A stretch of DNA of 64,000 nt, taken from the NCBI GenBank assembly GCA_965235115.1, contig OZ249448.1, forward strand, positions 7,626,001 through 7,690,000. The letters are read 5' to 3'. The translations under genes were made by a program, and so were the position numbers. Position 1 is the first letter of the stretch; each line of letters starts with the position of its first letter. Below the pieces are notes generated by a model, which searched no databases, was not told where the DNA came from, and saw only the letters and a program-made list of their open reading frames with translations. Shown piece by piece: positions 1 through 64,000 of this stretch. This stretch comes from Laetmonice hystrix. Its lineage: Eukaryota.

Positions 1-257
1 GCCACAATCCCCGGCCTTCACACAAACCGCCACGAATTTCTATGAGCCATGCGCACTGTTCATTAAACACTATTTCTCGGGGCTGAAAAACATAGAGCCC
101 CAACATGCCCGGCGGGTCGGAGGGGATGAACCTGGGTGACTTATCAGAGCACTGCACACTACCCTCCCTCCCACACCACCCCGGGCCACGGACAGCACTG
201 AGAGAGCAACCTCTGTGGTCGGCAAACTGGGCCGCCGGGAGGCGAAAATCTACTTAC

Positions 258-302
258 GCTTTGCCGTGACAGCGGAGAGTCAAATTTGGAGATTTTGTTC
301 AA
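258..302 (-). CDS. AUTS2: AUTS2-family exon, 45 nt, LNKISKFDSPLSRQS (phase 0/0)
   Basis: Acceptor gtcttgtctatttccag| and donor |gtaagt. Phase 0 matches the upstream exon ending ATG|gtaagt at 2492. Length and position match the 15-aa vertebrate exon recalled as FDKYPTKVDPFYRHS. Confidence 0.85.
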
Positions 303-2491
303 CTGGAAATAGACAAGACATGATTGTAGCGAACGGTGGGTGCTCGGGGCACGACGGGAGGTTGTCCTAAGTCAGGCTGGGACAGTCCCCGTGTAAACCC
401 CCTCCCCTTCCACCTCACCTACACAACGGGCCCTCCCCACATCTAATGTCACAACACATAAAAAAAACCGGCACCAATTTCATGGTGCATTATTGCATCG
501 TTCCAAGCGTTGTTTGCATTAGGTGCAGCGCGCAATGAAATAAATGATCCAATAAGAACTCCATCTACGTAAACGAAGGCACCTCTTTGATCTTCCCATC
601 CCTATTCTTCACCAAGTCTGCCGATAAAAAAACCCCACAAATACAATCTTAGAGGCTGAGAAAAACCGACCAGAATGATTGGGATATTGGATAACGTGAA
701 GCCAGTCGGCAATATATTTATTTATGTCCCCTCCAATAGTGTATTCTACCATGAGGTCAATGCGTACACAATTTTGTAAATTGGGTAAAAGCCACACGAC
801 ACACATTATTACGAAGGGAGGGTTCAAATTTTACATATACAAAAGAAGCACTAAACCATATCAACATTGCGGGGGGGGGGGGGGGGGAGGGGGGTTCTCG
901 AACCCCTATGATGACCGACATATAGATGACCTACATCCTAAATCCCATACCCCCTTCCGTCACTCGCCCGCTCTGTTTGCAGTCACATGCCGGCAACATT
1001 ATTATTACTTTGACTGAAATAAATGTGCCCACACAAGTATAGTTGGGTGTTGACATGCCATGTTAAAACAAACATATTAGATAGACAGATCTCCTAGGGC
1101 TATGGATGCAGGTATTGCGTTATTTCTATCGGAAATGCGGTCACTAATGTAGGGTGAGCCAATCACAGGCAAGGTTACAAGGCGTTACGGTAAACCAATT
1201 ATCGACCTACCTTTGCTTGCCGATCTCGTTCAGCGAGTTCTGCCAGATTGTGAGGCTGACCGAGGAAGCCAGGTTTCTACAAATACAATTCACACATCAT
1301 CAACATCTGACGGTGACCTATAAAAACATGCCGACATCATAAAATTACTGATCCTGGATGACCTATATAATGCATCCCCTTTTCCCTGGCTTCATAAAAA
1401 ATGTAGTTCTTGTCGATGGAAATTCATCAAAGGTTTTTCAAAACATTTAAAAAAGCCACAACGACATCAAGATTTCAGTCAGAATAGAATCCCACCTCAT
1501 GAAGAATTTCGTTTTCTTTCATTTCCTTTCCTTTCAAAGAGGTAATTTTCAGATCTCTTCCAAAACTCGCGCACCGTTTTACATGTTATACTGGGAGTGT
1601 GCGTGGCTGGGTTAGCGTGCGGGGAGTTGGCTGGTAAAATGCGGGTCCCTGAGGCCCGGACTAACTGTGTTGGGCCTTTGTCAGTACATGGCGATGTAAC
1701 AAAAGAGGCCCAGTGAATCGTTCAATGTTTCATGAGAATGCTGACACGGGTGAAAGCCTATTTGTACAGTACAGTATTGGTTATGGCAGTCTGCCACTCC
1801 TCCATGATATCACCAACTCGTCCTAATGGATGTGCCGACTAGTTCATCCCTCCACAAAGGTTATAGATTTTTCAGGCTGTCAACATTAACAACCCCTAAT
1901 TGAACGGTACGTTTGAAGATAAATAAAGTATAAATACATCAGATGGTGGAGTTTCCAGCAGGAGTTTAGCACTTGGGTTGGGGGTCCATGGTTGGTTTTA
2001 GATGAGTACAGGTAACATTGAGGTGTAAATATTTCCATCACACAGTATGATAAACGTCCCAACCTTTGTGGTACCAAACTCTTACACATGAACACACGCT
2101 TACATTTCATGATACATGTAATTTATCGACGGGATCTCCCCACTAAAAAACCAACCAGACTGTTTGCGTTCAACAAAATGTACATGTGGTTTTGTGGACA
2201 GGACTTTCTCTCGTCACAGTCGTTGGCCTACAACTGGTCAGTTGTGATATGTTATACACACAGCTGCTGTGGCTCAATACCTTACAAATGTCACCGAATC
2301 CTCCTGTCCTATTCATAAAGTGGAAACGCTCCCAGACTATGTCCCAGTGGTAGTACTGGTAGTGGCCTGGTACTACTTACAAAATGGGGCTTTGTAGCAG
2401 GCAACTCAGTAAGTGCACAACCCCGCGGACTACAGGTCTTCTCAACAGGTGGCTAAAGTCGGGCATGAGAATAAAAAACTAGATCACTTAC

Positions 2492-2703
2492 CATGTGTGG
2501 GTTTGGTGAGTGGTTGAGGCTGCCACCTAGTGGCGAGTAGGCACCGTAATGCTGATGCATGTGTTGATGTTGGTGCATATGTTGGTGTTGATGCTGGTGC
2601 ATCTCAGCGCGCAGGTAGGGAGGCGGGCCGATTGCCGCGGCCATTTGTCTGTCCTGAGAGGCCAGGAACCGGGTATTCAACTCCTGTCGTATGAGATCCT
2701 GAC
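2492..2703 (-). CDS. AUTS2: AUTS2-family exon: [70 protein letters not shown] (phase 1/0)
   Basis: Close match to recalled human AUTS2 [17 protein letters not shown]...[23 protein letters not shown]...PPM. Acceptor ttgcag| (in-frame alternative ttttag| at 2712) and donor ATG|gtaagt. Confidence 0.95.
2520..2533 (-). promoter_or_regulatory. CTCF core motif CCACTAGGTGGCAG inside a coding exon
   Basis: Exact match to CCRSYAGRKGGCRS, overlapping the codons for SPLGGS. Confidence 0.4.
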
Positions 2704-3035
2704 CTGCAACACCTAAAACGGTAAACCAAAGGTCAGCAAGTACAAATCAACCCAGCAACAATAGACAAATCAACCCAGCAATAATAGATTATATTATGGC
2801 TGGCTTCCGGCCGGGTTATCTTACAACGGAACCATGAGGGCCTTTCACAATTCGATATTAAAGAATATCTGCAATACAAGAATTAGTATGACTAGGTTTT
2901 AATTGATGAACTATATCGGTATCTGAAGACGGTCCATCACTATCTTTTAATGGCGCTATCATTCGTGTGACCTTTCGGTGACCTTATACAGATGAGGGGA
3001 ATGGATGTCAGATTGTGGGTGTGTATTGTTAACAC

Positions 3036-3637
3036 TTGGGACCAATCATGGTATGTGATCTCAAGGGACGGTGATACAGTGCTAGCATCCCTAGTGGTAT
3101 AGTTAAACCTCTTGGTGACCAATCATGGTATGTGATCTCAAGGGACGGTGATACAGTGCAAGCATCCCTAGTGGTACAGTTTAACCTCTTGGTGACCAAT
3201 CATGGTATGTGATCTCAGCGGACGGTGATACAGTGCAAGCATCCCTAGTGGTACAGTTTAACCTCTTGGTGACCAATCATGGTATGTGATCTCAGCGGAC
3301 GGTGATACAGTGCAAGCATCCCTAGTGGTACAGTTTAACCTCTTGGTGACCAATCATGGTATGTGATCTCAGCGGACGGTGATACAGTGCAAGCATCCCT
3401 AGTGGTACAGTTTAACCTCTTGGTGACCAATCATGGTATGTGATCTCAGCGGACGGTGATACAGTGCAAGCATCCCTAGTGGTACAGTTTAACCTCTTGG
3501 TGACCAATCATGGTATGTGATCTCAAGGGACGGTGATACAGTGCAAGCATCCCTAGTGGTACAGTTTAACCTCTTGGTGACCAATCATGGTATGTGATCT
3601 CAGCGGACGGTGATACAGTGCAAGCATCCCTAGTGGT
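3036..3637. repeat. Minisatellite, 77-bp unit, about 7.8 copies
   Basis: Unit tggtgaccaatcatggtatgtgatctcagcggacggtgatacagtgcaagcatccctagtggtacagtttaacctct, near-identical copies. Confidence 0.95.
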
Positions 3638-6600
3638 TTCACCATGTCCTTACATTGTGAACTAAAACCACCTCTTGAAGACATCACAGCCACTCCTAGT
3701 GCTGGTATTTTCCACAATCTGCCGAATCTACCCCAGACTATTATTTCTCTTTGTGTAAGCTGAGCCTAAAGACAACAGAAACCACGTTTGTTTCACAACG
3801 ATAAAGACACGTCGTGCCATGGAAAATAGGGCCAGCCAATCTACACTTACTACCCAACTTCGCAGCCATTGGCTAAAATTAATTAGGAGGCGATGTGATT
3901 GCCCTGTAGCAGGCGGCCAGGGGCGACAATAGCTGGGGCGGTGGCCGTACACATTAGTTGGATGTGGTAGTGAGAGGATAGGGTAAGTGTGTTAGAGTCG
4001 GTAATGGTGGGTTCCCACGCGCGCTGCACGACCAGCCCTGGCACTGTCTAATCCGCCCAGCTCGCCGCTGGCGTGCTGGGCCCTCTGTCACGGCGCACCC
4101 AGCGGAATATTAATTTGTTGATGGTATGGTGTCATGCGAAATCAGCGTCCCCTCCGCCCTGCCGCCTGAACCTGATAATCTCAGCTCACACAGCCAGCAC
4201 ACTTAATGTGACTGCGCCACCACGCAAACTCACCACTGATATGAACTTGTGTCTAAAACAATTTATGTCAGAAAACAGTTCTGCATTGCCTACACAGAAA
4301 ACATCCTCATCCAGTTCTTAGTCACAGGAATTTGCTGATTCCTTTTTCATGCCAACACTGTAGCTCATCCCTTTCTTTAAAAAGAAGGCTTACCCCGCAC
4401 TCTAAATATCCAATCAGTGAGAGTTTACATCTCATGATGTCTGTCACTTTCTATCCATAAAACATCAGGGATGAGGCAGGAATTGCTACTGTCAGGCATC
4501 CTTATTGTGGCCATGGCGACCGGCGGCGACGCTCTAATCCCATGATCCCATCCGACTCCCAATTCAATTTGTCATGTCATGCAAAAACTGAACATTTAGC
4601 GCTAACCTGATTATCAAGGCGACTCCCTGCTGGGGCCGGCACAAAGTGTTTAAACACCCTCAGGGATATTAATCTTGTGACACATCCACCCATGTCGCAG
4701 TGAATGTTGTCCCTCCTGCCATGCTCCCCCCCCCTATCACTTATTGTCCCTACCCATCCTCGCCAGAACCACTTTCTGTTCATCTTCGTTTGTGTCGCTC
4801 TTACTCCGGCAAATGCCCAGCGGCCAAGCCACGGTCACCATTTGCATTTCCCGAATGCAGTGTCCATAGAAGACGTCTATATCACATTATCTAATGTAGT
4901 GAGGGTGGACCAGCTCCCGGCGGCCCCCACACGGCCACCATGTCGCCCACTCTGACCCGCTAACGGCCCGGCCAGTGCTGGCCTACAAGGCAGCCACATT
5001 TGCTTTGATTGCTACGCAAACGCAATTCCCTGATGGCCTCTGATAGGCCGATACGCACACCCCGCCCCCCATTTGTCATGTAACCATGGAGATGAGCTTG
5101 TCGCCATGGCAGTCGTACCCCCATCACCCCACTCTATTGACTCCCCTCTGGCCCAAGCCTTCAATCGTTGTCCTCCGGTGTCCCCGACTGTCACAGAGGG
5201 CACTATATGCAGGGCCACACTACTCTGCTGACCAGTCAATATCACTGATGAGCCCTGCTCTCATGGATTCCCTCGCCAAGCCCAGTCAACAGTGAAGCCG
5301 TCTACAAGAAGCCACCCCCATTGACATCTTAGTCCAGTTTAGCTGCCCCTTCCTGCTTCCTCAGAACGCCGGGAAGGGGGGTGTTGGTATGATAGAATGG
5401 CCCACGACTGCGGTCTGTAACGGCTGCCGTTTATTTCTACTCCCTCCGGGCCTCATGTCATGTGTGGTGTAAACCCACGGCAATCTTAATCGTATTAATC
5501 AACCATAATGCTTGGCCGTTAATGCCACGAGTATTCCCCGCGCAACACCTGGGTTTGCCTGATATGCAGCCATGCCATGGATTGCCAGATCCCAAGGGGG
5601 CCACAGCCTCGCTCTAGATTGCTTACACAGTCATCACATAACATTCGCTTCCTTTGGGGGCGATATTCAAAAAAATACAGTACTCCAACAATAAACTCTT
5701 CTGCTGCTTCAGGTCTGATAACCCACAACACTCGTAATCTGCGCCCAGACGTAATCTTTCACCTTAATCTTCTTAGCTCATAATTCCGGTAATTTCAGTG
5801 GATTATGCCGCGGCATTATGAGCCTGTCTGTTGTGATAATCCGTCAGCTTTACGCTTAATACACGCGCCTGTGAGGATCTTGCATCTACGATACCGCAAA
5901 TTATGCAAAATACACATCTTTGAGCTACTCATGGGGAAGAATGGAGAGAACGGTTTCCTGCGATGTGAATGGATGGTGTCGATGATATTGTACGAACGGG
6001 TAATCCCACGAGTTCAACAATAATATGCAAAGCCGGGTCCCATAAAAACCATGGCAACATCAATCACCTAGCACCACAACGCTTAGATAAAACAGCTCCT
6101 CTGTGGCGCTCCCTCGAGCTCAATTTGCCCGTGTCCCTGCTGCCCCATCATTGCCACGCCTGTCTCCAAGCCCCAGTCATATTAATCTAAAAATTCCCCC
6201 AAGTCGGTGTAAAACTGCCACGCCGCAAATGTGCAGCAATGGTGAAAATCCCAATTCTCTCCTCGCTGTCATTATGTCGTGTCGCCATCTTTTTTCCGTT
6301 CCCCCAAGTCGGCCGACTGTGCCTTTTTCACAAAGCTCGGGGTATAATTAATGCTCCCCGTCTGGCTTTGTTGTCTTCGGCTCAGGTCAACCCAGCTCAA
6401 TGGGAAAGAAAAATACGCAGAATGGCGTTTTTGTTCATTATTTGGAGCGCCCTTAAATCCTGCTGCATTCTCTCAGCAAAGGAGGCATTCCCCTCAATAC
6501 TTGCATGGGGAGTCGAGGGGGGGGGGATCCGGCGTCTGGTACCTCCTAACGCTGGGGGTGGGGGTGAGGGGTGAGGGAGTGGGGGTGAGGGGCAGCCACA

Positions 6601-6740
6601 ACCACTGTCCCCTCATCATAATGTAGTGAATGAGAACAAGAAAACCTGGGTACAACATTCCACCAACAGCACTCCTGGCATATAACCAAAGCTAGAGAAA
6701 AACGACATCTGGCCGAGACATACTTGGAAGGAAATAAGAG

Positions 6741-6866
6741 GAAAAAGTAGTACAGTATGATAGGCACTGATGGTCAAATGAAAAAGTAGTACAGTATGAT
6801 AGGCACTGATGGTCAAATGAAAAAGTAGTACAGTATGATAGGCACTGATGGTCAAATGAAAAAGTA
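6741..6866. repeat. Tandem repeat, 39-bp unit, about 3 copies
   Basis: Unit aaaaagtagtacagtatgataggcactgatggtcaaatg. Confidence 0.9.
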
Positions 6867-7389
6867 CCAGCCAAAACGACTGGACGGATCACTGGGGAAA
6901 AACCACTCTACAATACGTTGCTTCCACAATGCTATTTGTAGACACGTGCTACAAATAATAAATTCCCTTAAACGGCAGACTAACGTACTTTTACCGTTAC
7001 TACCACCCCATACCGGCTGCCAATAATGAGAAAAATTAACACCATACATTTCACTGCCAAGTAAAGTAAGCAATGCTTGCCAAGAATGCAACAGTGTCAT
7101 GAATAATGGCCGATCCTGTCCACATTGTCATACCATCCTTCTGTCATGTATTACCAACTGTAGATGCGCAGGCCGCAACCACATTCCATCGAGTACCTTT
7201 AAGAGAAGTATCATCAGGGCTTATAGGTTCTGATTGGTTGGTCTAAGCAGACCAGCCAATCAGAAGTCTTAAGCTTAGGCTTAAGTAAGATCTTAAGTTG
7301 CTGTGTGGGTGCTGGGACACAATGAGAGAGATAATCCCTAATGTTATAGTACAGGAGATAGGAGTGACAGATGTGAGACCACCTGTTGT

Positions 7390-7640
7390 GACCACTGATT
7401 GGTCTCAGGTACACCTGCTATGTGCCAGCCCAGCCGGCATACAGCACCCTCGGAGGTAGCACCCCGTCCCCGTCTCCACTGATTGGTCTCAGGTAGACGA
7501 TCTGTACACCTGTGCCAGCCCAGCCTGCATACAGCACCCTCGGAGGTAGCACCCCGTCCCCGTCTCCACTGATTGGTCTCAGGTAGACGATCTGTACACC
7601 TGTGCCAGCCCAGCCTGCATACAGCACCCTCGGAGGTATA
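7390..7640. repeat. Tandem repeat, 90-bp unit, about 2.8 copies
   Basis: cgtctccactgattggtctcagg... recurs at 7471 and 7561; the first copy is partly deleted. Confidence 0.9.
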
Positions 7641-10352
7641 CGACCCCCTCCCTGTCATCCCGTTCACACCTGTACATGACCGTCAGTACTGCGCCCATTT
7701 CGTTCTTATCTGTTGACAGATGACAGGATAACGGCCTGCTCGGATCCTCACAACGGACGCTGACAGACGACCCTGTCATGACAAGTTGTCATGACAAGTT
7801 GTCATGACAACCCGTCACCTGACAGCTAACATACGTTGAGCCCAGATGAAAAGCGATAAGTATGACAAGTCGGTGACTTACATTACACTATCCGGCATCG
7901 ACCCTGACTGACAGTAGCGGTACCTAGGAGAAGAACCTCGTTAAGGATTCTTCCTGCCGTCCAACATAGGCAGGTGGTGTTTCGTTACTTATTACGGTTT
8001 CTGTGTCAATACCCTGGGAGGTATTCCATTGTCCACACCCACCCACCCCGACCGAGCAACCAGAAACCTATCCCCAGCGGCCCAGCGGATGTCAACCCGA
8101 GCTCTAACTACTCCAGCTCATTCACCAAGCCTATTGTCTGACTCAATTAATTTTTCTCCCCCTTAACTCAGCGGTTTGTATTGCCGTGGAACATGATGCC
8201 ATGTAATACTGTTTAATGAGAGTAGTATGATGAAATGGGAGTTTGGCCTCTGGCCTTCAATGTGAGGCACCGGATTTCATTGGCACCAACTTAAGCCAAG
8301 AGGGAAGGGGAGGGCTGGATCAGCAACCTCCGGGCCACCCCATCCCAGTGCCCCCCTAAGTGCACGAATACCCCCCCCCCCATTATCAGCAAACCACAGG
8401 TGTGCGGTGGGAATATAAGGGATCCAATTATGATCCAGGTAATCAGGCTGAGAGATGGCGGCCGTGTGGGCCATGTAGACCAGCCGGCCCCAGCACACAG
8501 CCCCAGTCACCAGCCACACGGCCCCAGCACACAGCCAGTACCCACACAGACGGCCCTAGTCCACCCTCATTCATGACAGCACCTAATCAACCTATAATTG
8601 TCCACAGAGGCACACAGCCAACCGACCGACGTACGCCCAAAGGGGCACGATCTCAGAGAACACCTTCAACAAGCGCCTGGTAAACACTTTTTTCTCCACT
8701 CCCGTATAGTTTTTTTTTAAATTTTTTGCTGGTGTGGGAGTCTTTGTTCAACACAGATGTAAGCCATGACATCTGTGTTCGGAAAGCCCCCATACAAGTC
8801 CACATGCTGGTCGTCTTACAACTGGGAGCTGGTACGACTTCAACCCTTTTTTTAACCGTTTGACAAACATACTGAAGGTTTTATCCTAATGTTTGTAGAA
8901 GCTAGAATACGTACGTCATCAGCATGTTTACACTAACTGCAACCTGTTTTCTTTTGACGAAAAAAACCCGGCTTCCTTTCAAATTGGCAGGGGTACAACC
9001 ACTGCTGTGGGCTCTCCACAGCCGACAGCGCGTTGTGCCGTTTTGCCACCAGATGGAGTTACTGAGCCCCGCCCGCCCCGTCACTGGTCCGTCTGTGAGT
9101 GGAGCGTGGTGAACGCACACAAAGGGCTCGTCACAGTGACCACTCCAGCCTGTACTGACCACTGGTTATCATTCTCTATTCAGGCCGTGTCCGACGACTA
9201 CAAGCTGTGTCAGAGACAACAGTAGCCAGATGACCTGACGGTCGGATGCCCCCTCCCTCACCCTGGGTCGTGTCACTGAGGCTGACAACAAGATGGTGGA
9301 AACTGGCCCGGCGGTGCGTCAGATGGCAGACCACCGCCGCCACCACTATCACCACCACCATCTCCCGGGGGATCCAATAGGGATCCGATATGATCCCAGC
9401 ACCACCTCGGTGGGACTCCCCCACCAAAACGTTAAGGTCTACGGGGTTCTTCACTTCAACCCCCGGCTCTCAGTGGGCTGACGGCACAGGTCAGCCTGCC
9501 CCGGGCGGAGGGTGGCAGTGGAGAGGGCAAAGGACTTGATACCTTCACTCACACCTGCTGCCGTGAAGGAGGCCTTGTGAGGCACTCAGGGGCGCGACTT
9601 ATGGCTGACATAGGACAATAGGCCAGCTGGTATCGACAACAGCCAGTGGCTAGTGGACGACAGGGGTTGGGAGAGGGGTGGGGAGTACGGGCAGCATACC
9701 CCGGCCTGTAGCTCGGGTTGTGACGGGTCGTGAGGTGCAGGTCCGCCGAGACGGCAGCCACCGTGGCTCCTGGAGACAAACCTGAAGCCACACTCTGGCT
9801 GCGGGTCGTCCTGACAGAGTCGGCTGGCGACGAGTACTCCTATTGTAGACCACCGAATACATGGAGTAGTAATCCTTTGTCAAGGTAACCCGGCTGGGGG
9901 TTATACACAGCTATACATCCACTGCACAACATCACAGGCACAACACAATAAACACACCAACACATGACCAGATGAACCGGTTGTAGCTGTCACAATATTC
10001 ACTCCAGTCCCAGGGCCGTCCAAGGCACCCAGCTTATATTGTATCCGTCCTTTCACTGTGAATGTATGCATCCCTCTAGGACGATCCGCGTCGCCAACAC
10101 AACAGTGGCAAGTAATACTGCTCTATATGCACATCCTACCTTACTAACACGCTCTCACTCGTCTTCCTCCTCCTCTGTCTGTGCTCGTATCCGGCCGGGT
10201 ATAGAGTAGACATCCAGAATTATCCACACCCGCCTCGGTAAGTATAATCCAGGGGTGTTCTTCCTTGTGGTCGCCGTCAAAGATGAAGCCTCTCTGCCAG
10301 CAGCAGTAGTTCTGACACATCCAAGCACACACTGCCGAAATCACCTACCTAC

Positions 10353-10377
10353 CTTTGGTTTCTATGCCGACTAACAT
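10353..10377 (-). CDS. Candidate alternative first coding exon MLVGIETK(G), splicing in phase 1 onto the 2703/2712 exon
   Basis: gccATG context and donor AAAG|gtaggt. Phase 1 matches the 2703 acceptor. It lies at the 3' end of a CpG/GC-rich leader-like stretch (about 10380-10830). Confidence 0.55.
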
Positions 10378-10779
10378 GGCCGTGGTTGAGGCGAGACTGT
10401 GCGGGCGGGGCGGGTGTCTGCGAGTGTGATGGCTGGCGGCCCGAGCTTTGTCCGCGGCGGCGGGCGGCGGTGGACGGTGTGCGCATGCACGCGTGTAGTG
10501 CCGGGGTGGGGGTGCGGGGTACGTACGTCCAAGGCTGGCGGCTGGCTGGCTGCTGCTGCCGCCACTCTCACTTGGCGTCCTTCTCTCGCCTGACAGCCGC
10601 CTCGTAATTATGTTCAAAATTACGCTGTGTATTACACTCAATTACTCTGGATGGCGAGGGGGGGGAGGTCCGATGGGCTCTGAGTCATACGTGGTACCGT
10701 CTCCAACCAGCGACCAGCGCCGCTCTGTGAGTACCTGCGCCTTGTACGGGGAATCTTGTACCAGTCCAAGGATGTGCAC

Positions 10780-11075
10780 AGTGCCGTGTGCGCTGGCCGT
10801 GTGCCGCGCCAGCTCGCGCTCCCTCTGGTTTTAGCCAATATAATCCAATTCTGGTCTCTTAGGCAAAATCTGTTCGTCGGAAGCGATCTGAGATGATAGG
10901 CTATTTGTGTTCATGACGGGCGGGCAGCACCCGCCTCATAATTCATAAATCGATGCCATTCTCAAACGGTGCAAACAGGCGCCAGGCGCTGAGCGCATCC
11001 AGGGGGCGGGGCTTGCCACCATGATTGGCAGGCAGCAGGGCATGCGATTGGGTCGGGGGAGCAGCGTGTATTTAG
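10780..11075 (-). promoter_or_regulatory. Putative internal promoter (two CCAAT boxes and a GC box)
   Basis: ATTGG at 11024-11028 and 11047-11051 (CCAAT on minus) and GGGGCGGGGC at 11003-11012, upstream of the GC-rich leader and the ATG at 10377. Confidence 0.5.
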
Positions 11076-11684
11076 GGTGAATTACCACAGCCTGATGGGT
11101 ACATTACAACACTAATGGAGCAAGTCTGCATCTATTTCCACTGTTAATGGGATCGGAATGGACCCGATAACTCAATCGTGGTGGCTAATCGCTGCAACAC
11201 CACTTTTGCCTGACAAAAGACCATGAAGTACGAAAAAAACACCTCCTGGTTGACTCGGAAGCCGAGTGCTCACAAAATACAATCGAGCTGCAGCGCAACA
11301 CTGCATCAAGTATTGACATGAGGACCCTACCGCTAGGCGGGTGGTGGTCGGGGGTGTGGAGGGGGTCTCAGCGGAGGAGGAGGCAGGGGCCCAGTTTTCA
11401 CGGCAATGGTTCCTTTCACATGACTGGTTCAGCCATTCTCCCTCCAGTCAGCCGGCCTACCCGTCCCCACTCACTGCGCCCTGCCCCCTCCCCACCCCAC
11501 CCCACCGTCACACTCCCTGGTGTGTCACCCCGACACGCTGTGCGTGCCCGTAATTGACACACCATAACATTTTAATTCCACGCTTGCCTCTGATCCCTTT
11601 CATGGGTGGGGCGGCGGCGGCAATCAAGGGCGACAAATGAAAACGCCTGATCGCCTGCCAATTGGTCTCGCACATAATGTCACT

Positions 11685-11698
11685 GTTGCCATGGCAAC
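11685..11698. promoter_or_regulatory. Perfect palindromic RFX X-box GTTGCCATGGCAAC
   Basis: Exact consensus. A CCAAT lies about 25 bp away and a second X-box-like GTCTCTATGGCAC follows. Confidence 0.55.
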
Positions 11699-14600
11699 TG
11701 GGATTCTGTCTCTATGGCACGAGGTTAATTCCATTGTTTGCCTCCATTTGAAAAGATGACCGCCGGAAGATCGTGTTATGGTGACAAAAGAAAGCGAGTG
11801 AGCGGGACGGCTAGTGGGGTCCGCCTCAAGTGGCCATTATCGAGTTAATATCTTTGTTTAGTGAGGCCGAGTGATGGCCCTCTCGGCCGCCCATTACGAC
11901 AATGTTAACATCCCACGCCGGCTGGCCCTCACTGATCCTGCCCAATGACCCGTGCATCGTCAAATGTACGCTTTTTTTGTGCTCGGCGCGTGCGGTTCTG
12001 TCCTGGCCGTGAATGCCCACATTGGCCGTGCCGCCTGGGCCGTGCCGCCTGGGCCGTGCTCGCCAGCCGTGCTGCCCGACATGCCCACACCCCCATCGTT
12101 CACCCTGCACTTATCGACTCGCTATCGATGATGTGTTCACATGCAATCTTGCAACTGATCGCCGGCTCGCCGCGGGGCAAACAATCTGAGGCAACCCCAC
12201 CCGATCCTTACAATGCCTTCATTATAAAACCTCCCGGCTCTCTCAGGCTACACACGTGGACCTGGGCAGTAGTAATGGTGCTAATTTACAGCCAGCCGCC
12301 GTCGACTTTCTCGCCGGGGGGTAGAAAGAGTCAGTGATAGCTCAGCTTAGATTTAGGCCATCAGGCAAAACTGATCCCCACTGGCCAAAGAGAAGACAAC
12401 ATGGGAAGGCTGCTGAAACACAATCCCTTAGAGACTTACATGATCCGAGCCCCGACCAAAATGTCAACCACTCCCCTTTCATTTACCCCCGCGTGGAAAC
12501 AAACCGACCAGCTAGCGCCCCCTAGCGACACGGGGCTTTAATGAGGCGACAAAGCGTCGCTCAGGACACCATCTTGACTTTGGTCGCCGCCATCCTCACG
12601 ACTTCGCCTGCCAGTCGGCCCCCACAACTCTCTTCATCACTCGGCGATAAATGGGGCTCGGCGAGTACCGATGTGAATCAGGCCCTTCAATTGGAGCGTG
12701 TAATACGAGCCGGACACACCATATTTTGCCTGTCACGCTTGTCCTCAAATCGCTAACTACCCTACAACTGTAATGAATTTCAATTAAGGCTCTAATGAAT
12801 TGCAAACGTTATCTCTTGAATGCGATCCACAAAATATGCCGTGCTCCCGCCTATTCTCATCAAGGCGCTCAGCCATCGTCTGCCCGTAGCAGATTAATAA
12901 GCGACACATTTCCTGAGTACGTTAATCATATTTCTATTTTGCATGTGCTCCTATTCAGCCGTTTTGTGTGTTTAATCAGTGCAATCGAGGCAGCATTTTT
13001 GGTGCTAATCAACTGCAAGGACTATGAAAACAAGTCGTGAAACATATCAATGCACGCACTAATCCAAACTGAATTAGCTGCATTGAAGTTCGCGTTTCCA
13101 ACTATCTTTGCCCTGCTCATTTAAATTTCAAGCAGGGCACCATGCAATATTCAGTCATTATTTCTTTTTAGATTAATCCACATATTGCTACAAGGGCCCT
13201 CCGCTGATTGCCAGCTTATACCCAGTCAAATGAGAATAAGATGTGGGTTGGATGAAAGCGAGGGAGAGAGTGAGAGCGAGTATAAAAAAAAGTACGGAAT
13301 CACTGCAGCCTTTCTCCCCTTTTTTTCAAACTAGAACCTATTCCAAGTTATTACAATCAACTGAGCTGTGCGGCAGCAAAGCTTTCAACTAGTCACGGTG
13401 AAATTTGATTTTAAAAGATGAAAACACCTACTTCATCAAAATTACTTCTTAATGACGTACTATTGCTGAAAGGCTATCATTTTCTCCATTCAACTCTTTA
13501 TGTCAAAATAAATTCTCAGAACCTGGTCGTTTAAGCATGTAATCAAGCAGATGACACATTACAATAAATGTTGATTCTTTTCGAAAATCTATAGCCTCCC
13601 CATGCAGAAGCACTGCTTTTTATGCTTCAGTACAAAATGCCTATGGATATTAATTTGACGTTTTGAGTATTTTTAGGAGGGATAAATTATATGCCTTGCG
13701 GATTATTACCCCTCGGCTGAACACAGACCAGAATGGAAACTAATTCTGACAAAGCAACAATTATGTCAATTTTATCTGCACGTTCGTCAATTACTCGCTT
13801 TTATGTTACCAGGCATGCATTTTATGCGCCTTTTTCATCGGCAGTAATTTAAAAGTATATCATGTTAAGACTATTTCACTGTGGTGTGGATAATGTAAAT
13901 GTGCAGGTTTTTGTCCGTCACTATTAATTTTTCATAGTGTCTGCAATGTACTTAAATTAAAAGGCAAATTTTGAAGCGCGCACGGCAGCTGCTACGCACA
14001 TAATCCTGGTATTCAAATATCGCTGACAAAGTAACGATCATTATGAGCGTTTTATTCAATAATGTAGCAAGGCTTTTGTCACGGATTTTTTTCCACCGAC
14101 AGTAGCGGTAGATGCAAATTACATGCGTCATTGTTGGCTTGCAATTGGCTTAACTGTGTTGAAAGCTATAATATGTGTGACAAAGGCTGGCTTGTTTACC
14201 TCCATAGCTATTGGATTGGCGGTTTTTCTCCTGCAGGAACGACTGCTTCTTTGATATTTCAGATCCTCCGATGAGGGGTTTTATCACGTTGAAGCTTAAT
14301 ATCTAGATGGGAAATACCAACAATGCAATTTACGTTCTGTGCAAAATTATCCTTTTTCGCTTTGCCAGAGCTAAATACTCTAAATCAGATGCGGTATTGA
14401 ATATGGTAATTGGATTAAATGCAATTCCTAGCACATTAAAAGGACGTAAATGGAGAAGCGGTGCCTTTTACTTAGCACTGATGGCAGATATTTTTCACAA
14501 GTGTGAGCAACATTCAATCTGGAATGTGTTCTCCGTTTGCTGCCATTCAAACATTCACTTGTGTAATTTGTTAACCGAGTAAAAAGTGGACCATTCTACG

Positions 14601-17087
14601 AGCAGAGCTGGCAGGAATATTACTCTTTATTTGTTGAGAGCAATAAACAGTCTGCCTAACGTAGCCATAAGCAGGCTGGTAAAAATGGTGCGTTCTCCTC
14701 GGCATAATCCCCATACTGTAAGCCTCCGTTCACATTAGAAGCTGTAGGGACAATGCAAATCTTTGGAAGATGTTTTTTACACTGCGTGCTGCTGTTCTGT
14801 TGTTGTAGTCAATTGGTGGGTGTCAAACAGTGCCTGGCGGCTGGCTTTGTTCATGCCACTCGGCTTCTGTGTGAGTTACTGAATCTAAAGGCATATCAAT
14901 GTATAACAGACACGGCCACACAATATGACACTTCCATAACAGATACCAAAATAGTTCACCAAGGCGTCTCTTACTAACCGAACAATTCTAACTTCATACC
15001 ACGACAATTGTTTCCTACGGCTGGTAATGTTTCCTTCTGTTGCCTGACTGGATGTCGTTTAGAAACTCGGGATATTTTCAATAATCTCTTGCCCCTTGTA
15101 TTACAGTTTGATTTACATCTATTACACTCAATTATTACATATTGAAATCTCACCACCCGTAATGTGAATTGCATGATAACGAAACAAGTCAGATTTCAAC
15201 GTTTCCATTGCAGCACGTCGATTACATCGTCTTCAGGTCAACAGCCACCGAGATACGGGTGGGCGGTTTTCTGGTTGTAGCCTGGTAGGAGCTGTGTTAA
15301 TATCATGACAATGAATGCCAGCAGTACAAAGGCACTCGAGGTGGAGCAGGCCGGGGTGGCCCTATACCTGGGTGCTGGCAGTATGTCCGCCCAGGTCCGT
15401 GCTGCTATCGACGACACCGACACACAACAACAAAAGACGGTGATCCAGGCTGGGTGGAGCAGTGGTCGTGTTAAACAAAGCCCGCATCAAACCACTTCAA
15501 GCGATCAATGCTACAGTGTTGACCCAGTTGTCATTCGTGGGCAATGGGGGCTGCCCCCTCCCCCTCCCCCCTCAACCCATTACGTTTCTCATTGCCAGCT
15601 CTCATAGCTGGGAATACCTTCTCTTGTTCGAAGACACTAAAACCCAACACCAAAACATGTCCTTAACAAGGTAATGTGCAAATAATTCCAAACACAGTTA
15701 GCTCTTCACATTACAAGAAAATTCAGGCGTTGAGATGAAATTAGTGACTAAATACACACACTCTTCACTCTTTCGTATTGGCCAATTCATCTGTGTAGGT
15801 TATTTTCTTCTCTCACCTCTTCTTTTCACATTTCGTCTGAGCGGGAGTGTGTCGTTTTAACGCGTGTTAACGATAAAAGAGCCAGCGTGGTGACCATGTA
15901 ATCGTCTCATGCTCCGTTAAAACGTCACCATTAGTATTGGTTACAGGGCCACACAAAAACAACCAGGCGACGTTTTCCAGCCCAGTCCTTTTGTGTACAC
16001 TTCGTCACATCACAACTTTCACGGTACACGTCCCCGTGTGAGCCGGATTACAGTCACCTGTTCATGTATTCATTCTCTACCTCTATCCTTCCCACCACCC
16101 ACACAAAACCCGCCTCACAAACCCTTGCCGCCCCCACTATTTACCCTACGACACGTGTTCAAAGATCATTCACCCTCGACACAATAAATACCCAACACGG
16201 TCTAATTATTCCCATTACAAACGAGTCATTAGCAGCCCCGTGCTGATACAACAACTGACTGTTATCATCAATAACATGAAAATGTAGACAAAAAACAGCA
16301 CACCGGGCTAACGAGGGTGACAAATTAACGGTCTGGCGGAGTGCCAGCTACTCGGCTCCATGCCAACCAGGTCTGTGTTCAACTGTTACGTGCAGGTGTC
16401 TGACACACAACAAATATACATAAAGGAGGAGGACTGCTGAATTTGTTTCAATACAAACTTCCGTGCCGAAAAAAGTCCAGTTGTTTTGAGACCCAAATAA
16501 ATCTTGTCATTCCAAACAGATGGACATTTCGGACTTTCCTAGATCTCAATTCAATTGTGAGAATTCGAAGAGGTTTGTTCTAAATGTATTTGTTTATGTG
16601 CAAAATCTTTGAATTCGAAAGATTTCCTCCATAATGTGACTAGGTGCAGACTTGATAAGGAAAGTATAAATACCTTGTTGAATAACTTGACCCCGATAGT
16701 GGACTGCAAAAAACAGGGGCGAAATTTCATTCTTGTTCTTGAGCCGTACACGACCAGAGACAGTCATTAGACGAGAACTCATACAGCCTACGGGAGTTTA
16801 TCATTATTGTGGGTTAAAACCTTTAGCCGTCAATATTAGTCTGTTTTCTGGCAAGTAAACATAAGAACGGGAGAATAACCAATATAAGGTCCTCATTTCA
16901 GCTCTCTGTGAACAAATGAAGGCTAGTCGAACTCGACGCTATATTGTCAAGAAAACAGGCAATCAGAAAAACACCCAATTATGCGAGTTCAGGCCATTAT
17001 TTTAGAGCATTGGGTTCGACTTTTTCATTTGCACAAAGCTTCCTTTTGCAAACCCTTGCTATAGGAAAGAAGCGAGAGAATACTTAC

Positions 17088-17422
17088 TTGATTGAAACGA
17101 CGATAAAGCGTCAGTTGCAGATAACTGCGGATGCATGGCGGGTTGTCCTGGCAACGCCGTGGAAGAGAGGCTGCCTGACGGATGCGGCAGAGGGGGTGCG
17201 AACATGGCTGACTGGGCGAGGGAAGGATGGGCGGTTTGATGTGGATGTTGGGGTAATGGTGGGTGTGGGCCGGTTTGGTGTTGTGCTGGGTGAGGGTGGA
17301 GGTGTGGAGATGGTCCCGGAGTCGGGGTGTGGGCGTTGTGAAGCGACTGTATGGGAAGACTTGGCGCCGGCGACAAGTGCGGCCGGCCGGGATGTAGCGG
17401 GCTTGGCGTGGCCGCTGTCGAG
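17088..17422 (-). CDS. AUTS2: AUTS2-family Pro/His-rich exon: STAATPSPLHPG...QSAMFAPPLPHPSGSLSSTALPGQPAMHPQLSATDALSSFQS (phase 2/1)
   Basis: Acceptor tttggtattttgttattgcag| and donor A|gtaagt. 335 nt = 1+333+1. The MFAPP...SGSL...GQP segment resembles human [25 protein letters not shown]. Phases fit both neighbouring exons. Confidence 0.9.
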
Positions 17423-18240
17423 CTGCAATAACAAAATACCAAAAAACGTCCCGTAAAAATACGCTCATCTTCAATCCATTTCCCCATTTATTTCTTCTTT
17501 TAATTTCACCACAAACGTAAATGTTTTAAAACGGCAAAGCCAAACTCTCTCTTTCTTACAACTCATGTAAAAATACTTATAAATACATCAGTGGTTCATT
17601 GAAAAAGCTAATGTTGATATTAAAGAACCATCTCATGGTAGCCGTAATACAGAGGTGATGGATAACTGTGCCATTTTGGGTTGATTGTGTGGTCTATGTG
17701 GACGACATGGTTGTGTTGACCTTGGCCGGCGAGGTGCAGAATACATCCGTAAATTACCTCCTCGGTACATTAGACAACATCCAGTAAAGTGGGCATCACT
17801 ATACAATGACAAAACCTTGCCCCAAGAGGACCTCGCCAAATCCCAAAAAGCACAGCGCCTGTCAAATTTAGGCCTATTATGGTAGCTGTGTGATTGCCAG
17901 CACCAGCGAGAGTGAGTCCCTAGGTCTTCAGCTGGCCGCCAAAACACTGCACTTGTCCGCCACTCCGGCATGCGTGGCCTGTCGCCGTTTGGCACCGCCA
18001 AGCCAAAACACGACAAATGGGAAATCACCTGGCTTTCCGTAATCAATTCGCCGAAATTGAAGGAACGATCGTACCATCTGACTCCCTCCCTGGGGACGGC
18101 GGTCATTTCCAAACCACGCCTTTCGGCATGGCTTCTAGCTTTTAGTGCAATCGCCGCCAAGGTTCTTGGCACAAGGGCGCTGGGCCATGGACCTCGGCGA
18201 TTTGATCGGTCTGGACATGTAATAAAGCTGTACAGAGATG

Positions 18241-19655
18241 CCCGAGATATGGGGATGATGTTAGGGTTAGGTTCTATGTCTGGGTCCTTGGTGTAACCAG
18301 AGATATGGGGATGATGTTAGGGTTAGGTTCTATGTCTGGGACCTTGGTGTAACCAGAGATATGGGGATGATGTTAGGGTTAGGTTCTATGTCTGGGACCT
18401 TGGTGTAACCAGAGATATGGGGATGATGTTAGGTTTAGGTTCTATGTCTGGGTCCTTGGTGTAACCAGAGATATGGGGATGATGTTAGGTTTAGGTTCTA
18501 TGTCTGAGTCCTTGGTGTAACCAGAGATATGGGGATGATGTTAGGTTTAGGTTCTATGTCTGGGACCTTGGTGTAACCAGAGATATGGGGATGATGTTAG
18601 GTTTAGGTTCTATGTCTGGGACACTGGTGTAACCAGAGATATGGGGATGACGTTAGGTTTAGGTTCTATGTCTGGGTCCTTGGTGTAACCAGAGATATGG
18701 GGATGATGTTAGGTTTAGGTTATATGTCAGGCCTGGGTCCTTGGTGTAACCAGAGATATGGGGATGATGTTAGGGTTAGGTTCTATGTCTGGGACCTTGG
18801 TGTAACCAGAGATATGGGGATGATGTTAGGGTTAGGTTCTATGTCTGGGTCCTTGGTGTAACCAGAGATATGGGGATGATGTTAGGTTTAGGTTCTATGC
18901 CTGGGTCCTTGGTGTAACCAGAGATATGGGGGTGATGTTAGGTTTAGGTTCTATGCCTGTGTCCTTGGTGTAACCAGAGATATGGGGATGATGTTAGGGT
19001 TAGGTTCTATGTCTGGGACCTTGGTGTAACCAGAGATATGGGGATGATGTTAGGGTTAGGTTCTATGTCTGGGTCCTTGGTGTAACCAGAAATATGGGGA
19101 TGATGTTAGGTTTAGGTTCTATGCCTGGGTCCTTGGTGTAACCAGAGATATGGGGATGATGTTAGGTTTAGGTTATATGTCTGGGACCTTGGTGTAACCA
19201 GAGATATGGGGATGATGTTAGGGTTAGGTTCTATGTCTGGGTCCTTGGTGTAACCAGAGATATGGGGATGATGTTAGGTTTAGGTTCTATGTCTGGGTCC
19301 TTGGTGTAACCAGAGATATGGGGATGATGTTAGGGTTAGGTTCTATGTCTGGGTCCTTGGTGTAACCAGAGATATGGGGATGATGTTAGGTTTAGGTTCT
19401 ATGTCTGAGTCCTTGGTGTAACCAGAGATATGGGGATGATGTTAGGGTTAGGTTCTATGTCTGGGACCTTGGTGTAACCAGAGATATGGGGAGGATGTTA
19501 GGTTTAGGTTCTATGCCTGGGTCCTTGGTGTAACCAGATATATGGGGATGATGTTAGGTTTAGGTTATATGTCAGGCCTGGGTCCTTGGTGTAACCAGAG
19601 ATATGGGGGTGATGTTAGGTTTAGGTTCTATGTCTGGGTCCTTGGTGTAACCAGA
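18241..19655. repeat. Minisatellite, 56-bp unit, about 25 copies, with a TTAGGGTTAGG/TTAGGTTTAGG core
   Basis: Unit ccagagatatggggatgatgttagggttaggttctatgtctgggaccttggtgtaa. Confidence 0.95.
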
Positions 19656-22336
19656 TGGGCTCCTCCTCCTATTTCGTCACCAAGTCCTTGCCTGGTTGTT
19701 TCTGACACCACAGATATCCCCCATCCTGATCAATTCGCTGCCGTGTAGTGAACAGCCAAATGGCACTGTATCATGACTGCTTGTGGCCAGGATAACTTTT
19801 CAATTATGTCTGGCAGTCCCATTGCTCCCAGTTTCCCCATAAACCAATGGCGTCTTGCCCAACTTGCGCAGGCTTGCCCAAATGAATCACTCCCTCGTGC
19901 TGCGTTTCCTATTACTACAGATGAGCTCCAATCGAACTGGTCCTGGTCGAGGCACCACCTTGCGCCCACTGCCTCCCCTGAGTTGTGCCCACCCTCTAAC
20001 TTCACGCCCCGAACCCCGCCCAGCCTCACTTCATATTGCCGTCACGGAGTCGCTCCAGACCCCGACCCGTTAAAATACGACCGCCGATCCCGGCTGAGTA
20101 GTTTTTGAATGCCTGACTTGTTTTCTTGCCGATCGCTATTGAAATTTCACAGGAAGGTGTCAGCGCTTCCAGGTCCAATTCACAAGGGCAACATTGTACG
20201 CCCTCCGTACCCCTGCCCGATATGGGGTTAGTCGAAGGAATCGAAACAGGTCGGAGTCGAGTATTATACTGAGTTCGCCGTTTTCGAAGTCTGTTTTGGA
20301 TTTAATCCATTTGCGGATGCTTGGTGACTTCCTGAAACCAGATCCAACAAACTGGCCAACGCTTAGCATTCTAATACTCCACTTATCCACCCCTCCCCTC
20401 CACAGCCAGCCACCCCCCCCCCCCAGCCTGCTCTACAGCTGTTCTCAATGTCTCCACAGAGGATCAAAATTAATCACATTTTGTAGGTGAATAATAACAA
20501 GATTAATGCCGTTTTGTAGTGGATTTCGCTACAGATCTGCTGAGAGAATGTTAACAATAGACTTGTGGGGGTTGACTCCGGGTTGGCTTTTGTTTGACTA
20601 TCGTGATGCCTCATCCTCTGGGATGTTCGGCCCCGCCCAGACAGGGGTGTGGTTGTTCCAGTCAGACCTAAGCCTAACCCTGCCGTTTGGTGTGGGTATT
20701 TAATGCCGTTTGGTGTGGGTTTTTAATCCCTCTCCACCGGCACGTCCTCCAGGGAGTTCGGACACATAAACCCGTCTGCTGCACGAGATGCTTCCATTCA
20801 ACCCCTGTCTTAAATCCACCACGTCTTTCCACACATTAAGAGCACTCTGTCATGATCATTCCTATCAGAAAATTTGATCATGTTTGCTAATCATTATTTT
20901 CAGCCTGAGTGGTGTCAATTCAAATGAAGCGCGTGGTAATTTTGTGGGTGCTGTCTGCCATATTTTAATTAAATTTCACAGCCACGCTTCGAAGGAATTA
21001 AGAATTTTTGATGGGGAAGTTGGAGTGAATGCATTTGGCAAAGTTAATTTGGAAATGAGGCAGGCACTACTGCAGAGCTTTCTGCCATGGACGAAGCATT
21101 ATCATCTCACCCTAACACAAATTAATTATAATTAAATACCACTTTCATTGGAGCAGCCACAAACACAAAAACTCCAAATCTATTTATGCTATCTCCACAG
21201 TTCTTCTCATGCAAAAATTTCAGAAAGCGTTTTCTGTTGTCAGATCTCATTGGTTAAGCTCTTATGAACATTACAGGGTCAGCTTCCAAGGCTTTGGTTA
21301 GGTATGTCACCCCAGCCTGTTCTAAAACACTACGTATTCTGGTGACCATACAACTGACAGTTTCAGCCAATGCTATCAGATATAGGACACCACCAAACCT
21401 GACCACCGACATAGCTTCTTTCATGGCCGCCAGATGGTGCTAGCTGTCACGACGAGCTTATTACTCCTCAATATCTCTGACTTTGTTAAAGAACAGGTGA
21501 TCCAGGTTCATAAGATTGGTTTTCTTATCAATCAGGTTTTTTTGTGAAAAGAAATTTTCGGGTGAGCTTGACATAAATGTTTATCGACTATTTGTGACAC
21601 GGACCTGTATCCAGCCATGAGTGTGTGAGAGGTGGCACTTTACCTGTTTGCTCAGGGATGGATGCTGCTGTTACTCGTACTACAACCAAAGGGCCCGGTC
21701 GTACAACTATCCCCAATGAATCTCCCTTCACCATCCAATCCCTTATTGTTTTAATAACGGCCCATCCTCCGTTAATGACATGTCCCTCTGTATTCCCAAA
21801 CTCGACAATGGTCAGGGGTACGACCCCGGGTCGTCCCATTATGACTTTGAACCGATCCCCGAACGAACACTTTCAAACTGTAAGTACCCCGGAGTTGACC
21901 TCAGTGGTTGTGCTGGCATCCGCTAGGGGCGCTGCACCGTGGCCGATGCTCTCCTCTCGCCAACATTACGACGTTGTTAGAGGAATACTGGTTCTTATAC
22001 GATCATCACAAGTGGGTCGTTGCTGGCAGTTTAAGGCCTCGTAGTTCTTTATCAATAGTGTGCAAACACCATTATGGCAAGCTGTCCGGGCCGTAAGTAT
22101 CAAACGTGAATGCTAAACCTCACCAAGTACTACTAAGGGGGCTATAATCCTCAATAACGAGAGCCAGGCCAGAATCAACAATGGAAGCCATCTACATCCT
22201 AGTCTTCCTCGTCTAAACTGGTGTCCTTATTAATAGCTTAGCACGTCATAAACTCGCCATTACGTTAAAAGTACGGCCAGTGTTTGAGCACCATGTCTGT
22301 CATGTTAGCCACATTGGAGGAGTTTCAGTTTTCAAC

Positions 22337-22441
22337 GGAGATATCTATTCTGGAGATATCTATTCTGGGGATATCTATTCCGGAGATATCTATTCCGGGG
22401 ATATCTATTCTGGAGATATCCATTCCGGAGATATCCATTCC
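22337..22441. repeat. Tandem repeat, 15-bp unit ggagatatctattcc, 7 copies
   Basis: Directly visible; explains the ISILE/ISIPE ORF at 22284-22481. Confidence 0.9.
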
Positions 22442-24494
22442 GAAATTATGCCACATTAGTTGCGGTCCTCGACTCCGATAAACAAACCTTCTGTAGTTGC
22501 GGTATTACAAAAATTACTCGACTAATCCATAAACCGCTGTGAATTCCCTAAAGGTATCCAATATGCAAATTGTCATTGCCATTTTCTGGGCCTTTGGGTC
22601 CCTAGTGATCTGCAAGTCCCTCTGGGTAGTGAGGCCGAGGCAAATTTAGAGCCACTTGGAGCAGGGCGAGCGTCGCCCCAGCGGCAAACCGCCTGGGACA
22701 GGAGCATTAATTAATTACATATTCGCTTTAGCTGTCATCACTCGGGGAGCATGAGTACAAGGCCCGCTGGATATAGTCAGTACACGAGACTTGCGGGGTT
22801 TCTCCTCGAGATGCCCCTGGCTTTAGTTGTTTTATTTTTTTCTTTCTCTGTCAGAAATTACACCCGGTGGTGGAGGGAGGCTGGGGAGTTAGGACGAGTC
22901 GTATCTCTGGCGTGGAATTATGCAGATCACTCCAGAGGGTCAGGGCGGCACGGCTGGGCGGGGTTGATGATGTATGACTCCCCCAGGGCCGGTGTGCTAG
23001 CCACACGACGGATCAGAAGGGATTGACTGGAATCAGGGGACACACCCGTTTAAAGCTGACTGCCGGCTCCAACTACGCCCTAGAGGCGGTGGAAATTTAG
23101 AGATGTGGAACTTCCAGATAGCCGCGCTCACCCAAGAGGATTGGCGCGAATTTGCTTTAAGGGGAAATGAGCTGCGAGCTGTGCACTTGTTTTGGGGAGG
23201 CAGCTTTTAGCGGGGCGTGTGCTTTCTGCGCGACCAGCTGCTGCGATGTCGGTGAGTGGAAAGCCTTCGACTGGCAGGAATTTCTCATTGGTATTCCGAC
23301 TGGCCTACCGTCTGGCTGCCCGGGGACTGACCGTAACATCCACTCTCCCCTGGGCCACATTTGGGTTGGCCCAACACAATCTAACGTCAGCAACAGACCA
23401 ACAGCTGAGCCGGCCGGCGGCACGATCCAGCGCCCCCTGGAGGCCAGACCGGGAGTTAGCAGCTGTAAGTTTGCTGCTTCTAATTCACAAGAAACCTGGT
23501 CTGCCGCTAAGGAATCAACAACTGACACTCTAATATGATCCGACTACTTTTATACTGCCCCGAGGAGCTGTGAGCTTAGAGATATGGCTTCAGGAAATTC
23601 CAAAGGAGATTAGATGCCCCCCACAAGAGGCATGGCGTGAAAACTTAATGCAGCACCGTCTCTCACGATGATAATTCTGACTCTGGATTTGAAGGGCACA
23701 CGACCCCCAGGACACAGACTTATTGGAGCACAGACTGGGCTTGTTGGTTATCTGCTAGATGACTGCATGAAAATTTCATTAGGAGCTTTTTCCTTCATAC
23801 CCTCTTGACAAAATCAAGGACTGAAATTTGAAATTGCCGGTCCTTCTTCATTACTGCCAAATCGTAACATGTTCAATTTGTTAAAGTCGGGTGCGTTTAT
23901 TTCGACAACATCTTTATTTGACTTCCCACAATGTATATTTTGAGACGCTCCCCGCCCCTCCGGCCTCGGAAACCAACTCCTCATAGAACAGACAACTAGA
24001 CCACACCATTTACCCCAGCGGGACAGGGCAGAGTAACTCTAGCTCCCAACTATAACGCCTCCACTAATCTGTTTGCCTGTTTTTCCAATCAGACATCTGT
24101 CATCCGGGCTATCACTTTCACACCAGTCGGGTACTGATGTGAATTACCAGATGAAAACCTCCGGGAGTGTTTCCTTAATGGACGAATTACCAATGTTTTA
24201 AGTCAACAGTAGCAGGGGTTCTCTCTGGCAGACTGCCGGTTTATCATCTCAACTCGCTTTCAAAACACGGCAAGGTGATACAATAATGACAGTTACTGCT
24301 GACAAACCGAGCGGCCATCGCCTTCATCTTATAGCAGACCAATAAAGGAACACTTGGCCTCCTACCAATTTTTTCAAAAAGTTATTTTTTCATTTTCTTT
24401 ATAGATGTTGCCTTTTAAAATCCAAGGTCCGTTTACCTAAGCCTCTGTTTCGTCATAGATATTTAGATATCTATTACATATCTATGGTTTCTTT

Positions 24495-24600
24495 CCATAG
24501 GTGGCGCTGCGGAGGGTAAGTTGCGCTGACGTGAATCTCCCTGGAGTCACGTGAGCAACCCTGGGCACGTTGGGATACAGGGGCGGCTCTGATTGGCTAG
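24495..24600 (-). promoter_or_regulatory. Promoter-like motif cluster (CCAAT, GC box, CACGTG E-box, CRE-like) just inside the intron after the large exon
   Basis: ATTGG 24592-24596, GGGGCGG 24580-24586, GTCACGTGAG 24546-24555, TGACGTGA 24527-24534 and partial CTCF-like TAGGTGGCGC near 24498. Confidence 0.4.
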
Positions 24601-24697
24601 ACTTACACATGAGACCAAGTTTAATATCACAACCAACCCTCCCACCATACACACCCTAACCCTTCCATGTTAAAACAGTTGTAGGAGTTGTACTAAC

Positions 24698-25349
24698 CTT
24701 GGCCAAGGTGCCTTTTGATAGGTGAGTGGTGAAGAGCTCCTTGAGTCCCGCTCGGTGGGCCTGGTCCCGCTGACGCCTGGTATAGGTTTGGCTGGTTCCC
24801 TTTGTATGGATGACGGGTAGAGTCGCGGTACAGGCGCCACCAGTGACGGTGGCGTGCTCGACTTGGATGACGTGGATGACGATGGCGTACTGGACGATGA
24901 GGGCGACACGAAGGACGCCGTGTGCGATGACGACACGTGTGACGTGACGTGTGACGTGACTGTGTGCGATGTGGTGTGAGCGGTGGTGGTCGGCGTCGAC
25001 GTCCGCGACCGGGCGACGACCGCCAGAGGCGACCGTCGCGCGACGGCCGCTGCGGCCGCGACTGCTACTGCTGCTGCTGCTGCTCCGGCGGGCGACGGCG
25101 ACCGCGTCAAGGAATGTGGGTTGGACAGGGGCCGGTGGAGCGCCGACGTCGGAGTTACCGAGTGGCGTTGTGTGACCGGAACGACCGGCGCCGTGGACTG
25201 CGTAAACGTGCCATTGTGGACTGTCGTCCCCGGCAAGGATGATGAAGATGATGATGAAGACGATGATGAAGATAATACAGGAGTGACTGAAGCTGACGAG
25301 ACTACACTAGGACTTCCACTAACGTTCAAAACGCCTATAGTATTTTCCC
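24698..25349 (-). CDS. AUTS2: AUTS2-family large Ser/Thr/Pro/Ala-rich exon (ENTIGVLNVSG...poly-S...poly-A...PAKPIPGVSGTRPTERDSRSSSPLTYQKAPWP; phase 1/2)
   Basis: Acceptor ctctctttgtttttttcag| and donor AAG|gttagt. 652 nt = 2+648+2, open throughout. Phases match the exons at 32374 and 17422. Low complexity, so it is assigned mainly by splice logic and position. Confidence 0.85.
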
Positions 25350-25780
25350 CTGAAAAAAACAAAGAGAGATTTTATAACTTGTTAAGAAAACAAAACATTC
25401 AACGTCAAACCACTATAAACTACCGGTACACGATTTCTTTCCCAACGTTTTGGCCTCTTTTTAAGTCGGGGCGGGGGGGGGGGGGGGGTTATAGGGTATG
25501 AGAACTTTCAATTAGGGTTAGATCTCTACAGTGGTATTTAAGACTTGGGACCGTTCTCTGACCAGGCTGCCAACTTAACAGCCCTTTGTGAACTCTCTCG
25601 CCCTTTTCTCGTCATAGTAGCTTTGATTGTATGCCACCTGTGTGTGGGTACCCGGGATGTTGGCAAGTTGATGGGGACCCTGGCAGTAGGTAACACTGGC
25701 AGGCACAGGCTATCCTTTAAACCTGACCCAGGAGGCAGGCATGGTCTCCTAACACACGTCCTGTAATGAAGGTAGTTACT

Positions 25781-27711
25781 GTGGGAGGGAGGGAGGGTCC
25801 ACACCCTCCACCTGTACACCCAGCTGGCCCCTCTGGCTGCCTCAATGTGGGAGGGAGGGAGGGAGGGTCCACACCCTCATCCTGTACACCCAGCTGGCCC
25901 CTCTGGCTGCCTCAATGTGGGAGGGAGGGAGGGTCCACACCCTCCACCTGTACACCCAGCTGGCCCCTCTGGCTGCCTCAATGTGGGAGGGAGGGAAAGT
26001 CCACACCCTCCACCTGTACACCCAGCTGGCCCCTCTGGCTGCCTCAATGTGGGAGGGAGGGAGGGTCCACACCCTCCACCTGTACACCCAGCTGGCCCCT
26101 CTGGCTGCCTCAATGTGGGAGGGAGGGAGGGTCCACACCCTCCACCTGGACACCCAGCTGGCCCCTCTGACTGCCTCAATGTGGGAGGGAGGGAGGGTCC
26201 ACACCCTCCACCTGGACACCCAGCTGGCCCCTCTGGCTGCCTCAATGTGGGAGGGAGGGAGGGTCCACACCCTCCACCTGTACACCCAGCTGGCCCCTCG
26301 GGCTGCCTCAATGTGGGAGGGAGGGAGGGTCCACACCCTCCACCTGTACACCCAACTGGCCCCTCTGGCTTCCTCAATGTGGGAGGGAGGGAGGGTCCAC
26401 ACCCTCCACCTGTACACTCAGCTGGCCCCTCTGGCTGCCTCAATGTGGGAGGGAGGGAGGGAGGGTCCACACCCTCCACCTGTACATCCAGCTGGCCCCT
26501 CTGGCTGCCTCAATGTGGGAGGGAGGGAGGGTCCACACCCTCCACCTGTACACCCAGCTGGCCCCTCTGGCTGCCTCAATGTGGGAGGGAGGGAGGGTCC
26601 ACACCCTCCACCTGGACACCCAGCTGGCCCCTCTGACTGCGTCAATGTGGGAGGGAGGGAGGGTCCACACCCTCCACCTGTACACCCAGCTGGCCCCTCT
26701 GGCTCCCTCAATGTGGGAGGGAGGGAGGGTTCACACCCTCCACCTGTACCCCCAGCTGGCCCCTCTGGCTGCCTCAATGTGGGAGGGAGGGAGGGTCCAC
26801 ACCCTCCACCTGTACACCCAGCTGGCCCCTCTGACTGCCTCAATGTGGGAGGGAGGGAGGGTCCACACCTTCCACCTGTACACCCAACTGGCCCCTCTGA
26901 CTGCCTCAATGTGGGAGGGAGGGAGGGTCCACACCCTCCACCTGTACACCCGGCTGGCCCCTCTGGCTGCCTCAATGTGGGAGGGAGGGAGGGAGGGTCC
27001 ACACCCTCCACCTGTACACCCAGCTGGCCCCTCTGACTGCCTCAATGTGGGAGGGAGGGAGGGTCCACACCTTCCACCTGTACACCCAGCTGGCCCCTCT
27101 GACTGCCTCAATGTGGGAGGGAGGGAGGGTCCACACCTTCCACCTGTACACCCAACTGGCCCCTCTGACTGCCTCAATGTGGGAGGGAGGGAGGGTCCAC
27201 ACCCTCCACCTGGACACCCAGCTGGCCCCTCTGGCTGCCTCAATGTGGGAGGGAGGGAGGGAGGGTCCACACCCTCCACCTGGACACCCAGCTGGCCCCT
27301 CTGACTGCCTCAATGTGGGAGGGAGGGAGGGTCCACACCCTCCACCTGGACACCCAGCTGGCCCCTCTGGCTGCCTCAATGTGGGAGGGAGGGAGGGAGG
27401 GTCCACACCCTCCACCTGGACACCCAGCTGGCCCCTCTGACTGCCTCAATGTGGGAGGGAGGGAGGGTCCACACCTTCCACCTGTACACCCAACTGGCCC
27501 CTCTGACTGCCTCAATGTGGGAGGGAGGGAGGGTCCACACCTTCCACCTGTACACCCAGCTGGCCCCTCTGGCTGCCTCAATGTGGGAGGGAGGGAGGGT
27601 CCACACCTTCCACCTGTACACCCAACTGGCCCCTCTGACTGCCTCAATGTGGGAGGGAGGGAGGGTCCACACCCTTCACCTGTACACCCAGCTGGCCCCT
27701 CTGGCTGCCTC
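25781..27711. repeat. GC-rich minisatellite, 66/70-bp unit, about 29 copies
   Basis: Unit gtgggagggagggagggtccacaccctccacctgtacacccagctggcccctctggctgcctcaat; units differ mainly by one extra GGGA. Confidence 0.95.
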
Positions 27712-30700
27712 TCTCCAGGATCAAACTCCTGCCAAGAACCAGTCGGTGCCAACAAGGCCTGACCACTGGCTCCACCACCGGCCCAGCGCTCCAACCGGTT
27801 CTATTTAATGAGGCGGCAATGAAAAAGTCAATCAAAGCCTCCTCGGTGGGCAAAAACTTTGACCGATGAGGACGCCTGGGTTTGGTTTGGCATCCATTTA
27901 CCTGATCTTCAATCAATGCATCTCGTTCAAACAACACGCTGCCACATCCACACTTGGAAAAATTCCAACTTAGAAGTTACAGGGGTTCTTTTACAAAGGT
28001 TTAATTTTCATAGTTTATTTCGGAAAGTTTCCATGAATATGAACTTACACCATTCATCACCACCACATCGGCCAAGTTTCCAGAATTGTTTTTTTAAAGT
28101 TCCTTGTATTCACATGGACCTGCGGTCGCCAACTATACCCCGGAAAGCGATCAGTCTCACATATAGTGGCAGGCCCAGGCACACGGGAGTGAAACACGTC
28201 ATTAAACACTCAGTGTGACGGACATTGTGACTGACACCTGTCACTCAGTAATCCACAGCCTGAGGTCAGTATCAGCGCTCTCTTTACCTGGCCCTCGAGG
28301 GCCTCCATTAGGTGGGGATGAAAGCCACCTCCAGACTGCTGGCCGCAAGGAGTAGAATGAAGGCAGATAACGCACCATAAGGTGTGTACGCCTACAACCA
28401 CAGTCAGTTCATTACAGGCCGATTGATTGATTTATTGACGAGTTCTCATCATATAACCGACCAGTGTATACAGGATACAGTACAAGTGGTGGTTTCTATT
28501 GACAGCCAGCTGGCACACGGTTAAAACAGGATTGATTTATTGACTCCCGTGTCACCCTCAGTCTGATGTACATGGGGGGATTATCACACACCCTGACTAC
28601 CCGGGGGTCGAGGCAGGTCAACCACCCTCACCTACTCATAACCTATCATATCAATATTTATTACATGTAGACAATGTGCGCTCTATCACAGCACACCCAC
28701 ACCGACTCACCTGATGTTGGACAGTTATCTATAATATATGTATTCACCAGGTGCAACACCTATTTATTAAGTTCGAGTTACCAAACGTGAGTCTGAAACT
28801 ACACACACAGCACAACAGTCTTGTTCTCCTTTCTCCTAATAAACCTTATTAATGACTTCATTTTTTAACCTTCGTTATAAACACCACATACGTCGAGATC
28901 CAATCAACGCCTTTCTCGGTGTCTGACCCTTCGCTCTCCTCAATATCTCGACATCATTATGTCCCCCAACAATGGTGTGTGCATTTAGGTTTCCATTACA
29001 AATGTAGCCATTATAATACAGCGACTCTCCAATAAAGCAGATTTCGTGGCTCGAATAACTAATGACAGAAGGTTTTGTTCCTGAACTACAACAGTAAATA
29101 TTCCTTCACTTTCTGATTAATGAAAATGGTTCTGGGTAAGAAGAAGGTTCTACCTAAGTAATTACACAAGTTTTCCGAACAAGATCTTAAGGGTAAGCCT
29201 TTCCATTATCCCCTTATCAGCCCGTTAATTATACTGGAGCCAGGATCACTCTGCGCGTCTATCAATAAATCGAGAGGTGTTAAAAAGCTCATATTCTGCA
29301 ATCAGTGTCGTCCATACAAAAAGTCACTTGATTGTATTGACAGTTGGTAGAGCGCATCACGGTAATGATATTATATGGTTTAAATGATGACTACGGCTAA
29401 TGACGGCGCCCATCAAACGTGCGCCCGCCGCCGCCACATCCGGCGCCGTTTGAAGCCTGCCTGGTGGCGGCGTTACGTATACAATCTAGTTACATCCCGC
29501 CCCCAAATCTTCTCTCGTCTCCGACATGAAACAAACAGCACGTCTTGCCGGGTGGCGGCCGCCATCTCTAGTCTCCACCACCACCCACAGATGACGTTTA
29601 AAATCAATATCGTATTGAGACACAGTTCTCTTAACTCTGGTCTTGTACATCGAGATGGTCATAATATCGTAGATGATCTGCCCGAAATTTCCAATCTTAA
29701 ATCTTATTGCACCAAATGTAACGACTTAGTATAGTATATAGTATAGTAACGACTTAGGCTACAACAAAATATGATGAGCTTTTTGAACAGCAGAAGTCGA
29801 CAATCATTTAACGTTTATCAGTAGATTTTCTTTACGTCCCCATATTTAATCGACCAAATATTTGTACACCATTCAGAATACAAATTATGGCAGCACGTGG
29901 CGGTAAACTGAATGTTTAATGTATATTTTCTACCATTATAATATCAATTTAAAATGCCACACACACGTCCGAACCGACTGCGATGCCATACGTGATGATC
30001 GCCTTGTACGGATTCCGTGACCTACATACGGTGACCTCCAACCTTATTCTCAACCATAACTGGTCTATTCCGCTTTTTCAGCCATCAATATTTATTCGAA
30101 GAGCTGCATGACCATTAGTAATCTGTCATCATAAATCTTATCCTCACTGATTAAAACATTAATATTTCATCTTAGCGTCTCTGGCACTTCAAGATGGTGG
30201 ACTAAAAACATGCATATTTAATACAATATACCACTGACGTTTCCAGCCAAGTATTTAGTTGTGGCAAGTTACTCTGATATTAACCTCACCTGGCCTGGGT
30301 CATTCTCGTCAGTGAGTGAACGTGTAATCTTGGCATCTTATTATCTGTCTAAGTGTAAACTAGAGAGAACGATTTATGACCATCTATATTTATACAGCTA
30401 CCGGAGTGAGAGTTTCCCTGTTTCGAAGTCTGTCCTCTCTATCCTCCATTTATTTCTGTTTTTACTGGTGGGAACGACAGATAATATTAAATGACCTTCT
30501 TTCATGTCCAATGTACCTGTAATTTTGTGGAGGGATATGGCTAGACTTTCTGTGTACTGAGCTGCAGCGATTTTTGTTAAGTGTGTCACTGTATGTAATA
30601 TTTTTGTATAAAACGGTCATGCTTTCTGCCACCAGAGGCGCTGACATTGTACTTCCGTCGTGCTGTATTGGGCTTCATTCGATGAAAGAATTTCCCTGGC

Positions 30701-32373
30701 CTAACACTACAACATTCAGTCATGTTCTTCGACGGTTCTAAAGGGCACTGTTTCAAAGTCAGTCTACTTCTTTACTGAAGAGTCTATTTCCATTTTCTGG
30801 TTGAAATTTGAAATTTACAAATAGTCCTCTGGCTTCGTCCGCCTTTTTAGTCAGTGAGTCGTGATTATTTTTAGGTAGAGAACAGGAATTTCTGGGTAAA
30901 TGTTCTGACTTTTACATTTGTATTTCTGTGGTTAGAATAATTGCCGCCTCATCACATTGTACGATTTGGTAGGGGTATGTTTACATAATGAATACCGGGT
31001 ACGTTCCCATGAATAGTTTGAGGAAAACCATTTTTGTAAGAAAAAAAAACCCTCTTTATTTATGATGCTTTTAGAATGGACATAAATTCATTCATAAATC
31101 AATAAACCTTCATAAACATGCAAATGCGTTAAATAGGTCAGTGGCTATGGCTTTAATGGCCCTTAATGATGCAACGTTTTCATCCTTCGGTATCAAACCT
31201 ATTCATTCGTTATTTTTATTTTACTTGTACAGAAAGTTCAATTACCGGACAAATTGCCACACTCCTTTTTTGATACTAGTTTAGCCCCAACTAATGTACA
31301 TGTGTTGCTATGCTTTATGTTGCTGAACATGAAAATATGTCTAGATAATGAAAGTACACCATCTCTAATATTCGCTAACATCAAGATCCCTATTATCGCC
31401 CTTGTCTTTGTCACTTATCTAAATTACTAGCTGTACTTCCTTCCTGCACTTATTTCAACAACACCTATTTGAAAACATGCTAGGCCTCTCTATCGTTAAC
31501 ACTTAATTTTCACATATATTATCAAGTATCTCCCAAAGCAATTTACATAGTTCACAACCGACATATGCTAGGCAATTGCGCAATTCATGATGAAAAAGGA
31601 ATCCCCTTTACTCAGCGTTCAACCATCCCCGATGTAAAGTACATGGGCTGGTTTTAGAACATTCAAACAAATCCCCTTATGCAATGCCACGTACCCATTA
31701 ATATTAGGCCAAGTGTGGGTAACTAGTGGCGCAGATCGATAATTCTCAATGGCAACTCGCACCATTCCGGATCTATTGTCCCTCTCATCCGACACGGTAA
31801 TCGACCCGTAGTGAGGATGATGTAAGACCTGCTAGTTGTACTACACCCGACCTAATTGACCTTTCTATGTATTAAATCTCTCACCGTCGGAAACCATGCC
31901 AAACCCTCTCCTGGCTAAATGAGCCAAGCTCTTTACACCTCTATAGACCGTATGCTCTTGACTTTGGGAACACCAGATGACTGGCTCAAGTATTGACTGG
32001 CCGGTGACTCGCATGGCGCAATTAATGGGGATTTGATACTTTAGTGACCAACTCAACATCACGATCAATATACATGCAACATCTCTAACCAGTTCTCTCC
32101 CTCACAAAGTTACCCAGCTAACGTCATTACCAGTAATAGGATCTAGCGTGTTACTAAATCTACTATTGATTCACAAGTAAAGAGGTTTTCTCACAGGACG
32201 TACGTCGGTGTAAGAACTGTAGTAAATATACTACAACACATTATAACTAAAACGTTTAGGATCAAGCATCTTAAAGTGTTCATGTATCAACGTTAGATTC
32301 GATCTGAAGGAGGCTCTAACAATTTCCTTTTTTTGTTGTATCATCTGAAAGCTAAGATCAAAGAGATACTTAC

Positions 32374-32422
32374 TTTTAATGTGATGCGTGGAGAAGAAGC
32401 CTTCCGAGCCAACATCAGAAGC
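32374..32422 (-). CDS. AUTS2: AUTS2-family small exon ASDVGSEGFFSTHHIK (phase 0/1)
   Basis: Acceptor cgtatttttctgttgcag| and donor A|gtaagt, 49 nt. Resembles the recalled human exon ASDASSEKLFNTVIVNK, which has the same phases. Confidence 0.85.
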
Positions 32423-35400
32423 CTGCAACAGAAAAATACGATCAAATGAAATTACACTAAATAAACAAGCTTACTTAAACATCCCGAGGATTTAACACAT
32501 TAATCACGCCGCACCACTATGAACTGAAACAAAAAGCTGTTGGTATACTTCGAGGAAAACCTTTGATATAAATTCAGACATAACTTTTATCCTCGACACG
32601 GGAGCACCATAAACAAATGCTGCATGATATCAGTTGGGACATGTACAGCAAACTTCCATAGGCCATCTATAAAATACCACCTGTTGGATCTACATACATG
32701 TACTGGTATTTATATGATTGTAACTCTGTCATTGCTCACCCTACCAATGACTTACGTCATGACCTACCATGCTACCTTCCACATCTTTATGAGACATTGT
32801 GCACCAAGCTCTGTTAGACAAGCATCTTTAAACAACTCGGTTTTCACGATCCCTCTCCCCCATTATAGCCGTCAGCCTTGACCGCTAGCCGTACAATGAA
32901 ACCGTTCCATGTACAGTGTACAGAGGACCACCCTGAACCAGTTCGACTGCCGACAGACAGCCAGAAGACCACAGTTTGAGGCAGGGTCGCGTGCCCTCAC
33001 GCCAGCCTCTCGTCCCCTAACCCACTCTCCTCTCTCCTCATGTAGCTATATAAAACAATGAGCCGCTCCCAATGAGATTTCCATCTCCCCCATCCATTTT
33101 TCAAGCGGCCCCTTCTTGCTCCTGCCATCAGTGCATCATTAGAGTGCATTAAACCAATTTTCCCTTCTCCCGTTTCAGTTTCAAAGGCTTTCATATCATC
33201 GTAAGGAGGTCCTGAGATGTGGCACCATTTCATGTCTGGTTAGTCGTCCATGTTCCAGGCAAAGAGTTGCATGTCACCGGGCTAAGTACATTTGTAACAA
33301 TTTTCCCCAGACAATTTGAGGAGTAATCGATATGCATTACACTCACTTTGCTATAAAAGCACTGAGTGGGGTTGGTAAGAGAGTTGGTCTACCACTCTGG
33401 GCTAACTGAACCCAATCACGCCGACCCAATACCACATCTTGGACCTAGTTAGACGGAGTGGACCAGGGACCAACTTACAACCGTTCATTGGACGTTATCA
33501 TCAACAGATCAAAAAAAACACCGTCAATTCCATAGTCAGCCATTGACTGCTTGATGCGGCATCCTGTTCTTTCTCTGACCCGTTCCTAGGTCGATACGAC
33601 GAGAGGTTTTCTTGTCTTGTTTGTAAAAAACACACTCAATATGCTAGCCCCCGCATCACATGGAGAAACATTAAAACGGAAGGTCGGCACCCTGCTGGGC
33701 TTGCCTCCCCTCCCCCCGTGTCCGTAGGCAATCTCAGTCCCGCTGACGACAGTTTACGGGCCTAATTACTCATTCATCACAACACAGTTCTTTAATTCAT
33801 TGAAATGTACTTTCCTACTCCAGTAAAAACATACCCAAGCTACAGCAAGCCAGTTCATTTCAAAAGGGATTGGGTGAAAAAGGAAGGGGAAAAAGCGAAA
33901 TGCCTACATGCCAGAGGCTTGCCATGTCTGTGATGGCGTCTTGGCCGTTTCCTGTTACCGTTCTCAGCCCGGTATGCTTGGTTTGTATGCATTCAGAGAG
34001 CCATCATTACCTCATGCTTGACAGCTTTATGTTGGCCCCAGGACCAATCATTAACATCCCATGTTGACAGAACAATGGAGCCGGCTCAGTGGAAGGTACG
34101 AAAACTATTAACAATCATATAATTACTGCTCCCTCAGCAATGTCCAGGTGTATTCCAAGATTTATCTGTCGGTGATGACCTCGGCATGTTTACCTATCCA
34201 CGATAAATGGAAATACAGGAACAATACTGCGATAGCGGACCGTAAAAACGGTTCATTTGTCCTGGCTGAAAGAAAACCCAAACTCATGTTCCATGAGAGT
34301 TTAATTACACCATTATTTGAGTGACTCGAGTGACGTCGACGATAATAGAGACGCTGTATTTGTACAGGTAAGATTGGAAATATGTATTCCCTAGTGTATC
34401 CACAGGGACGCTGGGTTACGACAGCGTTGACAAATTTACTTCCCAGATTGTGGCCACATGTGGCACGGGGCGCTGCCTGCATGGCCAGCTGCGGCCATGT
34501 CATCAAGCAGGTTTAAGGTCGTCCAATCATAGCTGATGTACTATGTGGCGCATGGTAAACGGACAGGCCAGTTGTTTGGCCCATTATCATTGGCTCGTTG
34601 TGTACGAGCGATCTCGGGCAAAAATACTGCGGCGACTGTGTCATAGGTGTCGCCAGTGGCAAGATCATGGGTCACATGATATATGTGGTGTAGTCGTAAA
34701 AAAGTCGCCAAGGCATATGGCCTGCAGGCATGGAGGCTCGGGAGGCCTGGTGCGACGGTCATTACATACATCAGTCAGCTTTCTACCATCTACTGTCAAG
34801 AGAGTCACCATCATGGCCGCCCGCTTGTAAGCTACAAAGTAACTAGCATTTGATTTCCTCGGGGCCATGCGACCATGGCTGACCCGGCTGACCTTGTGGC
34901 AAGCTGTGACCAAACCGTCGCCACTTGCCCTGAGCTGGGGTCACGGGCGGGGTCAATGGCGGCATGGAAGCCCGACTTGCATCTTTCTCACGTCGGCTCC
35001 CCGGCCAACCTTCTCCAACCTCCGCGCGTTTCGTGTCAACTTGAAAGGATCCACTTCCTGCCCGGGTCAGAGTGCAGTGTTTAGAATTGCGTTGATTCGG
35101 CCGGAGTCAATGGTGTATGAAAAAGTCGCCGCCCAAGGGACGTGCATTCCAAGGTACCGCTGACACAATTGTCGCCGCCATGATATTTACATTCGCGACC
35201 GGTGGGCAACAATAAAACATTGAAGTGACATTAATCTTTTTGCCATTTTCACACCACATTCATTAGGAATCTGGCAGGAGTATGGCATCGGATTGAGCAA
35301 CCGTTTGATAGCACATTACCTGTGGCGACATTTCAATATTATGGCTCCACAGTTCTAGGAAACATGATTTCCTTTGTCCACAGACAGCAACAATGTTTGA

Positions 35401-35474
35401 GATGCATCTTGTGTACAAAATATACAGTCAGTTCATGTTTATCCGAGCATCAATTCGATGAATACGGCACCCAA

Positions 35475-35779
35475 GAATACATTGGGATACACTGACCTGG
35501 AGGACAGTGCCGAATACATTGAGATACACTGACCTGGAGGACAGTTCCGAATACATTGGGATACACTGACCTGGAGGACTGCCGAATACATTGGGACATT
35601 GGGATACACTGACCTGGAGGACAGTGTCGAATACATTGGGATACACTGACCTGGATGACAGTGCCGAATACATTGGGATACACTGACCTGGAGGACAGCA
35701 CTGCCGAATACATTGGGATACACTGACCTGGAGAACAGTGCCGAATACATTGAGATACACTGACCTGGAGGACAGTGCC
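35475..35779. repeat. Minisatellite, about 37-bp unit, about 8 copies
   Basis: Unit gaatacattgggatacactgacctggaggacagtgcc. Confidence 0.9.
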
Positions 35780-38767
35780 ACCATGCCACCACGGACGAAG
35801 CACTGGAGGACGGGTGGGAGTCGTTATTGACTTGACATGAGACCTACTATTACTGCATGTTCCCTAATGCTTTGTCAACGCTAAATATACCGGCTGAACT
35901 AACTAATGGCCAGTTCCTTTCAATGTGGGCCGCAACTCTCCATTTGTGAACCTAATGTTTTCTCCCCCCATTGACAATAAATCTTTATTATTGACTTGCA
36001 TAACATATGCACAGAACCTCTGTCCACGTAGGTCCCGACTTCCGATCACTAAATGGGCCTCCAAATCACCCAAATTAGCTAATGCTCCCTGGCCCTGGGC
36101 TCTCGGACTTGCGTAAATGCAGGCCCATAGGGCCACTCCCATGAGGCCATTCTTGAAAATGGCCAGTAATCACGGAGAAAGGCAATAGAACAATTACATT
36201 TCTTACCTAAAAATGAAAACTCACAGCCCAACTTAATGCAGACCTCGGCGGCAATAACGAATAATTGTCATTATCATGCTGGTTTTCTCTGCTTGTAATT
36301 GCGTTTTACATTTCTTGTCGGCCGATCATGTATTTCCCTCATTTGTGTCCTTCCCGCCTTGTTCATGGCAAATGCGATCTCCGCATTTCTTTCTCTCTGT
36401 TTTCAGAATGTTTCCAAGCGGTTAATTTGGATGGAAATTTTGCATGCGTTGTCACTTGGGTGGGCGTTATGAAATGTATAGTTCGGATAATCTGGGCACA
36501 TTCACTTGGTGCAGGGTGGTCAAAGTGGACCTAATGTGACTCGGCCAAAGGAGAACTGAATGAGCTTTGCCCCCACGCCAGCAGCAAATTCCCACTAGGT
36601 AGGTAATGAATCCCAAATGGATGAAACTTTCCACCATTCATCTCGGTAAATACGGCCCGAATGTCTGCGCAACATGCCATTACCATCATGGCAAACCACA
36701 TTCAGCGGGCAATTCTAGCAGATTGTGCATGTCAAAGAAACATATTAATTCTAATCAATGGGTTAGGCACTGGCCTGTGTCACTTAATTCATCAGGTAGA
36801 CTTCACTGAAATATTAATGGGAATTACACCAGCAGGTAAAAACATGGCCGGCAGGCAGCCACATCAAAGACCGCCAAAATTACACCTCTATGTGCGTGTC
36901 TTTAACTTATCAATACTATCTGATACTGTAGACTCCTATACGTCACTCAGTGTTATACACTACACACGTACAACCTCACCAACAAACTCTATTACTTGGA
37001 AATCATCTCGACATACAATCTCTAAGTTTCCAAATACAATCTCTAAGTTTCCAAACACAGATCATTTTCACTGCTGCACTTTAAGTTCGACAAGGCAGAT
37101 GTTTGAAAATATATAATTTTAGGTAACAGTCAAATTTCATGACGACAATGGAATACGTTTTACAGGGTTCCCACAGGTTGGCTATATGGAAATTTTATGA
37201 CTTCTCCATGACTTTTCCATACCAAAACTCCCAAATTTCATGACCAATTCCAGATAAAATTAACAAAATAGATTAAAATCCCATAATTGTCCCAGATAAA
37301 GTACGTCGTGGAACTCTACAATTTAGACCTTAAATGCAGAAACTGAAATGTGGTTCAAAAGAAATTTCAAATTCGATGACTTTTCCATTTTCCATGAATT
37401 TTCCAGGCCTGGGAAACCACATTTCATTTTCCATGACTACTGCCCACACATGCTCACTAGGGCCCTCAATCTCATTTGACAATACCATATTACAGTTTTT
37501 CTTTACATATTGCTATTAAATAAGGCATGACAGGAATGCCACAGTCTAAAAGCCAGGCAAGGTAAATGTTGTGGCTCTATCGAGATATTTGATTTCTGGT
37601 TCTTGGGGGGGGGGGGGGTTGAGGCTCATAACAGGTTATCATCCTTCAATGTGCATAACTTGCCCCCTTTACATCACATCATCGCTGTGGCCCCACCTGC
37701 CCCCCCCACCCCCAGTCCCCCCCTCCCCCCAACCACCAGCCCCCTCCCACCCCACCCCCAACCACCAGTATCCCCCCCACCCCAACCACCAGCCCCCTCC
37801 CACCCACCCCCAACCACCAGTATCCCCCACCCCCACCCCAACCCCCATCCACCACCACGTGTCTAACAACGTGTCCTCTCTGGCTGCAGCAGTCATTTAC
37901 CCAGGTTACTGACCATTTTCCGGAGTAGATTAGCAAAGCTCGGAGCCGGTTGTGGAGGCTCTCTCAGCGTCCTGCCGTAGTAAACTCGCCGGTGGTGAGA
38001 GACTGGAGGCGTACTACACTCCATCCTGAACCATCTATCCTATCGACTTCATGAGGTTTTTCTCTCACCAGTCTGTTTTCTCTGCTCCCTCCCGGTATGA
38101 CACAGAACCCAGGTGATTAGATACCCAGAGTAATGAGCTCGGCACCAGGTAGGTTCAACACGCCGACGTAGTTAGACTGACCGTCCGTGTCTGTGACGTA
38201 CGTCTGTACCCGTCCAGCCTACACTCACACGGAGCCAGCAGTCGGCCACTAGTGACAGTGTAACGAATTAATGACCGGTTGACACAGCTCTGAAGTTCGT
38301 CTAGCTCTGGGCCGTACCATTTTACGTCTACAGGGGGGCCTGAGGACGCAATCCATCAACTGTCCTCATGTTGGGGGCCATCCTCACCTAATTACAACGG
38401 CCCAAATGAGGGAATGGGCCGGCTGACATGCTCATAAAATTCCGGCCCTTTTGAATACGGAATATTATTTAAGTCTACCAAGACAAGGTGGAACCCCATA
38501 AGTCTGGAGTTGTGCAGTAAGTGTCCGATTTTATATCAATAGTACCATGCCGGGCACTTGTACTGATGTCAGTGCTATCACTATCATCACATATCCTTCA
38601 CAACTTTCATCGTACCGCTGGCTGAAACGCTGGGCCACTGACTGCCGTCCGAGTTTTAATGACCACCTCTAACCACTCTATGCTCTAACCAAGTTTACTA
38701 CTGACATCTACTAATTACGGTGATATATATGTTCTTACTGCGCATCGAGTACCTTCGCTACAAATTA

Positions 38768-39585
38768 ATACGTTTATGGCCGACCCATATCTCTATACCC
38801 TCAATGTCTACCACTTGGATACGTTCATGGCCGACCCATATCTCTATACATTGTACCCTCAATGTCTACCACTTGGATACGTTCATGGCCCACCCATATC
38901 TCTATACCCTCAATGTCTACCACTTGGATACGTTCATGGCCGACCCATATCTCTATACATTGTACCCTCAATGTCTACCACTTGGATACGTTCATGGCCG
39001 ACCCATATCTCTATACATTGTACCCTCAATGTCTACCACTTGGATACGTTCATGGCCGACCCATATCTCTATACCCTCAATGTCTACCACTTGGATACGT
39101 TCATGGCCGACCCATATCTCTATACCCTCACTGTCTACCACTTGGATACGTTCATGGCCCACCCATATCTCTATACCCTCACTGTCTACCACTTGGATAC
39201 GTTCATGGCCCACCCATATCTCTATACCCTCACTGTCTACCACTTGGATACGTTCATGGCCGACCCATATCTCTATACATTGTACCCTCAATGTCTACCA
39301 CTTGGATACGTTCATGGCCGACCCATATCTCTATACATTGTACCCTCAATGTCTACCACTTGGATACGTTCATGGCCGACCCATATCTCTATACATTGTA
39401 CCCTCAATGTCTACCACTTGGATACGTTCATGGCCCACCCATATCTCTATACCCTCACTGTCTACCACTTGGATACGTTCATGGCCGACCCATATCTCTA
39501 TACATTGTACCCTCAATGTCTACCACTTGGATACGTTCATGGCCGACCCATATCTCTATACCCTCAATGTCTACCACTTGGATAC
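38768..39585. repeat. Minisatellite with 51-bp and 58-bp unit variants, about 15 copies
   Basis: Unit atggccgacccatatctctat(acattgt)accctcaatgtctaccacttggatacgttc. Confidence 0.95.
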
Positions 39586-40769
39586 CTGGCTACTTTAAAG
39601 GTTTACTTTCCAGGTTTGTAGACCACTTACTAACTACCCGAACCTCGGCGAATTCCCATGAATCCTCGATCGTCGCCTTATAATCAATGACTACCTACCA
39701 ACACATCATTGGTCAAATAGCAGCAATGAAAATGACACGTGACCAAGACGTGTGATCAGTGCTCTATTCAGTCTATAATGAATAATTATGAGGACATGAA
39801 GACATATTAGTCAACCATTTATCTACGCGTCACTGACTCAGAGACGTCTAAATTTCCATTCAGCTAAAGTGGTGGGCAAAATGATTTATTCAACGAGGTA
39901 GAACCACTTTCATATGCTTACCATGAGCACCTGTAGGGTAGAATGACCTTCATATTTGACCTCGCAACCATTTCCCATGAACATACAACAGAGCCGCAGT
40001 AATTAACAATTCCTGAATTACTGGGTCAGTAAATCATGACATTTGACATCATTCGTAGATAACAATGGTATGGACACAACCAAAAACTGGCTAACGTGAC
40101 CGTGGTTTAATAGTACTGAGGACACCGTCTGACATAGACAATCATCACCAAGCTCTTGTTTCTTATACCAATATAACGTCAGTAACGTCTGAAAATAGCA
40201 CCAGCCTCGGATTTATGACTAGTCTACTAGTTATAGTGCGGGGGAGGGGGGCCTTCACATGTCAATGTCTGGTAATTTATTGAAATATCTTAATTTGCAA
40301 ATATAGTCATGTGGGATCACTTTTTGTTGGTGTGCCTTATGCCATAGGTTTTCTATGGCATGGCAGGAATGCGTCGCTTACTATGACCATTAAATATAGT
40401 CGCCCGCTACACGCCTTACATCATAATCATACATTTCTATGTTAACTTAAATCAACAATCCATAACAAATGCGGCCACATCGGTGCTGAACAATAAACCA
40501 ACTCTTGCCCAGTCTACTATGCAAATGACACTCCCACTATTAAGTGTTTCAAACTACAACCTCTGATCTGGCTGGCAGTGACGACATATGACCTCTGACC
40601 CGCCCCCTGCCCCCGCTGGCCAGTCAATGACAAGCTGCAGTGGTTAATAATTTCCTCCCGTCGCCCGCAGCCACTGACTGCCGTTTTTTGCCACCTCTCT
40701 GCCGCCCAGTATCATGTCTATAAACGCTCAGTCCCCGCAGCCATCTGAGTACATTTGTGGAAATTAGGA

Positions 40770-40783
40770 CTGCCCCCTAGCGG
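40770..40783 (-). promoter_or_regulatory. CTCF core motif CCGCTAGGGGGCAG
   Basis: Exact match to CCRSYAGRKGGCRS. Confidence 0.55.
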
Positions 40784-42110
40784 GCGCTGGTCAGTACTAG
40801 TCGTCCCGAGTAAACCAGCCCATCGAACTGGGCATGAATAAAGGTGGAGTTAGGACCAAAGCTAAGTTCAGAGTTGACAAACTTAGAACTGCCACTTCTC
40901 ATAATGAAGATGATACATTTCAATCTCCATCTGTTACGGCTGCATTTATCACTGCCTCACATTTCCTTACAAACTTTCTCGGGCAAAAAAAAAAAGAAAC
41001 AAATGTTGGAAAAAACACGAGACATTTGTTAGCGCTTTCATACCCTATGTTGACAACTGATCCACCATTATGTCGCTTGTATTTATATACGTGTACTATG
41101 TGTGCCTACGTGTCCCGAGAACAAAAAAAAACACCACAAAATGCAAATCAGTTTGGATGGGACAGATGTCTTCTGGCTGACCTAGTTAGGGCCGTGTGAC
41201 AGGCATCCGTAAACATCCTTCCCTTGGGGCGGTTCGACTTGGCCGCGGCGGCCGGTCCGTCAGCCATGTGACCACACTGTGTCACAGTGTCACAGGTCAC
41301 ATGGCCTGGCTATGTCAACCGCCGTCCACCCGGACTCCCCCTCCAGGACCTCCCATGAGGGCTGGTCTACGTCACCTTATAAACCACTTCTCTGGCCCTC
41401 AACTATAGGTATGAGATGTAAACTCACAGCCTCTGTCTCTCTATGAGGGTATTAATTAGGTAGCGGGGAAGTCCCTCCCCCACCCTAGCGTCCCCAAGGC
41501 GAGTCCCGACCACACGTGTCACCGTGTCTGTAACAGGCCTGCTACTAGTGACACAGGTGTCAACCACTGATCCGATTACCTTGGCCCTCATCCCTGACTT
41601 GTGACCAAATACGTGCAACATCCTTCGCTTCATGTGTCAGAAATATATCATCCAGGTGGCGCTGTTAATGTGGCAAATTGGTCCTAATTGGGTCTGATAT
41701 TGTCTGACCTCTAACCTCTGTATTCCGGGAGGGGTGGGGAGTGGGGGTTGTCCCGTTTAGTGATGTCCTCTGCGAGTGTACCACATTGTGGATGGTTAGG
41801 CGAACCAGACAGTCTTGGTGTCCCCTTGTTGAGTGTGACCCTCCCACCCAACCAAACACCCGTTCTCCTCCTGTCTCCTCCATAACTGACCATACTCTAT
41901 CACTTTTCCCTAATTCTCGCCTATAGGATTCCCTGACTACTCAATATCTCACCCCTACTGTCAAGTATTACGTAGTCCCTGCACAACTCACAGACAGAGG
42001 CGGGAGGGGCAACCACATCGAGTGGTCAGTGGCTGGTCAGTCAGCTGGTGACCGGCTGGCCGACACGGACCATCTGGGTATGTGTCCACGGTACTCGTGT
42101 TCAGTCTGCA

Positions 42111-42278
42111 GGTCTGACATGCGTGGTCAATGCCCCGTCGGGAGGAGTGTGGTAATCATAACGTCCTCAATGAGCGACCTTAGAGACCGCCAGTGGTCTG
42201 ACATGCGTGGTCAATGCCCCGTCGGGAGGAGTGTGGTAATCATAACGTCCTCAATGAGCGACCTTAGAGACCGCCAGT
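42111..42278. repeat. 84-bp tandem duplication
   Basis: ggtctgacatgcgtggtcaatg...gagaccgccagt occurs at 42111 and 42195. Confidence 0.9.
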
Positions 42279-43747
42279 CGATCTCACAATAACAAACAAC
42301 CTTTCAATGATCACTCGTAATAAGTCGACGATCTTACTGGTTTCTCTGGAGAAAACATTTTGATTATATATCCACTGATAAGTTCATGTTTAATTCATAC
42401 CAGAAATGTTTCGGAATACAGCAGGAGCTACATATATGAATACAATACGTATATGGGAGCACTCATATTATTTGAACCTGTTTACCCAGTCGTCAACATG
42501 CTGAGTTGTTGTCATGACCTCACCGAATCTAGTATCATATACTCGTACATATAAACCACATATAAACACACCCATGTTATATAGAATCTGTTGACTGTGG
42601 CGGTGACATGCTGTGTGGGTTATTTTTACCGCTACAGCCCCCAGCTGTGTGAGGTAACATATTCTGCCGTGTTGCCAATCGACCCTGGCCGTTTGGCCCC
42701 GGCCCACCCAGCCGACAGCCACGGGCCAGTTGGCAGCTACTGACCACTACAAACAACTCCGTGTAACAGTAACTCAAACACAGCTTCCACCGGCCGCCCA
42801 TCAGTGAGGTCACGTCTGGCATGGGTCAGTGGGACGCTTACGTCTCCACTCCCAGGCCGTGGGTGGATGCTCATTCTGGTTGTCACCGGCCTACATATTT
42901 GTATACATCAACTTGTATAGTAGACGTCATCTGACATGAAGGGTAGCTTGGCAATGGTCACTACGGTCACATGTCAGCCGGTCACCCGTAGGGCGTGTGG
43001 GTCAGAGGTCACTGGACAGATGGCATTGTGAGGTCATAGGTCATGATCCCGACATAACTGGAGGTTGGTGGATGTGACCTCATAAACTCGAGACCTGTCT
43101 GTCACAGACGGTGGTCTGTCTCGGTTTCCATGATCACCCTCGCCCCGCCCCCAAATTTCGCTCCTACAGTACAAGTGAAATTTGAAAGAAAAACGTTTCC
43201 CCCGGGGTCTCGACATATCATCAGGGAGGTGCTCGGCTGGCCCCGACCGGTGACAATGTCAGGTTTCCTGGAAATGTACCGGGTTCCAGTAACCTTCATT
43301 GTGTTGTCAGACTGTTGTCATACGGCCTGCATTTCCTCCTCCCAGTCGTCGTCCCCCGTCTCTCACACGACATGAAAACTAAACAGACATCACATGACAA
43401 GGATGTCACGTGTGGCATTCACTTGATGTCCTCTAATCAAAGTTTCCGACCCTACACGTTACGGGCAAGGTTGTGGGAAAGAACCCTAGCAACACATCAG
43501 TCTCACCAACGTCTCACCATGGGAGGGTGTTTTTTGTTGGGGGGGGGGGGGTATAATATTGACGGATGTCATGTACCGGCGTATAGACAACCCTATCGTC
43601 ACGCACATCAAAGAGAAATGTCCTTTGACGTTTGTGTCTGCGGACAGGTGAGAACAGATGTAGATTGTTCAATCTGGGTTTTACACTGGGCCCAGGTCGA
43701 CTGTCACTGGGCCCAGGTCGACTGTATACAGTATGTGTGCATTCTCC

Positions 43748-44348
43748 ACCCTTTCCCTACACTCACCCCCTACTCCTCCTATCCCCTACACTCACCCTCT
43801 ACCCCTGCTATCCCCCACACTCACCCCCTACCCCTGCTATCTCCTACACTCACCCCTACCCCTGCCATCCCCTACACTCACCCCCTACCCCTGCTATCTC
43901 CTACACTCACCCCCTACCCCTGCCATCCCCTACACTCACCCCCTACCCCTGCTATCCCCTACACTCACCCCTTACCCCTGCTATCTCCTACACTCACCCC
44001 CTACCCCTGCCATACCCCACACTCACCCCCTACCCCTGCCATCCCCTACACTCACCCCCTACCCCTGCCATCCCCTACACTCACCCCTACCCCTGCCATC
44101 CCCTACACTCACCCCTACCCCTGCCATCCCCTACACTCACCCCTACCCCTGCTATCTCCTACACTCACCCCTACCCCTGCCATCCCCTACACTCACCCCT
44201 ACCCCTGCCATCTCCTACACTCACCCCCTACCCCTGCTATCCCCTACACTCACCCCTACCCCTGCCATCCCCTACACTCACCCCTACCCCTGCCATCCCC
44301 TACACTCACCCCTACCCCTCCTATCCCCTACTCACCCCCTACCCCTCC
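43748..44348. repeat. C-rich minisatellite, 29-30-bp unit, about 20 copies
   Basis: Unit cccctacccctgccatcccctacactcac. Confidence 0.9.
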
Positions 44349-44832
44349 TATCATCCAGCACGCTGGGCGGCAGCAGCCAACACAAACACAACCCATTGAG
44401 AGAAACCTGCCTTGTTTTCTGTATGCTAAATCCACTTGTCCTCTGTCCTCCTATCCCCCCTAAGCCCCCTCTCAGCCGGCCAATCTCCCCGACCCCCTGC
44501 CCCCCTATACCGGCCCCCTTGGTCGCCCCCCCTCAACCATATCCCGTTCACCTCACACCGATGTCCATGTTGACTCGCCAGCTTTCAAGTCACTGCGCTG
44601 TTTGGCAGTGCTGACGTACGAACAAAGGTTGTCAGCGGGCAGTGTTTGAGCTTGTCACCTTGACGAGACCCTTCTCAGGGTAGGTAGGTCTTGATAATCC
44701 ATCTACCCCCGCCCTCTCATGGATCCCACTAACCCCCATGGAGATCCTAAACCCCAGCCCTACCACCCTGCCAACCACCCACATTTTGCCGTAACTTCAT
44801 TGACTGCATGGTCATAACGTGTACTCGGTCCA

Positions 44833-44846
44833 CCGCCAGAGGGCAG
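44833..44846 (+). promoter_or_regulatory. CTCF core motif CCGCCAGAGGGCAG
   Basis: Exact match to CCRSYAGRKGGCRS. Confidence 0.55.
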
Positions 44847-45011
44847 TGTGAGTGAGTTCGGTGGGTCAGGTCCACTGAGACACTCACCTATAATACCTGT
44901 CGTCAGGAGGCCGCTGCAGGTTAGCCTTACTCGCTACCACATTTTAAACCGTTGATTACCAAAGCCCCCCCCCCCCCTTCCTCCTGGTGACTAAAGCCAT
45001 CTGGCCAGCCC

Positions 45012-46201
45012 ATCTCTCTCCACTGGGACTCTGACAACCAGCAGAGAATCTCTCCACTGGCACTCTGACAACCAGCAGAGATCTCTCTCCACTGGGACTC
45101 TGACAACCAGCAGAGATCTCTCCACTGGGACTATGACAACCAGCAGAGATCTCTCTCCACTGGCACTCTGACAACCAGCAGAGATCTCTCTCCACTGGCA
45201 CTCTGACAACCAGCAGAGATCTCTCTCCACTGGGACTCTGACAACCAGCAGAGATCTCTCCACTGGGACTATGACAACCAGCAGAGATCTCTCTCCACGG
45301 GCACTCTGACAACCAGCAGAGATCTCTCCACTGGGACTCTCTGACAACCAGCAGAGATCTCTCCACTGGGACTCTCTGACAACCAGCAGAGATCTCTCTC
45401 CACTGGCACTCTGACAACCAGCAGAGATCTCTCTCCACTGGCACTCTGACAACCAGCAGAGATCTCTCTCCACGGGCACTCTGACAACCAGCAGAGATCT
45501 CTCCACTGGGACTCTGACAACCAGCAGAGATCTCTCTCCACTGGGACTCTCTGACAACCAGCAGAGATCTCTCCACTGGGACTCTCTGACAACCAGCAGA
45601 GATCTCTCTCCACTGGCACTCTGACAACCAGCAGAGATCTCTCTCCACTGGGACTCTGACAACCAGCAGACATCTCTCTCCACTGGCACTCTGACAACCA
45701 GCAGAGATCTCTCTCCACTGGGACTCTCTGACAACCAGCAGAGATCTCTCCACTGGGACTCTCTGACAACCAGCAGAGATCTCTCTCCACTGGGACTCTC
45801 TGACAACCAGCAGAGATCTCTCCACTGGGACTATGACAACCAGCAGAGATCTCTCTCCACTGGCACTCTGACAACCAGCAGAGATCTCTCTCCACGGGCA
45901 CTCTGACAACCAGCAGACATCTCTCCACTGGGACTCTGACAACCAGCAGAGATCTCTCCACTGGGACTCTCTGACAACCAGCAGAGATCTCTCTCCACTG
46001 GCACTCTGACAACCAGCAGAGATCTCTCTCCACTGGCACTCTGACAACCAGCAGAGATCTCTCCACTGGGACTATGACAACCAGCAGAGATCTCTCTCCA
46101 CTGGCACTCTGACAACCAGGAGAGATCTCTCTTCACTGGGACTCTCTGACAACCAGCAGAGATCTCTCTCCACTGGGACTCTCTGACAACCAGCAGAGAT
46201 C
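45012..46201. repeat. Minisatellite, 33-37-bp unit with TC slippage variants, about 34 copies
   Basis: Unit gatctctctccactgggactctgacaaccagcaga. Confidence 0.95.
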
Positions 46202-47309
46202 AGTCGCCGACAGACACACAATGGGGATCCTCTCCGCTGACGCCACCACCACCGTTCAACAAACCCTATTCTCCAACACTACTCACGTCTCCGGCTTCAA
46301 ATCAAATAACATCAAAATCTTGTTGGAATCAAAATCATTATTTGCTCATTAAATAATATGCACACAGAACCAATTAAAAGCTCCAATTAAGTGAATTACA
46401 TCAGGCAAGTTTTCGCCGCGATTTGAATTGATTGCACTAGGTGAACGAAATCGATGCAATTCAACACCCGCCTCAGCCATCAACAAATACCGACCACAGA
46501 CAACCTGTCCACGACCATCTTTAGACAGTCCCCATCTTTGAATAGACCCGTGACTGGCCCAATCCATACTTCAAAACTCAAACAATTCTACATTTACACC
46601 CTCACACAGTTCGTAATAGAATGTCACATGTAAACAAAATGAATCATGAATTTAAATATTTAACAATATGGCGTGGAATTAGTGGCAAACAAAAATGAGA
46701 AAGCCATATTAAGTGTAAATCCTACAATAATAATCGGGTTGGTTGAACCGACAAAACCTGATGTGGAACTCTGAAGGCTCATTAGGTTTAAATGTATCTG
46801 TGTGAACACTTCTCATAATTACACTCCCTACAGACGACGCCAAAACACGCCGCGTTTTATCTCACACGATTATTTTTGCCCCGTTTCTTCCCCCATTATG
46901 GACGATGTGATTACTCTCCATGCTGAGATGGAAATTAGTACTTTTCCAAATCAGAGTTTGCCATTATATTATTCATCTCCATCAGGAGGGCTGTTGGAGA
47001 GTAAAAATACAGACTGCTGGCGCGCCGAGGATTGGCACAGCTAAAGCCCTAATGACAAAACAAACCTCGTCTTCATTTAAAAGAAAAGATTGAATTGCGT
47101 TCGGAGATAAAACAGAAGTACGGTAGTTTCTCATTATGTGACTATGACACACAGCTCCACCTCACATTCTCCACCGACTGGCCGCAATTGTTTTTATCTA
47201 TCAACTCCATGGCTGCGTACATCTCCCGCAGACATAGCACGCCCGCTGCTGTCCCGACTTTGACAGCGGCTCTCAATAAGATTTTTCTTTGTCTTCTTAT
47301 TTCCGGATT

Positions 47310-47570
47310 ATAATAACGTTTGATGTATATCAGATTGAGGTCTGAGCCATAACTGTACTTAACTTAGACAAACTTGTCTGATGGCTGGAAACCTCGATTA
47401 TAATAACGTTTGATGTCTATCAGATTGAGGTCTGAGCTATAACTGTAAAACTTGTCTGATGGCTGGAAACCTCGATTATAATAACGTTTGATGTATATCA
47501 GATTGAGGTCTGAGCCATAACTGTACTTAACTTAGACAAACTTGTCTGATGGCTGGAAAACTCGATTGGA
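47310..47570. repeat. Tandem repeat, 90/78-bp unit, about 3 copies
   Basis: taataacgtttgatgtatatcagattgagg... at 47311, 47401 and 47479. Confidence 0.9.
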
Positions 47571-48040
47571 ATAAGAACCCTTCCCTCGACTTTCTTACTT
47601 CATTCACAGACTCTCTAAAACTACTAAAACCGCCACACAGCCTTTATTAAAATCACGATCAGTTTCTTTGAAGTTCAAGGAGCAGTAAAACCCTATGCCG
47701 CCTGTCCTCGTGGGGTTGTTTAAAATCAACATCCCGCCATTCTGTCCACCTTTTAATAACCTGTCTGACTCTGATTGATGGCGCTATTTAAATTAGTATT
47801 TTGTTAAGAATATTTGGGACAAACCAGAGTCAATTTACATGAGAAGCCCTCCACACTGTCTGGTTCCTACTTGAGATGTGCGCCCCCCACCATCCTTCAC
47901 ACAGTCTATTTGTCCACTTCTCGTACAGCCGCTGGAAGCACTTCAACATTAAAAATCATTCCTATCTCTACTGATATTGCAACCATGATATTATTATTAT
48001 TGAAGACTCCATTCCGAAAGAAACGTCGCTTTGTTAACGA

Positions 48041-48358
48041 GACACAGCTCTACCTACAGACTAAGTGTCAATGACACAGCTCCACCTACAGACTAAGTGT
48101 CAATGACACAGCTCCACCTACAGACTAAGTGTCAATGACACAGCTCCACCTACAAACTAAGTGTCAATGACACAGCTCCACCTACAGACTAAGTGTCAAT
48201 GACAGCTCCACCTACAGACTAAGTGTCAATGACACAGCTCCACCTACAGACTAAGTGTCAATGACAGCTCCACCTACAGACTAAGTGTCAATGACACAGC
48301 TCCACCTACAGACGAAGTGTCAATGACACAGCTCCACCTACAGACTAAGTGTCAATGA
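48041..48358. repeat. Minisatellite, 32/30-bp unit, about 10 copies
   Basis: Unit gacacagctccacctacagactaagtgtcaat. Confidence 0.95.
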
Positions 48359-48576
48359 TCGAGCCCTCATGTGCCCCCCCCCCCACCACCACACCCACCC
48401 AACCTCCATTACTCGATGCCGACGACCATTTATAACAGACCCATTACCTGTCCGACCATGGCCCCCAGTTCACATACCGACCACAGGGCCGCTCAGGTCT
48501 GGGACCAGTGTCAGCACCGGTCGGACCATTAACATTCTTCCGAGTTGTCCTCATGGCACGCCTCACAACTAATGAC

Positions 48577-48842
48577 ACGCATGTAGGGGACCGTCTGATC
48601 CCATGTATTTCCTATACTCGACCTGGTGAACGCATGTAGGGGACCGTCTGATCCCATGTATTTCCTATACTCGACCTGGTGAACGCATGTAGGGGACCGT
48701 CTGATCCCATGTATTTCCTATACTCGACCTGGTGAACGCATGTAGGGGACCGTCTGATCCCATGTATTTCCTATACTCGACCTGGTGAACGCATGTAGGG
48801 GACCGTCTGATCCCATGTATTTCCTATACTCGACCTGGTGAA
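48577..48842. repeat. Minisatellite, 53-bp unit, 5 copies
   Basis: Unit acgcatgtaggggaccgtctgatcccatgtatttcctatactcgacctggtga. Confidence 0.95.
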
Positions 48843-51800
48843 CTACATCTCCTAATATCATCTGTTCTTGTAAGCCGACTCACATTTACAGGTCAAGTGG
48901 CCAACCCTCCCGACCCCCCCCCCCCTTCACAAACATACATATGAGCTGCTCTTCCTTGGAATCCACGTGGTAGTAGTTCCAGGATAAACTTTCACATGCA
49001 TACATAACCATGAAAGATTCAGTCATAACCATTCATTTATATGGACTACCTTTTGTCCACGATATTCATAGATCAACTCCCCCACCATTGGTTTACCATG
49101 CCCTTCACCTACTGAACTCCTAACCTCAATATTGCGCAATAACTAGACCCGTCCAGTTCCATCACCGTGAGGGTATATTCATTTTCTTCCAGGGCCGACT
49201 TTGTTGACAAGCGGGTGTCATTAGGATGGATTAGCTAGGGGTTTAAAGACCCCCCGGGGTGTGGATGGCATGTAGCAGTGTGCCATGGCTGTCTCAGTTT
49301 TCTCACATGAGGTTCACTCAGGTAACGTGTGGACAGGTGAGTTAAGACATTCACATCAATCACAATTACCTCCCCACTTGTCGTACATTTGTTTGAAGGC
49401 CAACCCGTCACCCCAGTACCATCTCTATTCCACCTCACCACAGGTAGGGGGTCTGGGTGGGGTAAGATGTGTATCTGTACATCCACCCGTTCTTGGGAAA
49501 CTACAACCGGCTGCTCAACCTTTCCCGTCCCCAGACTCTCTACCCTTAATCAAGTCAGTGTTCTAACTGTTCCTCCGGAGTAAACTACGCCGAATGATCT
49601 AATACGATTAGAGGGTTTTCACATTTTGTCCAGGTGGTCAGGTGATGACTGAGTTCCTCCGGATGAGTCCTCAACCTATCCGAAGTAACTCGCCGGTCAG
49701 CAGTGCGGGAGGTGGTGATGTCAGATAACTGCGTTCATACAGGTGCCTACACCGAGAGGAGATTTCGGATTAAACCCTCAATGTAAAAGGTGGGGTGTGG
49801 ATGGGTCTCCACCGAGCGGCGGAACCCGCTGCTGCCACCGGCCAATACAAACACCGCCCGCCGTGCCCGCTCCGACCGCCAGCTGGCCTCACTTGCAGCT
49901 GTTTCTGGTTGGAGGGTAAATTTCCGGGCTAATAGCTTGCACCTCGCGCCTAGAGCCAACATGAAAACAGTGCTGCTGTTCCCTGAGACAAAACAAGCTG
50001 AGCTCTGCCCTGCCTGCCAGCGCCCATTTGCCGTGTGGCTATGTTCGGCTGGTATACACACTGGGCTAATTCACACTGGCAGGTCGGGCTTTCCGATTGG
50101 CAGCTGTGAAAATGGAGTCGGGATTGGGACCATGTGGCTGGGGAGCACCGTGAAACACGAGTGAAAATGGAGTGAAAATTTGAGCCACTGCGATGGCGCT
50201 GCCCACCCAGGGTGGCACGCTTGTCCAGGGCCTAGAGCCCTGGCTGGCTGGTAGATCGGGACAAGTGGCCGTCCATGAACTCCCTGATGGGCCTCCTCAC
50301 CAAGCCGCCCGCCGATTGGACAGATGGCTGGGCCAAACCGAGGCAGGTCAGACAGCACTCGGGTTGTTATAACCAGCCCTCAGTTCGCCCTCAGACTTGG
50401 CCAACCTCTCCACCAAACACAACCTGCAGACAGCTGTCAAACAAAAAACACCACCAACACATGTACGCCTGTCAAAAACACCCTTTTTAACACAAGTGTT
50501 TTAAGTATTTCTTCTGAACAAACTACATGGTAGTGGTTAACGGACCAAAAAAACGGGCTAGGTGATGGAGGTCAAACAAAGGCAGTGCTTGAGAAGCACA
50601 GTCTGGGAGTAGATTAGCTGACTCTACAATGAAGTGTCGATCAGAGACTGCTGCCCCGACTGGTCTGGCCATCAGAGCCGCTAAAACAAGCCACTTGTCG
50701 ATGTTGGGTGACATTTGGAGCAAACTTCTCGGGTCAAGTGTAGCCAAGCACCGTACGAGTGGTGAACATGGAGGCTGTTTACACGCCGGCCTTCTGAAAA
50801 ATAGTCAAAATGTTCGCCGCCCTGCCTGACTTGGCTGAGAGCTCTCCTCTAACCCCCTCCTGACCCCCCCCCCCCCCTCCCCGACTCCAGCTCCACAGGC
50901 CCAGATCACCCGGTCCCCTACCCCGGACCAACGCCACCACTTGGAAGTTATCTGGTGTCTGGTCATTATCATTTACCAGCTACTTGGCCCGACAAATAAA
51001 TGACTGCTCCCTGTCACGAGTAATGCCTTTCTCCTGTCACAAATAGCGACTTCTCCCCGGGAATTCACCCAACGGACGACTTTACAAGACTCCATGCTAC
51101 TTCACCTCGAGTTCAAACTTGTCGTGGTACTCGAGTTTTCTTGCTGTGTTTTTGCATGTAAATCGTGCAGTATTATTTCTGGGTGTCTCAGAGACCGGTG
51201 TTTATGGCACCAACAGTTCTGGGAACCGACTCCCTTTGAACAGACAACTTCATCCCTTTTTATGGATGTTCTTAGACTCTCATCCCTGTTCATACGACCC
51301 CTCCGTGATATATACCGGCATAAAAAGGCCTTGATAATCACCGTGTGCGAGGCCCAGTCCGAGGAGATTGGTGCTCCACTATGTGAAAATTGCCACTCCA
51401 GATAAGGACTACACGTTCTCTGCACTCCTTTATAACCACTCCATGCACCGAGCCGTCCGCTCCTGGTTGGGTGTCTGCCGTAATATTTCAGGGTCGTGAA
51501 GACACCACCAGCACACATGTGCCACAATTCTCACCCATAAAAAATACCACCTCAAACCGACTTCATTCTGGATGGATGTCAGTGTAATTTCTCACGCTGC
51601 CTCTTAACGTAATGAAGACTTCCCAATAAAACCAGGCGAGGATGATTTTCTGCCCAGTTGGATAATCCTTGCAGCTTCAATCGCTCCTCGTGCCTTTTTC
51701 TAACAAAGCTCTCATCTCCAAGGAATCATGATTGATTGTAATTGCTTTCAGCCTAAAACCAAACGTCCCCATTGGTAGCAGTCGTACATTTGTCGACTTT

Positions 51801-54742
51801 AAACTGTTTGAGCCGCCTGTCCCGACCCTAGGGACGCAGGGGGTTATAACATAACCCTCCTATACCAATCTATACCCCTCTCCTCACTATTCACGGGTGA
51901 TTTTCATCTCCAGTGTTGATATGAACATATCGTATCTATAATCTGCTATCTTTTTGTACTCTACTGATCTATTGCTCGGCTATACTTGTATCTATAGATG
52001 TCAATAGTAACCGGGCGGTTCTAACTTGTGTCAACCGACCTTTGGACTGGGCATTGACTTTGGCAGGGTGAGAGAGGTAAGTCTGTCTTAGGTACTCACC
52101 TCACGCCGGGGTCGTGGGGTGTGGCCTGAGGTGGGGGTGGGGAGACGCCCACACGGGTGCCATAGATCACCCCTTCCTATCTACCCACCAGCACGCGAGT
52201 TGTCACCACAAGACGACGTGTAGGTATCTTGGGGTCTGTCTGTGTGTTTAGACATGACTGTCTCCATACCATTACCGCCTCCTTATCGGGGGCCGTCTTA
52301 TCACCTCCCATACTACCTCCTCCTCCTCGCATACTACCTCCTCCTGCCCCGGGTTCTTGGGTCTCATAACACAGCCAGGGCGGGTTTATCTTTCAACCGA
52401 TCCCCGTATCTCTGTCGGCGGTTCATAATTCGTGAAATGCACAATTTGTCTGGATGTTATCTGGTCTGTGTTCTGTGTCGTGCTGTGGTTGTCAGTACCA
52501 CAGCCGTCAGTGCCACTCAAACCACGGTTATCTACGTGTTATCTGTGTACACAGAACTGACAACTCCTGCCGGCGGTGTACCTGTAATTGGAGGTATACG
52601 ATAAGGGCCATACCTGCCTGTCTGACTCAATCACAACAATAATCACATAGATCCCTAAACGGCTTCAAGCAAGGTTTTTACACTGAGTGTTGAGACGGAC
52701 ATGATGTCAAACTTTCTGTCAATCCTTATTACTCCAATAATAGAGGCCAACGTGTGAGGTTCAATGTTTCTCCTAACGTGGAGATAGAGGATGATCTGTA
52801 TTGGGTCTAGCTGGCATTCGTCCTGACAGCCCTCAGTACAGAACACGTTATTCAGGAACCATTCCCACACAACACCTTGCCAGGCCAATCACGCTCAGTC
52901 CCGGGATTTCCCGGTATTTCCGGTACGATAGTAATTATCACTCAGCCTCAGCATCCTGGGAAATGTACAACTCATGTCAACCTCAAATACATTATCAACA
53001 GGGCCCTATTTAAACTCTATTTGTAATAATGTTTTCATTCTGTATGTGTATTTGTGAATGGACCGTGTGTCTAAAGTATACGAGGAGGCTCAGGTGCACG
53101 GCCTTCCAGTTTCTGTCAGACATTTTCCACTTAATCGATGTGGAGCGACTATCTGAGACCTGTCATTGAGGCTGATAATCTACACTAGCCGTTACTGGTT
53201 TAACGTTTCGGATAATCCACTCACAGATAAACCGGATGCATTACAGCAAAAGGTTCATGAACTCAGGTGGATTATCTACCAGGCTGGCAGGTGTTAATCC
53301 CCTAATCCCATATCAATGGGTAGGATTTCTATAAATACTGCTGTCCTGTTATGCATGTATCCAGTAGCTGGCAAGGTTCGTGTTTTATTTATTGACTCCC
53401 ATCAAGCAGGCGCTGGGCGAACCCCTCTGTCTGATAGCTCAGTGTGGACCCCCTGCTGCCACAGACCACACAGACTCGACACCCAACTCACTGATAGTCT
53501 TACTGGAAATATTTACCCACGGATATAAATATTGGTAACGACTACATCACAACCATCTTGACCTACATGGATCACAACGAGACAAAATAGTTCTCTTCAC
53601 TTAAGGGGGGACTTGTACGGTGCTCGGCCTTCGTATTGGTCAGCGTTGGCAAGCTCAACTGATACGATCCCAGCTTGAATGTCTATATTAGTTTAGGCCT
53701 CCTTCACTAACACGTTGCACAACTGTTCTTTTCTTACAAGTGTGCAATTTATGTTTGTTATAGATAAGGTACAACAATATGTCAGTTAGTGTTACGGGAG
53801 CGAAGGTGTCGGCGCTTACTGTATGTACAGTAAATGCCAGCACCTGGCTCCGGTTCCGGCAGGCAGATTCCGCTTTTTGACAACGCTGCCAAAACTGTAA
53901 TCGTGTTGCTAATCTGACGTTACTCGAGCTTCGACCTGTTTTTTTCTGTCCACGTTACATCAACAAAACAAACGCCCTCCAAGAGGACTCTAGTTTCTGC
54001 CGACCCATGAATAGCGTTCTGAAAACCACACAACTTTACGCTGACATGAACAATCTGCACGCAGTGCCAGTCTGGCATTTGTGCGTAAGCTTCTTTTTTT
54101 GCTTGGATTGCTCTTGTATAAGTTGTTCTTTTTAACTCCCCCCTGACATATTTATTTTCTCCACCCAATGTCATATTATGAATACTTGGTCAGCAGTAGA
54201 CGCGGCGGTACTTCTTTACCGCAAGGGTTATTATTATCAAACGTCTGCTTCCGGAGGTAATCAGACCGCACAGGTGGCGCCACTGTACGTTGCCTGTACG
54301 TTGCCTCCAGTGAAAGCCACCTTTTGAGTTAAACGCTTATGACATAAGAAGCCGGTAAGTGCCGATAGCGTTAGGTAAGGTTACATGTACTGTCAGAGAG
54401 AACACCTCGAGCCCTATGTATGTATGCAGGCCTCCCGGGAGCTAACATCTCCAGTTCCCGTGCCCGTCGTTTTTCCCCAAGCCGACACAATGTCCTTACA
54501 GGTCAGTGGAACATGGCAAGGGCCAGTGCCAAAACTAACGGTACTTTCGGCTAACACAACACTCTTGCCTCCTCGGCAGACGTAAAATCTCTGCCAATAA
54601 CCTCTCTAATACTCTGAGGCTTTCCGCTCAACCTGCTGTTACATTGGCCCTGTGAGGACTTCCTTGTATTCCAACTGTTTTATATCCGGAGCCTTGGGTT
54701 ACCATCAGTCAAACTCTAGCTTACTCCACCCCCTCACCGACC

Positions 54743-55394
54743 CTGTTCCGGCTAGATACGTCCGAACGGCTAGTTATGTCCGATAGGAGATATGTCCGCA
54801 AACATCAGCTAGATATGTCCGAAGAAATGGATATGTCCGCAAATATCAGCTAGATGTGTCCGGTACCGGACACATCTAGCTGACATTTGCGGACATATCC
54901 AGATTACCGGACATATCTAGCTGACATTTGCGGACATATCTCCTATCGGATTACCGGACACATCCAGCTGGGGAACTACCTACTAGTCCGGGGGGGGGGG
55001 GACTAGTCCGAGGGTTCACTAGTCCGAAGTTGACAGTAGGCAATGGCAGGGGAACATGGGGCAAATAGGGGGTTAACCTCAGGGGGGCGTTAGTCCGACC
55101 AACGAGACTAGACAGTCTGTCTAGTCTCGTTGGTCCGACAGCCCAGTGGTGCGACAGACCAATCCCCTATATGGGTTAGAGTTAAGGTTAGGTTTAGGGT
55201 TAGTTATATTTGGTTTTTGGGTTAGGGTTGCCTATTGCCAACTTCGGACTAGTGAACCCTCGGACTAGTGAACTTTCGGACTAGTGAACCCTACCCTCTA
55301 GTTGATATTTGCGGACATATCCGGGTTACCGGACATATCTAGCTGATATTTTCGGACATATATCCTCTCGGACATAACTATCTAGCCGGAACAG
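54743..55394. mobile_element. Non-autonomous foldback/MITE-like DNA element containing a second nested inverted-repeat element
   Basis: 16-bp perfect terminal IR ctgttccggctagata/tatctagccggaacag within about 100-bp imperfect arms; ACC flanks both ends. Inner IRs gggttcactagtccgaagttg/caacttcggactagtgaaccc. No coding capacity. Confidence 0.75.
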
Positions 55395-56278
55395 ACCCTC
55401 ATCTGTATTTTCCTCACCAGTTCGTCAGCCGCATTCAATATTTTTGTTCCTTCACCAAAAAACCAGCCACCTCACCAGGAAGCAATTTGCCACCGCCGCC
55501 TTCGCCCCCATCCCTGCCCTGGCCTACCCCTGCGAGGCCATCTTTCCCCGTCATAAATCAGTAAAACTAAGATTTGTCGGTCTGGCAACTGGTCTTAATG
55601 GACTCCTGACCTTTACGTGGCAGCACTATTACACCAACTGTGTGACCTATCAAGGGGAGCCGTGATGAATCGCTACTTCAAAGTGGGCAGGATCCTGGAG
55701 CGACTTACAGGTCTGGGAGCAGGCCCATACTGACCTACTCCCTCCCTGCCATTACCATTGTAATTTGTATCCTCCTACTGCACAGTTCCAGACCTCCTTA
55801 TGAAAACAACATGTGAGGAAACATGCCGCAACGGCTGAGTGATCACTACCACCTTTGATATAGTTCAGTCGTGTGACATTGACACCAACCACAATCTGAA
55901 CCAGTCTGAGTCACCTCTGGGTACATTGGACGCAGGTGTAACCACGCCTTTCTGACTACACTCTCCCTATAATCAGGTGTCTGAATTCGCTAACATTTAC
56001 CACAGCCTTCTGGTACAAAACGCGAAATCAGCTGCTTGCTGTGGGCCTGAGAGAGCTTCGCAGTTCAGTACTTCAGAATTCTGGCATAAAAACACAGCCA
56101 GGGCAATAAAGTAATACTTTCCTCACGTTCAAAGGTCAAGGGTTTCCGTACCCCCCTTTAGAAGCCAATGGGGTGGCTTATAATGGGTAGATTAGTAAGG
56201 AGGGGGTAATCTCTTAACGATCACCCCCTGCGTCCCAGACCGCCCTGCTAGCCCCGACCACAAACAGTGTATCAGGCC

Positions 56279-56740
56279 GTTTGGAGCTGTAAGCTCAGTG
56301 TGGTCATAAGGTTGCTAGGTGTGTGTTTGGAGCTGTAAGCTCAGTGTGGTCATACGGTTTCTAGGTGTGTGTTTGGAGCTGTAAGCTCAGTGTGGTCATA
56401 AGGTTGCTAGGTGTGTGTTTGGAGCTGTAAGCTCAGTGTGGTCATAAGGTTGCTAGGTGTGTGTTTGGAGCTGTAAGCTCAGTGTGGTCATAAGGTTGCT
56501 AGGTGTGTGTTTGGAGCTGTAAGCTCAGTGTGGTCATAAGGTTGCTAGGTGTGTGTTTGGAGCTGTAAGCTCAGTGTGGTCATAAGGTTGCTAGGTGTGT
56601 GTTTGGAGCTGTAAGCTCAGTGTGGTCATAAGGTTGCTAGGTGTGTGTTTGGAGCTGTAAGCTCAGTGTGGTCATAAGGTTGCTAGGTGTGTGTTTGGAG
56701 CTGTAAGCTCAGTGTGGTCATAAGGTTGCTAGGTGTGTGT
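56279..56740. repeat. Minisatellite, 46-bp unit, 10 copies
   Basis: Unit gtttggagctgtaagctcagtgtggtcataaggttgctaggtgtgt. Confidence 0.95.
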
Positions 56741-56887
56741 CAACAGGAAACAACAGCCACACACGGCCACCACACGTGTATATTTGCCCACGTCGGTACT
56801 GGCGAGGACCCGGGTTATTGGGGCGGCCCAGGGTGAAGGTCACAGGGCTGGCGGTCTCTCGGACTACTTGGACAACTACAGCCCGGG

Positions 56888-57157
56888 GTAGGTGGGGGGG
56901 TATTTGGGGTTTTACGCCTTGCAACAGCCAGGGTCATATCACGGCGGTGAAGATGATGATGAAAGTCAGTTTTTCTTGGTGGAGGAAACCGGAGTGCCCG
57001 GAGAAAACCACCGACCTTCGGGAAGGAACTGACTGACAAACCTTTCACACATGCAGCCCTGGCCGGGGATCGAACCCGGACCGCAGCGGTGTGAGGCGAT
57101 GGTCCTATATAGGTGTCATGAGCCAGCACCTTTGACCACTCGGCCACCCGAGGCCCC
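56888..57157 (-). mobile_element. tRNA-derived SINE with a V-SINE-like central domain and 12-bp target-site duplication
   Basis: On minus: A box gtggccgagtgg, B box gggttcgatccc (57066-57077) and ggttttctccgggcactccggtttcctcc (about 56981-57010). ctacagcccggg occurs at 56876-56887 and 57158-57169. Confidence 0.85.
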
Positions 57158-57792
57158 CTACAGCCCGGGTCAGCGTACATTCCTCCACGCAGACCGTTGA
57201 CTGACTCAAGGAGTTTAGTGGGTGACACTTACTCCTGGGGGTTGGCCAAGACAATTACAGCCCAAACCGTGTGTCCTTCAGGCTGCCTCCCCTCTCATTG
57301 CCAAGTATACACGGTCTACACTCGACTTGGTGTGGTAACATCAATGTCTACTGGATTATTGTCATCTCAAAACTTACAACTTTGATATGTCCTAACTCCT
57401 TTTCCGAGGGCTCGTTTTTTCTCTAAGCCTTGCTTCCCACGATTACTAACTTCATCATGTCAAATTTACACTTGGAATATTTCTGCCTGTTCCCTCAAAC
57501 ACTGTGGCCCACTTGTCGCACTGTCACACAAAGATGCCTTATGTACAAACCTCCCCTGTTTCGTACATGCCTTCACATAGCCTGAGGCCACCCCTAACTC
57601 CCCATTCCCTTGTATCATCCCATATAATCTGCCCTGCCCACTTCCCTCCCCCAGGCCCCTGTAATTACAAAGTCCCCATGTTTTTTCCCGGATGAATGTA
57701 TCAATACGATTGTTGGTTGTAGCAATGATTAACAGTCCCTGAACACAACATACACCTTTGAAGGTCTCCGCTCGCCAAGCGGGACGTGTGTG

Positions 57793-57863
57793 TGAGGGCA
57801 TGAGTTATCAGCACACATAACGAGTAATGAGATGTCGAGTTGGCGCGTACCTCTACCATAATG
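57793..57863 (+). repeat. 71-bp exact dispersed direct repeat, copy 1
   Basis: Identical to 59145-59215. Confidence 0.9.
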
Positions 57864-59144
57864 GTCCTGACAAGGGGCGGGTAGCACAACGGGCGGATGT
57901 TTACGAGTTTACGACATGCCCCTCAAAATGTCCCTTCTTCAAACTCCCCACCGCCATCTCTATGGGAGGTGGGCCACTTTTTGTGTAGACACCTGCTGTG
58001 TGGGACAATAGTTGCGGGGGGCACCTGCCCCCTCCCCCCGTCACCAGACTCTACGGGGGACCAAACAGTACTGGCAGTAAACTGTGGCGCTTACACGAAC
58101 CTCGTCTTGGAACAATCACCTCGTCTTGGGGGGTATCTAGTCAAGTCGAGTTTCATCCACAGTAATTTGTCCATTGACTGTGACCTTTACTGCTCCATGT
58201 CACTGTTGCATATATAACAAGTCAAAATCTCCCACCATCATTGGGAGAATATGCCCTACGAGAAAAACACAGGCTAGTGATGTAAGCATTTGTTCTGAAA
58301 CCTTCGATACAATCCATTTTACAGCGACTCCCGCCTGGGTCGCTTCACTGATCACACACATCACTTTTATCAACTTTCTTCACACTAAGTTCTCACCCTG
58401 TGGCCTGGAGTTAATACGATATCTAAACGGACCCAATCTGTTTCTAATCCCGGCACATTCTAGCTGTGATGGGCCACTGTTTGTTTCTGCTGACTCTAAT
58501 CGAAGTCCCTTGGGTGCTAATTAAGCAGTAATTAGCTGCAGCCACTCTGTGTTGTTTTAACCGCCGAGGGAATGTCAGACTTGTTTACCCTATTCAAGTC
58601 TGTCTACAGGAGCAGGGGTTGCGAATTCTCCTATCAGTGCCCACACGTCAAACAGACTGCAATCCATTAAAGGCCCAAGTGTGACTCCTATCTCAGATTA
58701 ACGTTAGATAAACATACATACCACCTGAAGTTACAAACAGCAACCAGCCGTGTCCCTCAACCTCCTCCCTCCCCTCAACACTCCTCGTGAACTTTACCCT
58801 GACCTAATGTAGGAACCCCTCCCACGTACACCCGAGTTACATTGCCCCTCAATCGTTGTCCCTGTGATGGCTGAGTCTCGGCCCGGATTGATCCAAGATT
58901 TCAGGAACTCCTGACGCGAGGAGAGACGGACAGTTGTATAAGTGCTCCATTTAATAACAAATCCGACTTTTATCTCTGCCTTGTACAATAAACCCGGCCA
59001 GTACCCAATCTTTACTGATCAACCCTCTCATAACAACATCCCCTGGTGGGGACACTTCAGGCTCTGCCCTCCCTCCACCGGGTGGGAGGGATGACAAGAC
59101 ACGCCACACGGGACCAATGTCTGGGATCTACCTCCATCCCCGCA

Positions 59145-59215
59145 TGAGGGCATGAGTTATCAGCACACATAACGAGTAATGAGATGTCGAGTTGGCGCGT
59201 ACCTCTACCATAATG
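59145..59215 (+). repeat. 71-bp exact dispersed direct repeat, copy 2
   Basis: Identical to 57793-57863. Confidence 0.9.
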
Positions 59216-62200
59216 TGGCATCCCCGCCCCGCCACCGTCTCCCATGTCCTCATCAAATCACTCGCCGACTCATTACTGACACGTTACCGAGCCCGCCACA
59301 CCAATTGGTCGTCTCTAATGTTCTATAATCTAATCGTAAGATAACGTAATGTGGCCCGGGGCTGACCGTCATTACAGGTTACGTAATGGACGGCAGCCTC
59401 GCCTCGGGACGACGGTTGATTACATGGAATCGGTTAGACGACGAGCTGTGGTATAGGAACGGTAGACTCCTCACGGCTCTGTGATCTGATCACAACACAC
59501 AGATCTCTCACAACACACAGACCTCCACGCCTCGGACGGTATCGCTAACACTACCTAAACTACAGGTAAACTGACAATATCATGGTTAACAACCAGGAAA
59601 ACGGAAGGGACAGGAAAACGTCGGATTCCTCCCCACAGCTGTCATCTATGGCACACTTTGTCGTTATCACAACCTTCATATTATTCCTATATATAATCCG
59701 TCATTTGACATTTTGATTATTTGGCTAGCCTAAATATCCAGTAGATTTGTTAAGTCCTGAAACCAATGCGCTTTATCCCTTGTAAAAATACACACTGCAT
59801 ACAGCATAACAAGGATTTAAATTCGTTGTGTAGCCCACCTGTATTCATAGCGCCTGATGTTCACCTTCCTGTTACGGTAATCCACTTCCCGTGCCACTGA
59901 GGTAATCCCTCAAAGTAATCCTTCCAGATTGACAGTGACTTTTAGTTCTGACGACCGTCTCCTGTCTCATCAACAGGGGGCGCTCCGACTATTCCCGTGA
60001 CAGAACTATGCGAGTCTGACTGAAGCGGTCGGTGCCTCCTGACTGGGGCATCAACACGAGCCGAGTTCTAACATGGTCAACTCTTGTTGTTCCTCCTGTG
60101 TGCCTGCTGGCTGGAGGAGTTGAAACCTCCGCCAGACCATCTGGCACTGCACGCCAGCACAGCAGCAGAAACAGCCGCAGCCTCCGCCCCTCCTACACAC
60201 GGTGGGTCTTATCTCCCTCCAGGGCCGACAGAATGATTCTGAAAATGACTCGGCTATCTGCAAGCACGTGTAGGTCGTTATACCTGTGGCTGAACCCATC
60301 GCCAGAATCACAGACCTCGATAAGCCCGGCCTCTCCCTGCCCTCGCCTCCTCAAGTCGGTCCCCTTGACGAAGGTCACTTTGCCCGACAAATGACGCCCT
60401 TCGAGGGCCTGCTCCCCTTGGGCGTACTATCGGAGAACCCTCTTCATCCAGATTAACCAACACGACCACCGCGGATAGACAGATGATAAGGGTACAGATT
60501 AACATAATCCCATGATCATCCGGCCAGATGTCTGACACTCAAGATCCCATCCCCCTGCCCATTCCAGCATGGAGGTCCTCCGCCAACTGCCCCTGGTCTC
60601 CTCACCGACCAACCAGCAACCCCTCAGGAATGCCAGGCCAAAGGGGGAACTTATCGCTGACCCCTTCAGTTGCTTATTAAGAGGAGGGGGGGGGGGTCAC
60701 CCTGTGAAAGGAGGTGGGTTCACTAGGGGTGGCCCTGGGAGTAGTTGATCTTACCAGCTTGCCACGTCTTACTCTGGCTATCAGTGGCGTCCTGTAGCGC
60801 CTCCTGCTGGCCATGTAACCAGTGAAGACGTGTTGGAATTGAGGAAACTGCGCCGCGCTTCCATCCTAGAGGTGTTTAGATACTCTCACAATGAGATAAT
60901 GCTCCCGGTATTCTCCACCTCTCCACTGGAGGTGTGGCGCGGACAACTGACGCTTGTGGTGTGAATGTGGGGAATCCATCACTGACTGCTTGGTGCCAAC
61001 TCCAGCTGGGACAGGAAGGGTCCCTACTGGTGTCTCTGTCAACGCCTCCACCACCATCCAACCCAATACAACACGGCTCTCCACTCCTTAAACACATCAT
61101 CTCAAGATGGAAATACCCGATGAACATTTCCGTGCCACAGTACCAGTTCTTCCCATCCACATTCCACAGATACCTGATGTTAATTGTCATAACTCGTACG
61201 GTTCACACCATCGACCTGCCCCGTGGAGAGAACCCCATCTCTCCGCTTTGCTTTCATTCCTTGCTCATATTGATGGAGGCTGAACCCGGGGTCTGGTCTC
61301 GTTGATCTTACCGGCCCCCTGTCCTGTCTATTTAACTGGTTCCCCTCTCATCTCCCCAGGCCCCGCCAACCGCCTTCAAACTGGTCGTGACGTCAGTCTC
61401 TAAGGAACAGCAGGCGAGGTCAATGAGCTGACCTGGAATTGCCCCGGGCCGTGTTCCATTTGACCTGGGACAGTACCTCGCCCTACTGGAGGTCTGGGCA
61501 GGCAGGGCCGCCCCTTGCGTTTCCTGCTGATTCCAGACAAATTTGCACCTCGACGCGGGGCTAATGACAGATGCCTTTCTCCGCGGGCCGGTGGCTGGGC
61601 CGGGAACCCCTGGCGGCTGATACCGAGCAGCTGTGGGAGAGTTTTCACGTAGACAGACAACGGCACAAAGGACCATGGACCTTCCCTGCCCACGACCCTA
61701 AAATAAGGCTTCTCAAATTTGTTAAAGGCAACTGTCTTCATGTCTGCAGGCTGCCCTTCCTGAATAGACTCGTCACTTGAGTCTTTACAAGGTGTGAAGT
61801 ATGGTGAAGGGTGCTCTAAGACTTTTCAATATAATTATTAATAGCGCTAGGTTCTTCCCATCTTGTGATGTGGCTATAAGTAGTCCACAATGTTTGTATG
61901 GATGACCTGTTAGTCTTCACCCATACCCATACGGAATTTACCACTAAACTGGGCCTAACAACCAACACCGGATTATCCCCTCCCCTCGACCGAACCAACA
62001 TGTTCACGAGGGATTATCACCCAGGGATCAACGACGGATCAGGGATCAGATCCCCGTTACAGTTGGTGTCTATGCTGTTCCTGTTTGCCCTAACTCGCTG
62101 CCTTTGCCGAGTGTATTTATCCAACCACAATAGCAGAGGTCTGTTTCCAGCCCACCTCGGCTGGTGGTCCTGGCGCTCCACGAGGCTGTGTCTTGGACCA

Positions 62201-62696
62201 GCACATCGACTTGTAATATTGACTGACCTCTCTCACAGATATACGTCCCAGTCAGTAGATAGACATCATCATAACGCACAAAGCCAATACCCCGTTCTTC
62301 ATATATCCACCCGTGTTTATGACAACGTTAGTAGTTTTGCAAGGACTGCTAAGTGGCAGAGCTAAGAGCCTTGGACAGCAATGCTTCTGGCCCAGGTGGA
62401 AGTCATCCTGGCTTGCGTAAACACCGCTCATGTGGGCTTAATCAGGCCTTGCCATTCCCCACTGAGATGCAGGAGAAGTTGTGATGCCTACCTCCGGTCC
62501 GACCTGCTGTGTCAGTCTGACAGCAATTTGTCCCTCTGTCTCTGTGCCACTTGTTTATCCCCCACCCGCGATCTCTGGGCTCACCCAATAAACAAAGTCC
62601 ACCTCAGCACCAAATGAACCTCGTCCGCCAACAAGCATTACACACATTATTCCATTTTTGTGGGAAATGAAAACCAAAAGGTTCTTACCCGAGGAT

Positions 62697-63293
62697 AAAT
62701 CCAATCTGTTAACAGGCTGGGAAATATGGCCAGCTACACAACTTGGATGTTCCAGACACGTTCATAAATCCCTGTTAACAGGCTGGGAAATATGGCCAGC
62801 TACACAACTTGGATGTTCCAGACACGTTCATAAATCCCTGTTAACAGGCTGGGAAATATGGCCAGCTACACAACTTGGATGTTCCAGCCACGTTCATAAA
62901 TCCCTGTTAACAGGCTGGGAAATATGGCCAGCTACACAACTTGGATGTTCCAGCCACGTTCATAAATCCCCGTTAACAGGCTGGGAAATATGGCCAGCTA
63001 CACAACTTGGATGTTCCAGCCACGTTCATAAATCCCTGTTAACAGGCTGGGAAATATGGCCAGCTACACAACTTGGATGTTCCAGCCACGTTCATAAATC
63101 CCTGTTAACAGGCTGGGAAATATGACCAGCTACACAACTTGGATGTTCCAGCCACGTTCATAAATCCCCGTTAACAGGCTGGGAAATATGGCCAGCTACA
63201 CAACTTGGATGTTCCAGCCACGTTCATAAATCCCTGTTAACAGGCTGGGAAATATGGCCAGCTACACAACTTGGATGTTCCAGACACGTTCAT
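62697..63293. repeat. Minisatellite, 66-bp unit, about 9 copies, with internal palindrome cctgttaacagg
   Basis: Unit aaatccctgttaacaggctgggaaatatggccagctacacaacttggatgttccagccacgttcat. Confidence 0.95.
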
Positions 63294-64000
63294 CGCTGGA
63301 AAAAAAAGGGACTGTTCTACGACCTAAGCTTACAAGCATCAAAGCCAATGACCTTCTGACAAAGCCAAAAATCTGTTCTTATAGGAGAAGTTCTGGTACA
63401 AAAATGCATTCAACTCCATCTGTTGCATGAGTGGTATACAAATGTTGTAGTAAAAAGAATTGGGCATTTCGCGCATGCTAACCCACCCCCCGACGTGCTT
63501 CCATAACGCCAGTTTAGGCTCTAACATGTCTCCAATAAGACTCCAATACCCACAGATGGTCAGGTCTGGCTGTAGACAAGGAATAGACGTAGATAGTTAC
63601 TTCTGCTGGTCTACATTATAAAAACAACCTCACAATGTCCCTCAACCAAGTCTGACCCACATTCTGTATTCCGATAACCGGCTGAGCAAACCGTGGCTGA
63701 ACCGGCCAAGCCTACAGGCAGTTAATCTAATCGATGCATGAACTGATTCACACTTCGTGGTGTTTACCACATTCAAGATACAGTCAATTAAAGCAATTAG
63801 CACACGTCTGTTAATGATAACATTCTAACGGTCTAATAAAACAACCATCATGCCTTGTTATTACTTCTACAAACAACTAACAGAGGAATTCTAGAACTTG
63901 ACACAAGATGTTTTACGTCCTATCCGTGTAAGGAGACCTATAATTGGACAACTGTCATCGGATTTTATCCACCAGCTCTGTAATCTTCGCCCTGATTGGT

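What the first reader, a model, noticed from the sequence alone, without database searches (positions are those of the whole stretch)
10353..11075. Candidate internal promoter and dedicated first exon making a short C-terminal AUTS2 isoform
Seen in minus-strand order: CCAAT, CCAAT, GC box, a CpG-rich leader with a uORF (MTQSPSDLPPLAIQSN*, ending 10638), then gccATG TTA GTC GGC ATA GAA ACC AAA G|gtaggt. Phase 1 joins the 2703/2712 acceptor to give [21 protein letters not shown]. Known: vertebrate AUTS2 has long and short C-terminal isoforms from internal start sites. Inference: a long/short switch may exist in this invertebrate through its own first exon, so the two-isoform system could be ancient.
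Basis: partly seen in the sequence, partly recalled or inferred. Interest (0 to 1): 0.8.

Follow-up and report, generated by a model that had tools for sequence, protein, structure and literature searches.

The report
Unproven internal promoter in AUTS2 intron
A CpG-rich stretch inside a long intron of a worm-like AUTS2 gene could start a short protein form. No RNA data support it, other annelids have no counterpart, and short AUTS2 forms annotated in other invertebrates start at a different, conserved methionine.

Summary
The exon joins the His-repeat (HX) exon at 2703 or 2712 in frame.

New points in favour:
- The candidate lies mid-way in a 14.4-kb intron between the 'MFAPP' exon (17422-17088, which also ends in phase 1) and the HX exon.
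- Its donor is the only site in that intron scoring as high as the gene's real donors.
- 10351-11050 is the most CpG-rich non-coding 700 bp in 104 kb.
- It is single-copy.

Points against or missing:
- No RNA run could be brought to bear.
- An out-of-frame uATG (10486) reads across the start codon.
- The motif cluster is no more frequent than chance.
- In Owenia, Capitella and Paralvinella this intron is only 0.63-1.95 kb and holds no counterpart.
- None of the annotated or transcript-derived invertebrate AUTS2 proteins I inspected starts with a mini-exon joined to the HX exon.
- Short forms in amphioxus, Octopus and Aplysia start at the conserved MFAPP methionine, as in vertebrate variant 1.

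Verdict: a plausible but unverified candidate that would be lineage-specific. The 'ancient dedicated first exon' inference is not supported.

The parts
10300..11050 (-). CpG-rich, GC-rich single-copy island: the candidate promoter and leader
   Evidence: CpG observed/expected 0.83-1.09 and GC up to 0.72 in 200-bp windows, against a background of about 0.6-0.7. Third-ranked 700-bp window by CpG count in 104 kb, behind two coding exons. Only a self-match in the genome. No Rfam hit and no Pfam hit in its ORFs.
11024..11051 (-). Two CCAAT boxes (11051-11047 and 11028-11024)
   Evidence: Read and located. The cluster with a GC box is not enriched over shuffles at the 104-kb scale.
11002..11011 (-). 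GC box CCCCGCCCCC. Further GC boxes at 10918, 10462, 10408 and 10403, all in the same orientation.
10638..10688 (-). uORF MTQSPSDLPPLAIQSN, including its stop
10349..10486 (-). Out-of-frame upstream ATG whose 45-codon ORF overlaps the proposed start codon and stops inside the donor
   Evidence: It would compete with initiation at 10377 if the TSS lies upstream of 10486.
10353..10377 (-). Proposed coding part of the first exon, ATG TTA GTC GGC ATA GAA ACC AAA G (MLVGIETK + G), ending in phase 1
   Evidence: Kozak context has G at -3 and T at +4.
10347..10352 (-). Donor GTAGGT (AAG|GTAGGT)
   Evidence: Score 5.94 with the approximate matrix. It is the only site at or above this score on the minus strand of the intron.
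2492..2712 (-). Shared His-repeat (HX) exon, homologous to the first half of human exon 9. Constitutive acceptor gives start 2703; an alternative in-frame acceptor gives 2712.
   Evidence: Homologs read ...FHS-S-QELLQRELN, which matches 2703.
17088..17422 (-). Upstream constitutive Pro/His-rich 'MFAPP' exon of the long isoform. It ends in phase 1 with donor CAA|GTAAGT.
17203..17205 (-). Conserved methionine codon of MFAPP. Annotated short isoforms in other animals start at the equivalent codon.

Best explanation
The finding sits on a non-repetitive CpG-rich island inside a lineage-specifically expanded 14.4-kb intron of the AUTS2-family gene. That intron is the equivalent of human intron 8.

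My most likely reading is a regulatory island that has stayed largely unmethylated in the germline and so kept its CpGs. It would act either as an intronic enhancer-type element or as a promoter for a non-coding or antisense transcript. On this reading the 8-codon ATG-to-donor unit is not a demonstrated, and probably not the essential, product.

Shown: island composition, single-copy status, position in the gene model, and absence from other annelid AUTS2 introns.
Inferred: hypomethylation, transcription-factor occupancy (NF-Y or Sp-type motifs), and any effect on AUTS2 transcription.

Rough split: enhancer-type element 0.25, promoter of another transcript 0.12.
For: - The island stands out from the background CpG depletion and is single copy.
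- GC boxes and CCAAT motifs occur in both orientations, so they do not define a strand.
- A second CpG-rich patch with the same motif cluster lies at 11500-13000. This suggests a broader regulatory block rather than one core promoter.
- G-over-C skew at 10400-10499 favours the + strand, not the AUTS2 sense strand.
- There are seven upstream ATGs, including one overlapping the proposed start.
- No homolog shows a mini-exon joined to the HX exon.
- Other annelids have no counterpart.
Against: - There is no direct evidence of enhancer activity, hypomethylation or any transcript.
- The composition (GC 0.72, five GC boxes, CCAAT boxes) followed immediately by the intron's best sense-strand donor, in the right phase and with an ATG in adequate context, is more typical of a promoter plus first exon than of an enhancer.
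- Lack of conservation also weakens any functional reading.
Confidence: 0.37

Rival explanations
1. The island is an internal AUTS2 promoter. Transcripts start in it, use the 10353 donor and splice to the HX exon (2703 or 2712). The result is a C-terminal isoform that keeps the HX repeat. Translation would start at 10377 (MLVGIETKG-QDLIRQ...) or at the next in-frame Met in the HX exon.
For: - All elements are present.
- The donor is the only one in the 14.4-kb intron that matches the gene's real donors.
- Phase 1 equals the phase of the constitutive upstream exon.
- GC content falls right after the donor.
- The island is among the top 1.3% of windows and single copy.
- Vertebrate AUTS2 has internal start sites in exons 7 and 9, next to this position (PMC9008325).
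- In this gene family, mini first exons from internal promoters are annotated in many lophotrochozoans, but joined to a different exon.
Against: - No RNA support could be obtained.
- The out-of-frame uATG at 10486 overlaps the start codon, and six more uATGs lie upstream of it.
- The architecture is absent from every annotated or transcript-derived homolog I inspected.
- The homologous introns of Owenia, Capitella and Paralvinella are short and hold no counterpart.
- The motif cluster is at chance frequency.
- The combination was picked post hoc.
Confidence: 0.25
2. No function. This is a GC-rich, partly low-complexity stretch of intron ((GCC)n and CAGC-type runs) in an expanded intron. The CCAAT and GC motifs, the ATG and the donor coincide by chance.
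For: - GC-rich blocks are common in the window.
- All three minus-strand frames are open here simply because of GC content.
- The motif cluster is at chance level.
- Strong donor-like sites occur at about 0.14 per kb on the opposite (non-gene) strand, and others in the window follow no exon.
- There is no conservation.
Against: - Other GC-rich blocks in the window are tandem repeats with CpG observed/expected of 0.03-0.4. This one is unique and keeps CpG near 1.0.
- The joint occurrence of island edge, best donor, ATG and matching phase is expected in only a few percent of such introns (my estimate).
Confidence: 0.3
3. Cassette exon of the long isoform. An upstream AG (exon start 10589, 10541 or 10445) together with the 10353 donor would insert 31-79 Pro/Ala/His-rich residues in frame between the MFAPP and HX exons.
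For: Three frame-preserving AG sites exist, and the frame is open for 88 codons upstream of the ATG. There is a weak low-complexity match to a chiton AUTS2 Pro/His region, E = 0.04.
Against: - The polypyrimidine tracts are poor, 0.40-0.55.
- All homologs run straight from ...SSFHS-S into QELL.ELN with no insertion.
- The open frame is explained by GC content.
Confidence: 0.03

Closest known systems
Vertebrate AUTS2 C-terminal isoform (AUTS2-C / variant 2), from an alternative TSS inside exon 9 (PMC9008325, citing Beunders 2013 and Hori 2014)
   Same: An internal start next to the HX-repeat exon. The product keeps the Pro-rich region, the Auts2 domain and the C-terminus and lacks the N-terminal half.
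   Different: The vertebrate TSS lies within exon 9, inside the HX repeat, so that isoform lacks the HX repeat and has no dedicated spliced first exon. The candidate is a separate exon 7.6 kb upstream and would retain the HX repeat. Its expression is unproven.
Mouse S-AUTS2 variant 1 / FBRSL1-201 type: TSS in exon 7, start codon in exon 8 (PMC9008325, PMC7732068)
   Same: A C-terminal isoform that keeps the HX repeat.
   Different: It starts at the conserved MFAPP methionine. The same start is used by annotated short models in platypus and fish, Branchiostoma floridae X14, Octopus bimaculoides and Aplysia. In this window that codon is at 17205-17203, 6.8 kb upstream of the candidate.
Annotated lophotrochozoan AUTS2 isoforms with mini first exons (Mytilus, Magallana, Saccostrea, Ostrea, Mercenaria, Argopecten, Liolophura, Lingula, Paralvinella)
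   Same: An internal promoter plus a 1-15-codon dedicated first exon whose peptide is not conserved between genera.
   Different: These exons splice onto the 'ASDASSDLF' exon far upstream (window equivalent about 32422). They remove only about 170-190 N-terminal residues. None joins the HX exon.

Membership tests
AUTS2/FBRSL1/FBRS gene family (host gene) | Pfam Auts2 domain (PF15336) above the curated cut-off | tested here: met
   Two exon-wise matches on the same strand 9-11 kb downstream of the window start, 64.3 and 47 bits against a cut-off of 23.
AUTS2/FBRSL1/FBRS gene family (host gene) | Conserved ELNxRFL + HX-repeat exon and MFAPP exon, in family order and phase | tested here: met
   Window 2703-2492 and 17422-17088 align to the Lingula, Liolophura, Paralvinella and cephalopod proteins.
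Alternative promoter with dedicated first exon | Transcript 5' ends (TSS) in the candidate promoter | not testable with these tools
   No run on record as RNA holds the locus. X4 was not listed for 10353-10950.
Alternative promoter with dedicated first exon | Splice junction from the first exon to the shared exon (10353>2703/2712) | tested here: inconclusive
   Read laying on window 1-6000 placed no X4 contig. The DNA runs X1 and X3 cover it without joints. This is absence of data, not of the junction.
Alternative promoter with dedicated first exon | Competent donor, compatible phase and usable start codon | tested here: met
   AAG|GTAGGT scores 5.94, the best in the intron. Phase 1 matches the upstream constitutive exon. 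G at -3. Caveat: an overlapping out-of-frame uATG at 10486.
Alternative promoter with dedicated first exon | Conservation of the exon or architecture in relatives | tested here: not met
   - Paralvinella, Owenia and Capitella introns are 1.95, 0.63 and about 0.77 kb, with no similarity and no phase-1 ATG mini-exon.
- No such N-terminus in the inspected homologs.
- The ORF search and the degenerate pattern scan were both blank.
- No close relative with long contigs was available.
Vertebrate AUTS2-C (exon 9 TSS) isoform type | TSS inside the HX-repeat exon, with a product that lacks the HX repeat | tested here: not met
   The candidate is a separate upstream exon, and its product would include the whole HX exon (PMC9008325).
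CpG-island-type (TATA-less, GC-box/CCAAT) promoter | Local CpG and GC excess over the surrounding sequence | tested here: met
   CpG observed/expected 0.94 and GC 0.60 over 700 bp, in the top 1.3% of windows.
CpG-island-type (TATA-less, GC-box/CCAAT) promoter | Motif content beyond chance and strand-defining | tested here: inconclusive
   The cluster is seen 2 times against 1.8 expected in 104 kb. CCAAT count reaches p about 0.15. There are five GC boxes in one orientation, no TATA, and CCAAT motifs on both strands.
CpG-island-type (TATA-less, GC-box/CCAAT) promoter | Unmethylated DNA, H3K4me3 or open chromatin | not testable with these tools
   No methylation or chromatin data were reachable.

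The most novel reading that the evidence does not exclude
This annelid-like lineage expanded the intron before the HX exon 7- to 20-fold. Within the new sequence it evolved its own CpG-island promoter and an 8-codon first exon. The product would be an HX-repeat-retaining C-terminal AUTS2 isoform, a convergent route to the long/short switch that vertebrates achieve with start sites inside exons 7 and 9.
Probability: 0.22. Interest if true: 0.45.

Novelty: new member of a known kind. Interest (0 to 1): 0.22.

Why it matters
In vertebrates, AUTS2 long and C-terminal isoforms have different roles, and mutations affecting the C-terminal part cause the more severe disease. Whether the isoform switch predates vertebrates therefore bears on which AUTS2 functions are ancestral.

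If this exon were real, it would show an invertebrate making a C-terminal isoform from an internal promoter, apparently by independent invention.

The candidate is not a shared annelid feature. The conserved MFAPP methionine, already used as the start in annotated amphioxus and mollusc models, is the better handle on an ancient short isoform.

Tried and rejected
- **RNA evidence.** Two run searches (candidate leader; last exon) found only four runs of one sample, none on record as RNA. X4 has 59 Mb of contigs, and notes from other agents suggest it is the animal's RNA run; I did not verify this. X4 holds 31% of the sampled words of the last exon, but it laid nothing on window 1-6000. It was not listed for the leader. 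Expression is therefore untested rather than negative.
- **Choice of read laying stretch.** 10353 and 2703 are 7.6 kb apart, beyond the 6,000-letter limit. I chose the acceptor side and it was blank.
- **Repeat or transposable element.** Rejected: single copy in the genome.
- **Non-coding RNA gene.** No Rfam match in 8000-14000.
- **Nested protein gene.** No Pfam hit in ten surrounding ORFs.
- **Conservation by protein search.** Searching the 98-codon open frame gave no hit.
- **Degenerate DNA pattern for MLVGIETKG plus donor, in metagenome contigs.** No hit.
- **Closest relative.** The best match to the last exon (70% identical) exists only as Logan contigs of 9 kb or less. The closest HX-exon match is a 919-nt metagenome scaffold. 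Neither reaches the intron.
- **Cephalopod transcript contigs.** These looked like alternative 5' ends. They proved to be retained intron and an in-frame 75-nt cassette exon, not dedicated first exons.
- **Cassette-exon reading of the candidate.** Possible in frame, but the acceptors are poor and homologs have no insertion there.
- **Caveat on the donor matrix.** Relative ranks are more reliable than absolute scores.

Full report
**Observation**

- CCAAT at 11051-11047 and 11028-11024.
- A GC box at 11011-11002.
- A GC-rich, CpG-rich stretch.
- A 16-codon uORF from 10688, with its stop ending at 10638.
- ggccATG at 10377, followed by TTA GTC GGC ATA GAA ACC AAA G.
- The donor GTAGGT after 10353.

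Two acceptors give exon starts 2712 and 2703. The phase-1 join to 2703 reads [21 protein letters not shown], and the join to 2712 is also in frame.

**Gene context**

The window is G000:C18:7626001-7690000 of a 627-Mb assembly. Pfam Auts2 (PF15336) matches two downstream exons on the same strand, and a 378-codon last exon follows.

Mapping Lingula, Liolophura, Paralvinella and cephalopod AUTS2 proteins onto 104 kb, together with direct reading, gives this model around the finding:
- A Ser-rich exon at about 25371-24673.
- The Pro/His-rich 'MFAPP' exon at 17422-17088. It ends in phase 1 with donor CAA|GTAAGT.
- The His-repeat (HX) exon at 2703-2492.

Homologs read ...SSFHS-S-QELLQRELN, so 2703 is the constitutive acceptor. 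The candidate therefore lies in the middle of a 14.4-kb intron. By the description in PMC9008325, that intron corresponds to the one before human exon 9, whose first half encodes the HX repeat.

**Evidence for the candidate**

With it, AAG|GTAGGT at 10353 scores 5.94. It is the only site on the minus strand of the intron at or above that score. The gene's real flanking donors score 5.5 and 6.5.
- The exon ends in phase 1, as does the constitutive upstream exon.
- The 700 bp at 10351-11050 hold 59 CpG (observed/expected 0.94, GC 0.60). Only two windows in 104 kb hold more, and both are coding exons.
- GC content falls from 0.72 to 0.51 right after the donor.
- The region is single copy. It has no Rfam match and no Pfam match in its open frames.
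- Five GC boxes lie in it, all in one orientation.

**Evidence that weakens it**

- The double-CCAAT plus GC-box cluster occurs twice in 104 kb against 1.8 expected from local shuffles. The second copy, at about 11658, sits in a neighbouring CpG-rich patch.
- CCAAT-type motifs lie on both strands, and their number is unremarkable.
- Donor-like sites this strong occur at about 0.14 per kb on the opposite (non-gene) strand, and several others in the window follow no exon.
- If the TSS lies where the CCAAT boxes suggest (about 10940), the leader carries several upstream ATGs. One, at 10486, opens a 45-codon out-of-frame ORF that runs across the proposed start codon.
- The open frame upstream of the ATG is explained by GC content. 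All three minus-strand frames are open here.

**Expression**

- Three runs have contig totals close to genome size and behave as DNA.
- The fourth, X4, has 59 Mb of contigs. It holds 31% of the sampled words of the last exon and was not listed for 10353-10950.

The 10353-2703 distance exceeds the 6,000-letter limit. I laid X4, X1 and X3 on window 1-6000 to catch whatever is joined to the 2703 acceptor. X4 placed no contig there. Expression is therefore untested.

**Relatives**

A full-library search with the last exon and two word-indexed searches recovered AUTS2 proteins from many invertebrates. Cluster listings named them. Inspection of their N-termini showed three things:
- Annotated short models start at the conserved MFAPP methionine. 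These are Branchiostoma floridae X14 (784 aa), Octopus bimaculoides (662 aa) and Aplysia (766 aa), like platypus and fish models. This matches vertebrate variant 1 (PMC9008325, PMC7732068).
- Bivalves, a chiton, Lingula and Paralvinella have mini first exons. These join the 'ASDASSDLF' exon far upstream, whose counterpart here lies at about 32422.
- No protein starts with a mini-exon joined to the HX exon.

Cephalopod transcript contigs that looked like alternative 5' ends proved to be retained intron and a 75-nt in-frame cassette exon.

**Homologous intron in other annelids**

| Species | Intron between MFAPP and HX exons | GC | CpG observed/expected |
|---|---|---|---|
| Paralvinella | 1.95 kb | 0.36 | 0.11 |
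| Owenia | 0.63 kb | 0.32 | 0.13 |
| Capitella | about 0.77 kb | not separately measured | not separately measured |

None of the three shows similarity to the candidate by blastn or nhmmer. None has an ATG-initiated, phase-1, donor-terminated unit. A protein search with the candidate's open frame and a degenerate DNA pattern scan of metagenome contigs were both blank. The nearest relatives exist only as short contigs that do not reach the intron.

**Reading**

The elements are real, and their combination is somewhat unlikely by chance. By my estimate, it is expected in a few percent of such introns. It was, however, selected post hoc. It lacks any RNA or conservation support, and it has no parallel among annotated invertebrate isoforms.

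| Reading | Probability |
|---|---|
| Regulatory island that is not this exon (enhancer-type, or promoter of another transcript) | about 0.37 |
| No function | about 0.30 |
| In-frame cassette exon | about 0.03 |

The idea that a long/short AUTS2 system predates vertebrates has better, annotation-level, support at the conserved MFAPP methionine (window 17205-17203).

**Comparison with known systems**

Vertebrate AUTS2-C starts inside exon 9 and lacks the HX repeat. Mouse variant 1 starts transcription in exon 7 and translation in exon 8 (PMC9008325). All three vertebrate paralogs make C-terminal isoforms (PMC7732068). The candidate differs from both types: it is a separate spliced exon, and its product would retain the HX repeat. 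If real, it would be a new member of a well-known kind, the alternative promoter with a dedicated first exon.

Noticed in passing
window 17203-17205 (minus), within exon 17422-17088: The methionine of the conserved MFAPP motif is present here (SAMFAPPLPHP, context agccATGt). It aligns with the start codon of annotated short AUTS2/FBRSL1 models in amphioxus, Octopus, Aplysia, platypus and fish. It is a better candidate for an ancient C-terminal isoform start.
   Followed up: partly
window about 32390-32425 (minus): Exon beginning ASDVGSEGFFST. In bivalves, a chiton, Lingula and Paralvinella, annotated isoforms splice a 1-15-codon alternative first exon onto this exon. An equivalent internal promoter may lie upstream in this window.
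   Followed up: no
window 11500-13000: A second CpG-rich patch (observed/expected 0.9-1.2) with another double-CCAAT plus GC-box cluster at about 11658. Together with the finding it forms a block of about 2.7 kb with a CpG excess.
   Followed up: partly
window 2713-17087: The intron between the MFAPP and HX exons is 14.4 kb here, against 0.63 kb in Owenia, about 0.77 kb in Capitella and 1.95 kb in Paralvinella. That is a 7- to 20-fold lineage-specific expansion.
   Followed up: partly
window 2703-2712 (minus): Two in-frame acceptors 9 nt apart (ttttag|GTGTTGCAG|GTCAGG) could add Val-Ala-Gly before QDLIRQ. Homologs match the 2703 form.
   Followed up: no
window 25500-27800, 35400-35900, 43700-46200; genome 7606001-7608200 (L003); window about 74100-75400 (L005): Several long GC-rich tandem-repeat arrays, with CpG observed/expected as low as 0.03-0.1. 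They give long spurious open frames and, in one array, 13 periodic strong donor-like sites.
   Followed up: no
L010 1-235, L012 1-226 and 430-504, L011 1-160 (cephalopod RNA contigs): Contigs from two runs begin at nearly the same point, about 230 nt inside the intron upstream of the HX exon. A 75-nt in-frame cassette exon lies between the HX exon and the FDKIP exon. This could be intron retention or an exon-proximal start like the vertebrate exon 9 TSS.
   Followed up: partly
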